Assembly (NCBI GenBank): GCA_002269645.1 | Contig: NIVC01001313.1 | Coordinates: 251,373-315,372, forward strand | Source: Macrostomum lignano | Lineage: Eukaryota | Reading direction: 5' to 3' | DNA length: 64,000 nucleotides | Part shown: positions 1-64,000 of the stretch, piece by piece | How the letters are laid out: the number at the start of each line of letters is the position of its first letter | How positions within the stretch are numbered: the stretch's first letter is position 1 | Translations under genes and position numbers: made by a program | The notes under the pieces: model-generated | Databases searched by the model: none | What the model was told of the DNA's origin: nothing | Seen by the model: only the letters and a program-made list of their open reading frames with translations

Positions 1-651
1 TTTCGATTGATGCTGTCGCTTTCTGGCCTGATTTTTAGGCACCTTTGGCTGCTTCTCCTTGACAAGCTTTGGTGGTTTCTTTGCTTTCTTGCTTACTTTC
101 TTGGCGCCTACCTTGATTTTTGGAGGTGGCGTCCAATAGCAACGATCGAATGCCTGTTTGGCTTCTTCGACAAACTGTAGCTGTTGAATTTTTGGCATTG
201 CGGTCAAAACAGCGTCTCGAATCACGGCCGTGTCGAGAGTAAACAGAATCCTGTAGTAGCCGCTCTTGTTTTTGTAATCCTCTACAGGCAGTCCGTTTTG
301 GTCGTACATTTTAAAGTCGTGAGCCAGCCCAAACGCTGCACTGTCACCTCCAAACGCTGGGTTGTAGCCCAGCAGAGCTAGACTTTCGCTGGAAAGGTGC
401 TCCGCCACAGTGTTGAAAGTGTAGGGTATGCAGCTTTCAATGTGTTTTTGTGCAATGATGATGAATTCGCGACCTTCGTTGTCAGTACGCACGCCCTTGA
501 CGATCAAAACAGGGACCGCATTGGCCAAGTAGAGAGGTCCCTGTTCGTCATATTCAATGTCAAACGTTTCAACCCCGTTGAAGCTCGGACCTCGCGGTTT
601 GAGTGCCAGCAGCTCTCGCTTGACGCAGTTGAAGTCTTGCACTGTCTCCAT
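1..651 (-). CDS. Uncharacterised Polinton protein, at least 217 aa, runs off the left edge; Lys-rich C-terminal part
   Basis: Hand translation from ATG 651 is stop-free to base 1: METVQDFNCVKRELLALKPRGPSFNGVETFDIEYDEQGPLYLANAVPVLIVKG...YWTPPPKIKVGAKKVSKKAKKPPKLVKEKQPK; absent from the ORF track because no stop lies in the window. Confidence 0.75.
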   Translation of the reverse strand, partial: METVQDFNCVKRELLALKPRGPSFNGVETFDIEYDEQGPLYLANAVPVLIVKGVRTDNEGREFIIIAQKHIESCIPYTFNTVAEHLSSESLALLGYNPAFGGDSAAFGLAHDFKMYDQNGLPVEDYKNKSGYYRILFTLDTAVIRDAVLTAMPKIQQLQFVEEAKQAFDRCYWTPPPKIKVGAKKVSKKAKKPPKLVKEKQPKVPKNQARKRQHQSK

Positions 652-697
652 GTCTCTTGTCTGTTTAGAAAAATTTGCAGGTACGGGCGCTTGCAGA

Positions 698-1547
698 CTA
701 ACTAACTAAGATAAGTGCTCCGGCGCCTCAGCCATTGAAATAGGCTCTTACGCCACTAGACTAAATGAGTTTCCTACTAGGGAGTGTACTAATGTACACT
801 AAAAGCCAAGTTAGACTATAGAGGACTGTACAGGGCTGAATAAAAAAAACCAAACCTCCCCGGGGGACAGTGACAGCGGAACGACATACCAGTCAGGAAG
901 CCCGTGCCCAAAAACCAGGTTTGATAGACTCCAGCCTATTAGGGGTGGCCCGAAGGCCTAGAGCCGTGGCTACCATGCTGGGGCCGACCGCCCACCACCC
1001 CCGGGTACAAATCATAAACCTCCCCGAGGCTAGAGGGAGAAGAGTGAACCATTCAGGGGAGCCCGTGCCTTCTCCTGGGTTAGATAGGCCAAAAATACCG
1101 GTCATAAGACCGCCCCCACGGCCGTGGCAACCCGAAGGAGCCTCCCCCCCAACTAAACCCCGGGTACTCTTGCCAACAGACAGTCTCTTATCTTTGAAGC
1201 GGCAGGAGGGCTAATCGCCGGGACTATTTCACCCTTTGCTTCGCCAACCCGCCATTTCTATTATGACCGTGCCAACGGTCTCGTCCTGCTCAGACTCAGT
1301 CCTGGTTCTGGCACACTCCAGCTTTAATAGGGTCGCTGGCTGTACGCTCAGAGGGCGCCTGAGGGATACCGTCAGAGCACCTTGGTACAGGTATAGGCCT
1401 GCCTTCCTATACAGCTACCCACAGCCCCTCCCGATCCACTATTACCCTCCAACCCAGCCTACTCACTCATTACAAGCTTTCAGCCAGGCAGAGACAAGTT
1501 TCACAGAAGTGACTGCGGTTAGGCGTCTCTATGCGAGACAAAACCAT
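698..1547 (-). mobile_element. ~850-nt non-coding structured insertion with 17-bp TSD and (TTAG)n 3' tail, probably retroposed
   Basis: GTACGGGCGCTTGCAGA is identical at 681-697 and 1548-1564; the minus strand ends ...CTTATCTTAGTTAGTTAG before the TSD; the paralogous promoter at 2335-2400 shows the uninterrupted state; many stems and two cUUCGg loops on minus. Confidence 0.75.
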
Positions 1548-1625
1548 GTACGGGCGCTTGCAGATGCTCCGGGCTGGTGCTTATATACCCGAGAGTCTCA
1601 ATAAGTTTTTGTTTTAATTACACGA
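1548..1625 (-). promoter_or_regulatory. Polinton promoter module with TATATAA box (1587-1581)
   Basis: Minus-strand AAACTTATTGAGACTCTCGGGTATATAAGCACC is repeated exactly at ~2371-2405, each time upstream of a minus-strand gene. Confidence 0.6.
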
Positions 1626-1906
1626 TAACGAGCTTTTTACAGAGTTGTCGTTATCGAGGATTCCGGAAAAAATGAACCTTTTGTTCCTATTTTCGGGTGC
1701 TGGCGTTGGAGGTGTGCTGAAATCCTTGCTCCAAGTTGCTGGTAGTTCAAGCTTTGGCGGCCTGTTCCTCTTGTGCTTGGGCAGCCAAAAATTCCAAATC
1801 TTTTGTTGCTCCTCCCACGACGGATTATACAGATCTTGATGGTTCCGAAAACGTATTTTTTGGCGATGCTCTTCACTTAGTATCGGAGCCAGTACGTTTA
1901 TCTAAT

Positions 1907-1953
1907 TGATTCTATTAGATTCTATTAGATTCTATTAGATTCTATTAGATTCT
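1907..1953. repeat. 10-bp tandem repeat (TCTATTAGAT)n
   Basis: About four copies visible directly. Confidence 0.85.
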
Positions 1954-1964
1954 ATTTATCTAAT

Positions 1965-2252
1965 CTATCGGAGCCTGTGTAGTCTTGTGGCTCGTAATCT
2001 CTCCATTCGTGCTAAATCAGCTTTGAATCTCATTTTGTCCCGTAGTTGCTCATTTATCCTGGCTGCTGCGTAGTCTTGGCTGTCGTAGGGGCCTTGATCA
2101 ATTTCCTCGACCTTGGCATTGAAGGTGACTAATCGCTCGGAAATCGGTTTGCTGTGGCAAATGCACAACCAGTCAGCAGATTTTTTCAAGGCCTCATATT
2201 CGTCTTTTTCCTCGTTCGATAATAGGGGGTAGTCTCCGGAAATCCAGCTCAT
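1965..2252 (-). CDS. Small orphan Polinton protein (95 aa), charged and helical
   Basis: ATG-started ORF downstream of the TATA module at ~2377. Confidence 0.5.
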   Translation of the reverse strand: MSWISGDYPLLSNEEKDEYEALKKSADWLCICHSKPISERLVTFNAKVEEIDQGPYDSQDYAAARINEQLRDKMRFKADLARMERLRATRLHRLR

Positions 2253-2408
2253 TTCTTGTCAAGCACTTGCTGCGTTGTTCGCACTAGTGGTGGGGATGTT
2301 ATTCGAGCTTGAAAAACTGCCGAGAATCCGAAAAAAAATTTGCAAGTACGGGTGCTTGGTGCCCCGGGTTGGTGCTTATATACCCGAGAGTCTCAATAAG
2401 TTTTTGTT

Positions 2409-2612
2409 TTAATTACAAGTTAACGAGCTTTTTACGGTGTTGTCGTTATCGAGGATTCCAGAAAAAATGAGACTTGTACCTATTTTCGGTGCTGGCGTTG
2501 GAGGTGTGTTGAAATCCTTGCTCAAAGTTGTTGGCAGTTCATGCTTTGTCGGTCTGATCCTCTTGTGCTTTGGCAACCAAAAATTGCTTGTCAAACACTG
2601 CGTTTTCCACAT
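2409..2612 (-). CDS. Small orphan Polinton ORF (67 aa); an ATG-less paralogue lies at ~1616-1895
   Basis: ATG start, TATAAAT on minus at ~2675-2681, conserved frame and stop in the paralogous copy. Confidence 0.4.
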   Translation of the reverse strand: MWKTQCLTSNFWLPKHKRIRPTKHELPTTLSKDFNTPPTPAPKIGTSLIFSGILDNDNTVKSSLTCN

Positions 2613-2844
2613 GATTGGGTTGTTAATTGAACTTGGTGAATTTAGATAAACGGCCGAGAATCCAAATTTTCTTATTTATAGTTTGCTGTCTGAACAAAAT
2701 TGGTTTGGCATTTACGAGAATATTTCATGCATAGAAGTTTGTGTTTTCAGACCTTGATGACGTGTCTGGCTATAAAGTTAGCATTGTGGCTCGACCGGGT
2801 TGTTGCGTAACACTGCTGCTGGTAGCTATAGCAGCCAGCGCAGG

Positions 2845-2927
2845 GCAGAGGGGTGGATAGCGGCGATTTACAGCGGCTGACTGACTCATCATGCCTCCGC
2901 GTGGGGCCGCCAATTAATTGTGGGAGG
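2845..2927 (+). promoter_or_regulatory. 83-bp block directly upstream of the TATA box of the structural gene cluster; exact second copy at 5994-6076
   Basis: Identical GCAGAGGGGTGGATAGCGGCG...TGACTCATC...AATTAATTGTGGGAGG in both places; the first copy is followed by TATAAATA. Confidence 0.7.
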
Positions 2928-2976
2928 TATAAATAAAGAAGTTTTCACGAATAAAAGGTAGCAACTGATCGACAAT

Positions 2977-3345
2977 ATGCCTTCAATCTTGATCGGAGGA
3001 GCTTTACCGGTATTTTCCGGTGCACAGCGCGGCAACGGCCTGTTTGGCAGCATTGCCCGATTTGCCCTGCCAATTTTAAAGAGTTTTGGCAAAAATATTC
3101 TTCGCCACGGAACACGAGCCCTAGCTACAACAGTTAGCGACACACTCGATCAAGGCGGGAACTTGAAAGAAGCAGCATTGCGTAACTCTGTCCAGGCAGC
3201 TAAAGATGCTTTCAAGGACACAGTCGCACAACGTGGTAGCGGCAGACAAAGACGAAGAAAGATGACTAGCAAAAAAACGAGAAAAAGACTGCAGCATTCT
3301 GATATTTTCGACTCTATAAATAAAAAAGCCCGTGCCAATAACTGA
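2977..3345 (+). CDS. Polinton/adintovirus small basic core protein (QRGxG motifs, Arg/Lys-rich tail; pVII/pX-like)
   Basis: LPVFSGAQRGNGLFGSIARFALPILK and QRGSGRQRRRK, immediately upstream of the MCP. Confidence 0.75.
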   Translation: MPSILIGGALPVFSGAQRGNGLFGSIARFALPILKSFGKNILRHGTRALATTVSDTLDQGGNLKEAALRNSVQAAKDAFKDTVAQRGSGRQRRRKMTSKKTRKRLQHSDIFDSINKKARANN

Positions 3346-3388
3346 TTTGTCTATTAGAGCACCACACTAAGCCGCTGTTGAAAGAAAA

Positions 3389-4672
3389 ATGACTGAGTGC
3401 CTGTGTACAAAGTCGGAATTCGAGCTATTTGCTCCTCGCGCACACCAAATTGCTGCAATTAGCGCCACCACTGAAGAAGTTCACCCTGTTGCCAGTGTTG
3501 AAAATGCCAGCGTGGTCGAATTTAGGATTGTTGGTGGTGAGACGTTTATCGATCTTAACGACATTGACCTCGAGATTAAGGCCCGCGTTAGGCAATCTAA
3601 TGGCACAAATCTTGCTGCTGATTCGAATGTTGCGCCGGTCAATTACGTCCTTGAAAGCATGTTTAAAAACGTCACGTTGACAATCAACGGGACACACGTA
3701 GAGTCGAGCAATAACAACCACGCTTACAAGGCCTATATTCGCACGTGTTTGAATTACGGACACGATTCAAAAACCAATCAACTGAGAATGATGGGCTACG
3801 CAAAGGACGCTGGAGGTCAAATGGCTGTGGTTGGAAATCCTGGCTTTGTAGCCCGCAAGGCGATGGCAGCAAACTCACGCACCTTTCACCTTTATGGACC
3901 TCTTAGTTTAGACTTTTTTGTTACCAACGACCGAATGCTACTGCCATACACTGATATGGTAATTACGCTGACCATGCACAATTCCGGCTTCGTTCTGGAA
4001 AACCACGCGGACGGGGTTGATGCGCGGCTAGTACTCGAGAGTGCCAAACTACATGTGCGCCGCGTCAAGGCAAACCCCCAATTGGCATTGGAGATTGAAG
4101 AACAACTAGGCAAACAGAATGCAATCTATCCGATTGAGCGACTTGTTGTGCACAATACTTCAGTGGCTGGCGGTGTTCGGGACATGTCAATCAACAATAT
4201 ATTTCCTGAACAAAAGCCTAAACTAGTGGTTGTTGGCATGGTAAACAGCGGCGCGTACAACGGTGTGGCTACACATAACCCGTTTAATTTTGAGCCATTT
4301 GGTGCCGACAGTGTGGCACTGTATAAGGACGGAGTCAGTCTGTGTGGACAACCGTTTACTCCTCGATTCGGTGTTCATAACTATGCTCGCGAGTATGCCA
4401 TGCTACTAAAAAGCCTAGGAAAGATGAATCGGGACCTGGATATTGACGTATCATATTCCGACTATGGAGCTGGCTACTGCTTCTTCGCCTGGAATCTCAT
4501 GCCCGACATGGAGCTGGGCGGGCATAGCATGCCTCGCGAGCGAGGGAATCTGACGCTACAAATAAAGTTTTCTGCTGCCTTGGCCGCAGGAATCAACGTG
4601 TTGGTGTTTGGCTACTTTGACAATACTGTGCAAATCACTCGCGGTCGTCAGGTTATTCTAGACTACGTGTAG
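3389..4672 (+). CDS. Polinton major capsid protein (PY, double jelly-roll)
   Basis: 427 aa; N-terminal KSEFELF...EEVHPVASVEN...EFRIVGGETFIDLNDIDLEIK, then HNPFNFEPF and C-terminal GNLTLQIKF...NVLVFGYFDNTVQIT, typical of Polinton MCPs. Confidence 0.9.
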   Translation: MTECLCTKSEFELFAPRAHQIAAISATTEEVHPVASVENASVVEFRIVGGETFIDLNDIDLEIKARVRQSNGTNLAADSNVAPVNYVLESMFKNVTLTINGTHVESSNNNHAYKAYIRTCLNYGHDSKTNQLRMMGYAKDAGGQMAVVGNPGFVARKAMAANSRTFHLYGPLSLDFFVTNDRMLLPYTDMVITLTMHNSGFVLENHADGVDARLVLESAKLHVRRVKANPQLALEIEEQLGKQNAIYPIERLVVHNTSVAGGVRDMSINNIFPEQKPKLVVVGMVNSGAYNGVATHNPFNFEPFGADSVALYKDGVSLCGQPFTPRFGVHNYAREYAMLLKSLGKMNRDLDIDVSYSDYGAGYCFFAWNLMPDMELGGHSMPRERGNLTLQIKFSAALAAGINVLVFGYFDNTVQITRGRQVILDYV

Positions 4673-4719
4673 AAACAAACATTTTTTTATTCTCAAATAA
4701 CGGCCATATTCATGCCGAT

Positions 4720-5169
4720 ATGAATAGTCTAGATATATTAGAACGTCTAATACTGCCTGTCCCTGTTCGAGTAACACCCGTTGACAGGATTCCGCAGCCT
4801 GTTTATCCTGCTGCATACGTGATTAACTTTGACACTGGCAATCTACCAGGCACTCACTGGGCTTTAATTTGTCTTCATGCCGATGAGAGCGTGACATTTT
4901 TTGACCCCTTGTGTATCGAACCTGTGCCAGATTTATTAAAGTTGTGGATCGCAAAGTATGTCTCCGCGGAGGTTGCAATGAACCGGCATCCTGTACAGCA
5001 TCCGCTAAGTGTGACCTGCGGGGCTCATGTAATATTTGTGGCTGAAAAACACTTTTTGGAGGGTCTGTCAATTGAAAAAATATTGCGCGACTGTTATAGC
5101 ACAAATCTTTACGAGAACGACTTGATGGTGCAGAATCACTGTCTACAAATAAAGCAGCATCATCCATAA
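4720..5169 (+). CDS. Adenain-like (C5) capsid maturation cysteine protease
   Basis: Catalytic His (GTHW), Asp (FFDP), Gln (VQHP) and Cys (TCG) in adenain order. Confidence 0.9.
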   Translation: MNSLDILERLILPVPVRVTPVDRIPQPVYPAAYVINFDTGNLPGTHWALICLHADESVTFFDPLCIEPVPDLLKLWIAKYVSAEVAMNRHPVQHPLSVTCGAHVIFVAEKHFLEGLSIEKILRDCYSTNLYENDLMVQNHCLQIKQHHP

Positions 5170-5171
5170 AT

Positions 5172-5822
5172 ATGATTGGGCGGCCTATCAAAATGTATCA
5201 AACAATAGACCCCGACTCTTTAAAATTTGCCCCCAAAACGTCTGCAATTTTTGCTGGGGTGGCTCAAAGCGGCAAGACCACACTTGTGAAAAACCTATTG
5301 AGACAAGAATTTTTTCAAGATCCGAAGCCGATTCGCGTAGACTGGTTTGGCCACTATCCGGATCCTGAACTGTTTGAATTGCCGTACCCTGTAAATTTTC
5401 GTTCGTGTACATTTGATCCTGAACAATATGTCCCTGACCCAAATATTCTGCTTGTCGTCGACGACCAAATGCATGCCATGGAAAAGAGTGGCGCTTTTAC
5501 AACTTTTTTCACGCGCAAAGTCTCCCACGTGGGGTTCCGACTTTGGTATCTTGTGCAAAACCTGTTTGCAAAGGGTAAGGAGCACCGAACTCAGTCGCTC
5601 AATTCGAACTACCTTGTTTTATTCCGCAATGTACGGGATGCCAGCACAGTGTCTCATATTGCAAGGCAGCTGGTCCCAACTAATCCAAAAAGTTTTGTCA
5701 AAACGTATGAGGATGCTACTCGCGACCCCTACTCATACTTGATTGTAAACTGTTTGCAAAATGCTCCTGCTCGCTATTATTCAAACGTTTTGGGTCGTCA
5801 CCCAATTGTGTATGCTAAATAA
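5172..5822 (+). CDS. A32/FtsK-like DNA packaging ATPase
   Basis: Walker A GVAQSGKT, Walker B LLVVDD, YLVQN and RTQSLNSNYLVLF motifs. Confidence 0.92.
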   Translation: MIGRPIKMYQTIDPDSLKFAPKTSAIFAGVAQSGKTTLVKNLLRQEFFQDPKPIRVDWFGHYPDPELFELPYPVNFRSCTFDPEQYVPDPNILLVVDDQMHAMEKSGAFTTFFTRKVSHVGFRLWYLVQNLFAKGKEHRTQSLNSNYLVLFRNVRDASTVSHIARQLVPTNPKSFVKTYEDATRDPYSYLIVNCLQNAPARYYSNVLGRHPIVYAK

Positions 5823-5879
5823 ATATATACGTATCAAAGCTCGGCCGGCTTTTTGTGTAAATATATATACGCCTTTTGA

Positions 5880-6480
5880 AAACTTATTTGACTCTGAGGA
5901 GGGGTTGGGTATGACGTAATTGCCCCGGAGTGGCTACGGAGGACAGAATTCTAGAGGGATGGAGTATGGTGTGAGTGGATATAACAGGCTGCAGCAGAGG
6001 GGTGGATAGCGGCGATTTACAGCGGCTGACTGACTCATCATGCCTCCGCGTGGGGCCGCCAATTAATTGTGGGAGGCAACAGAATATTTTCTTGGATGGG
6101 TGGGCGCTACAATTCTGTGCGTACACGAAGTTTGGGTTTGATCGAACAGCTATGGGGTGGGCGGACGCTACAATTCTGCCAATTTTTGGTATATGGACAG
6201 TAAATATGGACAAGTAATAATATGGACAGTTATGGGGTGGGTCGGCGCGCGTTAATTCTGCCAATTTTGGTATATGGACAGTTAATATGTACAGTTAATT
6301 CTGCGCTACACCAATGCTGCATTGTGCGGGGCTGGGGGCGCGCGCGTTTCTGCGTACAACAACTGCGGAGCGCTAATTATGCGTACTATATTGTACTGGT
6401 CGTCGCTTCTGTACGATACAGTGATTACATGTATAATTAGATTTACATGAGAGTATAAATGTCTCACATAATGACTCTGG
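5880..6480. repeat. Putative Polinton terminal (TIR) region with short internal repeats
   Basis: No convincing protein-coding ORF; repeated GGGGTGGG...AATTCTGCCAATTTT(T)GGTATATGGACAGT motifs; partner TIR not in the window. Confidence 0.5.
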
Positions 6481-8221
6481 ACCAATTAGAATCGGTCTAA
6501 TGTATTTAGATAGGCGCTGAATTTGCATTGGCTCTGACACCCACCTCACCTCCAAAACCCGGCTCTAACGGCGCGATACGTAGTTTCAATACATCCCTGT
6601 GCGCCAATCACTAGCCAAGCCTCCAAATTTCATATCAGCACGTCGACCACGTGTGTCTGCATCAGCGGCCTGATTTTATAGGTTATTGGCTTTCTCCCAT
6701 ACGGAGCTTCTGGACCTTCAACAGGTGGCCTTTTGTAGTCAAATTCTACAGATTTCGCTTGACTTATTTAGTTCAAGCGCAAATCTATCTAAAAAACGCT
6801 AAACTGACACTCAAATAAAAGTAGTGCGTCATTAAGAATCAGAGCGTAGCTATAATTAAACAAATCTATTGTTTCAATCGCCACTGTGAACAAATGTTTA
6901 TTTAATAACTTCTGAATTTACTATTGAAATATACTTTCAATTTTTTGCAACTGCATTCTAACAAGTTTTATTTGTCAGAAGTTGTCTAGATCAGCACTTC
7001 TAGTAAAAGTAATAGTTAAATTTCTATGAGGATCAATTAAGTGTTTTGCAACTGAATTCGTCCAACAAACTGCAAAATCTTTCGTTCGCTAATGCCTTCT
7101 TAATGGGAGCTAAATTAAGATCATGCCATACATAGACAGCTGCGTTCGCGCAAATGCAAAACATGATTGAAGTGACGGTTCGTTGGTTTGCTAGCATGGG
7201 TAACTGTGTGCGGTTTTTTGCTTAACTTTATTCTGCTAACTCAGTCACTTAACTTTATTCAATGCTAAACTTCTATGTACTCTGTAAACCAATGCGTACT
7301 CTGTGCAATTCAGTGTACATCATTGCTCTAGCCTTGCCTCGCCCCTTAAATCCCTCCACTTGCTCAATCATGCAGTGCATCAATATAGTTCAATACTCCA
7401 CTTCAATATTTTCAATAGTCGCAATATTTAAACCATTGCTCTCGATCTGTGTCTCGTCAAGCAACTTAGACAATTCTACTACTGCAAATATATCGCAAGA
7501 ATTTATACTCGTTCAAACAACATTCGATTCCTGACTTTCGCGTCACGTCAATGATGACAGTCCAGCAGAGACTTAAGGTGAGCGCGGGCCCCATCAAAGA
7601 TAATTCCACCCCACTCAGCCTCCACCAGAACATCCAGCTCTACTAATAAGTTTGCTAAATTTTCAGCTCAAAAACCTCCCCCCACAAATGCATAATTAAG
7701 AAGTCCCCATTGCAGAGATATGGGGCCAATCACAGAGTGGAGTTTTGTTTTAGCCACATACTGTTCTCACAGCAGGCTGCAACCTCGATGTGCCCATCTT
7801 TGAGTTCTCGCCGTCCAAAGGTTCAGCCCATGTAGGTACTCATCAAGAAAGATCAGGCTTCCATCGTGTACGTTCTTCGCACAGCTCCGAACGCAGCTGC
7901 TGTCTATGGAATTATCTAAATTTAGCTCCCGTTAAGAAAGCATTAGTGGTCGAAAGATTTTGTTGTATAGTTTGGAAGAATTCAATTGCAAAAAGTTATA
8001 TATGGTGGGTGCATTGCTGCAGTCACAGTTACAATGCAACAACCAACGCCCCATTGACACTAGTGTTATGTGGACATTGTTGCACGCGTTGTTGTTGCAA
8101 GTGCCTCATTATTGCATGCTGAGGGCTTGCTGTCTATGGCTGAACCCCACAGTGGTCTTGCTCTTGTTAACAATGTCATTCATGCAAAGCCGCAACGAAG
8201 TTTCATGCAGAATCGATCGGC

Positions 8222-10770
8222 CTACACAACCTCTTTGAACAGCGGCATGATGACCAAGATGATGAGGGTTGACGCGGACGCTGCCACCAGGAAGAGCCAG
8301 AACAGCATGCGATCCACGATGAAGGCCAGCATTCGCCAATCGTTGATGAGCAGCTGGGCGGCCTCATCCTCGGCCTGTTTGCGCATCAGGTAGCGCAGGT
8401 GCCGCTGCATCCGGTCGTACTGCCGGTAGCGCTTGTCCGCCTCCATCGTGGTTGACTTTCCTTCCACTCCGCCGCCGGAGCCGTTGCTGGCCTCCGTCTG
8501 AGCGGCGTCCGCAGCGGCGGAAACTTCTCGACGAGACTCCTCGTAGCGCTGGCGCCGACGGCCGGCCTTGCGCTGGTAGCGCGCCACGGACGACATGCAG
8601 AGCAGCGGCGCCAGCCGGTTGAACAGGAGGCTGCGCAGCTGCCGCGGCACCGGCCGGTCGTTCGGGCCAACATGGTGCAGGTGGAGCACGAATACGGTGA
8701 GCACGATTGACAGCGAGGTGGTCGACATGGTCACTGTCAGGTAGATGCCTGCAAGTGCGCGGCAGAAATTCTAATTGAGTCAAAGCTTCAGTTCAGACTT
8801 CTAAAATGCTACATAAAAACACTACCTTAAGACACGTAGAAGATCCATTATTAAATTAGCATAAAGTTTTGCATTTAGGGTTTTATTTCACGAGGAGAGA
8901 CTAAAGCACCGTGACTTCTATAATAATTCAGATGATGGCCCTATATCTCAAGGACGTTTGTCTGTAAATTTCTTCACTTTACATGTACGAGCGTAAACAA
9001 AAGGAGGTTAGCTGATAGTCTCACTTCCAATTACGAGGGGTGTCCCAAAAGTTCCCGGAATGTCTAACGTAGCTCTTCAACGGAGCCATGATGTTTCACG
9101 CCCTTGGTGTCATTATTCGATTTGTCTGTGGGTAAAAGCTTTTGGTAAGACATTTTCGCAGCGTATCGTTCACGGAAATGACAGTTCGGTAGACAAGACA
9201 ATGTCTATGGCTCAACCCGAATGAGAAAAAAATTTAAAGACGATAGAGTCAATGTACAGAAGCTAGTCACTGTACAGAGCTGATCAATGTACAGGAGCTA
9301 GTCAAGGCTACCGGACATTTTCCCTCCGGCATTTGCCCTCCGGACATTTGCCCTCCGGCATTTCCCCTCCGGACATTTGCCCTCGAGGACATTTGCCCTC
9401 GGGGACATTTGCCCTCCGGACATTTGCCCTCCGGACATTTGCCCTCGGGGACATTTCCCCTCTGGAAAAGTACAGGTAAGGCTGGGGATAGGGTAGGGCG
9501 CGGGTATATATTGCTTACTAGAAAAGGATGAGTTGTTGGCTGGAGAAGAACCTGATGGATGCAAGAGGCGGGAGGATGAGGTTGGTGCTGGAGGAACGAC
9601 GGGTGGGTACAGGAGGAGGTGAGGTGAGTAATGTGCGAGGGGGTAAATTTGCAGAGGGCAAATGTGCGGAGGGGAAATGTCCGGAGGGCAAATGTCCGGA
9701 GGGCAAATGTCCCCGAGGGCAAATGTCCCCGAGGGGAAATGTCCGGAGGGCAAATGTCCGGAGGGGAAATGTCCCGGAGGGCAAATGTCCGGAGGGCAAA
9801 CGCCGCCGAGGGGAAGTGCCGGAGGGCAAGTACCGGAGGGGAAGTGCCGGAGGGCAAATGTCCGGAAGCGGCTAGTCAATGTACAGAGCTGATCAATGTA
9901 CAGGAGCTAGTCACTGTACAGAGCTGATCAATGTACAGAATTGGCCAATGTACAGCGAGGTACAGTTCCCACTCCAATCAAAGCGCCTTTCTAAGTATTT
10001 CCCCAGAAACAATTTGTTTTGTTACCATAGCAACACAAGCCCGAGTGTCCATACTCACCGATCAGAGGCACGAACTCGCTAGTTGCCGGCATGTTCTCAG
10101 CTATGAGCAGCATAAACACTGAGAAGGCCAGCAGCACAGTGATGCCCAGAGTGATTTTCTCCCCTGAGTCGGGCGGCAGCCAGAATCCCAACAGGCTGAG
10201 CAGGGTGAGCCACAGGCAGGGAAAGATTATGTTGAACAGGTAGTACAGGGTGCGGCGCTGGATCACTATGTGGAACTTGATGTCCGGGTAGGGCACCGGG
10301 CTGATGGGGTAGACCGTCTGGAATTCGGACCCGGCGGGAGACCGGCTATTGTGCCATTTATGCAGCTGCAATAATGCCATTCTTATCCCTTGAAACTCCA
10401 CATGTTCCTCCTCTCTCCCTGTCCCTCACCCTGACTGTCTTTTTGCCTCTCCCTCTTCCTTCTCCCTCTCGCTCCCTCTCTGTCCCTCTCCGTCACCTTT
10501 ATTTCTCTCTCTCTCTCCGTCTCCCTCTCTCCCTCCCTCTCCCCCTCTCTCTCTCCCTCTCTCTCTCCCTCTCTCTCTCTCCCTCTCTCTCTCCCTCTCC
10601 CTCTCTCTCCCCTCTCTCTCTCCCTCTCCCTCTCTCTCTCCCTCTCTCTTTCTCTCCCTCTCTCTCCCTCTCTCTCCCTCTCTCTCTCTCCCTCCCTCTC
10701 CCTCTCTCTCTCTCCCTCTCTCTCTCCCTCTCCCTCTCTCTCCCTCTCTCTCTCCCTCTCTCCCTCTCCC

Positions 10771-10812
<42 letters not shown>

Positions 10813-13800
10813 TCCCTCTCCCTTACCCTCTCCCTCCTACTCATCTACTTTATATCCCTTGATGTTCTCTTTATCCCCTCTCCCTGCCAGTCTCAGTCCA
10901 TCTGTGATTAGCAAAACTGGGCTAATCACAGGCTAATAACTGGGCTAACACCATGGACGTCGCCAGCCTGTACACCAACATCCCGACGGAGGCCGGCCTC
11001 GAGTGCGTGCGAAGAGCGTTTAGGGAGCACCCGGACAGCCGGCGCCCAGACGCCAGCCTACTCAGCCTGCTCAAGCTGAACCTGGAGCGCAACGACTTCG
11101 AGTTTGACGGCAGGTACTTTCTGCAGGTGAAAGGCACTGCCATGGGGAAGTCGTTCGCGCCCAGCTACAGCAACATCTACATGGGCTATTGGGAGCAGAG
11201 AGGCCTGGAGACCAGCCCGCAGAAGCCCAGCCTGTGGCTCCGCTACATCGACGACGTCTTTGGAGTGTGGCGTGGCACAGAGGCGGAGCTGGTCCAGTTC
11301 CATCAACACCTGGACGCCCTCGACCCCAACATCCGACTTCAACTGAGCTACAGCAGCACAGAGGTGAACTTCCTAGACACCACCGTCTTCTGGGACCGCG
11401 AAGGCGACAGCAAAAGCCTGGCAACCAGGGTATATTTCAAGCCCACCGACAGCCGAGTCCTTATCCACCGCGACTCCTTCCATCCTAAGCGAACTTTCCG
11501 GGGCGTGGTAAAGTCCCAGCTCCTCAGGTACGCCCGGCGATGCTCCCGGATGGCCGACTTCGACGCAGCGTGCACCGGGCTGATGTCGAATCTGGTGCAG
11601 CACCAAGGCTACAGCCGGCGCTTCCTCCGCACCATCAAGTACGACGTGCTGACGGAGCTCGGCTTCTACCCGACCAGACGGTGGGAGTTCGGCTTCCTGC
11701 CGTGCAACTCGGCCCGACTCTGCAAGTGCTGCCAGGCGCACGCCAGGTTCACCTCCGTCTGCCCCGGATCAGCAGCCACGACAGTCCAGATCATCATCAG
11801 TCAGCGGATCGACTGCAACGCCACGAACGCCGTCTATGCCGTGTTCTGCCGCCGGTGCGACCACACGGTCTACGTCGGCGAGACCGCCAACAGCATCCGT
11901 GGTCGCATGCTGGCGCACATCGGTGACATCCGGCACACCCGTGACACTCCGGTAGCGCGCCACTTCACCAGCGGTGGCCACAGTCTGACGGACTTCGCCT
12001 TCACCGGCATCTGGACACGCGATGGCACAGGACCCAGAGCTGACGAGCGGCGTCAGCGCCAGGCCAAGTTTATCGAGGTCCTGAGGACTCATGTTCCACA
12101 CGGCGCCAACGAACTTGCCGGCATACTGCACAAACCGGCCATCCCGCTGATCCTGCCCCACTGTGCGACCTCCGACGCCCTGGCTGCCAAAGTGAAGGAC
12201 AGGGTGATACGCCACTGCGAGACCCCGGTGCTGCCCGCCTACACCAAGGGGAGAAGCCTCCGGACTCTGCTCTCTCATAGTCGGCTCGATCCTGCCAACT
12301 AGGCCCCTTTTGACGCCTGTACAAAGGCTCTTTTACTGCTATTTTTCCCCTCTGTGATTTTTTCATTGACTTTATTTTGATTTATTCAGATTATTTATTC
12401 TCTGCTTTTTATTCATTTTTCTGACACTGTGTACGGTGCACCTGCATTTTTTGCTCTGAGCATTTAATAATAGCTTTTATTTACCTTATCTATTTATTTT
12501 GCCATTTATTTTTACAATTTTTATTCTACACTCAAAGGTCGTCTAGGCCCACTTGTACAGTTTTAGCCACCCCCGCTTTTCTCATAGTCTCGGACTCGTT
12601 TTTATGTACTGACCATGCGTACTGTTTTAAGTGCTTGAGCACATCAATTTATCGATCGTCTCTCCCTGGCGATATCGCCTTTATATATTGATGGCAATTC
12701 GCGCCAAATAAACTTCACTCGCTTACAGCCCTGACGAAGAAATTTAATTTTGAAATATCGGCTACTCAATTTAAATTGACTTTTTTCAGTCCTTTCTGAC
12801 TTTCTACCGTGTCAGTGCCCGGGATTGGAGGCGCCCTCTCTCTCTCTCTCTCTCCCTCTCTCTCTCTCCCTCTCCCTCTCCCTTACCCTCTCCCTCCTAC
12901 TCATCTACTTTATATCCCTTGATGTTCTCTTTATCCCCTCTCCCTGCCAGTCTCAGTCCATCTGTGATTAGCAAAACTGGGCCAGAATCTGCGCTGCTCA
13001 CCTCCTGACGATCCACGTCGACTCGTAGCAGGTTCCACTCGCCGCTTTGCACGTAGTTGGCGAAGTCCACCTCTTCTCGTCTAGAATGGCGGATTTGAGT
13101 GCAGTGCTGAATGCGACTCAGACTCATATAGACTCAGACTCATATAGACTCAGACTCATATAGACTCAGACTCATATAGACTCAGACTCATATAGACTCA
13201 GACTCATATAGACTCAGACTCATATAGACTCAGACTCATATAGACTCAGACTCATATAGACTCAGACTCATATAGACTCAGACTCATATAGACTCTTTCT
13301 ACGCACAGTAATAGGATGCGTTCGTTAACTCACTTTTTAGTAATATTAACTTGATAACCATCGTAGGTCCACGATCCGAACTTCATCGTGCACACCTGAT
13401 CGTCAAACGGGAAATAGGTGATGTCGATTTTGCAGGTAGAACGCAGCTTAGCTGGCGGAGGCCAGAACACGGTGCCGCTTGAGTCCACCATCGCCTTGCT
13501 CTGCATGTAGCCTGTGGTGAAGTCGTCCGCGCTGCAGTTCATTGTTGAGGAGGATGGTGTAGGGAGCAATTCATATAGTGTAGGGACGGCGCCCCACAGC
13601 TATCCATACAGTGTAGGGACGGCGCCCCACAACTATCCATATATAGTGTAGGGATAGCGCCCCACAACTATCCATATATAGTTTAGGGATGGCGCCCCAC
13701 AGCTATCCATACAGTGTAGGGACGGCGCCCCACAACTATCCATATATAGTGTAGGGATAGCGCCCCACAGCTATCCATATATAGTGTAGGGACGGCGCCC

Positions 13801-16800
13801 CACAGCTATCTATGTATAGTGTAGGGATAGCGCCCCACAACTATCCATATATAGTGTAGAGATAGCGCCCCTCAACTATCCATATATAGTGTAGGGATAG
13901 CGCCCCACAACTATCCATATATAGTGTAGAGATAGCGCCCCTCAACTATCCATATATAGTGTAGGGATAGCGCCCCTCAACTATCCATATATAGTGTAGA
14001 GATAGTGCCCCTCAACTATCCATATATAGTGTAGGGATAGCGCCCCACAACTATCCATATATAGTGTAGAGATAGTGCCCCTCAACTATCCATATATAGT
14101 GTAGAGATAGTGCCCCTCAACTATCCATATATAGTGTAGGGATAGCGCCCCTCAACTATCCATATATAGTGTAGGGATAGCGCCCCTCAACTATCCATAT
14201 ATAGTGTAGAGATAGTGCCCCTCAACTATCCATATATAGTGTAGAGATAGTGCCCCTCAACTATCCATATATAGTGTAGGGATAGCGCCCCACAACTATC
14301 CATATATAGTGTAGAGATAGTGCCCCTCAACTATCCATATATAGTGTAGAGATAGTGCCCCACAACTATCCATATATAGTGTAGAGATAGCGCCCCTCAA
14401 CTATCCATATATAGTGTAGGGATAGCGCCCCACAACTATCCATATATAGTGTAGGGATAGCGCCCCACAACTATCCATATATAGTGTAGGGATAGCGCCC
14501 CACAACTATCCATATATAGTGTAGGGATAGCGCCCCACAACTATCCATATATAGTGTAGGGATAGCGCCCCACAACTATCCATATATAGTGTAGGGACGG
14601 CGCCCCACAACCATAGTAAAGAAAGTAATTTTCAAGCCACTGTAAATCTAGCCAAACAACAAACTTCAGAGCAATGAACTCCTTAAACTCCTTAAATAAT
14701 TGACTCTGAAAGTCAAACTCGCAACTCATATCTCTGTTAAATCCCGAACAGCTAACGGGGATCTGAGGAGAATATAAATTGACCCGCTAAGGCCAGACAG
14801 AGCCCCATAGATACGCCCCGGATACATAAACATAGAAAAGCCCTGGGCAATCGATCACCTTTCCTCTGGTCGGGATTTCAGAAGACGAAGCGTTCGGCTT
14901 GCCGAAAAAAAGAGTCATGCGCTTCCCAATGTAGTACCCATTATTTATCCCCAGATAGAGAAATCCCCAACTGAGATTTTTGCATATCTAAAATGCGACT
15001 GAAACTATATGAGCTGACAGTTGATAAATGCTCACAAAATGCTGCGGATATTTCTATTGTACTTTTTAGCAGATATATGATCTCACCGGTTGTACTAGTA
15101 CAGCACAATATCAGCATGATCTCACCTGTTGTACAGCACAATATCCGACATGATTTTACCTGGTGTACAGCACAATATAAGCATGATCTCACCGGTTGTA
15201 CAGCACAATATCAGCATGATCTCACCTATTGTACAGCACAATATCAGCATGATCTCACCTGTTGTACAGCACAATATCAGCATGATCTCACCTGTTGTAC
15301 AGCACAATATCCGGCAGCCAAATCTTCTGACAGGGCACGCGCAACACCTGCAGGCCATTGTAGTCGCTGGGATCCCAGTGCAGCCGTTCGTCCTGCCATT
15401 CCTGAATGCGACATGACGGAGGAAGTCCATGGTTATGCATGCAGTTACAGGCAGGTTCAGCCGACAGTCGACCCCTCAAGAAGGGTGTACAGCGGCCCAG
15501 ACTTTCATCCCAGTAAAGCCAGTGTACACTTTTTGCGCCTTGTGGGTTGGCCCTGATGGACGTGAATCACTCGAGATGCACGCGTCTAACATGGAAAAGC
15601 TACCTCATCATTTTCTCCATTTACTTTAATCCTCAAAGGCAAGTCTCACCTGTTCTAGCCAGACGTTGGTTGTAAGTACCTGGTTCACTTCATCCTGTAA
15701 AATCCAAAGGAAATTTTTAAAGACACTTCATACTCGTAGTATAAAATATGAATGAGCTGGTCTTCAGTGCCTAATGAGTAATCAAAACATTTTTTGTTCA
15801 CCTTTGCTTTGTCGAGATCATGTGTATGCAGGGACTTATCTGAGATCCCTACACACCCACTCGGCGCTACCTTTCTGCGTGAAGTACTGAAATTCACTCA
15901 CAGTCGTATTTAGTTAGCTGTGTGCGCGCTCGAATTCAAAATGGGGGATTCAACAAGCTCTCTATACGGTACTAAAAATGGTTCCATGATAAGACTCGCT
16001 CTGATAAATTTTTCTGCCTCAAATTTTCTACTCCTATCACGTGACTGGCACAGATGAAAACCACCTCAGTATGTTTCTGCCCCCCTGTCACGTGACTGGC
16101 ACAGATGAAAACCACCTCAGTATGTTTCTGCCCCCCTGTCACGTGACTGGCACAGATGCAAAACCACCTCAGTATGTTTCTGCCCCCTGTCACGTGACTG
16201 GAACAGATGTAAAACCACCTCAGTATGTTTCTGCCCCCTGTCACGTGACTGGCACAGATGAAAACCACCACAAGATGTTTTACCCCCTGTCACGTGACTG
16301 GCACAGATGAAAACCACCACAATATGTTTCGACCCCTGTCACGTGACTGGCACTGATAACAACCACCCAAATCACCCGGCCCAAGGAAGGGAAAGAAGGG
16401 GAGGGGAACCAACCATGTCCGCGATGAGGATTAGTGCAAAGCCGAACTTCACCATCACCTGGCTGGATGAGTTGAGCACAGGCCGGACGGCCGAGTCGTA
16501 TCCGGCCAGAATCCGCTTCATCAGGGCCTGCTCATCGGGTACCGGCGCTCCGGCACCAGCAGAACAAAAATTCGGGGGAGAGAAGTACGCATTAACGATG
16601 TCGCGTTGATTAGTAACTCACCAGCTGAGAGATTTGAATCAGAGCCAGCTGGAACCGGACTTCCACCGTGTTGCTGGCGTTAAACGTTGGCCTGGAGGCT
16701 GAGTCATAGTTCAGCATCAGCAGAGTGAGCAGTCGCTGCTCATCGGTACTGATATGCGGCATCGTCAGCTGCTGACAGCTGGCTGTCAAAGCGTAGTACC

Positions 16801-16867
16801 CTAGCAACGCCATAGCAACAAGCATGCCGCAACATTTCGCAGGCATGGCGCAATTTCTCTGGGGCAT
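8222..16867 (-). CDS. Nicotinic acetylcholine receptor subunit (Cys-loop, cation-type, lacking vicinal Cys), 7 coding exons, ~487 aa
   Basis: Exons 16867-16622, 15694-15650, 15401-15292, 13531-13334, 13080-13002, 10317-10059 and 8748-8222 join in frame with GT-AG ends; Cys-loop [25 protein letters not shown]2, TM4; true ATG is 16867 (the track start at 16891 is TTG). Confidence 0.93.
9034..9240 (+). mobile_element. Possible left-end fragment of a Tc1/mariner element
   Basis: TA|CGAGGGGTGTCCCAAAAGTT resembles mariner TIR starts; no right end seen. Confidence 0.35.
9306..9870. mobile_element. Non-autonomous foldback (MULE-like) element, 565 bp
   Basis: 9-bp TSD GCTAGTCAA at 9297-9305 and 9871-9879; inverted arms built from GGACATTTGCCCTCC subrepeats around an ~180-bp spacer. 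Confidence 0.8.
10430..10825. repeat. (CT)n/(CCT) polypyrimidine microsatellite (second copy ~17746-18141)
   Basis: Direct inspection. Confidence 0.95.
10953..12302 (+). CDS. PLE reverse transcriptase (C-terminal part) with GIY-YIG endonuclease
   Basis: [21 protein letters not shown], Cys linker [31 protein letters not shown]. Confidence 0.92.
   Translation: MDVASLYTNIPTEAGLECVRRAFREHPDSRRPDASLLSLLKLNLERNDFEFDGRYFLQVKGTAMGKSFAPSYSNIYMGYWEQRGLETSPQKPSLWLRYIDDVFGVWRGTEAELVQFHQHLDALDPNIRLQLSYSSTEVNFLDTTVFWDREGDSKSLATRVYFKPTDSRVLIHRDSFHPKRTFRGVVKSQLLRYARRCSRMADFDAACTGLMSNLVQHQGYSRRFLRTIKYDVLTELGFYPTRRWEFGFLPCNSARLCKCCQAHARFTSVCPGSAATTVQIIISQRIDCNATNAVYAVFCRRCDHTVYVGETANSIRGRMLAHIGDIRHTRDTPVARHFTSGGHSLTDFAFTGIWTRDGTGPRADERRQRQAKFIEVLRTHVPHGANELAGILHKPAIPLILPHCATSDALAAKVKDRVIRHCETPVLPAYTKGRSLRTLLSHSRLDPAN
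12727..12763 (+). ncRNA. Minimal type I hammerhead ribozyme of the PLE 3' end
   Basis: AGCC-CUGACGA-A-GAAAU(UUA)AUUUU-GAAA-UA-UC-GGCU: stem I AGCC/GGCU, intact core, palindromic AUAU stem III, as in dimeric PLE hammerheads. Confidence 0.8.
13113..13294. repeat. 16-bp minisatellite (GACTCAGACTCATATA)n filling nAChR intron 4 (copy at ~20430-20611)
   Basis: About 11 copies. Confidence 0.95.
13570..14612. repeat. 35-bp minisatellite, ~30 copies (copy at ~20887-21997 has two more units)
   Basis: Unit TAGTGTAGGGATAGCGCCCCACAACTATCCATATA. Confidence 0.95.
15078..15312 (-). repeat. 33-bp tandem repeat consisting of the nAChR exon 3 end plus its splice donor (copy at ~22463-22697)
   Basis: Minus-strand unit ATATTGTGCTGTACAACAG|GTGAGATCATGCTG, about 7 copies. 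Confidence 0.9.
16035..16355. repeat. ~51-bp minisatellite with palindromic GTCACGTGAC core, ~7 copies (copy at ~23420-23740)
   Basis: Direct inspection. Confidence 0.9.
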
Positions 16868-18086
16868 AACTATAGGTCGAACAGCAGGCAATATAACTGA
16901 GCTATATTGTATATTATGCTCTGTTGAGCAGGTCCGATTCTGATTTGAGAATTTTTTTAAGCTAATCCCCCTCCCGAGTAGATTTTCCCTGCCGAGGTCT
17001 TGTCAGGTCATTGGTGGAGAGGGGCATGGACCTACTCTGGAAAGGGATTTTTACGCATGAATTTCGATTTGAGATACCGCAGCCCACAAGCCACGGTGGA
17101 ACCCGGTCTCCCTGAACACGGCAGCACGAATTCATGCTGCGCATTGTGAGCTCAGCCTGACTTTTGTTTGCGAGGAAAGCCAAGTGGGGGTCTTTCAAAT
17201 TCTTCTAGCTGGTCTGCGTGTGCTCGCTGGGCTTTCAATCGTGCCAGTGCAGCTGGCACTTCTATGCGGGCGATTGTGAAATGCTTTTGGAATGCTAAGG
17301 GAATGCGTGATGGAATGAGGATGTGAATGGATGAGGATGTGAATGGATGTGAAAGCCCGAGTGTCCATACTCACCGATCAGAGGCACGAACTCGCTAGTT
17401 GCCGGCATGTTCTCAGCTATGAGCAGCATAAACACTGAGAAGGCCAGCAGCACAGTGATGCCCAGAGTGATTTTCTCCCCTGAGTCGGGCGGCAGCCAGA
17501 ATCCCAACAGGCTGAGCAGGGTGAGCCACAGGCAGGGAAAGATTATGTTGAACAGGTAGTACAGGGTGCGGCGCTGGATCACTATGTGGAACTTGATGTC
17601 CGGGTAGGGCACCGGGCTGATGGGGTAGACCGTCTGGAATTCGGACCCGGCGGGAGACCGGCTATTGTGCCATTTATGCAGCTGCAATAATGCCATTCTT
17701 ATCCCTTGAAACTCCACATGTTCCTCCTCTCTCCCTGTCCCTCACCCTGACTGTCTTTTTGCCTCTCCCTCTTCCTTCTCCCTCTCGCTCCCTCTCTGTC
17801 CCTCTCCGTCACCTTTATTTCTCTCTCTCTCTCCGTCTCCCTCTCTCCCTCCCTCTCCCCCTCTCTCTCTCCCTCTCTCTCTCCCTCTCTCTCTCTCCCT
17901 CTCTCTCTCCCTCTCCCTCTCTCTCCCCTCTCTCTCTCCCTCTCCCTCTCTCTCTCCCTCTCTCTTTCTCTCCCTCTCTCTCCCTCTCTCTCCCTCTCTC
18001 TCTCTCCCTCCCTCTCCCTCTCTCTCTCTCCCTCTCTCTCTCCCTCTCCCTCTCTCTCCCTCTCTCTCTCCCTCTCTCCCTCTCCC

Positions 18087-18128
<42 letters not shown>

Positions 18129-18238
18129 TCCCTCTCCCTTACCCTCTCCCTCCTACTCATCTACTTTATATCCCTTGATGTTCTCTTTATCCCCTCTCCC
18201 TGCCAGTCTCAGTCCATCTGTGATTAGCAAAACTGGGC

Positions 18239-20172
18239 TAATCACAGGCTAATAACTGGGCTAACACCATGGACGTCGCCAGCCTGTACACCAACATCCC
18301 GACGGAGGCCGGCCTCGAGTGCGTGCGAAGAGCGTTTAGGGAGCACCCGGACAGCCGGCGCCCAGACGCCAGCCTACTCAGCCTGCTCAAGCTGAACCTG
18401 GAGCGCAACGACTTCGAGTTTGACGGCAGGTACTTTCTGCAGGTGAAAGGCACTGCCATGGGGAAGTCGTTCGCGCCCAGCTACAGCAACATCTACATGG
18501 GCTATTGGGAGCAGAGAGGCCTGGAGACCAGCCCGCAGAAGCCCAGCCTGTGGCTCCGCTACATCGACGACGTCTTTGGAGTGTGGCGTGGCACAGAGGC
18601 GGAGCTGGTCCAGTTCCATCAACACCTGGACGCCCTCGACCCCAACATCCGACTTCAACTGAGCTACAGCAGCACAGAGGTGAACTTCCTAGACACCACC
18701 GTCTTCTGGGACCGCGAAGGCGACAGCAAAAGCCTGGCAACCAGGGTATATTTCAAGCCCACCGACAGCCGAGTCCTTATCCACCGCGACTCCTTCCATC
18801 CTAAGCGAACTTTCCGGGGCGTGGTAAAGTCCCAGCTCCTCAGGTACGCCCGGCGATGCTCCCGGATGGCCGACTTCGACGCAGCGTGCACCGGGCTGAT
18901 GTCGAATCTGGTGCAGCACCAAGGCTACAGCCGGCGCTTCCTCCGCACCATCAAGTACGACGTGCTGACGGAGCTCGGCTTCTACCCGACCAGACGGTGG
19001 GAGTTCGGCTTCCTGCCGTGCAACTCGGCCCGACTCTGCAAGTGCTGCCAGGCGCACGCCAGGTTCACCTCCGTCTGCCCCGGATCAGCAGCCACGACAG
19101 TCCAGATCATCATCAGTCAGCGGATCGACTGCAACGCCACGAACGCCGTCTATGCCGTGTTCTGCCGCCGGTGCGACCACACGGTCTACGTCGGCGAGAC
19201 CGCCAACAGCATCCGTGGTCGCATGCTGGCGCACATCGGTGACATCCGGCACACCCGTGACACTCCGGTAGCGCGCCACTTCACCAGCGGTGGCCACAGT
19301 CTGACGGACTTCGCCTTCACCGGCATCTGGACACGCGATGGCACAGGACCCAGAGCTGACGAGCGGCGTCAGCGCCAGGCCAAGTTTATCGAGGTCCTGA
19401 GGACTCATGTTCCACACGGCGCCAACGAACTTGCCGGCATACTGCACAAACCGGCCATCCCGCTGATCCTGCCCCACTGTGCGACCTCCGACGCCCTGGC
19501 TGCCAAAGTGAAGGACAGGGTGATACGCCACTGCGAGACCCCGGTGCTGCCCGCCTACACCAAGGGGAGAAGCCTCCGGACTCTGCTCTCTCATAGTCGG
19601 CTCGATCCTGCCAACTAGGCCCCTTTTGACGCCTGTACAAAGGCTCTTTTACTGCTATTTTTCCCCTCTGTGATTTTTTCATTGACTTTATTTTGATTTA
19701 TTCAGATTATTTATTCTCTGCTTTTTATTCATTTTTCTGACACTGTGTACGGTGCACCTGCATTTTTTGCTCTGAGCATTTAATAATAGCTTTTATTTAC
19801 CTTATCTATTTATTTTGCCATTTATTTTTACAATTTTTATTCTACACTCAAAGGTCGTCTAGGCCCACTTGTACAGTTTTAGCCACCCCCCGCTTTTCTC
19901 ATAGTCTCGGACTCGTTTTTATGTACTGACCATGCGTACTGTTTTAAGTGCTTGAGCACATCAATTTATCGATCGTCTCTCCCTGGCGATATCGCCTTTA
20001 TATATTGATGGCAATTCGCGCCAAATAAACTTCACTCGCTTACAGCCCTGACGAAGAAATTTAATTTTGAAATATCGGCTACTCAATTTAAATTGACTTT
20101 TTTCAGTCCTTTCTGACTTTCTACCGTGTCAGTGCCCGGGATTGGAGGCGCCCTCTCTCTCTCTCTCTCTCC
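18239..20172 (+). mobile_element. Second copy of the PLE (RT/GIY-YIG ORF 18269-19618)
   Basis: Identical protein to 10953-12302; carried by the tandem duplication. Confidence 0.9.
20044..20080 (+). ncRNA. Minimal hammerhead ribozyme, copy 2
   Basis: Same sequence as 12727-12763. Confidence 0.8.
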
Positions 20173-23100
20173 CTCTCTCTCTCTCCCTCTCCCTCTCCCT
20201 TACCCTCTCCCTCCTACTCATCTACTTTATATCCCTTGATGTTCTCTTTATCCCCTCTCCCTGCCAGTCTCAGTCCATCTGTGATTAGCAAAACTGGGCC
20301 AGAATCTGCGCTGCTCACCTCCTGACGATCCACGTCGACTCGTAGCAGGTTCCACTCGCCGCTTTGCACGTAGTTGGCGAAGTCCACCTCTTCTCGTCTA
20401 GAATGGCGGATTTGAGTGCAGTGCTGAATGCGACTCAGACTCATATAGACTCAGACTCATATAGACTCAGACTCATATAGACTCAGACTCATATAGACTC
20501 AGACTCATATAGACTCAGACTCATATAGACTCAGACTCATATAGACTCAGACTCATATAGACTCAGACTCATATAGACTCAGACTCATATAGACTCAGAC
20601 TCATATAGACTCTTTCTACGCACAGTAATAGGATGCGTTCGTTAACTCACTTTTTAGTAATATTAACTTGATAACCATCGTAGGTCCACGATCCGAACTT
20701 CATCGTGCACACCTGATCGTCAAACGGGAAATAGGTGATGTCGATTTTGCAGGTAGAACGCAGCTTAGCTGGCGGAGGCCAGAACACGGTGCCGCTTGAG
20801 TCCACCATCGCCTTGCTCTGCATGTAGCCTGTGGTGAAGTCGTCCGCGCTGCAGTTCATTGTTGAGGAGGATGGTGTAGGGAGCAATTCATATAGTGTAG
20901 GGACGGCGCCCCACAGCTATCCATACAGTGTAGGGACGGCGCCCCACAACTATCCATATATAGTGTAGGGATAGCGCCCCACAACTATCCATATATAGTT
21001 TAGGGATGGCGCCCCACAGCTATCCATACAGTGTAGGGACGGCGCCCCACAACTATCCATATATAGTGTAGGGATAGCGCCCCACAGCTATCCATATATA
21101 GTGTAGGGACGGCGCCCCACAGCTATCTATGTATAGTGTAGGGATAGCGCCCCACAACTATCCATATATAGTGTAGAGATAGCGCCCCTCAACTATCCAT
21201 ATATAGTGTAGGGATAGCGCCCCACAACTATCCATATATAGTGTAGAGATAGCGCCCCTCAACTATCCATATATAGTGTAGGGATAGCGCCCCTCAACTA
21301 TCCATATATAGTGTAGAGATAGTGCCCCTCAACTATCCATATATAGTGTAGGGATAGCGCCCCACAACTATCCATATATAGTGTAGAGATAGTGCCCCTC
21401 AACTATCCATATATAGTGTAGAGATAGTGCCCCTCAACTATCCATATATAGTGTAGGGATAGCGCCCCTCAACTATCCATATATAGTGTAGGGATAGCGC
21501 CCCTCAACTATCCATATATAGTGTAGAGATAGTGCCCCTCAACTATCCATATATAGTGTAGAGATAGTGCCCCTCAACTATCCATATATAGTGTAGGGAT
21601 AGCGCCCCACAACTATCCATATATAGTGTAGAGATAGTGCCCCTCAACTATCCATATATAGTGTAGAGATAGTGCCCCACAACTATCCATATATAGTGTA
21701 GAGATAGCGCCCCTCAACTATCCATATATAGTGTAGGGATAGCGCCCCACAACTATCCATATATAGTGTAGGGATAGCGCCCCACAACTATCCATATATA
21801 GTGTAGGGATAGCGCCCCACAACTATCCATATATAGTGTAGGGATAGCGCCCCACAACTATCCATATATAGTGTAGGGATAGCGCCCCACAACTATCCAT
21901 ATATAGTGTAGGGATAGCGCCCCACAACTATCCATATATAGTGTAGGGATAGCGCCCCACAACTATCCATATAGTGTAGGGACGGCGCCCCACAACCATA
22001 GTAAAGAAAGTAATTTTCAAGCCACTGTAAATCTAGCCAAACAACAAACTTCAGAGCAATGAACTCCTTAAACTCCTTAAATAATTGACTCTGAAAGTCA
22101 AACTCGCAACTCATATCTCTGTTAAATCCCGAACAGCTAACGGGGATCTGAGGAGAATATAAATTGACCCGCTAAGGCCAGACAGAGCCCCATAGATACG
22201 CCCCGGATACATAAACATAGAAAAGCCCTGGGCAATCGATCACCTTTCCTCTGGTCGGGATTTCAGAAGACGAAGCGTTCGGCTTGCCGAAAAAAAGAGT
22301 CATGCGCTTCCCAATGTAGTACCCATTATTTATCCCCAGATAGAGAAATCCCCAACTGAGATTTTTGCATATCTAAAATGCGACTGAAACTATATGAGCT
22401 GACAGTTGATAAATGCTCACAAAATGCTGCGGATATTTCTATTGTACTTTTTAGCAGATATATGATCTCACCGGTTGTACTAGTACAGCACAATATCAGC
22501 ATGATCTCACCTGTTGTACAGCACAATATCCGACATGATTTTACCTGGTGTACAGCACAATATAAGCATGATCTCACCGGTTGTACAGCACAATATCAGC
22601 ATGATCTCACCTATTGTACAGCACAATATCAGCATGATCTCACCTGTTGTACAGCACAATATCAGCATGATCTCACCTGTTGTACAGCACAATATCCGGC
22701 AGCCAAATCTTCTGACAGGGCACGCGCAACACCTGCAGGCCATTGTAGTCGCTGGGATCCCAGTGCAGCCGTTCGTCCTGCCATTCCTGAATGCGACATG
22801 ACGGAGGAAGTCCATGGTTATGCATGCAGTTACAGGCAGGTTCAGCCGACAGTCGACCCCTCAAGAAGGGTGTACAGCGGCCCAGACTTTCATCCCAGTA
22901 AAGCCAGTGTACACTTTTTGCGCCTTGTGGGTTGGCCCTGATGGACGTGAATCACTCGAGATGCACGCGTCTAACATGGAAAAGCTACCTCATCATTTTC
23001 TCCATTTACTTTAATCCTCAAAGGCAAGTCTCACCTGTTCTAGCCAGACGTTGGTTGTAAGTACCTGGTTCACTTCATCCTGTAAAATCCAAAGGAAATT

Positions 23101-24535
23101 TTTAAAGACACTTCATACTCGTAGTATAAAATATGAATGAGCTGGTCTTCAGTGCCTAATGAGTAATCAAAACATTTTTTGTTCACCTTTGCTTTGTCGA
23201 GATCATGTGTATGCAGGGACTTATCTGAGATCCCTACACACCCACTCGGCGCTACCTTTCTGCGTGAAGTACTGAAATTCACTCACAGTCGTATTTAGTT
23301 AGCTGTGTGCGCGCTCGAATTCAAAATGGGGGATTCAACAAGCTCTCTATACGGTACTAAAAATGGTTCCATGATAAGACTCGCTCTGATAAATTTTTCT
23401 GCCTCAAATTTTCTACTCCTATCACGTGACTGGCACAGATGAAAACCACCTCAGTATGTTTCTGCCCCCCTGTCACGTGACTGGCACAGATGAAAACCAC
23501 CTCAGTATGTTTCTGCCCCCCTGTCACGTGACTGGCACAGATGCAAAACCACCTCAGTATGTTTCTGCCCCCTGTCACGTGACTGGAACAGATGTAAAAC
23601 CACCTCAGTATGTTTCTGCCCCCTGTCACGTGACTGGCACAGATGAAAACCACCACAAGATGTTTTACCCCCTGTCACGTGACTGGCACAGATGAAAACC
23701 ACCACAATATGTTTCGACCCCTGTCACGTGACTGGCACTGATAACAACCACCCAAATCACCCGGCCCAAGGAAGGGAAAGAAGGGGAGGGAAACCAACCA
23801 TGTCCGCGATGAGGATTAGTGCAAAGCCGAACTTCACCATCACCTGGCTGGATGAGTTGAGCACAGGCCGGACGGCCGAGTCGTATCCGGCCAGAATCCG
23901 CTTCATCAGGGCCTGCTCATCGGGTACCGGCGCTCCGGCACCAGCAGAACAAAAATTCGGGGAGAGAAGTACGCATTAACGATGTCGCGTTGATTAGTAA
24001 CTCACCAGCTGAGAGATTTGAATCAGAGCCAGCTGGAACCGGACTTCCACCGTGTTGCTGGCGTTAAACGTTGGCCTGGAGGCTGAGTCATAGTTCAGCA
24101 TCAGCAGAGTGAGCAGTCGCTGCTCATCGGTACTGATATGCGGCATCGTCAGCTGCTGACAGCTGGCTGTCAAAGCGTAGTACCCTAGCAACGCCATAGC
24201 AACAAGCATGCCGCAACATTTCGCAGGCATGGCGCAATTTCTCTGGGGCATAACTATAGGTCGAACAGCAGGCAATATAACTGAGCTATATTGTATATTA
24301 TGCTCTGTTGAGCAGGTCCGATTCTGATTTGAGAATTTTTTTAAGCTAATCCCCCTCCCGAGTAGATTTTCCCTGCCGAGGTCTTGTCAGGTCATTGGTG
24401 GAGAGGGGCATGGACCTACTCTGGAAAGGGATTTTTACGCATGAATTTCGATTTGAGATACCGCAGCCCACAAGCCACGGTGGAACCCGGTCTCCCTGAA
24501 CACGGCAGCACGAATTCATGCTGCGCATTGTGAGC

Positions 24536-25438
24536 TCAGCCTGACTTTTGTTTGCGAGGAAAGCCAAGTGGGGGTCTTTCAAATTCTTCTAGCTGGTCTG
24601 CGTGTGCTCGCTGGGCTTTCAATCGTGCCAGTGCAGCTGGCACTTCTATGCGGGCGATTGTGAAATGCTTTTGGAATGCTAAGGGAATGCGTGATGGAAT
24701 GAGGATGTGAATGGATGAGGATGTGAATGGATGAGGATGTGAATGGATGAGGATGTGAATGGATGAGGATGTGAATGGATGAGGATGTGAATGGATGAGG
24801 ATGTGAATGGATGAGGGTGTGAATGAATGAGGATGTGAATGGATGAGGATGTGAATGGATGAGGATGTGAATGGATGAGGATGTGAATGGATGAGGATGT
24901 GAATGGATGAGGATGTGAATGGATGAGGATGTGAATGGATGAGGATGTGAATAGATGAGGATGTGAATGGATGAGGATGTGAATGGATGAGGATGTGAAT
25001 GGATGAGGATGTGAATGGATGAGGGTGTGAATAGATGAGGATGTGAATGGATGAGGATGTGAATAGATGAGGATGTGAATGGATGAGGATGTGAATGGAT
25101 GACGATGTGAATGGATGACGATGTGAATGGATGAGGATGTGAATGGATGAGGATGTGAATAGATGAGGATGATAATTCAATAATTCAATTAATTCAGTAA
25201 TAATTCAAGGATTACTTGCACTTTGAAGCACTTCCCAGCTCAAAAGTTTGAGAACGCGTTGCTTCAAACACACCAGTCAGCTGCACTCACCTGACAATGC
25301 AGTCTGATTATTAAAGTTCAATGTGTACTCGCTGCCCAGTCCAGTGAGGTCGGCCGCAGAAGAGCCAGAACTGCTCACTAGCAGCGGCAGAACTATGTGC
25401 AGCTTCAATGCAGCCTCAAGACCCAGTGCAGGCAGCAT
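24536..25438 (-). CDS. Possible small two-exon ORF (~96 aa) with a hydrophobic N-terminus, upstream of the nAChR
   Basis: Exon 25438-25291 (MLPALGLEAALKLHIVLPLLVSSSGS..., GTGAG donor) joins in phase to exon 24678-24536 (CCCTTAG acceptor); no family recognised. Confidence 0.35.
24691..25170. repeat. 16-bp minisatellite (GGATGAGGATGTGAAT)n
   Basis: About 30 copies; the truncated copy at 17310-17350 marks the duplication junction. Confidence 0.95.
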
Positions 25439-26374
25439 GCGGAAGCTGTGAGCTGGTGGCCTCGGCTCTTACAGAATCCTCTGCATGCCACGCTCCTCAT
25501 CAGCAATATATTTGAAACCGTCCCAGTCTATTTTAAGACCGGCATTGCAAGAAACTGCTCCAATAATCCCTGGCGGGTCTCGAGCGGGTCACAGCTGGTT
25601 CGCAACTTTTATGTAAGTGAATTGGTTTTAGTGTTCAGTTCACTGCAACTGCCCAAGTGAATTGGCACACGTGGCAGCCATATCTATCTGATACTGTAAG
25701 TCTATTTCGCATTACTTGATTGCACGATTGAATTGGATGGCACTGTGAGAATGTGTCACTCGAAATCCACTTCAGATTGATTGCGATTTTTTATTTAGTA
25801 TTTATTTTAAAGACCCTATTGTACTACTCATTAACAGTAGGACTATTCAGATATTTTTAATGCACAGCTTACAGAATTTCAACATCGATCCTGTTAATGA
25901 TAAATTAAACAATTCGATAAAATATATTCGAATTTAAATAACTATTATGAAAAATGAAAAAATTGTCCAGTGAATACGCTAATAAAAGTTAAACTATTTA
26001 CAAAAACTTCAATAGAAAGCTACTGCAGGCATTATTCAAATAGCTTTTTGTCAAATTTATCGACTTTTAAGTCTAGACTGTCGTACACAGCATGCAATTC
26101 AAATTCGCGCCAAAACCCGGAAATATTAGATAACGATCAACGATTAACGATCAATTACTGCCCGTTCCGCCGACTCCCCTGAGCAGGCACACAAGCGCGC
26201 GGATACGTACGCAGTCATACGCACAGGCACAAACTCACACAGGTGTACAGCGGCCCTGACTATATTTCTCGTTAGGCATGTACACTTCACTGTGCCTTGG
26301 GGGTTGGCCTTTAAGGCCGTTAATTGCATGAGCAGAGCCAAGCCGAGTTCCAATTCAGCCCCAAATTAATGTGA

Positions 26375-26442
26375 CTGCACTTGGAATCGAGCCTGGACCG
26401 CTGGCACATCAGAGCGCCGCGCCAGACCACTGGGCAACGCCC
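26375..26442 (-). mobile_element. tRNA-derived SINE head or tRNA-like remnant
   Basis: Minus strand TTGCCCAGTGG (box A-like) ... GGCTCGATTCC (box B-like). Confidence 0.4.
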
Positions 26443-26834
26443 TTCATGAAAGATTTTTATTGGCCTTCCATGTACACTTCCTATGGCGCTGGGCTAATGT
26501 ACATTGCGGCAGCCCCAATTAGCAAGTTGTTTTATTTCTACAAGTCACTTAAAACTGTCTATCTTTTCATAAAAAAGCTTTCATATTCTTTCTTTGCTAC
26601 TGAACTGAAGTAGCTCGAGAGATTTCCCAAGCATGCATGCATGAGAGGCCCATCTAGCTTTATTGGATCTGCAATCTATACTATATATACTACCTATATA
26701 GTAAGTATGCAATCTATACTATTGCAATATATATACTACCTATATAGTAAGTATTTCTCTGTCACAAAGTTTCAACGACGGTGTTAAAGAACCTTAAATT
26801 TGGAGAGAAAAAATTTGGCGCGAATTTGAGCTCC

Positions 26835-32136
<5,302 letters not shown>

Positions 32137-33300
32137 AGTCAGTCTTTAATTTACATGTACAAACTAATGCTTTCAAATATAAATTGAGAATCTGTGTGTC
32201 TATCTGTCTTCGTTAACTCAATTCTACCGGCTAATTTAATTCTATGACATTAATTGCTCATGTATATATATAGAAACTCGTATACATAAGACAGCTGGGT
32301 GGACAGCGCGCACACCCCCAGTCAGGGTTGAGTGTACAACTGCCGTCTGCCGCACTTGTACTTGAACCACCCCCCCCCCCGAGTTCAGCAGTTCTGCACG
32401 CAGGGGGTGGGGCAGACAGGTACACGGGCCGATGCAGAGCTATGGTACCTATTAAATAGAGGAAAACTATGAACCTCAGGGAGGCATTGGGATTCAAGTA
32501 CATTGTAAGCTGCAACCAACCTGAAACTGTAAATTAGAAACTTTAAATAGTCACGTGATTTTGGTAATGTTTAAATGAGCACATGCACCAAAATTTGTTT
32601 AGACACAAAATGACTAAACTTCGTTGAAAATGAGCAAGAAAGGAATTCCATTCGCTTTCTTGAGAAGTCAGCAAGATAAGATAAACATTTTTTTATCGAT
32701 AAAAATGATCACCAGTTTATACAGAAAAATATTACACAGCCATAATTTACTTTTATTTACCTTGCGTTGGTTCAAAATAGGTTAATTTTTTTTTAAATAT
32801 ACGCTAAACTACTAATAGTAGACAAAAAGAATCTGCTCGCACAAGATTAAAAATAGTTATAATAATTATAAATTATAGTAGGCACTGGTGCTGTCTAAAG
32901 TGAACATTGGTAATTAAAATTATCAATCTACAGTGAAAGAAGTGAACAGTCAAAAACATAGGCATCGAATTAATTATCAACAACATTAAATTATAAAAAT
33001 AATATTCATTAGCACGCAATATTTCAACAAACTTTACAACCCATTAGGCACTAGCCAAGAGCTTTCGTATTGTTTCACAGCCGCAAAAATCCACACCATT
33101 ATAAGTAATAATTATGCAATTTATGACGAAGTACACAAAAAATATGCCAATAAAACTCGAACAATCGTACATGTCAAAAAAATATTTGGAATGCTCGCAA
33201 AGTGCTACTGATATCTTTTCGTACAATAGTAGTATACAGAGATGGTGTGGCGCCGATGAGGTACATGCAGTTGCAAAAATAAACAAGGAATGATTGCTGG

Positions 33301-36300
33301 CTACAAGATTGAAGAATTCAGTCTGACTGGCCCCACCGTTAGTCGCTGTCGTTGAGTCTCAATGCTCAAATTGCGCAACTGGTCAATCTGCTCGTCCAGA
33401 TCTGAGTGGCCCGAGGCTGCCGCTTCCGAGTGCTGCAAGTGGCGTCGATAGAAAAATAATTAGATGAATTTCATCACTTCTCTACTATAAGTAGGGTAGT
33501 TTGCATTATTTTTTAACGTTAAAAAAGAGACGAAAAATAGAGAAATACTGGTATTGAGAGAGAATAAAGACGCGCCCACCCCAGAGCGGTGCTCAAAGAT
33601 GCCTGAGCCTCTTCAGTGCAAGCAAACAAATGCGCGCGCTTCGTAAGCGGCTGGCTTCAAGCGCTAAAAAGATTTCCCTGCTTCATAGCAGCAAACACAC
33701 TCGATCTAAGCTAGCAAGTTTTCTGCAACACTCCACAAAGATAACAGAGCCTCAATTGAAGGGCAATGGCCAGCCCTATCTAGCCTAGAAGCAGAGTAGG
33801 GCAGGGCTACACGGAGAGCAAAAGCAGATAAGCCAGCAGAAAAAGCAGCGAGCAGAGGGGAGGTTGGGGTGGGCGGCAAGAGAAACGCGTGACGAGAGAA
33901 AAAGTGTGCGGGTTGGCAACGTGAAGAAAATTCAGTATTTCTCTCTCTATCTAAAAATAGCCGAGTCCCCAGCAACTGAGCTGCATGCTATCAGCTATTT
34001 TCAATGGCTACGTCACGCCAAAATGCAGCCCAGCCCCAACAGAAACCCTGCAGCTCAATATGCTCCAATGCACAAGCTAAATGTTTGTAAAAATCATGTG
34101 CCATAAAAATCAACTGCTACCGTAAGTTTCAACAGTAGGAAAGATTGCCGTATCGAAAGGCTGCAATTAAAAGAACTTCTCTTCTAATCAATCTAGTTTA
34201 ACCGATCTGCATCGAAACCCGATTAACTTGAATCCTATGAAAACTTATTTAGCCGATATGTATCGAAAAGCTATAGTAACTATAGAATCCCATCCGCACT
34301 AATTTAGCCGATATGTATCGAAAAGCTATAGTAACTATAGAATCCCATGCAGACCAATTTAGCCGATATGTATCGAAAAGCTATAGTAACTATAGAATCC
34401 CAAGCAGACTAATTTAGCCGATATGTATCGAAAAGCTATAGTAACTATAGAATCCCATGCAGACCAATTTAGCCGATATGTATCGAAAAGCTATAGTAAC
34501 TATAGAATCCCATGCAGACCAATTTAGCCGATATGTATCGAAAAGCTATAGTAACTATAGAATCCCATGCAGACCAATTTAGCCGATATGTATCGAAAAG
34601 CTATAGTAACTATAGAATCCCAAGCAGACTAATTTAGCCGATATGTATCGAAAAGCTATAGTAACTATAGAATCCCATGCAGACCAATTTAGCCGATATG
34701 TATCGAAAAGCTATAGTAACTATAGAATCCCATGCAGACCAATTTAGCCGATATGTATCGAAAAGCTATAGTAACTATAGAATCCCAAGCAGACTAATTT
34801 AGCCGATATGTATCGAAAAGCTATAGTAACTATAGAATCCCATGCAGACCAATTTAGCCGATATGTATCGAAAAGCTATAGTAACTATAGAATCCCAAGC
34901 AGACTAATTTAGCCGATATGTATCGAAAAGCTATAGTAACTATAGAATCCCATGCAGACCAATTTAGCCGATATGTATCGAAAAGCTATAGTAACTATAG
35001 AATCCCATGCAGACCAATTTAGCCGATATGTATCGAAAAGCTATAGTAACTATAGAATCCCAAGCAGACTAATTTAGCCGATATGTATCGAAAAGCTATA
35101 GTAACTATAGAATCCCATGCAGACCAATTTAGCCGATATGTATCGAAAAGCTATAGTAACTATAGAATCCTACCCAGATTAATTTAGCCGATATGTATCG
35201 AAAAGCTATAGCAACTATCGAATCCCAAGCAGACTAATTTAGCCGATATGTATCGAAAAGCTATAGTAACTATAGAATCCCATGCAGACCAATTTAGCCG
35301 ATATGTATCGAAAAGCTATAGTAACTATAGAATCCTACCCAGATTAATTTAGCCGATATGTATCGAAAAGCTATAGCAACTATCGAATCCCAAGTAGACT
35401 AATTTAGCCGATATGTAGCGAAAAACTATAGTAACTATAGAATCCTACCCAGATTAATTTAGCCGATATGTATCGAAAAGCTATAGCAACTATCGAATCC
35501 CATGCAGACTGATTTGGCCGATATGTATCGAAAAGCTATAGTAACTATCGAATCCCAAGTAGACTAATTTAGCCGATATGTATCGAAAAGCTAAAAAACC
35601 CACCGCTTCGGACACGAGTCCACCAAGTCGCGCCTCGCACTCGCTGAGCCGATCGCCGGCCAGGTGCTCCTGCAGCTCCTGGGTGAGCAGGTCGGTGCTG
35701 AGCCGGAGCTGCGCCGAACCGGCCGCCATGGACGTCGACGGGGATGATGTCGACGCCGAGGAAGTCGAAGCTTCCGATGCGCCGCTGCGACGGCCGGGAC
35801 GCGGCCTGAGCTGCGGCTCGCCCTCGCTGGCCAGAGGACGCGGCACCGGTGGCGGCGGCGTCTGCTGCTGCTGAGGCGCCACAGCAGGTGGCGCACGGCG
35901 CCGATAGGCGCGTCGAAACGGTTGGCCTCGGTCGCCGATGCCTCGGCCAGGCGATGACGGCGACTCAGCCTCTTCAGCTGCGTTGGTGGCGGCGGCAGTG
36001 GCAGCGGCGGCTTCAGTGGCTGCGGAGGAGGCCGAGGCGGCGGCAGCGGCGGCCAAGCAGTCGAGGCTGATGGCGGCGCGGATCGGGCGGTCCAAGACGA
36101 CGCCACTTCCACGAGACGCAGCAGCCGCCGAAGTCTTGGCGCAATTGTCCGCCATCCGGCAGTCGCCGCTGTCGTTGTCCTCCTTGACGGCGTCGCCACC
36201 TTCGCCGACGAGGCCTCGCAGAGCGCGGCGGCACCGGCGGCAGCAGCGGTCGCGGACGGCCTCGCGCAGCCGGTCGGATCGTTGGGCCTCGGCGCGGTCG

Positions 36301-38781
36301 CGCAGCTGCTGCCGAATCTGCGAGTTGGTGAGGCTCATCTGCAGCTCGTCAAGCCGGCGGAGCCGCTTCTCGTACAGCAGCCGGATGTCCGCCGCGTGGT
36401 GCAGCTCGTCGCGGCGGCGGCGCAGCAGGTCGGCCTCCAGCTTGGCCTGGAGAGTCGGCGACAGGTTGAGGAGCGAATGAGATGCGATTTTGAAGCTGAA
36501 TAAAAATTTAGATCTATAAAATTTAAGACAGGTATTAATCAAAGGCTCAGTATTGATTCACAACAAAGACTCAGTATTGATTCACAACAAAGACTCAATA
36601 TCGATTCACAACAAAGACTAAATATCGATTCATTACAAAGAGCCAACATCGATTCACAACAAAGACTCAATACCTATCAATTCAGAACTTGAAGACTCAA
36701 TTATTTTGCAACAAAGACTCCGTTGATTTGAAACACAACATAAACAAAGACAAGCTCCCCATCAGCACCAACCTTAAAGTCCTCCCTCCGCACCCGGGAG
36801 GACATTGCCCTGGAAATCTCGGCGGACCAGACCTTCCGCAGCACTCTCAGATCGCCGTCAGTCAGCACCAGCAGGTCCGGCAGGCCCGATGCGGCCAGCG
36901 CGGTCACAATGCCCCGAAATGTCGGCCGCTGGCTGGGTTCGGTGGACCAGCAGGTCTGCATGAGGCTGCCCAGCAACCCGGGCGTGTGGCCCGGCACAGG
37001 CAGGCACAAACTGCCCTGGCCAACGCCCAGCATCACAGCCCACGGATCCACGCACTTGTAGGGCACCTCCATGAACAGCAGCTCCCACAGGATGACTCCA
37101 TAGCTGTACACGTCTGCCGGGTAGCTCCAGGCCTCCTGGCGACATTGCTCCGGCGACATCCAGCGCATTGTGCCGTAGAGCTGCTGCTGCTGCTGCTGTC
37201 TATGGCCAGAACCGGCCTCGTCACCTCGGTTGGGCGGCACCAATCCAAAGTCGGAGATCTTGAGCCGGTCCAGTTCGCACAGCAGGATGTTGGGGCTCTT
37301 CAGGTCGCCGTGCGGAATCCGGCACTCGTGCAGGTAGGCCATGCCGCTGGCCAGCTGGCGGGACCAGTCGGCGATGCGAGCGGCCGGCAGGCAGTCCGTG
37401 CCGACCTGAGCGCGGGTTCGAACAGGTTTGAGATAATTTTTAATTAAATGCAACTAGTCTTAAAAACAAAGTGGCACCCGGATGCTAAAATAATGTCACC
37501 TTTTTGGCTTACAAAACATGTTTCGAAACCAGAAGAATCTCAAATGAATTTAAAAAATGCATTCTTGAATTTAGAAAAACGGCATTCAGGATTTTTAAAA
37601 ATGGCATCCTGAATTTGCAATGGCATTCATGACTTGAAAAATGGCATTCAAAATTTGAAAAATGACATCTAGAATTTGCAAACGCAAAAGAACAGCCAGC
37701 AGCCCAGACTCACTGTATAGTAATCAAACAGGTTGCCATGGGGACAGAACTCCATCAGCAAGCCGGGGCCGCCGCCGCCATCGAGGCAGGCTAAGAATTT
37801 CACCACATGCGGGTGGCTCAGGCGGCCCAGGTGGCTCAGCTCTTTCAGCGGCACCAGCAGCGCCGCGTCGGGATCGTTGAATCGTTTCAGCGCCACCTGC
37901 TGGCCGCGGTGCAGCACCAGGGTGACGGAGCCCTGACTGCCGGAGGCCAGGAACCCCAGCTCGACGACCTCGGACTCGTCGGCGCACCAGTCCGCTGCCT
38001 GCTGCCGCTGCTGGGGCTGCTTTGACGCAGGCACTGAGGGAGGGAATATGGAATGCCAACGTATTGATGTTGGAGTAAACGGCGAGAGTAACTATTACTA
38101 CTTTGTGATAAGTAAATGCCTCGTCATCTAATTAGCTATAATAGGGAGCTGCAATAAGAAACTAAATCTAAAAAAACTTAAGCAGACACATAATCACGTG
38201 ATCTTACCAGCAGCGGTTCGGCCAACCGCATTCCACATCGGCCGGAAACAGCCAACAATGCCTTGCCAGAAGGCTCCAGTGCCACCTCTCTGCTGTTGCT
38301 GCTGTTGTTGCAATGGACCGCCAGCAATTGGCTGCCCAGCAACATTGCCGCACAGAGAATAAACTGAGGATGCTGGATTACAATTGTTAATCGAACCGAG
38401 CTGCATCATCTGCTGGTTCATCTGTTGCAGATGCTGCAGCATGGGAAGAGACTGGGATTGCTGCTGCTGCTGAGGATTTCCTAACGGCGAAACGGCGAGG
38501 GATGCCATGGCGGGGCCGGAGCCGTTGGAGCCGGCCGAGGAGCTCCAGCTGTCGCGCAGAGATGCAGACGATGAAGCAGATGGAGGCCAAATGGCAGCGC
38601 CTGAGAGCAGCTGCAGCTGAGAGTTAGGAAATGCGGCAGAGGGCTCCGGCTCTGTTGATGGCTCCACTTCGACATGGGATAGAGGGAGCTGCTGCTGCTG
38701 CTGCTGCTTCAGGTCGAGTTGAAGACTTGGCGAGCTGCACAGCATTGGCTGCTGATTGGTTGCCAGGCCGTTGCCAGGCAT
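33301..38781 (-). CDS. MAP3K12/13: Dual leucine zipper kinase (DLK/LZK) orthologue, 5 exons, ~833 aa
   Basis: Exons 38781-38208, 38033-37714, 37405-36773, 36446-35604 and 33432-33301 in frame; GIVGCFRPMW, ASGSQG, HGDLKSPN, KISDFG, EVPYKCVDPWAVMLGVG..LCLPVP, zipper RRRRDELHHAADIRLLYEKRL. Confidence 0.88.
34245..35592. repeat. 55-bp minisatellite, ~25 copies, abutting the DLK exon 4 donor
   Basis: Unit AATTTAGCCGATATGTATCGAAAAGCTATAGTAACTATAGAATCCCATGCAGACC. Confidence 0.95.
36540..36670. repeat. ~25-bp tandem repeat in DLK intron 3
   Basis: GATTCACAACAAAGACTCA..., about 5 copies. Confidence 0.8.
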
Positions 38782-41439
38782 GCTTGTAGCATGAGAAATT
38801 TATAAGTTTTGAATACTATATAAATATTTGGTAGTATAAAATGATTTATAATTCCAAGAAATGATAGCTGATTCACTTGTTTCAATTTAGGTCGTAGCTA
38901 GCTACTAATACTGCAATAGCTAACTATTGTAAAAAATAATATTAAATATTTCTTTTTGCTAAGAAGCTGTGCTAAAATTATCTAATAACCTTAATTTCAA
39001 AATATTTATTATTTAAATCCAAAAAGAATAGCTACTATAAAGTATTATATCACAATGGACCAATGGTCCTAAATAAAAAGTATGATAGACTTGAGGTAGG
39101 AACAGTAGCACAACCACATATTTGTTGAGGTGGATGGATTCTAGAGGGTTAAGACCCAAAGAGGGGGTTAGAAGGGTAGCTCTATATTTTGGTAAGATTC
39201 ACTTGGTTCCCTATGCTTTTTTCTTGATTTCTATCTAAGGGAGGACAACTGCCCCCTCCCCCTGGTTATGCCACTGAGCAAGTATCTATCTTAGTAAACA
39301 AACCAAATAAAAGATATACTTATAGCCATAATATGAACAAAAAACATAAAAGAAAATATTACTTTTAGGGGAATAGGAAAGGGGAGGATCTAGGGGGGGG
39401 GGGTGTAACCCTTTTGAACAGCCAAAAACATTGTTTTTTGAAGTCTTTTTTTCTCCTTAAGGGCATCCGCATCCCACCCTTCCCCCTCTCGAAAGAAAAT
39501 TTCCCTCCCAAGGAGTGGCCTATCTGGCCCTATCCTCCCAAAGAAAATTTCTGGCTATACACCTAACCTGATTGCTTTTTCAAATTCAAAAAGTTAAGTT
39601 TTAGTTCTTATTTATATATAGGCCTAGCTATTAGGCTTACTAAAGAAAATATTTTTATGACTAAAAATATGTGAAACCTTCAGTTCAGAACATAAGAGAA
39701 CTTAACTAACTACTATTACTAAAGACAAAGTCAAAGACAAAGACTATCTGTATCTTTGAAAACAATATAAAAATAATTAAAGTCACAGCATACTTAGGGC
39801 CTATTTAAAAATTATTATACAAAGTGGGTTAACAAAATACGACTATAATAAAATGATAATTGTCAACTTTATATTTCTGCATAAAACATCTATAAAACAT
39901 TACTTTTAAGACCTAAGTCAATACATTGTCATTATAATACATTATTAAGCACAAGCAGTTGGACACAACACAATTATAGGCGAAATTCAAGTAAGCCAGA
40001 AAAAATTGTCTACGTATTTAATAATTGATTCTGAGTTTATTGAGTACACAACCAGTCCAACAGACGGAATTCGAATTGCTACTTTATAGACCTATTTGAT
40101 CCTAATCGTATTTTAGATTTTTAAGGAAAGGCAATGGAATGCAAACTGTTGTTGCCAAAAATAGTAACCAAAACACTAGCATACATCAAACACTTTGTAA
40201 AATAGATAACTGACTGTCTTTTTTGCTTTTCAAATTTCATTTTTTGTATACAAACTCGAGAGTTTTGGCTAAAAATGCATAGATTTTTATACGTTTGTTT
40301 AATTTTTTTTTTCGTTTACTAAAATACATCCGCACAGCACATAAATGTAGAAACTGAAGAATGAATGTTGTTGAATAAAGAAAGTATTCTGCAACCCTAA
40401 AACTATGACTGATGAATAACCGATGTATGCGAGCTAGGAAACTATTTACCGAGTGATCGAGGCAGAGCAGGGATGATGAGTCTGCACAAATTACATGTAC
40501 ATTGCATGGTTCATATGACATCTATATCAAATTTCATATTCACAGGAGCTAGGGCTGTGGGAACTCTGGCGCAACGCCTTTGGCAAAATCATCCCACAAC
40601 CAGCGCTGAGGCATTTTTCTGCCTTTTATAGTGACACCTGAGCACATACAAGCGCGCCAATACTGTAAAGCAGGCATGCATTCACTCATGCAATGTACTG
40701 CACGCTCAACACAGGGTACGTGTACAACAGCCCTTAACTGTCAGGCAAGTACACTCTCTGTACCTTGGGGGGTTTTGGCCCGCATTGGTGTGAATCGCAC
40801 GACAACCCTCTGGCCAATTTTTGTTCCTAAGCCTGGAAAATGAATGTATACATGTGGTGTTTTCGGGCGAAATGGAGCGAGGGAAGTATATATGTCTCTC
40901 CTGCATTTAATTTTGAAATAAATGGTAAAATAATTATTTCAGTTGGAATTTACATGCACATCTACAAACGCCACATTAGGGTTTTGTACATGTACATTTA
41001 GGTTTCGTAGTTGTTTTGTAGGTACTTTATTAGTTATTTATCCATTATGACGAGACAAAATATTGTAAAAGAAAATTTACTTTTTTGATCAGATATAACT
41101 GTAAATGTATTTTTGAGAAAGTTATTTAATATCAACGCCAACATCTCCAACTTTTACATTGCTAAACCAGTATATATTAATTATTATACTGGTTATTATA
41201 AACTTGACTTGACTTGACTTAGCTAGGGGGCGTCCGGCGGATGCAGCGAGGAGGCGGATCCTATATAAATTATTGTAAACTATTATAATTATTATAAACT
41301 ACTGAGCAACAGGATCTGCAGCACAGGACCATTGCCGCTATAGGCCTTTACAAAACCCTTTACATATATTGTAAAAACATAACTAAAACTAACTTTCTAT
41401 ATGATTTAGTGATAGAGAGTTCAGTGATTGAAATAAGTG

Positions 41440-42445
41440 ACAGAGATCAGTAACAGAGATCAGTAACAGAGATCAGTTACAGTGATCAGTGATAAAGATC
41501 AGAAACAGAGATCACTGATAGAGATCAGTGAGAGAGATCAGTGACAGAGATCAGTGACAGATCAGTGATAGAGATCACTGATAGAGATCAGTGACAGATC
41601 AGTGATAGAGATCAGTGACAGATCAGTGATAGAGATCAGTGACAGATCAGTGACAGATCAGTGATAGAGATCACTGATAGAGATCAGTGACAGATCAGTG
41701 ACAGATCAGTGATAGAGATCACTGATAGAGATCAGTGACAGAGATCAGTGACAGATCAGTGACAGAGATCAGTGAAAGAGATCACTGATAGAGATCAGTG
41801 ACAGATCAGTGATAGAGATCAGTGACAGATCAGTGATAGAGATCAGTGACAGATCAGTGACAGATCAGTGATAGAGATCACTGATAGAGATCAGTGACAG
41901 ATCAGTGATAGAGATCAGTGACAGATCAGTGATAGAGATCAGTGGCAGAGATTAGTGACAGAGATCACTGACAGAGATCAGTGACAGAGATCAGTGATAG
42001 AGATCAGTGACAGATCAGTGATAGAGATCAGTGACAGATCAGTGACAGATCAGTGATAGAGATCAGTGACAGATCAGTGATAGAGATCAGTGACAGATCA
42101 GTGACAGATCAGTGATAGAGATCACTGATAGAGATCAGTGACAGAGATCAGTGACAGATCAGTGACAGAGATCAGTGAAAGAGATCACTGATAGAGATCA
42201 GTGATAGAGATCACTGATAGAGATCAGTGACAGATCAGTGATAGAGATCAGTGACAGATCAGTGATAGAGATCAGTGACAGATCAGTGACAGATCAGTGA
42301 TAGAGATCACTGATAGAGATCAGTGACAGATCAGTGATAGAGATCAGTGACAGATCAGTGATAGAGATCAGTGGCAGAGATTAGTGACAGAGATCACTGA
42401 CAGAGATCAGTGACAGAGATCAGTGATAGAGATCAGTGATTAGTG
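41440..42445. repeat. 10-12-bp minisatellite (AGAGATCAGTGAC/T)
   Basis: Direct inspection. Confidence 0.95.
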
Positions 42446-43369
42446 ATCAAATACGCACTTGCATACAGTATAATGGCCTTATCTTACAACAGTCGCTCAA
42501 GCACCTTGAGCATTGACTCATACAGTTAACTGTCAAGGGGCGTAGCCATCGGTTAATGGTATATACATGTAGGTGGACAAAGTGAAAGATTTTTAGTAGC
42601 CAAAGGGTGTTTAGCAAATAATTATTTCTTGCTCCATAGGAGGAGCTCGTGAAGACTCTGCCAGCACCGGCAGCTGAGCTATGAGCACACGCATGGAGGC
42701 ATGCCCACCTATAGTGCAATCGCACAAGCCTGTGGCAAAACTTTTCCTGCCAGGACTCGAACCCGGGCACTTCGGCTCTGCCCCCCTGCTCTCATACTGT
42801 TAAATATTTTACACCATCAGCTACAAACTATTGAGTTAGTATAAATAGTTCCAAATGAATTTAAATACTATACGTATACACAAGGGCTGTTCGTTGAGAT
42901 AGCGATCATTGCGCATAAATTTTTACTACCGCATTGAACTCGCTGAAATTAAAATTCAGCTTCAAGACGGGCAAAATTCAATGCTTCAGTTGAGTAGTGT
43001 TCAAAAGCTTCTCCAGGTCATTCGGCCGCTGAGTTATGGCTCACTAAGTGACGAGGTCCAAGAAGGTGACTTGCGATTTACCTCTTATTAAAAGTCATAT
43101 TAAGAGAGAGATTTGTCTATGGTATAAATAAGTGGGAGTAATAAGTCATAAATGGTAATGGTAATAAATGGTAATAAATCACTTAATGAGCCACAACCCA
43201 GCAACGGAATGACACAGAGAAGCTATTTAACACTCAGCTGAAGCATTTAAAGATGCTCCTTGAAGCTGAGTTTAATTTAAGCGATTTTAATGCGGTAGTA
43301 AACAGTTGTGCACAAGCAATTACTGTCTTAACAGACAGTCCTTGCAGTTATATCTAGAAAAGTTTCGCA

Positions 43370-43813
43370 TCACGACTGCACAGTGACGGTGACGGGAGTG
43401 ACGGTGAAGCCGGTGCTATTCGGCAGGGCGGTGTGCACAGTCACAGGCGGCACGGTGCCGGGGATCAGCTCCGCCTGGCTCAGCTGGTAGTTGAACACCC
43501 AGATGATGGTGGTCAGGCACTGGAAGGCCAGGATGCCCATGGCGGCGAACACCACGTAGATTCGATCTTCGGACAGGTCGCCGGTCCGGTGCCACCACCA
43601 CAGCTGGCCAATCAGGCTGCAGCTGAGCAGCAGGTTCAGGGTGAGCAGGAAGAAGCTGGCCGACACCACCCCGCCCTGGATGAGGGTGATGAGGATGCTG
43701 GACAGAGCGAATAGCAGTGCGAGGCCTGAGACCACCCGGTAGACCAGAGTGACCGTGGGAGACACGTGATGGTAGATCGCGCCGGAGGACTGGTTGGTGT
43801 CGGATGAAGACAT
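43370..43813 (-). CDS. TMEM243: TMEM243-like small multi-pass membrane protein (147 aa)
   Basis: Three hydrophobic segments; WWHRTGDLSE matches the WYRQGDL-type motif; ATG at 43813. Confidence 0.65.
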   Translation of the reverse strand: MSSSDTNQSSGAIYHHVSPTVTLVYRVVSGLALLFALSSILITLIQGGVVSASFFLLTLNLLLSCSLIGQLWWWHRTGDLSEDRIYVVFAAMGILAFQCLTTIIWVFNYQLSQAELIPGTVPPVTVHTALPNSTGFTVTPVTVTVQS

Positions 43814-44009
43814 TGTGCGCGCGATGCCTCTGTGAGTCTTAATTGCAATTTTTATTTTAAAAATTTTTAACAGATGCGATAAACTTATACAATTAACATA
43901 ATGCAATATAGTCTTTAAAAGGCTCAAAATTCTGAATTCAATCGGCCGGAAAAAGCATGTACATATAGTGCCCCTGGCAGTAGCTTTGGCGTTTTCTGGT
44001 TTACTGGCA

Positions 44010-44640
44010 ACCCCTCAAATGAAATGGCGCCCCTCACTCAGATGAAATAGCGCCCCCCACTCAGATGAAATGGCGCCCCTCACTCAATGAAATGGCGCCT
44101 CTCACTCAAATGAAATGGCGCCCCTCACTCAGATGAAATAGCGCCTCTCACTCAGATGAAATGGCGCCCCTCACTCAATGAAATGGCGCCTCTCACTCAA
44201 ATGAAATGGCGCCCCTCACTCAGATGAAATGGCGCCCCTCACTCAGATGAAATGGCGCCCCTCACGCAAATGAAATGGCGCCTCTCACTCAGATGAAATG
44301 GCGCCCCTCACTCAATGAAATGGCGCCTCTCACTCAAATGAAATGGCGCCCCTCACTCAGATCAAATAGCGCCTCTCACTCAAATGAAATGACGCCCCTC
44401 ACTCAGATGAAATAGCGCCTCTCACTCAGATGAAATGGCGCCCCTCACTCAATGAAATGGCGCCTCTCACTCAAATGAAATGGCGCCCCTCACTCAGATG
44501 AAATGGCGCCCCTCACTCAGATGAAATGGCGCCCCTCACGCAAATGAAATGGCGCCTCTCACTCAGATGAAATGGCGCCCCTCACTCAAATGAAATGGCG
44601 CCTCTCACTCAGATGAAATGGCGTCTCTCACTCAAATGAA
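44010..44640. repeat. 24-25-bp minisatellite (TCACTCAGATGAAATGGCGCCCC)
   Basis: About 25 copies. Confidence 0.95.
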
Positions 44641-45089
44641 TCTATATCTCAAATTTGGTCTTGCTCAGTTAAAGAAATAAGCAGCAAAAGTGGCAAAACT
44701 TACCTGAAGCAGGTCTAGTTTCAACAGGCTCGATCAGCAATGATTTTCTCTGACAAACCCTCTCACTGCTGCGACAGGGTGGCATATATTATACACTGCG
44801 TGCCAACTGTACAAAATGCACAGCGCGTGCGCGGACAAATACGAGAAGACTATTATCTCGGGTGTCGCAACAGGTGAATTGCTATACCCCTGATGAACCT
44901 TGTACATGCTATTTGAAATCTTATCTCGCTTTTTTCTCTATTGCACTTCAACTGACAAGCAATATACAGCCTATGGCTTATATTACACACGTAACTTCTT
45001 TGTACTGAATCCAGCTACTTAGTAAGTAGTGCGTACATGTAGCTTATACCGTGTACCAAGTCTAAGTAGTAACATTAGAGAGGTTAATG

Positions 45090-45510
45090 GCACTGAAGAG
45101 TGACAGAGAGAGAGAGAGGGTGACTTCTACAGAGTGAATGGCATTGAAGAGTGACAGAGAGAGAGAGGAGAGAGGGTGACTTCTACAGAGTGAATGGCAT
45201 TGAAGAGTGACAGAGAGAGAGAGAGAGGGTGACTTCTACAGAGTGAATGGCACTGAAGAGTGACAGAGAGGGAGAGAGAGAGGAGAGAGAGAGAGAGGGT
45301 GACTTCTACAGAGTGAATGGCATTGAAGAGTGACAGAGAGAGAGAGAGAGAGGGTGACTTCTACAGAGTGAATGGCACTGAAGAGTGACAGAGAGAGAGA
45401 GAGAGAGGGTGACTTCTACAGAGTGAATGGCATTGAAGAGTGACAGAGAGAGAGGAGAGAGGGTGACTTCTACAGAGTGAATGGCATTGAAGAGTGACAA
45501 AGAGAGGGTG
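45090..45510. repeat. ~45-50-bp minisatellite with a variable (GA)n tract
   Basis: About 8 copies. Confidence 0.92.
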
Positions 45511-46362
45511 AAGTACTTACGCAAGTTAATACTAACGCACTTAGTCAAACTAATTTCAATAAAAAACATTGACAGAAATTTATGGTAAACATGAGTTAAG
45601 AATCCAAAAACAAAAAACAATCCTGCAAGTCGTATGTAGGAAACAAGTTGGGCACAATGAGTTCATAAAGATATAATATTTATTTGAAACAAATATATTA
45701 AGTTAATTGTACCAGATCTCACTAACACACTAGTATGCAAAATTGCGATTTGAACCAAAGCTAGAAGACACAGAAAAGAATAAATGACATCATAAATGAC
45801 AAATTAGCATTATTTTAGAAACAGAACAGAAGAGATGCACAGGCATAATGGTTGCTAACTGTATTTTTACTAGCACTCAAAGGAGAGACAGGGTCCTGAT
45901 TTGAAAGGTTTAGCTGTTGAAATAAAACCTATATGCATGTGTGGCGAAATTTTGATTGACGGAATTAAAAAAGAAACAATATTATTATTCAAATTAATGA
46001 AAACTGGCATTGAAAGGTCACATCTGCAGGCAGGTGTCACGGATTTAAAATATAGATATATTTTACTGATTTAACAAAACAGTTTCGATTACAGGCATTA
46101 GAAAAAAAGCTCTGTTGCTACAGATCACCATTATTAATAAGGGAGCTGAGGGCGACATGTAAATGGATATATGTACGAATATATACACGCCTATAGTTAC
46201 TGAGTTAGTAGTAAAGATAGAGAAGCTGCCTGCAAATTGACATTATTTTACAATTCATTTCATTTGATTCATTTGATTCATACAAATATTCTATTAGTGA
46301 AGAGTGATATTTTTAGAGAAAAATATTAAATTTTAACGGTCGCGCGCAAATCACACTACTGA

Positions 46363-49300
46363 CTAGTTAAGCGTACCGCGGCAGCTGGCTGTGCCGCATA
46401 GGCAGATAATTTTTTCCTCCTCGTAGGGGAATTTGTAGTCGTAGGTGATTTCCTCGTTGCGGCGGATTTCGCGTTTAGAGTAGATGACAATCTTTTTCTC
46501 ACCTTCCACTGTGATCACCTTGGCGTAGCAGTTCGGCTGCGGGAAATTATGCGGCATTGGGATTTTTCCGTGTGACCTTGAGGAACTTCTTTTATTGTGA
46601 CTAAGCTGTGGGTTTGCCTTATATGACATTGAATTGGTTATCAGTGACTTGGTTGACCTTGAAGGGATAGAGTCCTAAATGACCTTGGAGGGATAGTCTT
46701 AAATGACCTTGGAGGGATAGTCTTAAATGACCTTGGAGGGATAGTCTTAAATGACCTTGGAGGGATAGTCTTAAATGACCTTGGAGGGATAGTCTTAAAT
46801 GACCTTGGAGGGATAGTCTTAAATGATCTTGGAGGGATAGTCTTAAATGACCTTGGAGGGATAGTCTTAAATGACCTTGGAGGGATAGTATTAAATGACC
46901 TTGGAGGGATAGTCTTAAATGACCTTGGAGGGATAGTCTTAAATGACCTTGGAGGGATAGTCTTAAATGACCTTGGAGGGATAGTCTTAAATGACCTTGG
47001 AGGGATAGTCTTAAATGACCTTTGAGGGATAGTCTTAAATGACCTTGAAGGGATACAGCCTTAAATGACAGTGAAGGGATAGAGTCTTAAAAATCACCTT
47101 GAAGGATAGAGTCTTACATGACCTTGAAGGGATAGTCTTAAATGACCTTAGAGGGGGTTTTTAGTGTTTTGGATGACCTTAAAGGGATTCTCCGAGTTTG
47201 AATGGCTTTGAAGGGATTCTTAATGCCTTGAACGACCTTAAAGAAATCTTCCGTGTCTTGAACGGTCGTGAATGAGTTATTAGCGCACTAAACAACCTTA
47301 AGCGGCTTTCGCAAACACTCATTGACCTGAGTGAGACTATCTATGTCTTGGATGACCGTAAAAGGAGCTCTCAGTGTCTTGAGAGCTATTGAGCAACAGA
47401 ATGCAGACTCACCGAACAGCTGTGATTGATAAACCTGGCGTTATTGCCGCATTTGGTTGCGTCAATGACAAAAGCATCGTCAATGCGAAACAGATAGCTG
47501 CTGCCTATGCCGGCCCGTTCGTAGGCCTGCTCGCGAGTCTCGGCTATGGAGCGCCTGATAATCTGGCCAGTGTACTCAACCACCATCTCATCCTGGGCGA
47601 TGGTCTCCAGGGCGAACAGGCCCCAAGAGTGAATGCCGGAACGATCGAATTTCAGCTTCTTCTTGCGAAACTTCAATTGGTTGAACTTTAATAGGTCGCC
47701 TGTGAGGAAAAAATCAAATGTTTTTTAGACATATAGCACTAACTGATACAGTCCTAGGACTTAGTTTATAGGTGGGATTTCCCATCTAGTCCATAGGTAC
47801 TGGTGGGTTTCCCATCTAGTCTTCAGGCTACAGGCGGGATTTCCCATCTAGAGGTTACATGTGAGATTTCCTATCTAGTCTTCAGGTTACATGCGAGATT
47901 TCCTATCTAGTCTTCAGGTTACATGTGAGATTTCCTATCTAGTCTTCAGGTTACATGTGAGATTTCCTATCTAGTCTTCAGGTTACATGTGAGATTTCCT
48001 ATCTAGTCTTCAGGTTACATGTGAGATTTCCTATCTAGTCTTCAGGTTACATGTGAGATTTCCTATCTAGTCTTCAGGTTACAGGTGGGAAAAGCCCATT
48101 TGCTACAGTATGAGGGTTTCATGAGGTTTTCATGATCTGTAGATAATTTCGGACGGGGGATTCCCGATCCAAGTAGCGCCGCATGTGGGGATTTTCCATC
48201 CACAGCTAGCGTTAGAGCACAAAGGATTCCCAATCTAGCAAGTGGAACATTTGGGATTTGAATCCCTCTTCCCACCAGCAACCCACCAATTTCGATATCG
48301 GCAAACTCGGCCAGAATTCTGCGCTGCATAGACCTGGCCTCCCTAGTCAGGGACAGCTTGGCTTTTCGCTCCTCCTGCTCGGCCTCGGCTTCATCAGCCT
48401 GTCCGGCTTCTGCGTTAATGGCCGCCGCCAGCGCCAGAGCGGAGCGCTCCTTCTGCTTGCCAGTCAGCTTGTAGAAGCCCTCCGACCTGGCGCAGCCAGT
48501 CGAATGCGGCTCGCGCGGACCGGTCTCGCGCGCCGGCTGACCAACTGGCGGATGGTCGGTCCAGTGGGTCTCAACTGCGCAGGGCAGGCCGCCTTCGGCT
48601 ACTAGCAAATCAAACGCCTGTTTGAGCATCTCGTGCTCCTCGGCGGACATTACGCCGGCTAGGATGCGCTCGTTCAGCGCTGTTTCAGCTTCGGGAGAGC
48701 GCTGCTCGAATTGCGGAGGAGGCGGCGGCGGCGGCGGCGGAGGCAGCAACACGGAATCGTAGGTGTCCGCATCCGGCAAGAACTGCGGTCGCTGCCGTTT
48801 AGCTGGCGGCGGACCAGCCGGGAACAGGCCGACCAGTTCGCGCACTCCGGCGGCCGAGGTCAGCGACGGCTTGCGCTTGTTGGCGGGCATTGGCGAAGGC
48901 GGAGGCGGCCTGTGATAATAGCAGTAGTTGTGCTCGGACACCAGCTGCGAAGGCCACAGTGCAGGATCGGGCGCGACAGAAGCCTCGGGCGGCACAGACG
49001 CTAGATTGCCTAGCGGGCCGGGCTCTCGCTTGCCAAGATCCACATCGCCAGCGGGAAGGTGCGGATGCGTGTCAGACGGCGGCGGTGGCGGCGTCTTCGG
49101 CTGCTCCGGAATCTGCTGAGGCGGCGGCGACGCAATTGGCGGTCGCTTACGCGACGACGGCAGCACAGCGGCTGCAGGCGGAGGCGAGGACACCAGCGGG
49201 ACAAGCGCAGACTTTCGCCGACTGCTGCCGGTCGGAGCAGGACGTGACGGAGCCGCCGCCACTGCCGCCTTTGTTTTCGACGCATCATTAAAAGCTTCCC

Positions 49301-52076
49301 CGGCGTCGCTAGCCTCTGACGCATCGTCGGTGTCCTCGACTTCGTCATCATCGTCTTCATCTTCGCTTTCTTCATCGCTGTCGCTGTCGCCTTGGAATTC
49401 GCTGGCCTCGTCGCTTTCGTCGTCATCATCATCCATTGCGGAGGCGACAGCGGCAGCCTTACCATCGTCCTCAGCTTCCGAATCTGTAGACATTCCCGAC
49501 TCGCTGTCGGACGGCTCAGTCTTGACCTTCACCGACGCGGCCGCGCTGTCGACGGTGCTGTCATCTTCGGCCTCGTCGCCACTAACCGGCTGGCCAATGA
49601 CCTTGGCCGGGCCGCGTTTCTGCTTGGCCCGGTGGCTCGGCGCTGCCGACAATTTTGTACGGCGACCGCCGCGACGACCGCCCCGCTGAGCCAGCGACGG
49701 GACCGGCGTCTGCGGCGGCGCTTCCCGGGTTTTGGCGCGGATCTTCGTGGCCACGCGGCCGGATGGGGCGGCTGGCTTGGTGGATAGCGGCGTCTTGGCG
49801 TCCTCGGTGTCCGAGTGGGCCGGCGAGGAGGACAAGGACGAGGAGGAGGAGGAGCTCGACGAGGAGACAGACGACGCCCGAGCAGCGGGAGCAGCCGGCT
49901 CGGGGCTCGGAGACTTGGAGTCCTCATCCGAGCCAGACAAGGACTTCTTTTTCAAATCGACGCCGCCAAGATCATCGGAGCGGCGACTGTCCCGACGCGA
50001 CCGATGATGCCCGCGCTTGCTGTCTCGCTGTTGGCGATGTTGCCGACTGTCTTGGTCGCGCGATTCGGACTTGACCAATCGAGCGCCGCTGTCCCGGTCG
50101 GATTTCACCGATGCGGCGTCCCCGGCATCGGATTTCTGCTGCTTCTGCCCAGACTGATGCTGCTGATTCTGCTGCTGCTGCTGCGCAGACTGCGGCTTTT
50201 GTCGGCGTTGGATTTTTGGCAAATTAGCTCGCAGGCCGCCTCGACCGAAAGAGAATCCGGTGAGGGAGAACAGGTTCGAGATTGAGCTAAACTGCCCGCC
50301 AGACGCTGCTGCTGCTGCTGCTGTTGTTGCTGATGCTGCAGAAGACAGCAGATCCTCGCCGGCTGTGGCTGCCACAGCGGTTGCGCCTGTGGTACTGGCC
50401 GGCGCCGCTGCGCTGTCAACCGATTCAGCGTCCTTAGCAACGTCATTATCAACGGGCGGCATAGAGGACGAATCAATGACTGATGATTGGCCAACAGACG
50501 GCTCGAACTGGTCCAGCTTGCTAGCGATTTGCTGCGGATTAAAGAGCGGCTTAGAGCCATCGGACTCGGAGTGCCGGCTCCACCACTGCTCGAACTGCTG
50601 ATAGGCGTGATTCTCGATCGCTCGTTTAGTCAAATCTTTGAATAGTACTTCGCGCAGATCGTTCAGGACGCCTTCTAAGACGCGCCGGCTCACCTGCTCA
50701 GCGTTGCTAGGCGACAGGCTTGGCACGCTGGTGTCTGGAGGCTCAACTTCCACCGCTGGAGCTGGGGGCGGCGGCGGAGGCGGCGGTGGGGGTGGGGGCG
50801 GCGGCGGCGGCGGCGGAGGAGGCTGTTGAGGAGCAGCAGCCGCATCTGGCGGCATCGGCGGCGCGGGCAGGAGCGGCACTTTCACGGCCATGGCCAGCTG
50901 GGCCGCTTGCGAGCTCGGATCGGAATTGGCTATTGAGGTGCCTGCATAAAAGATTGCGGGTGGAAGTAGGCTTGCAAATACGCTTTGGTCAACTTAATTA
51001 ATTTTCACCTTCTATCATCAAATTACAGCAGGTGGCCTCAACTGGTCCATCCTGACCCCTCCGTGACCCTAACTGGTCCATCCTGACCCCTCCGTGACCC
51101 TAACTGGTCCATCCTGACCCCTCCGTGACCCTAACTGGTCCACACTGACCCCTCCGTGACCCTAACTGGTCCACACTGACCCCTCCGTGACCTTAAACAG
51201 ATCCACGCTGATTAGACAAGCTACTATTAACTAGCACTCACCCTCGAGCAATCTCTGCAGACGGTCTTTCAGATTCACAGACGTGGGATCTCCGCCGTAG
51301 ATGTGGCCGCCAACAGCTGGTCGAGTCTGATGGATTTTGCCGCCAGCCGCGCCGGCGCCGGTGGCAGCAGCTGCGTCGAAGTCGCCAAGCGCGGCGGAGG
51401 TGACGGAAGCGCCGGCAGCGGCTTGCAACAGTTTCTTATTAGCCTCATCGGCATTGTGATGCAGCAGATCGTGGATCAGCTTCCGCCTCATCCGGCCAGT
51501 GGTGTCTAGGAACACCTTCATCTGGTTGCCCAGCTTGCTGACTCCGTCAAGGCGATCAACGCACTCCCTGGCCGCGCGGGTGCCGGTAAACAGCACCCGG
51601 CCAATGCCCAGGTGTTTCTTCGATTGCGGATGAAAGTACACCTTGGCCTCTTCAACTTCGCCGAATTGTCGGCACATATCTTCCAGATCGCGCGACTTCA
51701 AATTGTCATTAATATTAGTAAAGGTCACCTCCTTGTCCAACGGTCGGCCAAAATAATACTCGTCATATTTAAACTTCGGCAGAGGAAGATTAGCCGGCTC
51801 CCGCTGACGGAAGCCGGCCCCGCCACCGTGGTGATGCTGATGGCGCGGATCGCGGGGCGGCGCAGCTGCGTCGGCGCCAACAGACGGCAGAGGTCCGTGA
51901 TAGCCTGGCGGCGCCTGCAGGCGACCATCGTAGCGATAGATTTTGGCTGCGTGCGCCTGGTTCAGCGCCGGGTCCGTAATGAGCTTGTAGGCTTGGTACG
52001 GCTTGCCCTGCTGGTGCTGCTGCTGCTGATGATGATGGTGTCCACCTGATGCCGTGGCGGCGGTGGCGGATGCCAT
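46363..52076 (-). CDS. SETD1: Histone H3K4 methyltransferase SET1/SETD1, 4 exons, ~1316 aa
   Basis: Exons 52076-51242, 50941-48287, 47699-47413 and 46536-46363 in frame; N-terminal RRM, N-SET (GCARSEG), [41 protein letters not shown], post-[16 protein letters not shown]. Confidence 0.95.
46670..47160. repeat. 24-bp minisatellite in SET1 intron 3
   Basis: AAATGACCTTGGAGGGATAGTCTT, about 16 copies plus degenerate ones. Confidence 0.93.
47780..48085. repeat. 32-bp minisatellite in SET1 intron 2
   Basis: CTATCTAGTCTTCAGGTTACATGTGAGATTTC. Confidence 0.92.
51035..51195. repeat. 31-bp tandem repeat in SET1 intron 1
   Basis: About 5 copies. Confidence 0.9.
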
Positions 52077-52814
52077 CCCTCTGGCAGCAGCCTCTGCTGC
52101 AACTTTTGTTGCTTTTGTTTAGCTTTGCTAGCTGCTGCTGCTTCTGGAAGACGATTGATAAGAAACATTTTTTATAGATCGTTAACCCGATAGAAAACGC
52201 AACTAAAATGAAAGCGTACTACTTACAACACAGTAGTGTAACTAGCGAGCAAACTGGAACCCTGCTGCCAGCTGCTGCTGCTGCTGTTGCATGGGCCAAA
52301 CAACAGGTTCAGTCAGCGGCTGAAAACAAAGATAGGATTTTATCATGTGTACAAGGCTTCAGGTGGGATTCAGGGCAACTGCTAAACAGTCATGCCCGCA
52401 CAGGTATACACCGGCCCTGACTTTCTAGCTTCTGTTAAGCAAAGAACAACAATCTATATTAATTATTAATAAACAAAGATAAATTGAAACGATCGAAGTC
52501 ATAGTCACTCTGATCTGTGTATATACATTACAGATATTCATACTATAAATGCACAAATGGCATTGACGACCCGCCGTGAATTAATTAATTAGCAAGTAAC
52601 AGTACAATGCTGGGAAGATGCGAACGAAAATGTTACATGTGAATTACTGAGCTGGGAGAATTTTTTTAAAGCCGAAAGCCATCCACAGTAGTACACTGTC
52701 GTTGATACAAGCAAGTAATACTGCCATAGAACTAGCACATGTTGCTACCCACTGGTTGCTATGATAAACTAATTATCTGAACTGTAATGTTTCGATTGAG
52801 AGTCTTTTCAGTAA

Positions 52815-53105
52815 TCAACTTTCGGGTAGCAGCCATCGATTAGCAACTTCCCGGTAGCAACCATCGATAATTAACGCTCAGGAAGCAATCATTCGATAAG
52901 CAACTTCCGGGTAGCAACCATCGGATTAGCAACGTTCGGGTAGCAACCATCGAATTAGCAACTTCCGAGAAGCACCCATCGGATTAGCTACTTCCGGGTA
53001 GCAACCAAATCGGATTAGCTACTGCCGGGTAGCAACCAAATTGGATTAGCCACTTCCGGGCAGCAACCAAATTGGATTAGCTACTTCCAGGTAGCAACTA
53101 ATGGA
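52815..53105. repeat. ~27-bp degenerate tandem repeat between FBXO42 and SET1
   Basis: ATTAGC(A/T)ACTTCCGGGTAGCAACC units. Confidence 0.85.
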
Positions 53106-53165
53106 AAAGCAATCTGGTACAAAAGGGGTGTATTTATGAAAATATACCCTAAGTAAAACAGTCAG

Positions 53166-56100
53166 TCAGGTCCTGCCAGCCGGATACAACAGAAACATCT
53201 CGCAGGCGGCATTCCGATACTGTTGATCGTCAGACAGCAGTCCAACCGGTTGGACAAACGGATGACTAACAGGGAAATGGCGCTGCAGGGCGCAGAAACA
53301 GTTCAATAACAACAGCTGATGCTGGCAGGCCAGCGCAGTGTACCGGTGCAGGTCCAGCGGAGCGGAATCGAAGCTCACTCCAGCCGAAGCCGGCACCTCC
53401 AACCAGTGGCTGTCTTCGCTGGGCCTGTCCACCGATATCCGGAGCACGTAGGGGCACAGGTACGAATGCCGCAGCCGGTTGCCGCTGGCGCCGTCGGGAC
53501 CGTCAAATCGATGATGATGCGGCCGCAGGAGCGCCAGGCGGTCTTGGTACTCCTTGTAAGGGTGCGAGAAATGGAAGAATGCTAGGATGTTATGACACAT
53601 CAAGCTTGGGATTGATACTGTTGTGTATGCGGCTTGTACGCCGGTTAGGGTTCTTGCGTTCTGATTGGGTGGCGGGTTTGTCTGTCTGCCCAGACCGGCC
53701 TAGGCCGGGTGGGGGTTTGATGTCTGCTGAATCATGCTGGTTAGTAGTTTAACTATAATATAAGTGCGCACCGGCACCGGCAGATACCACGTGACCTAGT
53801 TGACTACATTTATGCTTAATGCTAATTAGTTTTAAGTTTTGAAAGTCACGCTTACATTATCCGTCAGGACTAACCGGAGCCAATTCTGCTTAACTCGAAT
53901 TGATTAAATTTTACTGCCAAAACTATCGACCCCAAACCCCAACCCTAACTGTAGGCTTTTTTAACCTAAAAATCCTAATAATTATTAAAATTTAGATTCT
54001 TTCAGCTTGGAAAAACACAGGCTGTAAATGTGGCACCCGGGATCCAAATTCTAACGAGTTCAAAGCATATCTCAAATCACCTGCAATCGCTGAAGCCGCA
54101 TTAAATTTCGCTGATTTGCATTGCCACGAATGGACGCCCCGGGAGGTCGCTGGCTCGCCTGCTGCTGCTGCAATAGCACCCTCTGCCGCTGCTGCTGAGC
54201 CAGCATTCTAACCAGTGTCCGCTCGCGCAGTCGTCCAATTTTGGCGGCATAAGCGGCACCGGCGCCGCTCAGACAGACCAATCGCCTGTAGCCATCGTCA
54301 GAGCAGTCGGCGCCGCTGGCGGGCAGCAGACAGGCGGTCAAGTACCGGCTAGCTGGCGGCGAATAGGGCGACCGCGGCTGCGCCAGCCGGCACCAGGTGA
54401 GCTCGGACAGGATGGCCGACTGTCCAGCGTCCGGACTGGCCGAACAAGAAAGCAGCCAAACTTCGGAGCAGAACTGATTAGGCCGAACTTCGCCGCCGCA
54501 GATGATTACTCGACAGTCGTCAAGGGCTTCTATAGCGTGATTGTGACGCGGCAGAGGGTAGCGGCGCTGATGAGGCTGCTCAGCTTCCTCTGGATTATCG
54601 TCGCCTCCGCCGGCGGGATTGCTACGATCGTCATTGTCGTAGGTCAGAGCGTGCGGTGCAGACAGACAGGTGCCATCGGACAGGTGGATCAGCCAGATCC
54701 GATCGGACAGCACGGATTGCGAGGTCAGGCCGCCAGTAATTAGCAGGTATTTGCGCATGAACACGCAGGCTGCGTGGCTAGTTAACGGTTCAATAGCCGG
54801 CTGTGGCCGGGGATCGGCAGCGCTGGCTGATGAAGCAGCGTGATCGCTGAGTAGCAGCAGCTGCCAGCGATGGCTGCGCGTGTCCAGCACGTGTACATCG
54901 CCGACAACCGAGGCGCGGGGACTGGCGTGGAACAGGTAGCCGCCGAATAGCACTAGCTGGGTGTTGGCATAGCAGGTGAGGCTGGCGTGGGACCGGGGCT
55001 CGGGGAACTGGCCGGAGGACATGACCCGCTCCCACCGACACTCGCTGTCCGAGGATTCAATGGACAATCGCCAGAGGTCGTTCAGCGGCACCTGATTTGG
55101 TTCGGACACCCCGCCGAATAAATAGACGTAGTTGCCGCATTTGGCTACGGCTGCCGATAGGCGCAGGCTGGAGAACGGGCTGGGCTGACCGGTCACGTGA
55201 CGGATGCGGCTCCAGCAGAGGCCGTGCCGACCGTCCAGCGCGGCCTGGGGGTCAGTGAGTCAGTGAGTCAGTGAGTCAGTCAGTTTGAAATTACTCCATT
55301 AAAAAAAGAAACAGAACACTCACCCGAAAGTGGCATTTCCTTCTCTCAATGAGACAGTCAACTAAATGACATAATCGCCGATTGACTAAACGCAGTTTGC
55401 GCAAATCGCTCAGATGAAGCAGATTGTCCAGAACCCGCTCCAGCACTTCGGCCGGCAGCTGGTCCTGAATAGAGGCAAGTGGTCAAGGATGATTCTAAGG
55501 GTGAATCTATGGATTGCAAGGGTGAATCTAAAGATTCCAAGAGTGAATCTAAGGATTGCAAGGGTGAATCTAAGGATTGCAAGGGTGAATCTAAGGATTG
55601 CAAGGGTGAATCTAAGGATTGCAAGGGTGAATCTAAGGATTGCAAGGGTGAATCTAAGGATTGCAAGGGTGAATCTAAGGATTGCAAGGGTGAATCTAAA
55701 GATTCCAAGAGTGAATCTAAGGATTCCAAGGGTGAATCTAAGGATTCCAAGGGTGGTGAATCTAAGGATTCTAAGGGTGAATCTAAGGATTCCAAGGGTG
55801 AATCTAAGGATTGCAAGGGTGGTCAATCTAATTATTCTAAGGGTGAATCTAAGGATTCCAAGGGTGAATCTAAGGATTCCAAGGGTGAATCTAAGGATTC
55901 CAAGGGTGGTGAATCTAAGGATTCCAAGGGTGGTGAATCTAATGATTCCAAGGGTGAATCTAAGGATTCCAAGGGTGGTGAATCTAAGGATTCCAAGGGT
56001 GGTGAATCTAAGGATTCTAAGGGTGAATCTAAGGATTCTAAGGGTGAATCTAAGGATTGCAAGGGTGGTGAATCTAATGATTCTAAGGGTGAATCTAAGG

Positions 56101-56281
56101 ATTCGAAGGGTGAATCTAAGGATTCTAAGGGTGAATCTAAGGATTCGAAGGGTGAATCTAAGGATTCTAAGGGTGAATCTAAGGATTGCAAGGGTGGTGA
56201 ATCTGATGATTCTAAGGGTGAATCTAAGGATACCCAGGGTGAATCTAAGGATTCCAAGGGTGAATCTAAGGATTCCGTCAT
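53166..56281 (-). CDS. FBXO42: F-box/Kelch protein FBXO42-like
   Basis: F-box exon 55464-55324 (DQLPAEVLERVLDNL), Kelch exon 55244-54081 (YLFGG, PEPRSHASL, LVLFGG), last exon 53552-53166; first exon 56281-56234 is tentative. Confidence 0.8.
55490..56280. repeat. 21/24-bp minisatellite overlapping the probable FBXO42 first exon and filling intron 1
   Basis: GGTGAATCTAAGGATT(C/G)CAAG, about 35 copies. Confidence 0.95.
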
Positions 56282-56958
56282 GAATCCAAATATTTAGGGG
56301 CGATATAAGGACGTTAACCTACTCATAAAAAAGAGAAAATAAGAGAGCAGTCTAGTAAGCTTACAATACGATCTGGAATTCAGTAACAAAAAGCATTATT
56401 TTGGGTGACATGGGTATAGCTCAAAAAAATAAAGACAGTAAAATGGATTGCGGAACAAATAACTGGTCATCACAATTAGCTATATGCAAATCTAGAGCAT
56501 GATTAGATCCGCTGTTTAGAAGACTCAACTGATTAGGCAACAAACAAGCATATATAAGTACTATTTAGATGCTAAAATCCTATGCATAATTCTGTATAGC
56601 AAACAAGCTATAAACAATAAAACGAGATTCAAATTATAATAATGGACAAGAGAAACAAAGAAATAAAAAATGAAAATTACTGACAATGTCATATACTACT
56701 CTTTAACTAGCTCAGTACACTAGTGCATATCAATATGAGAGTACTGAACTTCTTGACTAACAAGCTTGAATTGTGAAGTCTCAACTTTTAACTGTAGAAG
56801 TACCTATGCACTTTTAACTGCATGTAGAAGTACCTATGCACTTTTAACTGCATGTAGAAGTACCTATGCACTTTTAACTGCGGAAGTACCTATGCACCCA
56901 AAAAAGTAAACAAATGTTTATATTGCCTTCTCAAAGACTCTGACGGCACTCGATCGAA

Positions 56959-57729
56959 TCACTGAGCCTGGCGTATGCCTTCCAGAAGGCGAACCATCTC
57001 AGCTTCAGTGCGAGCCAGCTGTAGTTTCAACTGCTCACGATTGCCGTTATCGCTCCCGCCGTTGTCAAGGCGACCAAGCAGCTTCTGCAGATCCCGCTCG
57101 ATGGCGGCCAGAGACAGGCTTTCGCCGCCATTTTCACCAGCCGAACCGTTGCTATGGACAGAAACGTCCCCGTTGCCATCCAATGCTTGTTGCTGTTGCC
57201 TAGCAACCAGACTGGCTAGCAACCGCTGCTGCTGTCGACGCCACTCGGGTGAAAACTGCCGATTGATTCCACTGCTGCCTCCGCCGCTGCCGCCAGCCAT
57301 GCGCATCAGAGTGTACAACAGGAAGCCCAAGATGGCTACGCTGTACAATGGCAGCACCACGGTTACTAGGCTGTTGCTATGCAGTCCGGATGCCTGCTGT
57401 AGCTGCTGATGCCGCTGTTGATGATGATGATGCTGCTGCTGCTGATGCATCGGCGGATGAAAAGCTGGCTGAGGCCTGCCGCCGTTGGCAACTGCCGCTG
57501 CGGCCGCCTCCGCCGCGCTGGCCATCCGTTGTGCATCGTCGGCGTCGACGGTGTCAAGCAGCGCAGCGGCCGGTCTAAGGCGGTCCCTCGGATGCGCCAT
57601 AGCGGCCTCGGCGGCTTGTTTAGCCTCGTCACGGCGGCCCATGGCGGCCAGAAGCAGCGGCTGCAGCAGGCGGGGATAGAGGGCGGCAAAGCAGAGGGCG
57701 GCGAGGCCCAGGGCTGCGTAGCCTTTGGC
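56959..57729 (-). CDS. RIC3: RIC-3 nAChR assembly chaperone; no in-frame ATG ahead of the N-terminal TM within this exon
   Basis: AKGYAALGLAALCFAALYPRLL, TM2 LVTVVLPLYSVAILGFLLYTLMRM, coiled coil EQLKLQLARTEAEMVRLL; AG acceptor at 57731-57730. Confidence 0.8.
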   Translation of the reverse strand, partial: AKGYAALGLAALCFAALYPRLLQPLLLAAMGRRDEAKQAAEAAMAHPRDRLRPAAALLDTVDADDAQRMASAAEAAAAAVANGGRPQPAFHPPMHQQQQHHHHQQRHQQLQQASGLHSNSLVTVVLPLYSVAILGFLLYTLMRMAGGSGGGSSGINRQFSPEWRRQQQRLLASLVARQQQQALDGNGDVSVHSNGSAGENGGESLSLAAIERDLQKLLGRLDNGGSDNGNREQLKLQLARTEAEMVRLLEGIRQAQ

Positions 57730-57879
57730 CTGCTGCGAGTGCAGAAACAGAAATGTTTTGTTTTGCAGCTTTTTAATAATGGGATAAATTTTCTAATTTC
57801 CTCCTATTATAAAAAGGACATGTTGGTCTTAATTACAGTATTCGCGAAAATCCTAACCCCGAAGTCATTAAAATCCCAA

Positions 57880-58400
57880 TCTTAATTTATTAAAATCCCA
57901 GTCTTAAATTTATAAAAATCCTTATCCTAAATTTATGAAAATCCCTATCTTAGATTTATAAAAATCCCAATCCTAAATTTATGAAAATCCAAATCTTAAA
58001 TTTATGAAAATGCCAATCCGAAATTTATGAAAATACCAATCTTAAATTTATGAAAATCCCAATCTTCTATCCTAAATTTAAGAAAATCCCAATCTTAATT
58101 TATTAAAATCCCAGTCTTAAATTTATAAAAATCCTTATCCTAAATTTATGAAAATCCCTATCTTAGATTTATAAAAATCCCAATCCTAAATTTATGAAAA
58201 TCCAAATCTTAAATTTATGAAAATGCCAATCCGAAATTTATGAAAATCCCAATCTTAAATTTATGAAAATCCCAATCTTCTATCCTAAATTTAAGAAAAT
58301 CCCTATCTTAAATTTATAAAAATCCCAATCCTAAATTCATGAAAATCCTAATACTAAATTTATGAAAATCCCAATCTCAAATTCCCGATTCCAATTTCAT
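57880..58400. repeat. AT-rich ~21-bp degenerate tandem array with a higher-order repeat
   Basis: AAATCCCAATCTTAAATTTATGA variants. Confidence 0.9.
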
Positions 58401-59391
58401 GAAAGTCCCAGTCCTAAATCCATAGGCAAAAACTCTAATTGAACTGAACTAAAATTCCATATTTCTAAAGTCACTGAACATCATTACTACACATAATAAA
58501 AAATGGTAAATTCAAAATTCGAAATGATAAACTCAAACCATTGAGTCAATTTAAATCCAAACTTCAGCTCAAGTAACTGCAGCTTGATCCTGAACCACTC
58601 CAGCATAGTCACTCGATTGCCAATGTTAGAATGCCAATCGCACAGTTTACATTATATTTTTATCTATTCATTTCAACAGAGTCAATACGGCAAAAAAATT
58701 AGCTGAATCCAATTCAATACAGAGACAACAATCGAATGATTAACTATCTCTGCGCGAGAATTCCCACAAACCAAGCAAAGCGTTTTGAAGAGCAAAATAA
58801 AAACAAGAAAATAAACAGAGAAACAGCAAACCATGGACTACTGGAACCATCTTCTCATAAGCACTAAATACTCATGGACATTTTTGCTTCCTTATATCGG
58901 TTTAAGTACTTGTACTTTTGCTAAATCACGATTCTAGCCACCTTATCGGCAAAATGTTACTCTCCTAAATTGTCAAACTACGTAATCTAGTCTTTTTTAT
59001 AAAACATTTTATAAAATTAAACTACTTACTAAGTTCTTATCATTAGTAGTGTAAAATGCGCATCAATCACCAAAAACTTGCAACACAGAGAATCCACCAT
59101 TTATGTGGATATTCTGTATTCATTTACGAGATTGTTGCTACGAATTTTAGGATCTGTAAAAGTTTTTAGGGGTTGTAAAATTTCCTTATTCTAAAGTCAC
59201 TAGAAACTAACACGGTGCTAATTAGTTCAAAATGATTTCTACTCATTAATAGAAGGATTAAGGATTTATCAACTTTCAAAGCGGATCTTTTTAAACCTAC
59301 GAAAACCACTACTCAGTTATTTTATAGTAGCAGAACACATCCGATTCAGTCAGAAAAGCCACACAGAGACACAAGGCCAATCGCGAGTCTC

Positions 59392-61773
59392 TCAGTTGTG
59401 AATAGGCCGGTCCAGGGCGTCTCCGCGCAAGCCGAACTTCTTCTCGAAGCAATACAGCAAATTGTTAGTCCGCTGGTAGAGCACTCTAGTTTTCTCTATT
59501 ACCTGCTGATAGGGCGAGATGTGCTGAGAGCCCATAGTTACTAAGCCGTGCTTGGAGTCAATCTTGGCGTCCAGCCTAGCATTTCTGATCAGGTCAACTA
59601 GCCATTTCTCGGCGTCCTCCGGGTTCATGTTGAGCTTCTGCGCCAGCATGTCAATGCTGATCACCTGGTGGATCCGGCAGAATGTCTCGAAGATGAGGTG
59701 CCTGGCGGACTCCAGGAACTGGTCCAGTCGGTGGCACAGGAAGAAATCGTTGACAATAACATCTGTGCAAGCGCGCAGCTTGTCCTGGGCTCCGTCGAAG
59801 TCGAACTGAATGTAGAGACACTCGAGGAACTCCGTGATCGGATCGCGGTAGGTGTACGACTCCTGTTGATAGCAGTATGGAAATTTAACAAGGATTAGCA
59901 TTAAATGTTGCTAAAACAATCCCCCAAATACCCTACTTATAGTAAAGTGGAGAGAATGCTACAAAGGTTACATTTTGATAGATATATTTGACTTGTGTCA
60001 CATTTAAACACCAAATTTCCAAGACAATATAGCAAGTGTCCAACAGATGTCCTTTCCGCCATGCCAATAAAGGTCAAATAAGTGTACGAGCCTTTAATTT
60101 CTTCAGCACATAATTTAGTTTAAGTTCTTCGGGCAGGAGGGCTGCGGGCACCTTGGCGCAACGCCCTCGGCGACATGGTCCTACAACCAGCGCTGACTGC
60201 AATGCTGCCCATTCCGCTGAGTCCTGAGCACACACAAGCGCACCAATGCTGTACACAGTCACGCACTCATGCACACGCTGTAGCTTACGTACGTATCGCA
60301 CACTGACAGACTTAAAAGAGCTGACTTCCCAACCCTAATCGGCTTCATCGCTAATGCTTCAAACCTGTTGAATAACTCGAATGAGGTCGGAGAAGTTGCG
60401 CTTCTTTCGGCTGCGATTCATGATGACGCAGACGGCCAGGTAGCGCAGCAGGTGCGGCGCCAGAGTCTGGATGGCATTCAGGTAGTCTTTGTCCAAGAAC
60501 ATGTCAATTAGCAGCTCTGTGCCGTCTTTGTCGCCCTCTTTGTAATTGAAGAAGACGAATAGGGACCAGTGAAGTAGCCAGGTGCGCTGCTGGAGCAGCT
60601 GCAGCGGGATGACTCGGTCGCTCTTCATCATCTCTTTGAGCTCGTCCAGGCAGGCAAGCGCGTCCTGTGGTTAAACAGATCTTGACAGTATAGTTTACCT
60701 TCCAATATACTGGGAATTAAAAAGATGGAACAGATGGGATTGATGGGAAGGGAGATTGGGTGGAATAAAAAATTCCCAAAATAGTCTCAAAAAAGATCGC
60801 AAGAAAAATTCCCAAAATCAAAATGGAATTAGGATAGAAATTCCAGAACGAGACTGACATTAGGGGAGTTTAGGGGAAATTAACGAGCAGAAAAATGCCA
60901 AAAAACTCAAAATAAAGGAGAGTAAGAATCCGCAGAATAAAATTAATACTTTAATTTTAATATTACTAAGAATATTAATAGTAATAATTGATTTCACCTG
61001 CCCGACTGCACCAGATGTGCAACCGAAAGCTCAGCCGCAGCTATTGCGCGGCGCATCTGAAGGCTGCGTACGGCTGTTCAGTCCAAGGGCTGGGGGTCGC
61101 CACACACACCTTCAATTACCCCAGCTAATGCTGGAACCCATTTTACAGCTGGGGAACTGAAGCAATGCAGAGTTAAGTGTCTTGCTCAAGGACACAAATT
61201 GTTCCTAGTGGGATCGGGAATCGAACCCCGGCCTCAAGTCGCGAGTCCGACGCTCTGACCCCTTTTAATTTTTTTTTTCTTTACTATAACTAGAAAATGC
61301 CGTACCTTGAAATTGTCGTTAAGAATCTCGCACGCCAGCAGGCCCCACATGGCCGACGAGACGCGAGGATCGCTGGCCGGCGCCAGCATCCTGAACACGG
61401 ACAGGAAGCCCTTGGCCTGATTGTAGTTGCCAATGCTGTACTTCAGCCGAGACAATTCGTACATGTCATCAAGCATTTCGGGCTTGTAGCCAAACTGAGC
61501 AGCAAGGGTTTCAATCAGCTTAGTGTGGTCCTTCTCCGAGCGCAGCTTGTTCATGTTCTCGGCGTTGAAAATCCGGACAAGAACTTCTTCTTTTTCGCGG
61601 AAATCTTCCAATTGTTCTAGGACGGCCGCGCGCTTCTGTTGATACTCTTCGGGCACATCGGCGTCGTCATCGAGGCCGTGAAGGGTCAAATAGGTCTCGA
61701 TAATGTAATCAACCATGTTGGTTTTCTCCAACAGGTCCAGCTTGGCTTGCAGAATGTCATCGCGCGGGTAGAT
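59392..61773 (-). CDS. EIF3E: Translation initiation factor eIF3 subunit E (INT6); first exon not found in the window
   Basis: Exons 61773-61306, 60664-60365 and 59862-59392 in frame; [65 protein letters not shown] end [13 protein letters not shown]. Confidence 0.95.
61015..61260 (-). mobile_element. CORE-SINE (MIR-like) in an eIF3e intron
   Basis: Plus strand TTTTACAGCTGGGGAACTGAAGC...GTTAAGTGTCTTGCTCAAGGACAC...GGGAATCGAACC resembles the antisense MIR core and a tRNA box B. Confidence 0.65.
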
Positions 61774-63134
61774 CTAGGTTGGGTAGCAACAATAAGAGAG
61801 CTGTTTGGCAAAAAATTACTCATTAGTACAAACTGTGGTTGAAATTTGTGTATCAAAGTTAAATCACAAAAACCCCTATTGGCTCAAATTGGTTCTGAAT
61901 TCTATTAATTTTAGTTGATTCTATATAATAATATACTGTTTTATAAGTCTTAGACAGACCCCAGTTATAAAGATATTTTATATTCTCTTATGCCTGCAAA
62001 CTGTTGAACTCTTATGAATGAATTCTAACGTCATATTGTCCAAAAGGAAAGATACTTCATGACAAGTTAGGCTACAATCTAGGCAAAGCTTTTTATAGTA
62101 CTTAATATTGATGCAAATTTTATTTGTAAATCATTGCTTATTGATCACAAATATCATATAAAAGATAAATATTGATAAATTTAGAAAACTAAAGGAATAA
62201 ACATATTTGACACATAATACAAATTGTTTACATTAGACCATGAAAAAACTCAGGTTTTGGTCAAGTCAAGTACTTGACAAAACTTTGGGGGTTTTGGCCA
62301 AGTAATCAATCAAGTCAAGTATTGTTGAGTAGTTAAGTAGAATGAAAATTTGGTAGTTTTAATTTCAAACTCCAACCTTGCTCTATTGTCTTAGATTTTT
62401 TGCACTAAATATTATATTCTTTCATTTTGTTGGTATTTCTAGGAATTATAGATTCTCAAGTAATACTTGACAAAATCTTGCTATTTCAATTGCTTTTAAT
62501 TTAAGTAAATTTATTGATTCATTTAAGTAAATAGATTCTAGGAAATTAGAATAACCTCAAACTAAAAATGAAGACTATATATACATAGAATACCTAAAAA
62601 TGCTATTTCCACAAGCATTTCAATTTGCAAGTATGCCAAATTGATTTGTTTTCAAGTTAAAACTAAAGTTTTTTCATTCCTTCATAGATTTTTTTATTTT
62701 TAAACAAATTTTTAGTTTGCTAAGAATAAGATACAAGATAGAGATATAAGAAATAGATAGGCTAGATGACTAGCTAGCTAAGTTTAATATTTATCTCCTA
62801 AACAGCTAACAACTCAAGTGTGGGACATATATATCAATGCAGAATTATCAAGGCCTATATATTTAGGGACTACTAATTACCAGTCTTAAAATCTAAGCAT
62901 TTGAAATGAAAGACATATGGTTATATAGTTTAAGCTTATTTTAATCTCTAACATAATAGTGGCAATAATTGTCAATTAAGCCTATTTTTATTATTAATAG
63001 ATTATATATATTTGAATTTAAATAGTCTAATAAATGTCAAATGAAATACTTGTAGACACTTATTTTTTCATTTCTTTATATTGATTTTTTAAAGATTATA
63101 ATTGTTTCAATTATGTAGTGATCTGCTAGTTTAG

Positions 63135-63751
63135 TGTTAGGCGTCCCCTTGTCAGCAGTTGCCCTTGCCTTCAGCCTCTCGCCCTGGGTTGCTATTTGCT
63201 GCTGGTCAGCTTCCTGTCCCTTTTGTCTGCCTGCTTGCTGTTCCCTTTTCCATTTTGTCTGTTTTCTGCACCTCTATTCTTAGCCCTCAGCTTCTCTGCT
63301 GTGGTCTGTTCTTGGTTCACTCTAGTCTCTCTTTCCCCTGTCATGTGAGCAAGTCACATGATAGGCCTTACTTTTTGGAGTCCTAACCAAAAGTCCTAGT
63401 CCTAGTCCTATTTTCTGGGAGTCACAAGGTCTTGTGCATCCATGGGCAGAGTTGAATCCCATGCTATAAATAGGACCCTTTCTCTCTTATTTCCATCAAG
63501 GAGTTTTTGATCTTCCGAGTTTAAGTTTTCTGCAAGTCTGAGATTGAACACCTGTTCTCTATTTATGTACATTGAGTTCTCTGCTATTGACCTTGACTGT
63601 CCTAAAGTCAGGTCCTAAACCTAACTGTCCTAAACCTAAACTATCCTAACTGTCCTAACCTAATCCTAAACCTAACTGTCCTAAACCTGACTGTCCTATT
63701 GACCTGACTGTTCCTAAACTGGGAAGCAAACAGCTTTTTACTTCAATAACA
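63135..63751 (+). mobile_element. Possible solo LTR
   Basis: TGTTA...TAACA termini and an internal TATAAATA at ~63465; no matching TSD. Confidence 0.3.
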
Positions 63752-64000
63752 AGACATTTCAATGTGAGTCCTTTTGGCAATTTGGTGTAAAGCAAAAGTC
63801 ATTTTTGTTCTAAGCAAAATACCCTTTTGCTTTGTGATAGCTATTATAATTTCAATTTCAAGTTAATGCCTCTTCAAATATAGATCAGAGTTTGCTCTAA
63901 CTATATATTTATATGCCTTTCAAATGTCTAAATATTAGGCCTTATAATATATATATATCTCTACCTATATAAAAATCAAAACTCTGTCTGTCTGTCTGTC

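What the first reader, a model, noticed from the sequence alone, without database searches (positions are those of the whole stretch)
681..1564. TSD-flanked ~850-nt structured-RNA retroposon inserted at the transcription start of a Polinton gene
Seen in sequence: a perfect 17-bp direct repeat (681-697, 1548-1564) brackets a non-coding insert that ends in (TTAG)3 on the minus strand. The paralogous promoter at 2335-2400 (TATA...CCCGTAC-TTGCAAATTTTT) shows the empty site. The insert lies about 35 nt downstream of TATATAA (1587-1581) and upstream of the ORF at 651, so it would lead the viral transcript. The minus strand is packed with stems: GUCUC/GAGAC, GUAUAGG/CCUAUAC, CUGUAC/GUACAG, CUCAG/CUGAG, GACCGU/ACGGUC, AGUGUAC/GUACACU, and two cUUCGg loops. 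G-U pairs mostly favour the minus strand. Established: 10-20-bp TSDs with short-repeat tails mark LINE-mediated retroposition. Inference: a non-autonomous, non-tRNA RNA parasite of an endogenous virus. It has no pol III boxes and no convincing ORF, and I cannot place it in a known SINE class.
Basis: partly seen in the sequence, partly recalled or inferred. Interest (0 to 1): 0.88.

Follow-up and report, generated by a model that had tools for sequence, protein, structure and literature searches.

The report
Retroposon inserted in endogenous virus promoter
An 850-base non-coding retroposon copy with a (TTAG)3 tail and a perfect 17-bp target-site duplication has landed between the TATA box and the start codon of a conserved gene of a Polinton/adintovirus-like endogenous virus. 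This is a clean but ordinary case of one mobile element nested in another, and the evidence that the RNA is specially structured is weak.

Summary
The sequence observation holds. A perfect 17-bp direct repeat (681-697, 1548-1564) brackets an 850-nt insert (698-1547). On the minus strand the insert ends in (TTAG)3. It has no terminal inverted or long terminal repeats, no ORF over 70 aa on that strand, no tRNA, no Rfam match and no pol III B box.

A paralogous promoter module (2334-2585) runs uninterrupted across the same point. Three related viral contigs have a TATATAA 31-45 nt upstream of the homologous gene's ATG and no insert. The insert therefore lies 33 nt downstream of the TATA box (1587-1581) and upstream of the conserved ATG (651), in sense orientation.

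The host element is a double jelly-roll capsid virus of the Polinton/adintovirus kind. The capsid fold was predicted here, and a related contig carries an rve integrase.

The "packed with stems" claim is not supported. Whole-insert folding z-scores are -0.9 and -1.3, and the G-U strand bias reflects base composition. One structural signal remains: two diverged ~160-nt internal units share a strand-specific consensus fold.

No other copy could be found, so SINE-like element versus 5'-truncated LINE is unresolved, and "parasite of the virus" rests on a single insertion.

Verdict: an ordinary retroposon insertion by target-primed reverse transcription, from an unclassified family.

The parts
698..1547 (-). 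The insert: an 850-nt non-coding retroposon copy, read 5'->3' on the minus strand. GC is 54% against 45.5% in the viral flanks.
   Evidence: Bounded by the 17-bp repeat and by the break in similarity to the paralogous module. No TIR (6/40 matches). No ORF >70 aa on the minus strand. No Rfam or tRNA hit. GC.
681..697 (.). Target-site duplication, the copy next to the element's 3' tail
   Evidence: Perfect 17/17 match with 1548-1564
1548..1564 (.). Target-site duplication, the copy next to the element's 5' end. It includes the predicted transcription start, about 25-35 nt downstream of the TATA box.
   Evidence: The start-site position is an inference from the usual TATA-to-start spacing.
698..709 (-). 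(TTAG)3 short-repeat 3' tail
   Evidence: Single occurrence in the window. (TTAG)n tails are reported for SINEs Sbg8 and Sbg9 of Blattella germanica (PMC9191728).
783..800 (-). Perfect 7-bp hairpin (AGTGTAC / GTACACT, 4-nt loop) in the 3' region, about 75-90 nt from the 3' end. It is a candidate recognition stem for a partner reverse transcriptase.
   Evidence: Read in the sequence. The role is inference only. The 3' 150 nt fold no better than shuffles.
842..849 (-). Run of 8 T on the element strand. It would terminate pol III and separates the repeated units from the 3' region.
1009..1170 (-). Internal unit A (element positions 378-539), paralogous to unit B
   Evidence: Alignment score z about 10 against shuffles, 0/1000. 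53% identity. Shared consensus fold.
842..1010 (-). Internal unit B (element positions 538-706)
   Evidence: As for unit A
1581..1587 (-). TATATAA box of the interrupted viral gene. It is palindromic, so it could also serve the + strand small ORF at 1672-1839.
   Evidence: Homologous genes in L010, L011 and L012 each have TATATAA 31-45 nt upstream of the conserved ATG.
1..651 (-). Conserved viral gene of unknown function whose leader carries the insert. 217 codons are visible and the gene is cut by the window start. It is open throughout the visible part.
   Evidence: Homologs at 52-56% identity start at the same Met. No Pfam or NCBIfam hit. The AF2 model has low confidence (pLDDT 45).
2334..2585 (.). 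Paralogous promoter module, uninterrupted at the equivalent point. It lies upstream of the 95-aa gene at 2252-1965.
1965..2252 (-). 95-aa viral ORF upstream of the interrupted gene, in the same order as in related contig L011
   Evidence: window 2246-2146 matches L011 1773-1873
2977..3345 (+). 122-aa basic ORF conserved upstream of the capsid gene. Its function was not tested.
   Evidence: 69% identical to the equivalent ORFs of L001 and L002
3389..4672 (+). Major capsid protein with a double jelly-roll fold, 427 aa, open
   Evidence: AF2 pLDDT 85.9. Foldseek matches, E down to 1e-20, to capsid proteins of giant viruses, virophages, adomaviruses and an adintovirus. The top hit is a bracovirus-borne protein. 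Relatives at 78-81% identity have the same length.
4720..5169 (+). 149-aa ORF in the position of the maturation protease. It has His and Cys-Gly motifs by eye only.
   Evidence: 69-72% identical to L001 and L002 ORFs. No Pfam hit. The protease assignment is inference.
5172..5822 (+). 216-aa P-loop NTPase, the putative packaging ATPase
   Evidence: Walker A (GKT) read in the translation. Only sub-threshold P-loop Pfam hits. 85% identical to the L002 ORF.

Best explanation
The insert is one copy of a non-LTR retroposon family with a (TTAG)n 3' tail. It was placed by target-primed reverse transcription. The mechanism is inferred as follows. An endonuclease nicked the + strand after base 697. The freed 3' end primed reverse transcription on the RNA's tail. 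A second nick 17 bp away on the other strand produced the 17-bp duplication.

The copy is either a non-autonomous element or a 5'-truncated 3' part of the partner LINE itself. These tools cannot separate the two.

The insert landed, in sense orientation, in the 62-nt interval between the TATA box and the conserved ATG of a gene of an endogenous Polinton/adintovirus-like virus. It starts about 5-15 nt downstream of the predicted transcription start. Any transcript from that promoter would now begin with the whole retroposon. That adds 867 nt and nine upstream ATGs, each with a short uORF, ahead of the viral ORF. The most likely effect is loss or strong reduction of that gene's expression.

Nothing indicates that the site was targeted. 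This is most simply a chance insertion into a germline-resident viral copy.
For: SHOWN:
- Perfect 17-bp TSD exactly at the edges of the discontinuity against the paralogous module.
- (TTAG)3 abuts the TSD.
- No TIR or LTR.
- No ORF, tRNA, Rfam family or pol III boxes.
- An internal T8 run.
- Insert GC is 54% against 45.5% in the flanks.
- Homologs of the downstream gene start at the same Met. They have TATATAA 31-45 nt upstream and no insert in L010, L011 and L012.
- Nine upstream ATGs with uORFs of 3-70 codons.
- (TTAG)n tails are documented for SINEs (PMC9191728).

FROM ESTABLISHED KNOWLEDGE:
- LINEs of the CR1/L2/RTE type end in short tandem repeats. They mobilise RNAs that share their 3' end. 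They give TSDs of variable length.
Against: - No second copy and no partner LINE were found. None is in the window. The translated-ORF search of the protein collection found nothing. The JGI and IMG/VR pattern scans gave only chance hits or none. The repetitive, mobile nature of the sequence is therefore inferred from insertion hallmarks alone.
- The tail has only three units.
- The promoter's direction and the start site are predicted, not measured. The palindromic TATATA could also serve the small + strand ORF at 1672-1839.
Confidence: 0.78

Rival explanations
1. The insert belongs to a dedicated, highly structured, non-autonomous RNA retroposon family that preferentially targets this viral promoter motif. 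It would use the viral TATA promoter as its own transcription source.
For: - Sense orientation, with the 5' end about 5-15 nt from the predicted start site.
- No internal pol III promoter.
- Two paralogous ~160-nt units share a strand-specific consensus fold. The alifold energy is -39.95 against -20.4 +/- 4.1 for column shuffles (z -4.8, 0/300). The reverse complement gives z -0.5.
- Element positions 1-150 fold better than shuffles (z -2.6).
Against: - Whole-insert and per-unit folding energies are not better than dinucleotide shuffles: z -0.9 for the insert, -0.7 and -1.6 for the units.
- The number of compensatory pairs between the units (9) is within chance (7.4 +/- 2.3).
- The column shuffles do not preserve dinucleotides, and the conserved palindromic CCCGGG blocks favour a closing stem.
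- The second copy of the promoter module is empty.
- Only one insertion is known, so targeting cannot be claimed.
Confidence: 0.1
2. The insert is a non-autonomous derivative of a Penelope-like element or a retrozyme-type repeat. It would have been mobilised by the Penelope-like reverse transcriptase seen at 10953-12302 and 18269-19618.
For: - A probable Penelope-like ORF lies in the same window. Evidence is a weak RT hit and a GIY-YIG-like motif seen by eye.
- The insert contains two tandem ~160-nt units, reminiscent of tandem retrozyme units.
Against: - No hammerhead ribozyme or any other ribozyme family at E<=10.
- No pseudo-LTR or tandem/inverted arrangement and no 30-40-bp extension, the features described for such elements in PMC8557442.
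- No similarity between the insert and the rest of the window.
- A short-repeat 3' tail with a clean TSD is the LINE-type signature.
Confidence: 0.05
3. The insert is not a retroposition. It would be host or foreign DNA captured during double-strand-break repair or viral recombination, with the 17-bp repeat arising from fill-in of staggered ends.
For: The segment is single-copy as far as could be seen. Its GC content differs from that of the virus.
Against: - The short-repeat tail sits exactly at one junction.
- The clean 17-bp duplication with no deletion at the site is the standard signature of target-primed reverse transcription.
- Filler-DNA captures rarely combine both features.
Confidence: 0.04
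4. The segment is a native long leader or regulatory region of the virus, and the 17-mer is a recurring promoter motif.
For: The 17-mer region is part of a promoter module that occurs twice in the element.
Against: - The paralogous module contains the motif once, with nothing between its halves.
- Three related contigs have 31-45 nt between TATA and ATG.
- The insert has no similarity to any related viral contig.
Confidence: 0.02

Closest known systems
Retroposons mobilised by 'stringent' LINEs of the CR1/L2/RTE type, which end in short tandem repeats (for example the eel UnaL2/UnaSINE1 pair; from my own knowledge)
   Same: A short-repeat 3' tail directly abuts a variable-length TSD. There is a hairpin in the last ~100 nt. 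There are no terminal repeats. 5' truncation is possible.
   Different: No partner LINE or second copy could be retrieved. At 850 nt, with no tRNA, 5S or 7SL head and an internal T8 run, it does not fit a classical pol III SINE.
Blattella germanica SINEs Sbg8 and Sbg9 (PMC9191728)
   Same: They carry perfect (TTAG)n tails.
   Different: The only shared feature is the tail motif. No sequences were compared. The host here is an unidentified animal. Those SINEs are short pol III elements.
Non-LTR retrozymes and non-autonomous Penelope-like elements (PMC8557442; bioRxiv 10.64898/2026.07.22.740005)
   Same: Non-coding, with tandem internal units of ~160 nt. A Penelope-like ORF is present in the same window.
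   Different: No hammerhead motif. No pseudo-LTR or tandem/inverted insertion architecture.
Polinton/Maverick elements and adintoviruses (the host element; from my own knowledge of the family's gene set)
   Same: Double jelly-roll capsid. A conserved capsid / putative protease / P-loop ATPase block. An rve integrase on related contig L010. A Bcl-2-domain gene on related contig L011.
   Different: No polymerase, integrase or terminal repeats are visible in the window, because the element is cut by the window start. The order and orientation of the two gene blocks differ from L010.

Membership tests
Non-LTR retroposon insertion by target-primed reverse transcription | Flanking target-site duplication of variable length (about 5-20 bp) | tested here: met
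   17/17 identical at 681-697 and 1548-1564
Non-LTR retroposon insertion by target-primed reverse transcription | A-rich or short-tandem-repeat 3' tail abutting the TSD | tested here: met
   (TTAG)3 at 698-709 on the minus strand
Non-LTR retroposon insertion by target-primed reverse transcription | No terminal inverted repeats or LTRs | tested here: met
Non-LTR retroposon insertion by target-primed reverse transcription | An uninterrupted (empty) version of the site exists | tested here: met
   Paralogous module 2334-2585. Homologous promoters in L010, L011 and L012. These are paralogs and relatives, not an allelic empty site.
Non-LTR retroposon insertion by target-primed reverse transcription | Dispersed further copies, and a LINE sharing the 3' end | not testable with these tools
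   The host genome is not in the collections. The window, protein-collection, JGI and IMG/VR searches found nothing real.
Classical SINE (pol III) | tRNA-, 5S-, 7SL- or snRNA-derived head with an internal promoter | tested here: not met
   No ARAGORN or Rfam hit. No B box. One A-box-like site at chance frequency near the 3' end.
Classical SINE (pol III) | No internal pol III terminator | tested here: not met
   T8 run at 842-849 on the element strand
5'-truncated LINE copy | Similarity to a LINE ORF2 C-terminus or 3' UTR | not testable with these tools
   No repeat library is available. No minus-strand ORF >70 aa. The ORFs tested elsewhere in the window contain no LINE reverse transcriptase.
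Retrozyme / non-autonomous Penelope-like element | Hammerhead ribozyme; pseudo-LTR or tandem insertion architecture | tested here: not met
   No ribozyme family at E<=10. A single unit with a clean TSD.
Structured functional RNA | Folding energy below that of shuffled sequence, or covariation | tested here: inconclusive
   Whole-insert z is -0.9 and -1.3. The two units share a fold (z -4.8, strand-specific), but the compensatory count is within chance.
Polinton/Maverick-adintovirus (host element) | Double jelly-roll major capsid protein | tested here: met
Polinton/Maverick-adintovirus (host element) | rve-family integrase | tested here: inconclusive
   Not within the window. Present on related contig L010, between the homolog of gene 651->1 and the capsid gene.
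Polinton/Maverick-adintovirus (host element) | Protein-primed family B DNA polymerase; terminal inverted repeats with a short TSD | not testable with these tools
   The element runs off the window start. Only one end region (about 5.8-7 kb) is in view.
Polinton/Maverick-adintovirus (host element) | Packaging ATPase and adenain-like protease | tested here: inconclusive
   P-loop motifs and sub-threshold Pfam hits for 5172-5822. Protease motifs seen by eye only. Both ORFs are conserved in relatives.

The most novel reading that the evidence does not exclude
The insert represents an undescribed family of promoter-less retroposons of about 850 nt. They would be built around two structured ~160-nt domains and would gain transcription by landing just downstream of TATA boxes of endogenous Polinton-like viruses. 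The viral promoter would then produce a near-exact full-length element RNA.
Probability: 0.06. Interest if true: 0.6.

Novelty: new member of a known kind. Interest (0 to 1): 0.25.

Why it matters
The insertion shows that this viral copy resides in the host germline. It also shows that a retrotransposition machinery using a (TTAG)n tail acted after the virus integrated. The TSD is still perfect and the visible viral ORFs are open, so both events look recent. The insert probably uncouples one conserved viral gene from its promoter. It also gives a convenient presence/absence marker for dating and tracing this viral lineage. Beyond that, it is an ordinary nested-transposon case. It would become more interesting only if further copies showed a preference for such promoters or real covariation in the two internal domains.

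Tried and rejected
- Rfam at gathering threshold over the window, and at E<=10 over 600-1700. Only a spurious lncRNA-model match and a sub-threshold sRNA hit outside the insert.
- ARAGORN found no tRNA.
- Generic A-box and B-box pattern scans gave chance-level counts.
- BLASTN of the insert against the window found no other copy.
- The longest reading frame of the insert (+ strand, one stop marked X) was searched against the 5.8-billion-protein collection, in the hope that spurious ORF calls from other copies would show up. No hit.
- A pattern built from the two blocks conserved between the internal units was scanned over JGI metagenomes and IMG/VR. It gave 6 + 1 hits, but only the specified bases matched, so these are chance.
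- Two 3'-region motifs scanned over IMG/VR gave nothing.
- Six motifs searched in full-text papers returned one unrelated paper.
- Exact-protein look-ups of the capsid ORF and of a 942-aa host ORF showed the host assembly is not on record.
- Pfam and NCBIfam found nothing significant for the viral ORFs.
- A PDB sequence search with the ATPase found nothing significant.
- The structure prediction of the interrupted gene's product had low confidence (pLDDT 45), so no fold search was run on it.
- A literature search for the name a source gives the capsid homologs found nothing.

Full report
OBSERVATION

The 17-mer GTACGGGCGCTTGCAGA occurs at 681-697 and again at 1548-1564. In the first 8 kb it is the only 17-mer pair that is not part of the longer paralogous promoter module. 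About 0.12 such pairs are expected by chance in 64 kb.

The 850 nt between the two copies (698-1547) begin on the + strand with CTAACTAACTAAG. On the minus strand the segment therefore ends in (TTAG)3, the only such run in the window.

The ends of the insert are not inverted repeats (6 of 40 positions match). No LTR-like repeat was found.

The insert is 54% GC, against 45.5% for the flanking viral sequence.

EMPTY SITE

The module 2334-2585 matches the left flank (669-693, 92%) and the right flank (1545-1793, 88%). In a three-way alignment it runs without interruption across the point where the insert sits. The 17-mer region is present once in that module.

WHAT THE INSERT IS NOT

- Rfam gives nothing at gathering thresholds over the whole window. 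At E<=10 over 600-1700 it gives only a meaningless lncRNA-model match.
- ARAGORN finds no tRNA.
- Generic pol III A-box and B-box patterns occur at chance frequency in the window. There is no B box in the insert, and the single one-mismatch A-box-like site lies near its 3' end.
- A run of eight T on the element strand (842-849) would stop pol III.
- The longest minus-strand ORF is 70 aa.
- The + strand has two longer ORFs in one frame. Their translation is low-complexity and found no relative among 5.8 billion proteins.
- No hammerhead or other ribozyme family was detected.

STRUCTURE

- The minus-strand MFE is -330.6 kcal/mol, against -322.6 +/- 8.8 for dinucleotide shuffles (z -0.92).
- The plus strand gives z -1.30.
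- The roughly 57 kcal/mol advantage of the minus strand is reproduced by the shuffles. It reflects 56.7% G+T on that strand, not selection for G-U pairs.
- In 150-nt sliding windows, only element positions 1-150 on the minus strand stand out (z -2.6, 0/100). That is one of 30 tests.

One feature is real. The insert contains two paralogous ~160-nt units, at window 1009-1170 and 842-1010 on the minus strand. They are 53% identical, and the alignment score has z about 10 against shuffles (0/1000).

The two units share a consensus fold closed by a ~19-bp stem between their ends.

- The alifold energy (-39.95) lies far below column-shuffled alignments (-20.4 +/- 4.1, 0/300).
- The reverse complement does not show this (z -0.5).
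- However, the count of compensatory pairs (9) is within chance (7.4 +/- 2.3).
- The individual units fold no better than dinucleotide shuffles (z -0.7 and -1.6).
- The shuffle used does not preserve dinucleotides.
- The conserved blocks include the palindrome CCCGGG.

I rate this as suggestive only.

WHERE IT LANDED

The minus-strand ORF starting at 651 runs off the window start, with 217 codons visible. It has homologs at 52-56% identity that start at the same Met.

Three contigs carrying them were read.

- L010 also carries an rve integrase and, further on, the capsid gene.
- L011 has Bcl-2- and Fic-domain genes next to the homolog.
- L012 is the third.

In all three, a TATATAA lies 31-45 nt upstream of the conserved ATG, with nothing like the insert in between. 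The insert has no similarity to any of these contigs.

In the window, TATATAA is at 1587-1581 on the minus strand, and the insert's 5' end follows 33 nt later. With the usual spacing of about 25-35 nt between a TATA box and the start site (established knowledge; not measured here), the insert begins about 5-15 nt into the transcript, in sense orientation.

As the sequence stands, 929 nt separate the TATA box from the ATG. The insert contributes nine upstream ATGs with uORFs of 3-70 codons.

The TATATA core is palindromic. A small hydrophobic + strand ORF at 1672-1839, with a paralog at 2467-2649, lies on the other side. The promoter may therefore be bidirectional. For that ORF, the insert would lie just upstream of the TATA box.

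THE HOST ELEMENT

The 427-aa ORF at 3389-4672 has no Pfam hit. Its AlphaFold model is confident (pLDDT 85.9). It matches double jelly-roll capsid proteins of giant viruses, virophages, adomaviruses and an adintovirus, and, best of all, a bracovirus-borne protein.

Relatives at 78-81% identity have the same length. They sit in the same block of small basic ORF, capsid, 149-aa ORF and P-loop ATPase.

No polymerase, integrase or termini are in view, because the window starts inside the element. "Polinton/Maverick or adintovirus-like endogenous virus" is therefore the supported label, and full family membership is untested.

All viral ORFs compared with relatives are open over the matched length: zero stops and zero frameshifts seen. 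The only disruption seen is the single insertion in the leader of one gene.

The function of that gene remains unknown. There are no family hits, and its structure model has low confidence.

MECHANISM

The TSD, the short-repeat tail at one junction, the lack of terminal repeats and the uninterrupted paralog together are the standard signature of target-primed reverse transcription by a LINE of the kind that ends in short tandem repeats. This comes from established knowledge of the CR1/L2/RTE-type elements and the SINEs they mobilise.

(TTAG)n tails are documented for two cockroach SINEs (PMC9191728).

The following steps are inferred.

1. A nick on the + strand after base 697.
2. Priming on the RNA tail.
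3. A second nick 17 bp away on the other strand.

The perfect hairpin at 783-800 is a candidate recognition stem, which is also inference.

These tools could not decide whether the copy is a discrete non-autonomous element or a 5'-truncated LINE 3' region.

A Penelope-like origin was considered, because a probable Penelope-like ORF is present twice in the window (10953-12302 and 18269-19618). However, the architecture described for such elements is absent: pseudo-LTRs, tandem/inverted copies, 30-40-bp extensions and hammerheads (PMC8557442).

VERDICT

The emphasis on a "structured RNA" and on parasitism of the virus is not.

This is a clean, probably recent, ordinary nested insertion of an unclassified retroposon into the promoter-leader of a gene of an endogenous Polinton-like virus.

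Noticed in passing
window 2845-2927 and 5994-6076: An 83-bp perfect direct repeat brackets the capsid / 149-aa ORF / ATPase block. The first copy abuts the TATAAATA upstream of the 122-aa ORF. The second lies about 170 nt after the ATPase stop. The origin is unexplained; it could be a recombination or duplication junction, or a shared regulatory or terminal sequence.
   Followed up: no
window 1672-1839 and 2467-2649 (+): Paralogous small hydrophobic ORFs of about 55-60 aa lie on the other side of each palindromic TATATA box. The two copies differ by small indels that keep the frame. They may be real divergently transcribed genes.
   Followed up: partly
window 10446-17760 and 17762-25076: A ~7.3-kb tandem segmental duplication. 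Each copy carries a 449-aa ORF with a weak reverse-transcriptase hit and a GIY-YIG-like C-terminus seen by eye, so it is a probable Penelope-like element. Long (CCTCTC)n arrays and several minisatellites are also included.
   Followed up: partly
window 8222-8734 (-), 9991-10401 (-), 36701-37453 (-), 48063-52076 (-), 54072-55196 (-), 56959-57642 (-), 59392-61731 (-): Exon-like ORFs of animal host genes: neurotransmitter-gated ion channel, protein kinase, N-SET/SETD1-like plus RRM, Kelch, RIC3 and eIF3e. The window is therefore an animal chromosome with the viral element at its left edge.
   Followed up: partly
L011 48-1579 (related viral contig, Logan SRR23592405): A relative of the virus carries Fic-domain and Bcl-2-domain genes next to the homolog of the interrupted gene.
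   Followed up: no
L010 versus window 1-5822: In related contig L010, the homolog of gene 651->1, an rve integrase and the capsid gene are all on one strand. In the window, the two blocks diverge from the 2250-2980 region. Gene-block orientation therefore differs between relatives.
   Followed up: no
window 7044-7148 and 7888-7993: An inverted repeat of ~105 nt at 82% identity lies between the viral end region and the first host exon. It may be a small foldback or MITE-like element.
   Followed up: no
window 13573-14611, 20890-21996, 27283-27572, 30933-31927, 34230-35593, 41416-42439, 44014-44640, 55491-56276, 57870-58383: An unusually dense set of long minisatellite arrays, with periods of 4-55 nt and up to 1.4 kb each.
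   Followed up: no
window 42753-42763 (-) and 61217-61227 (-): Two perfect matches to the generic pol III B-box pattern, although ARAGORN calls no tRNA. They could be SINE heads or chance.
   Followed up: no
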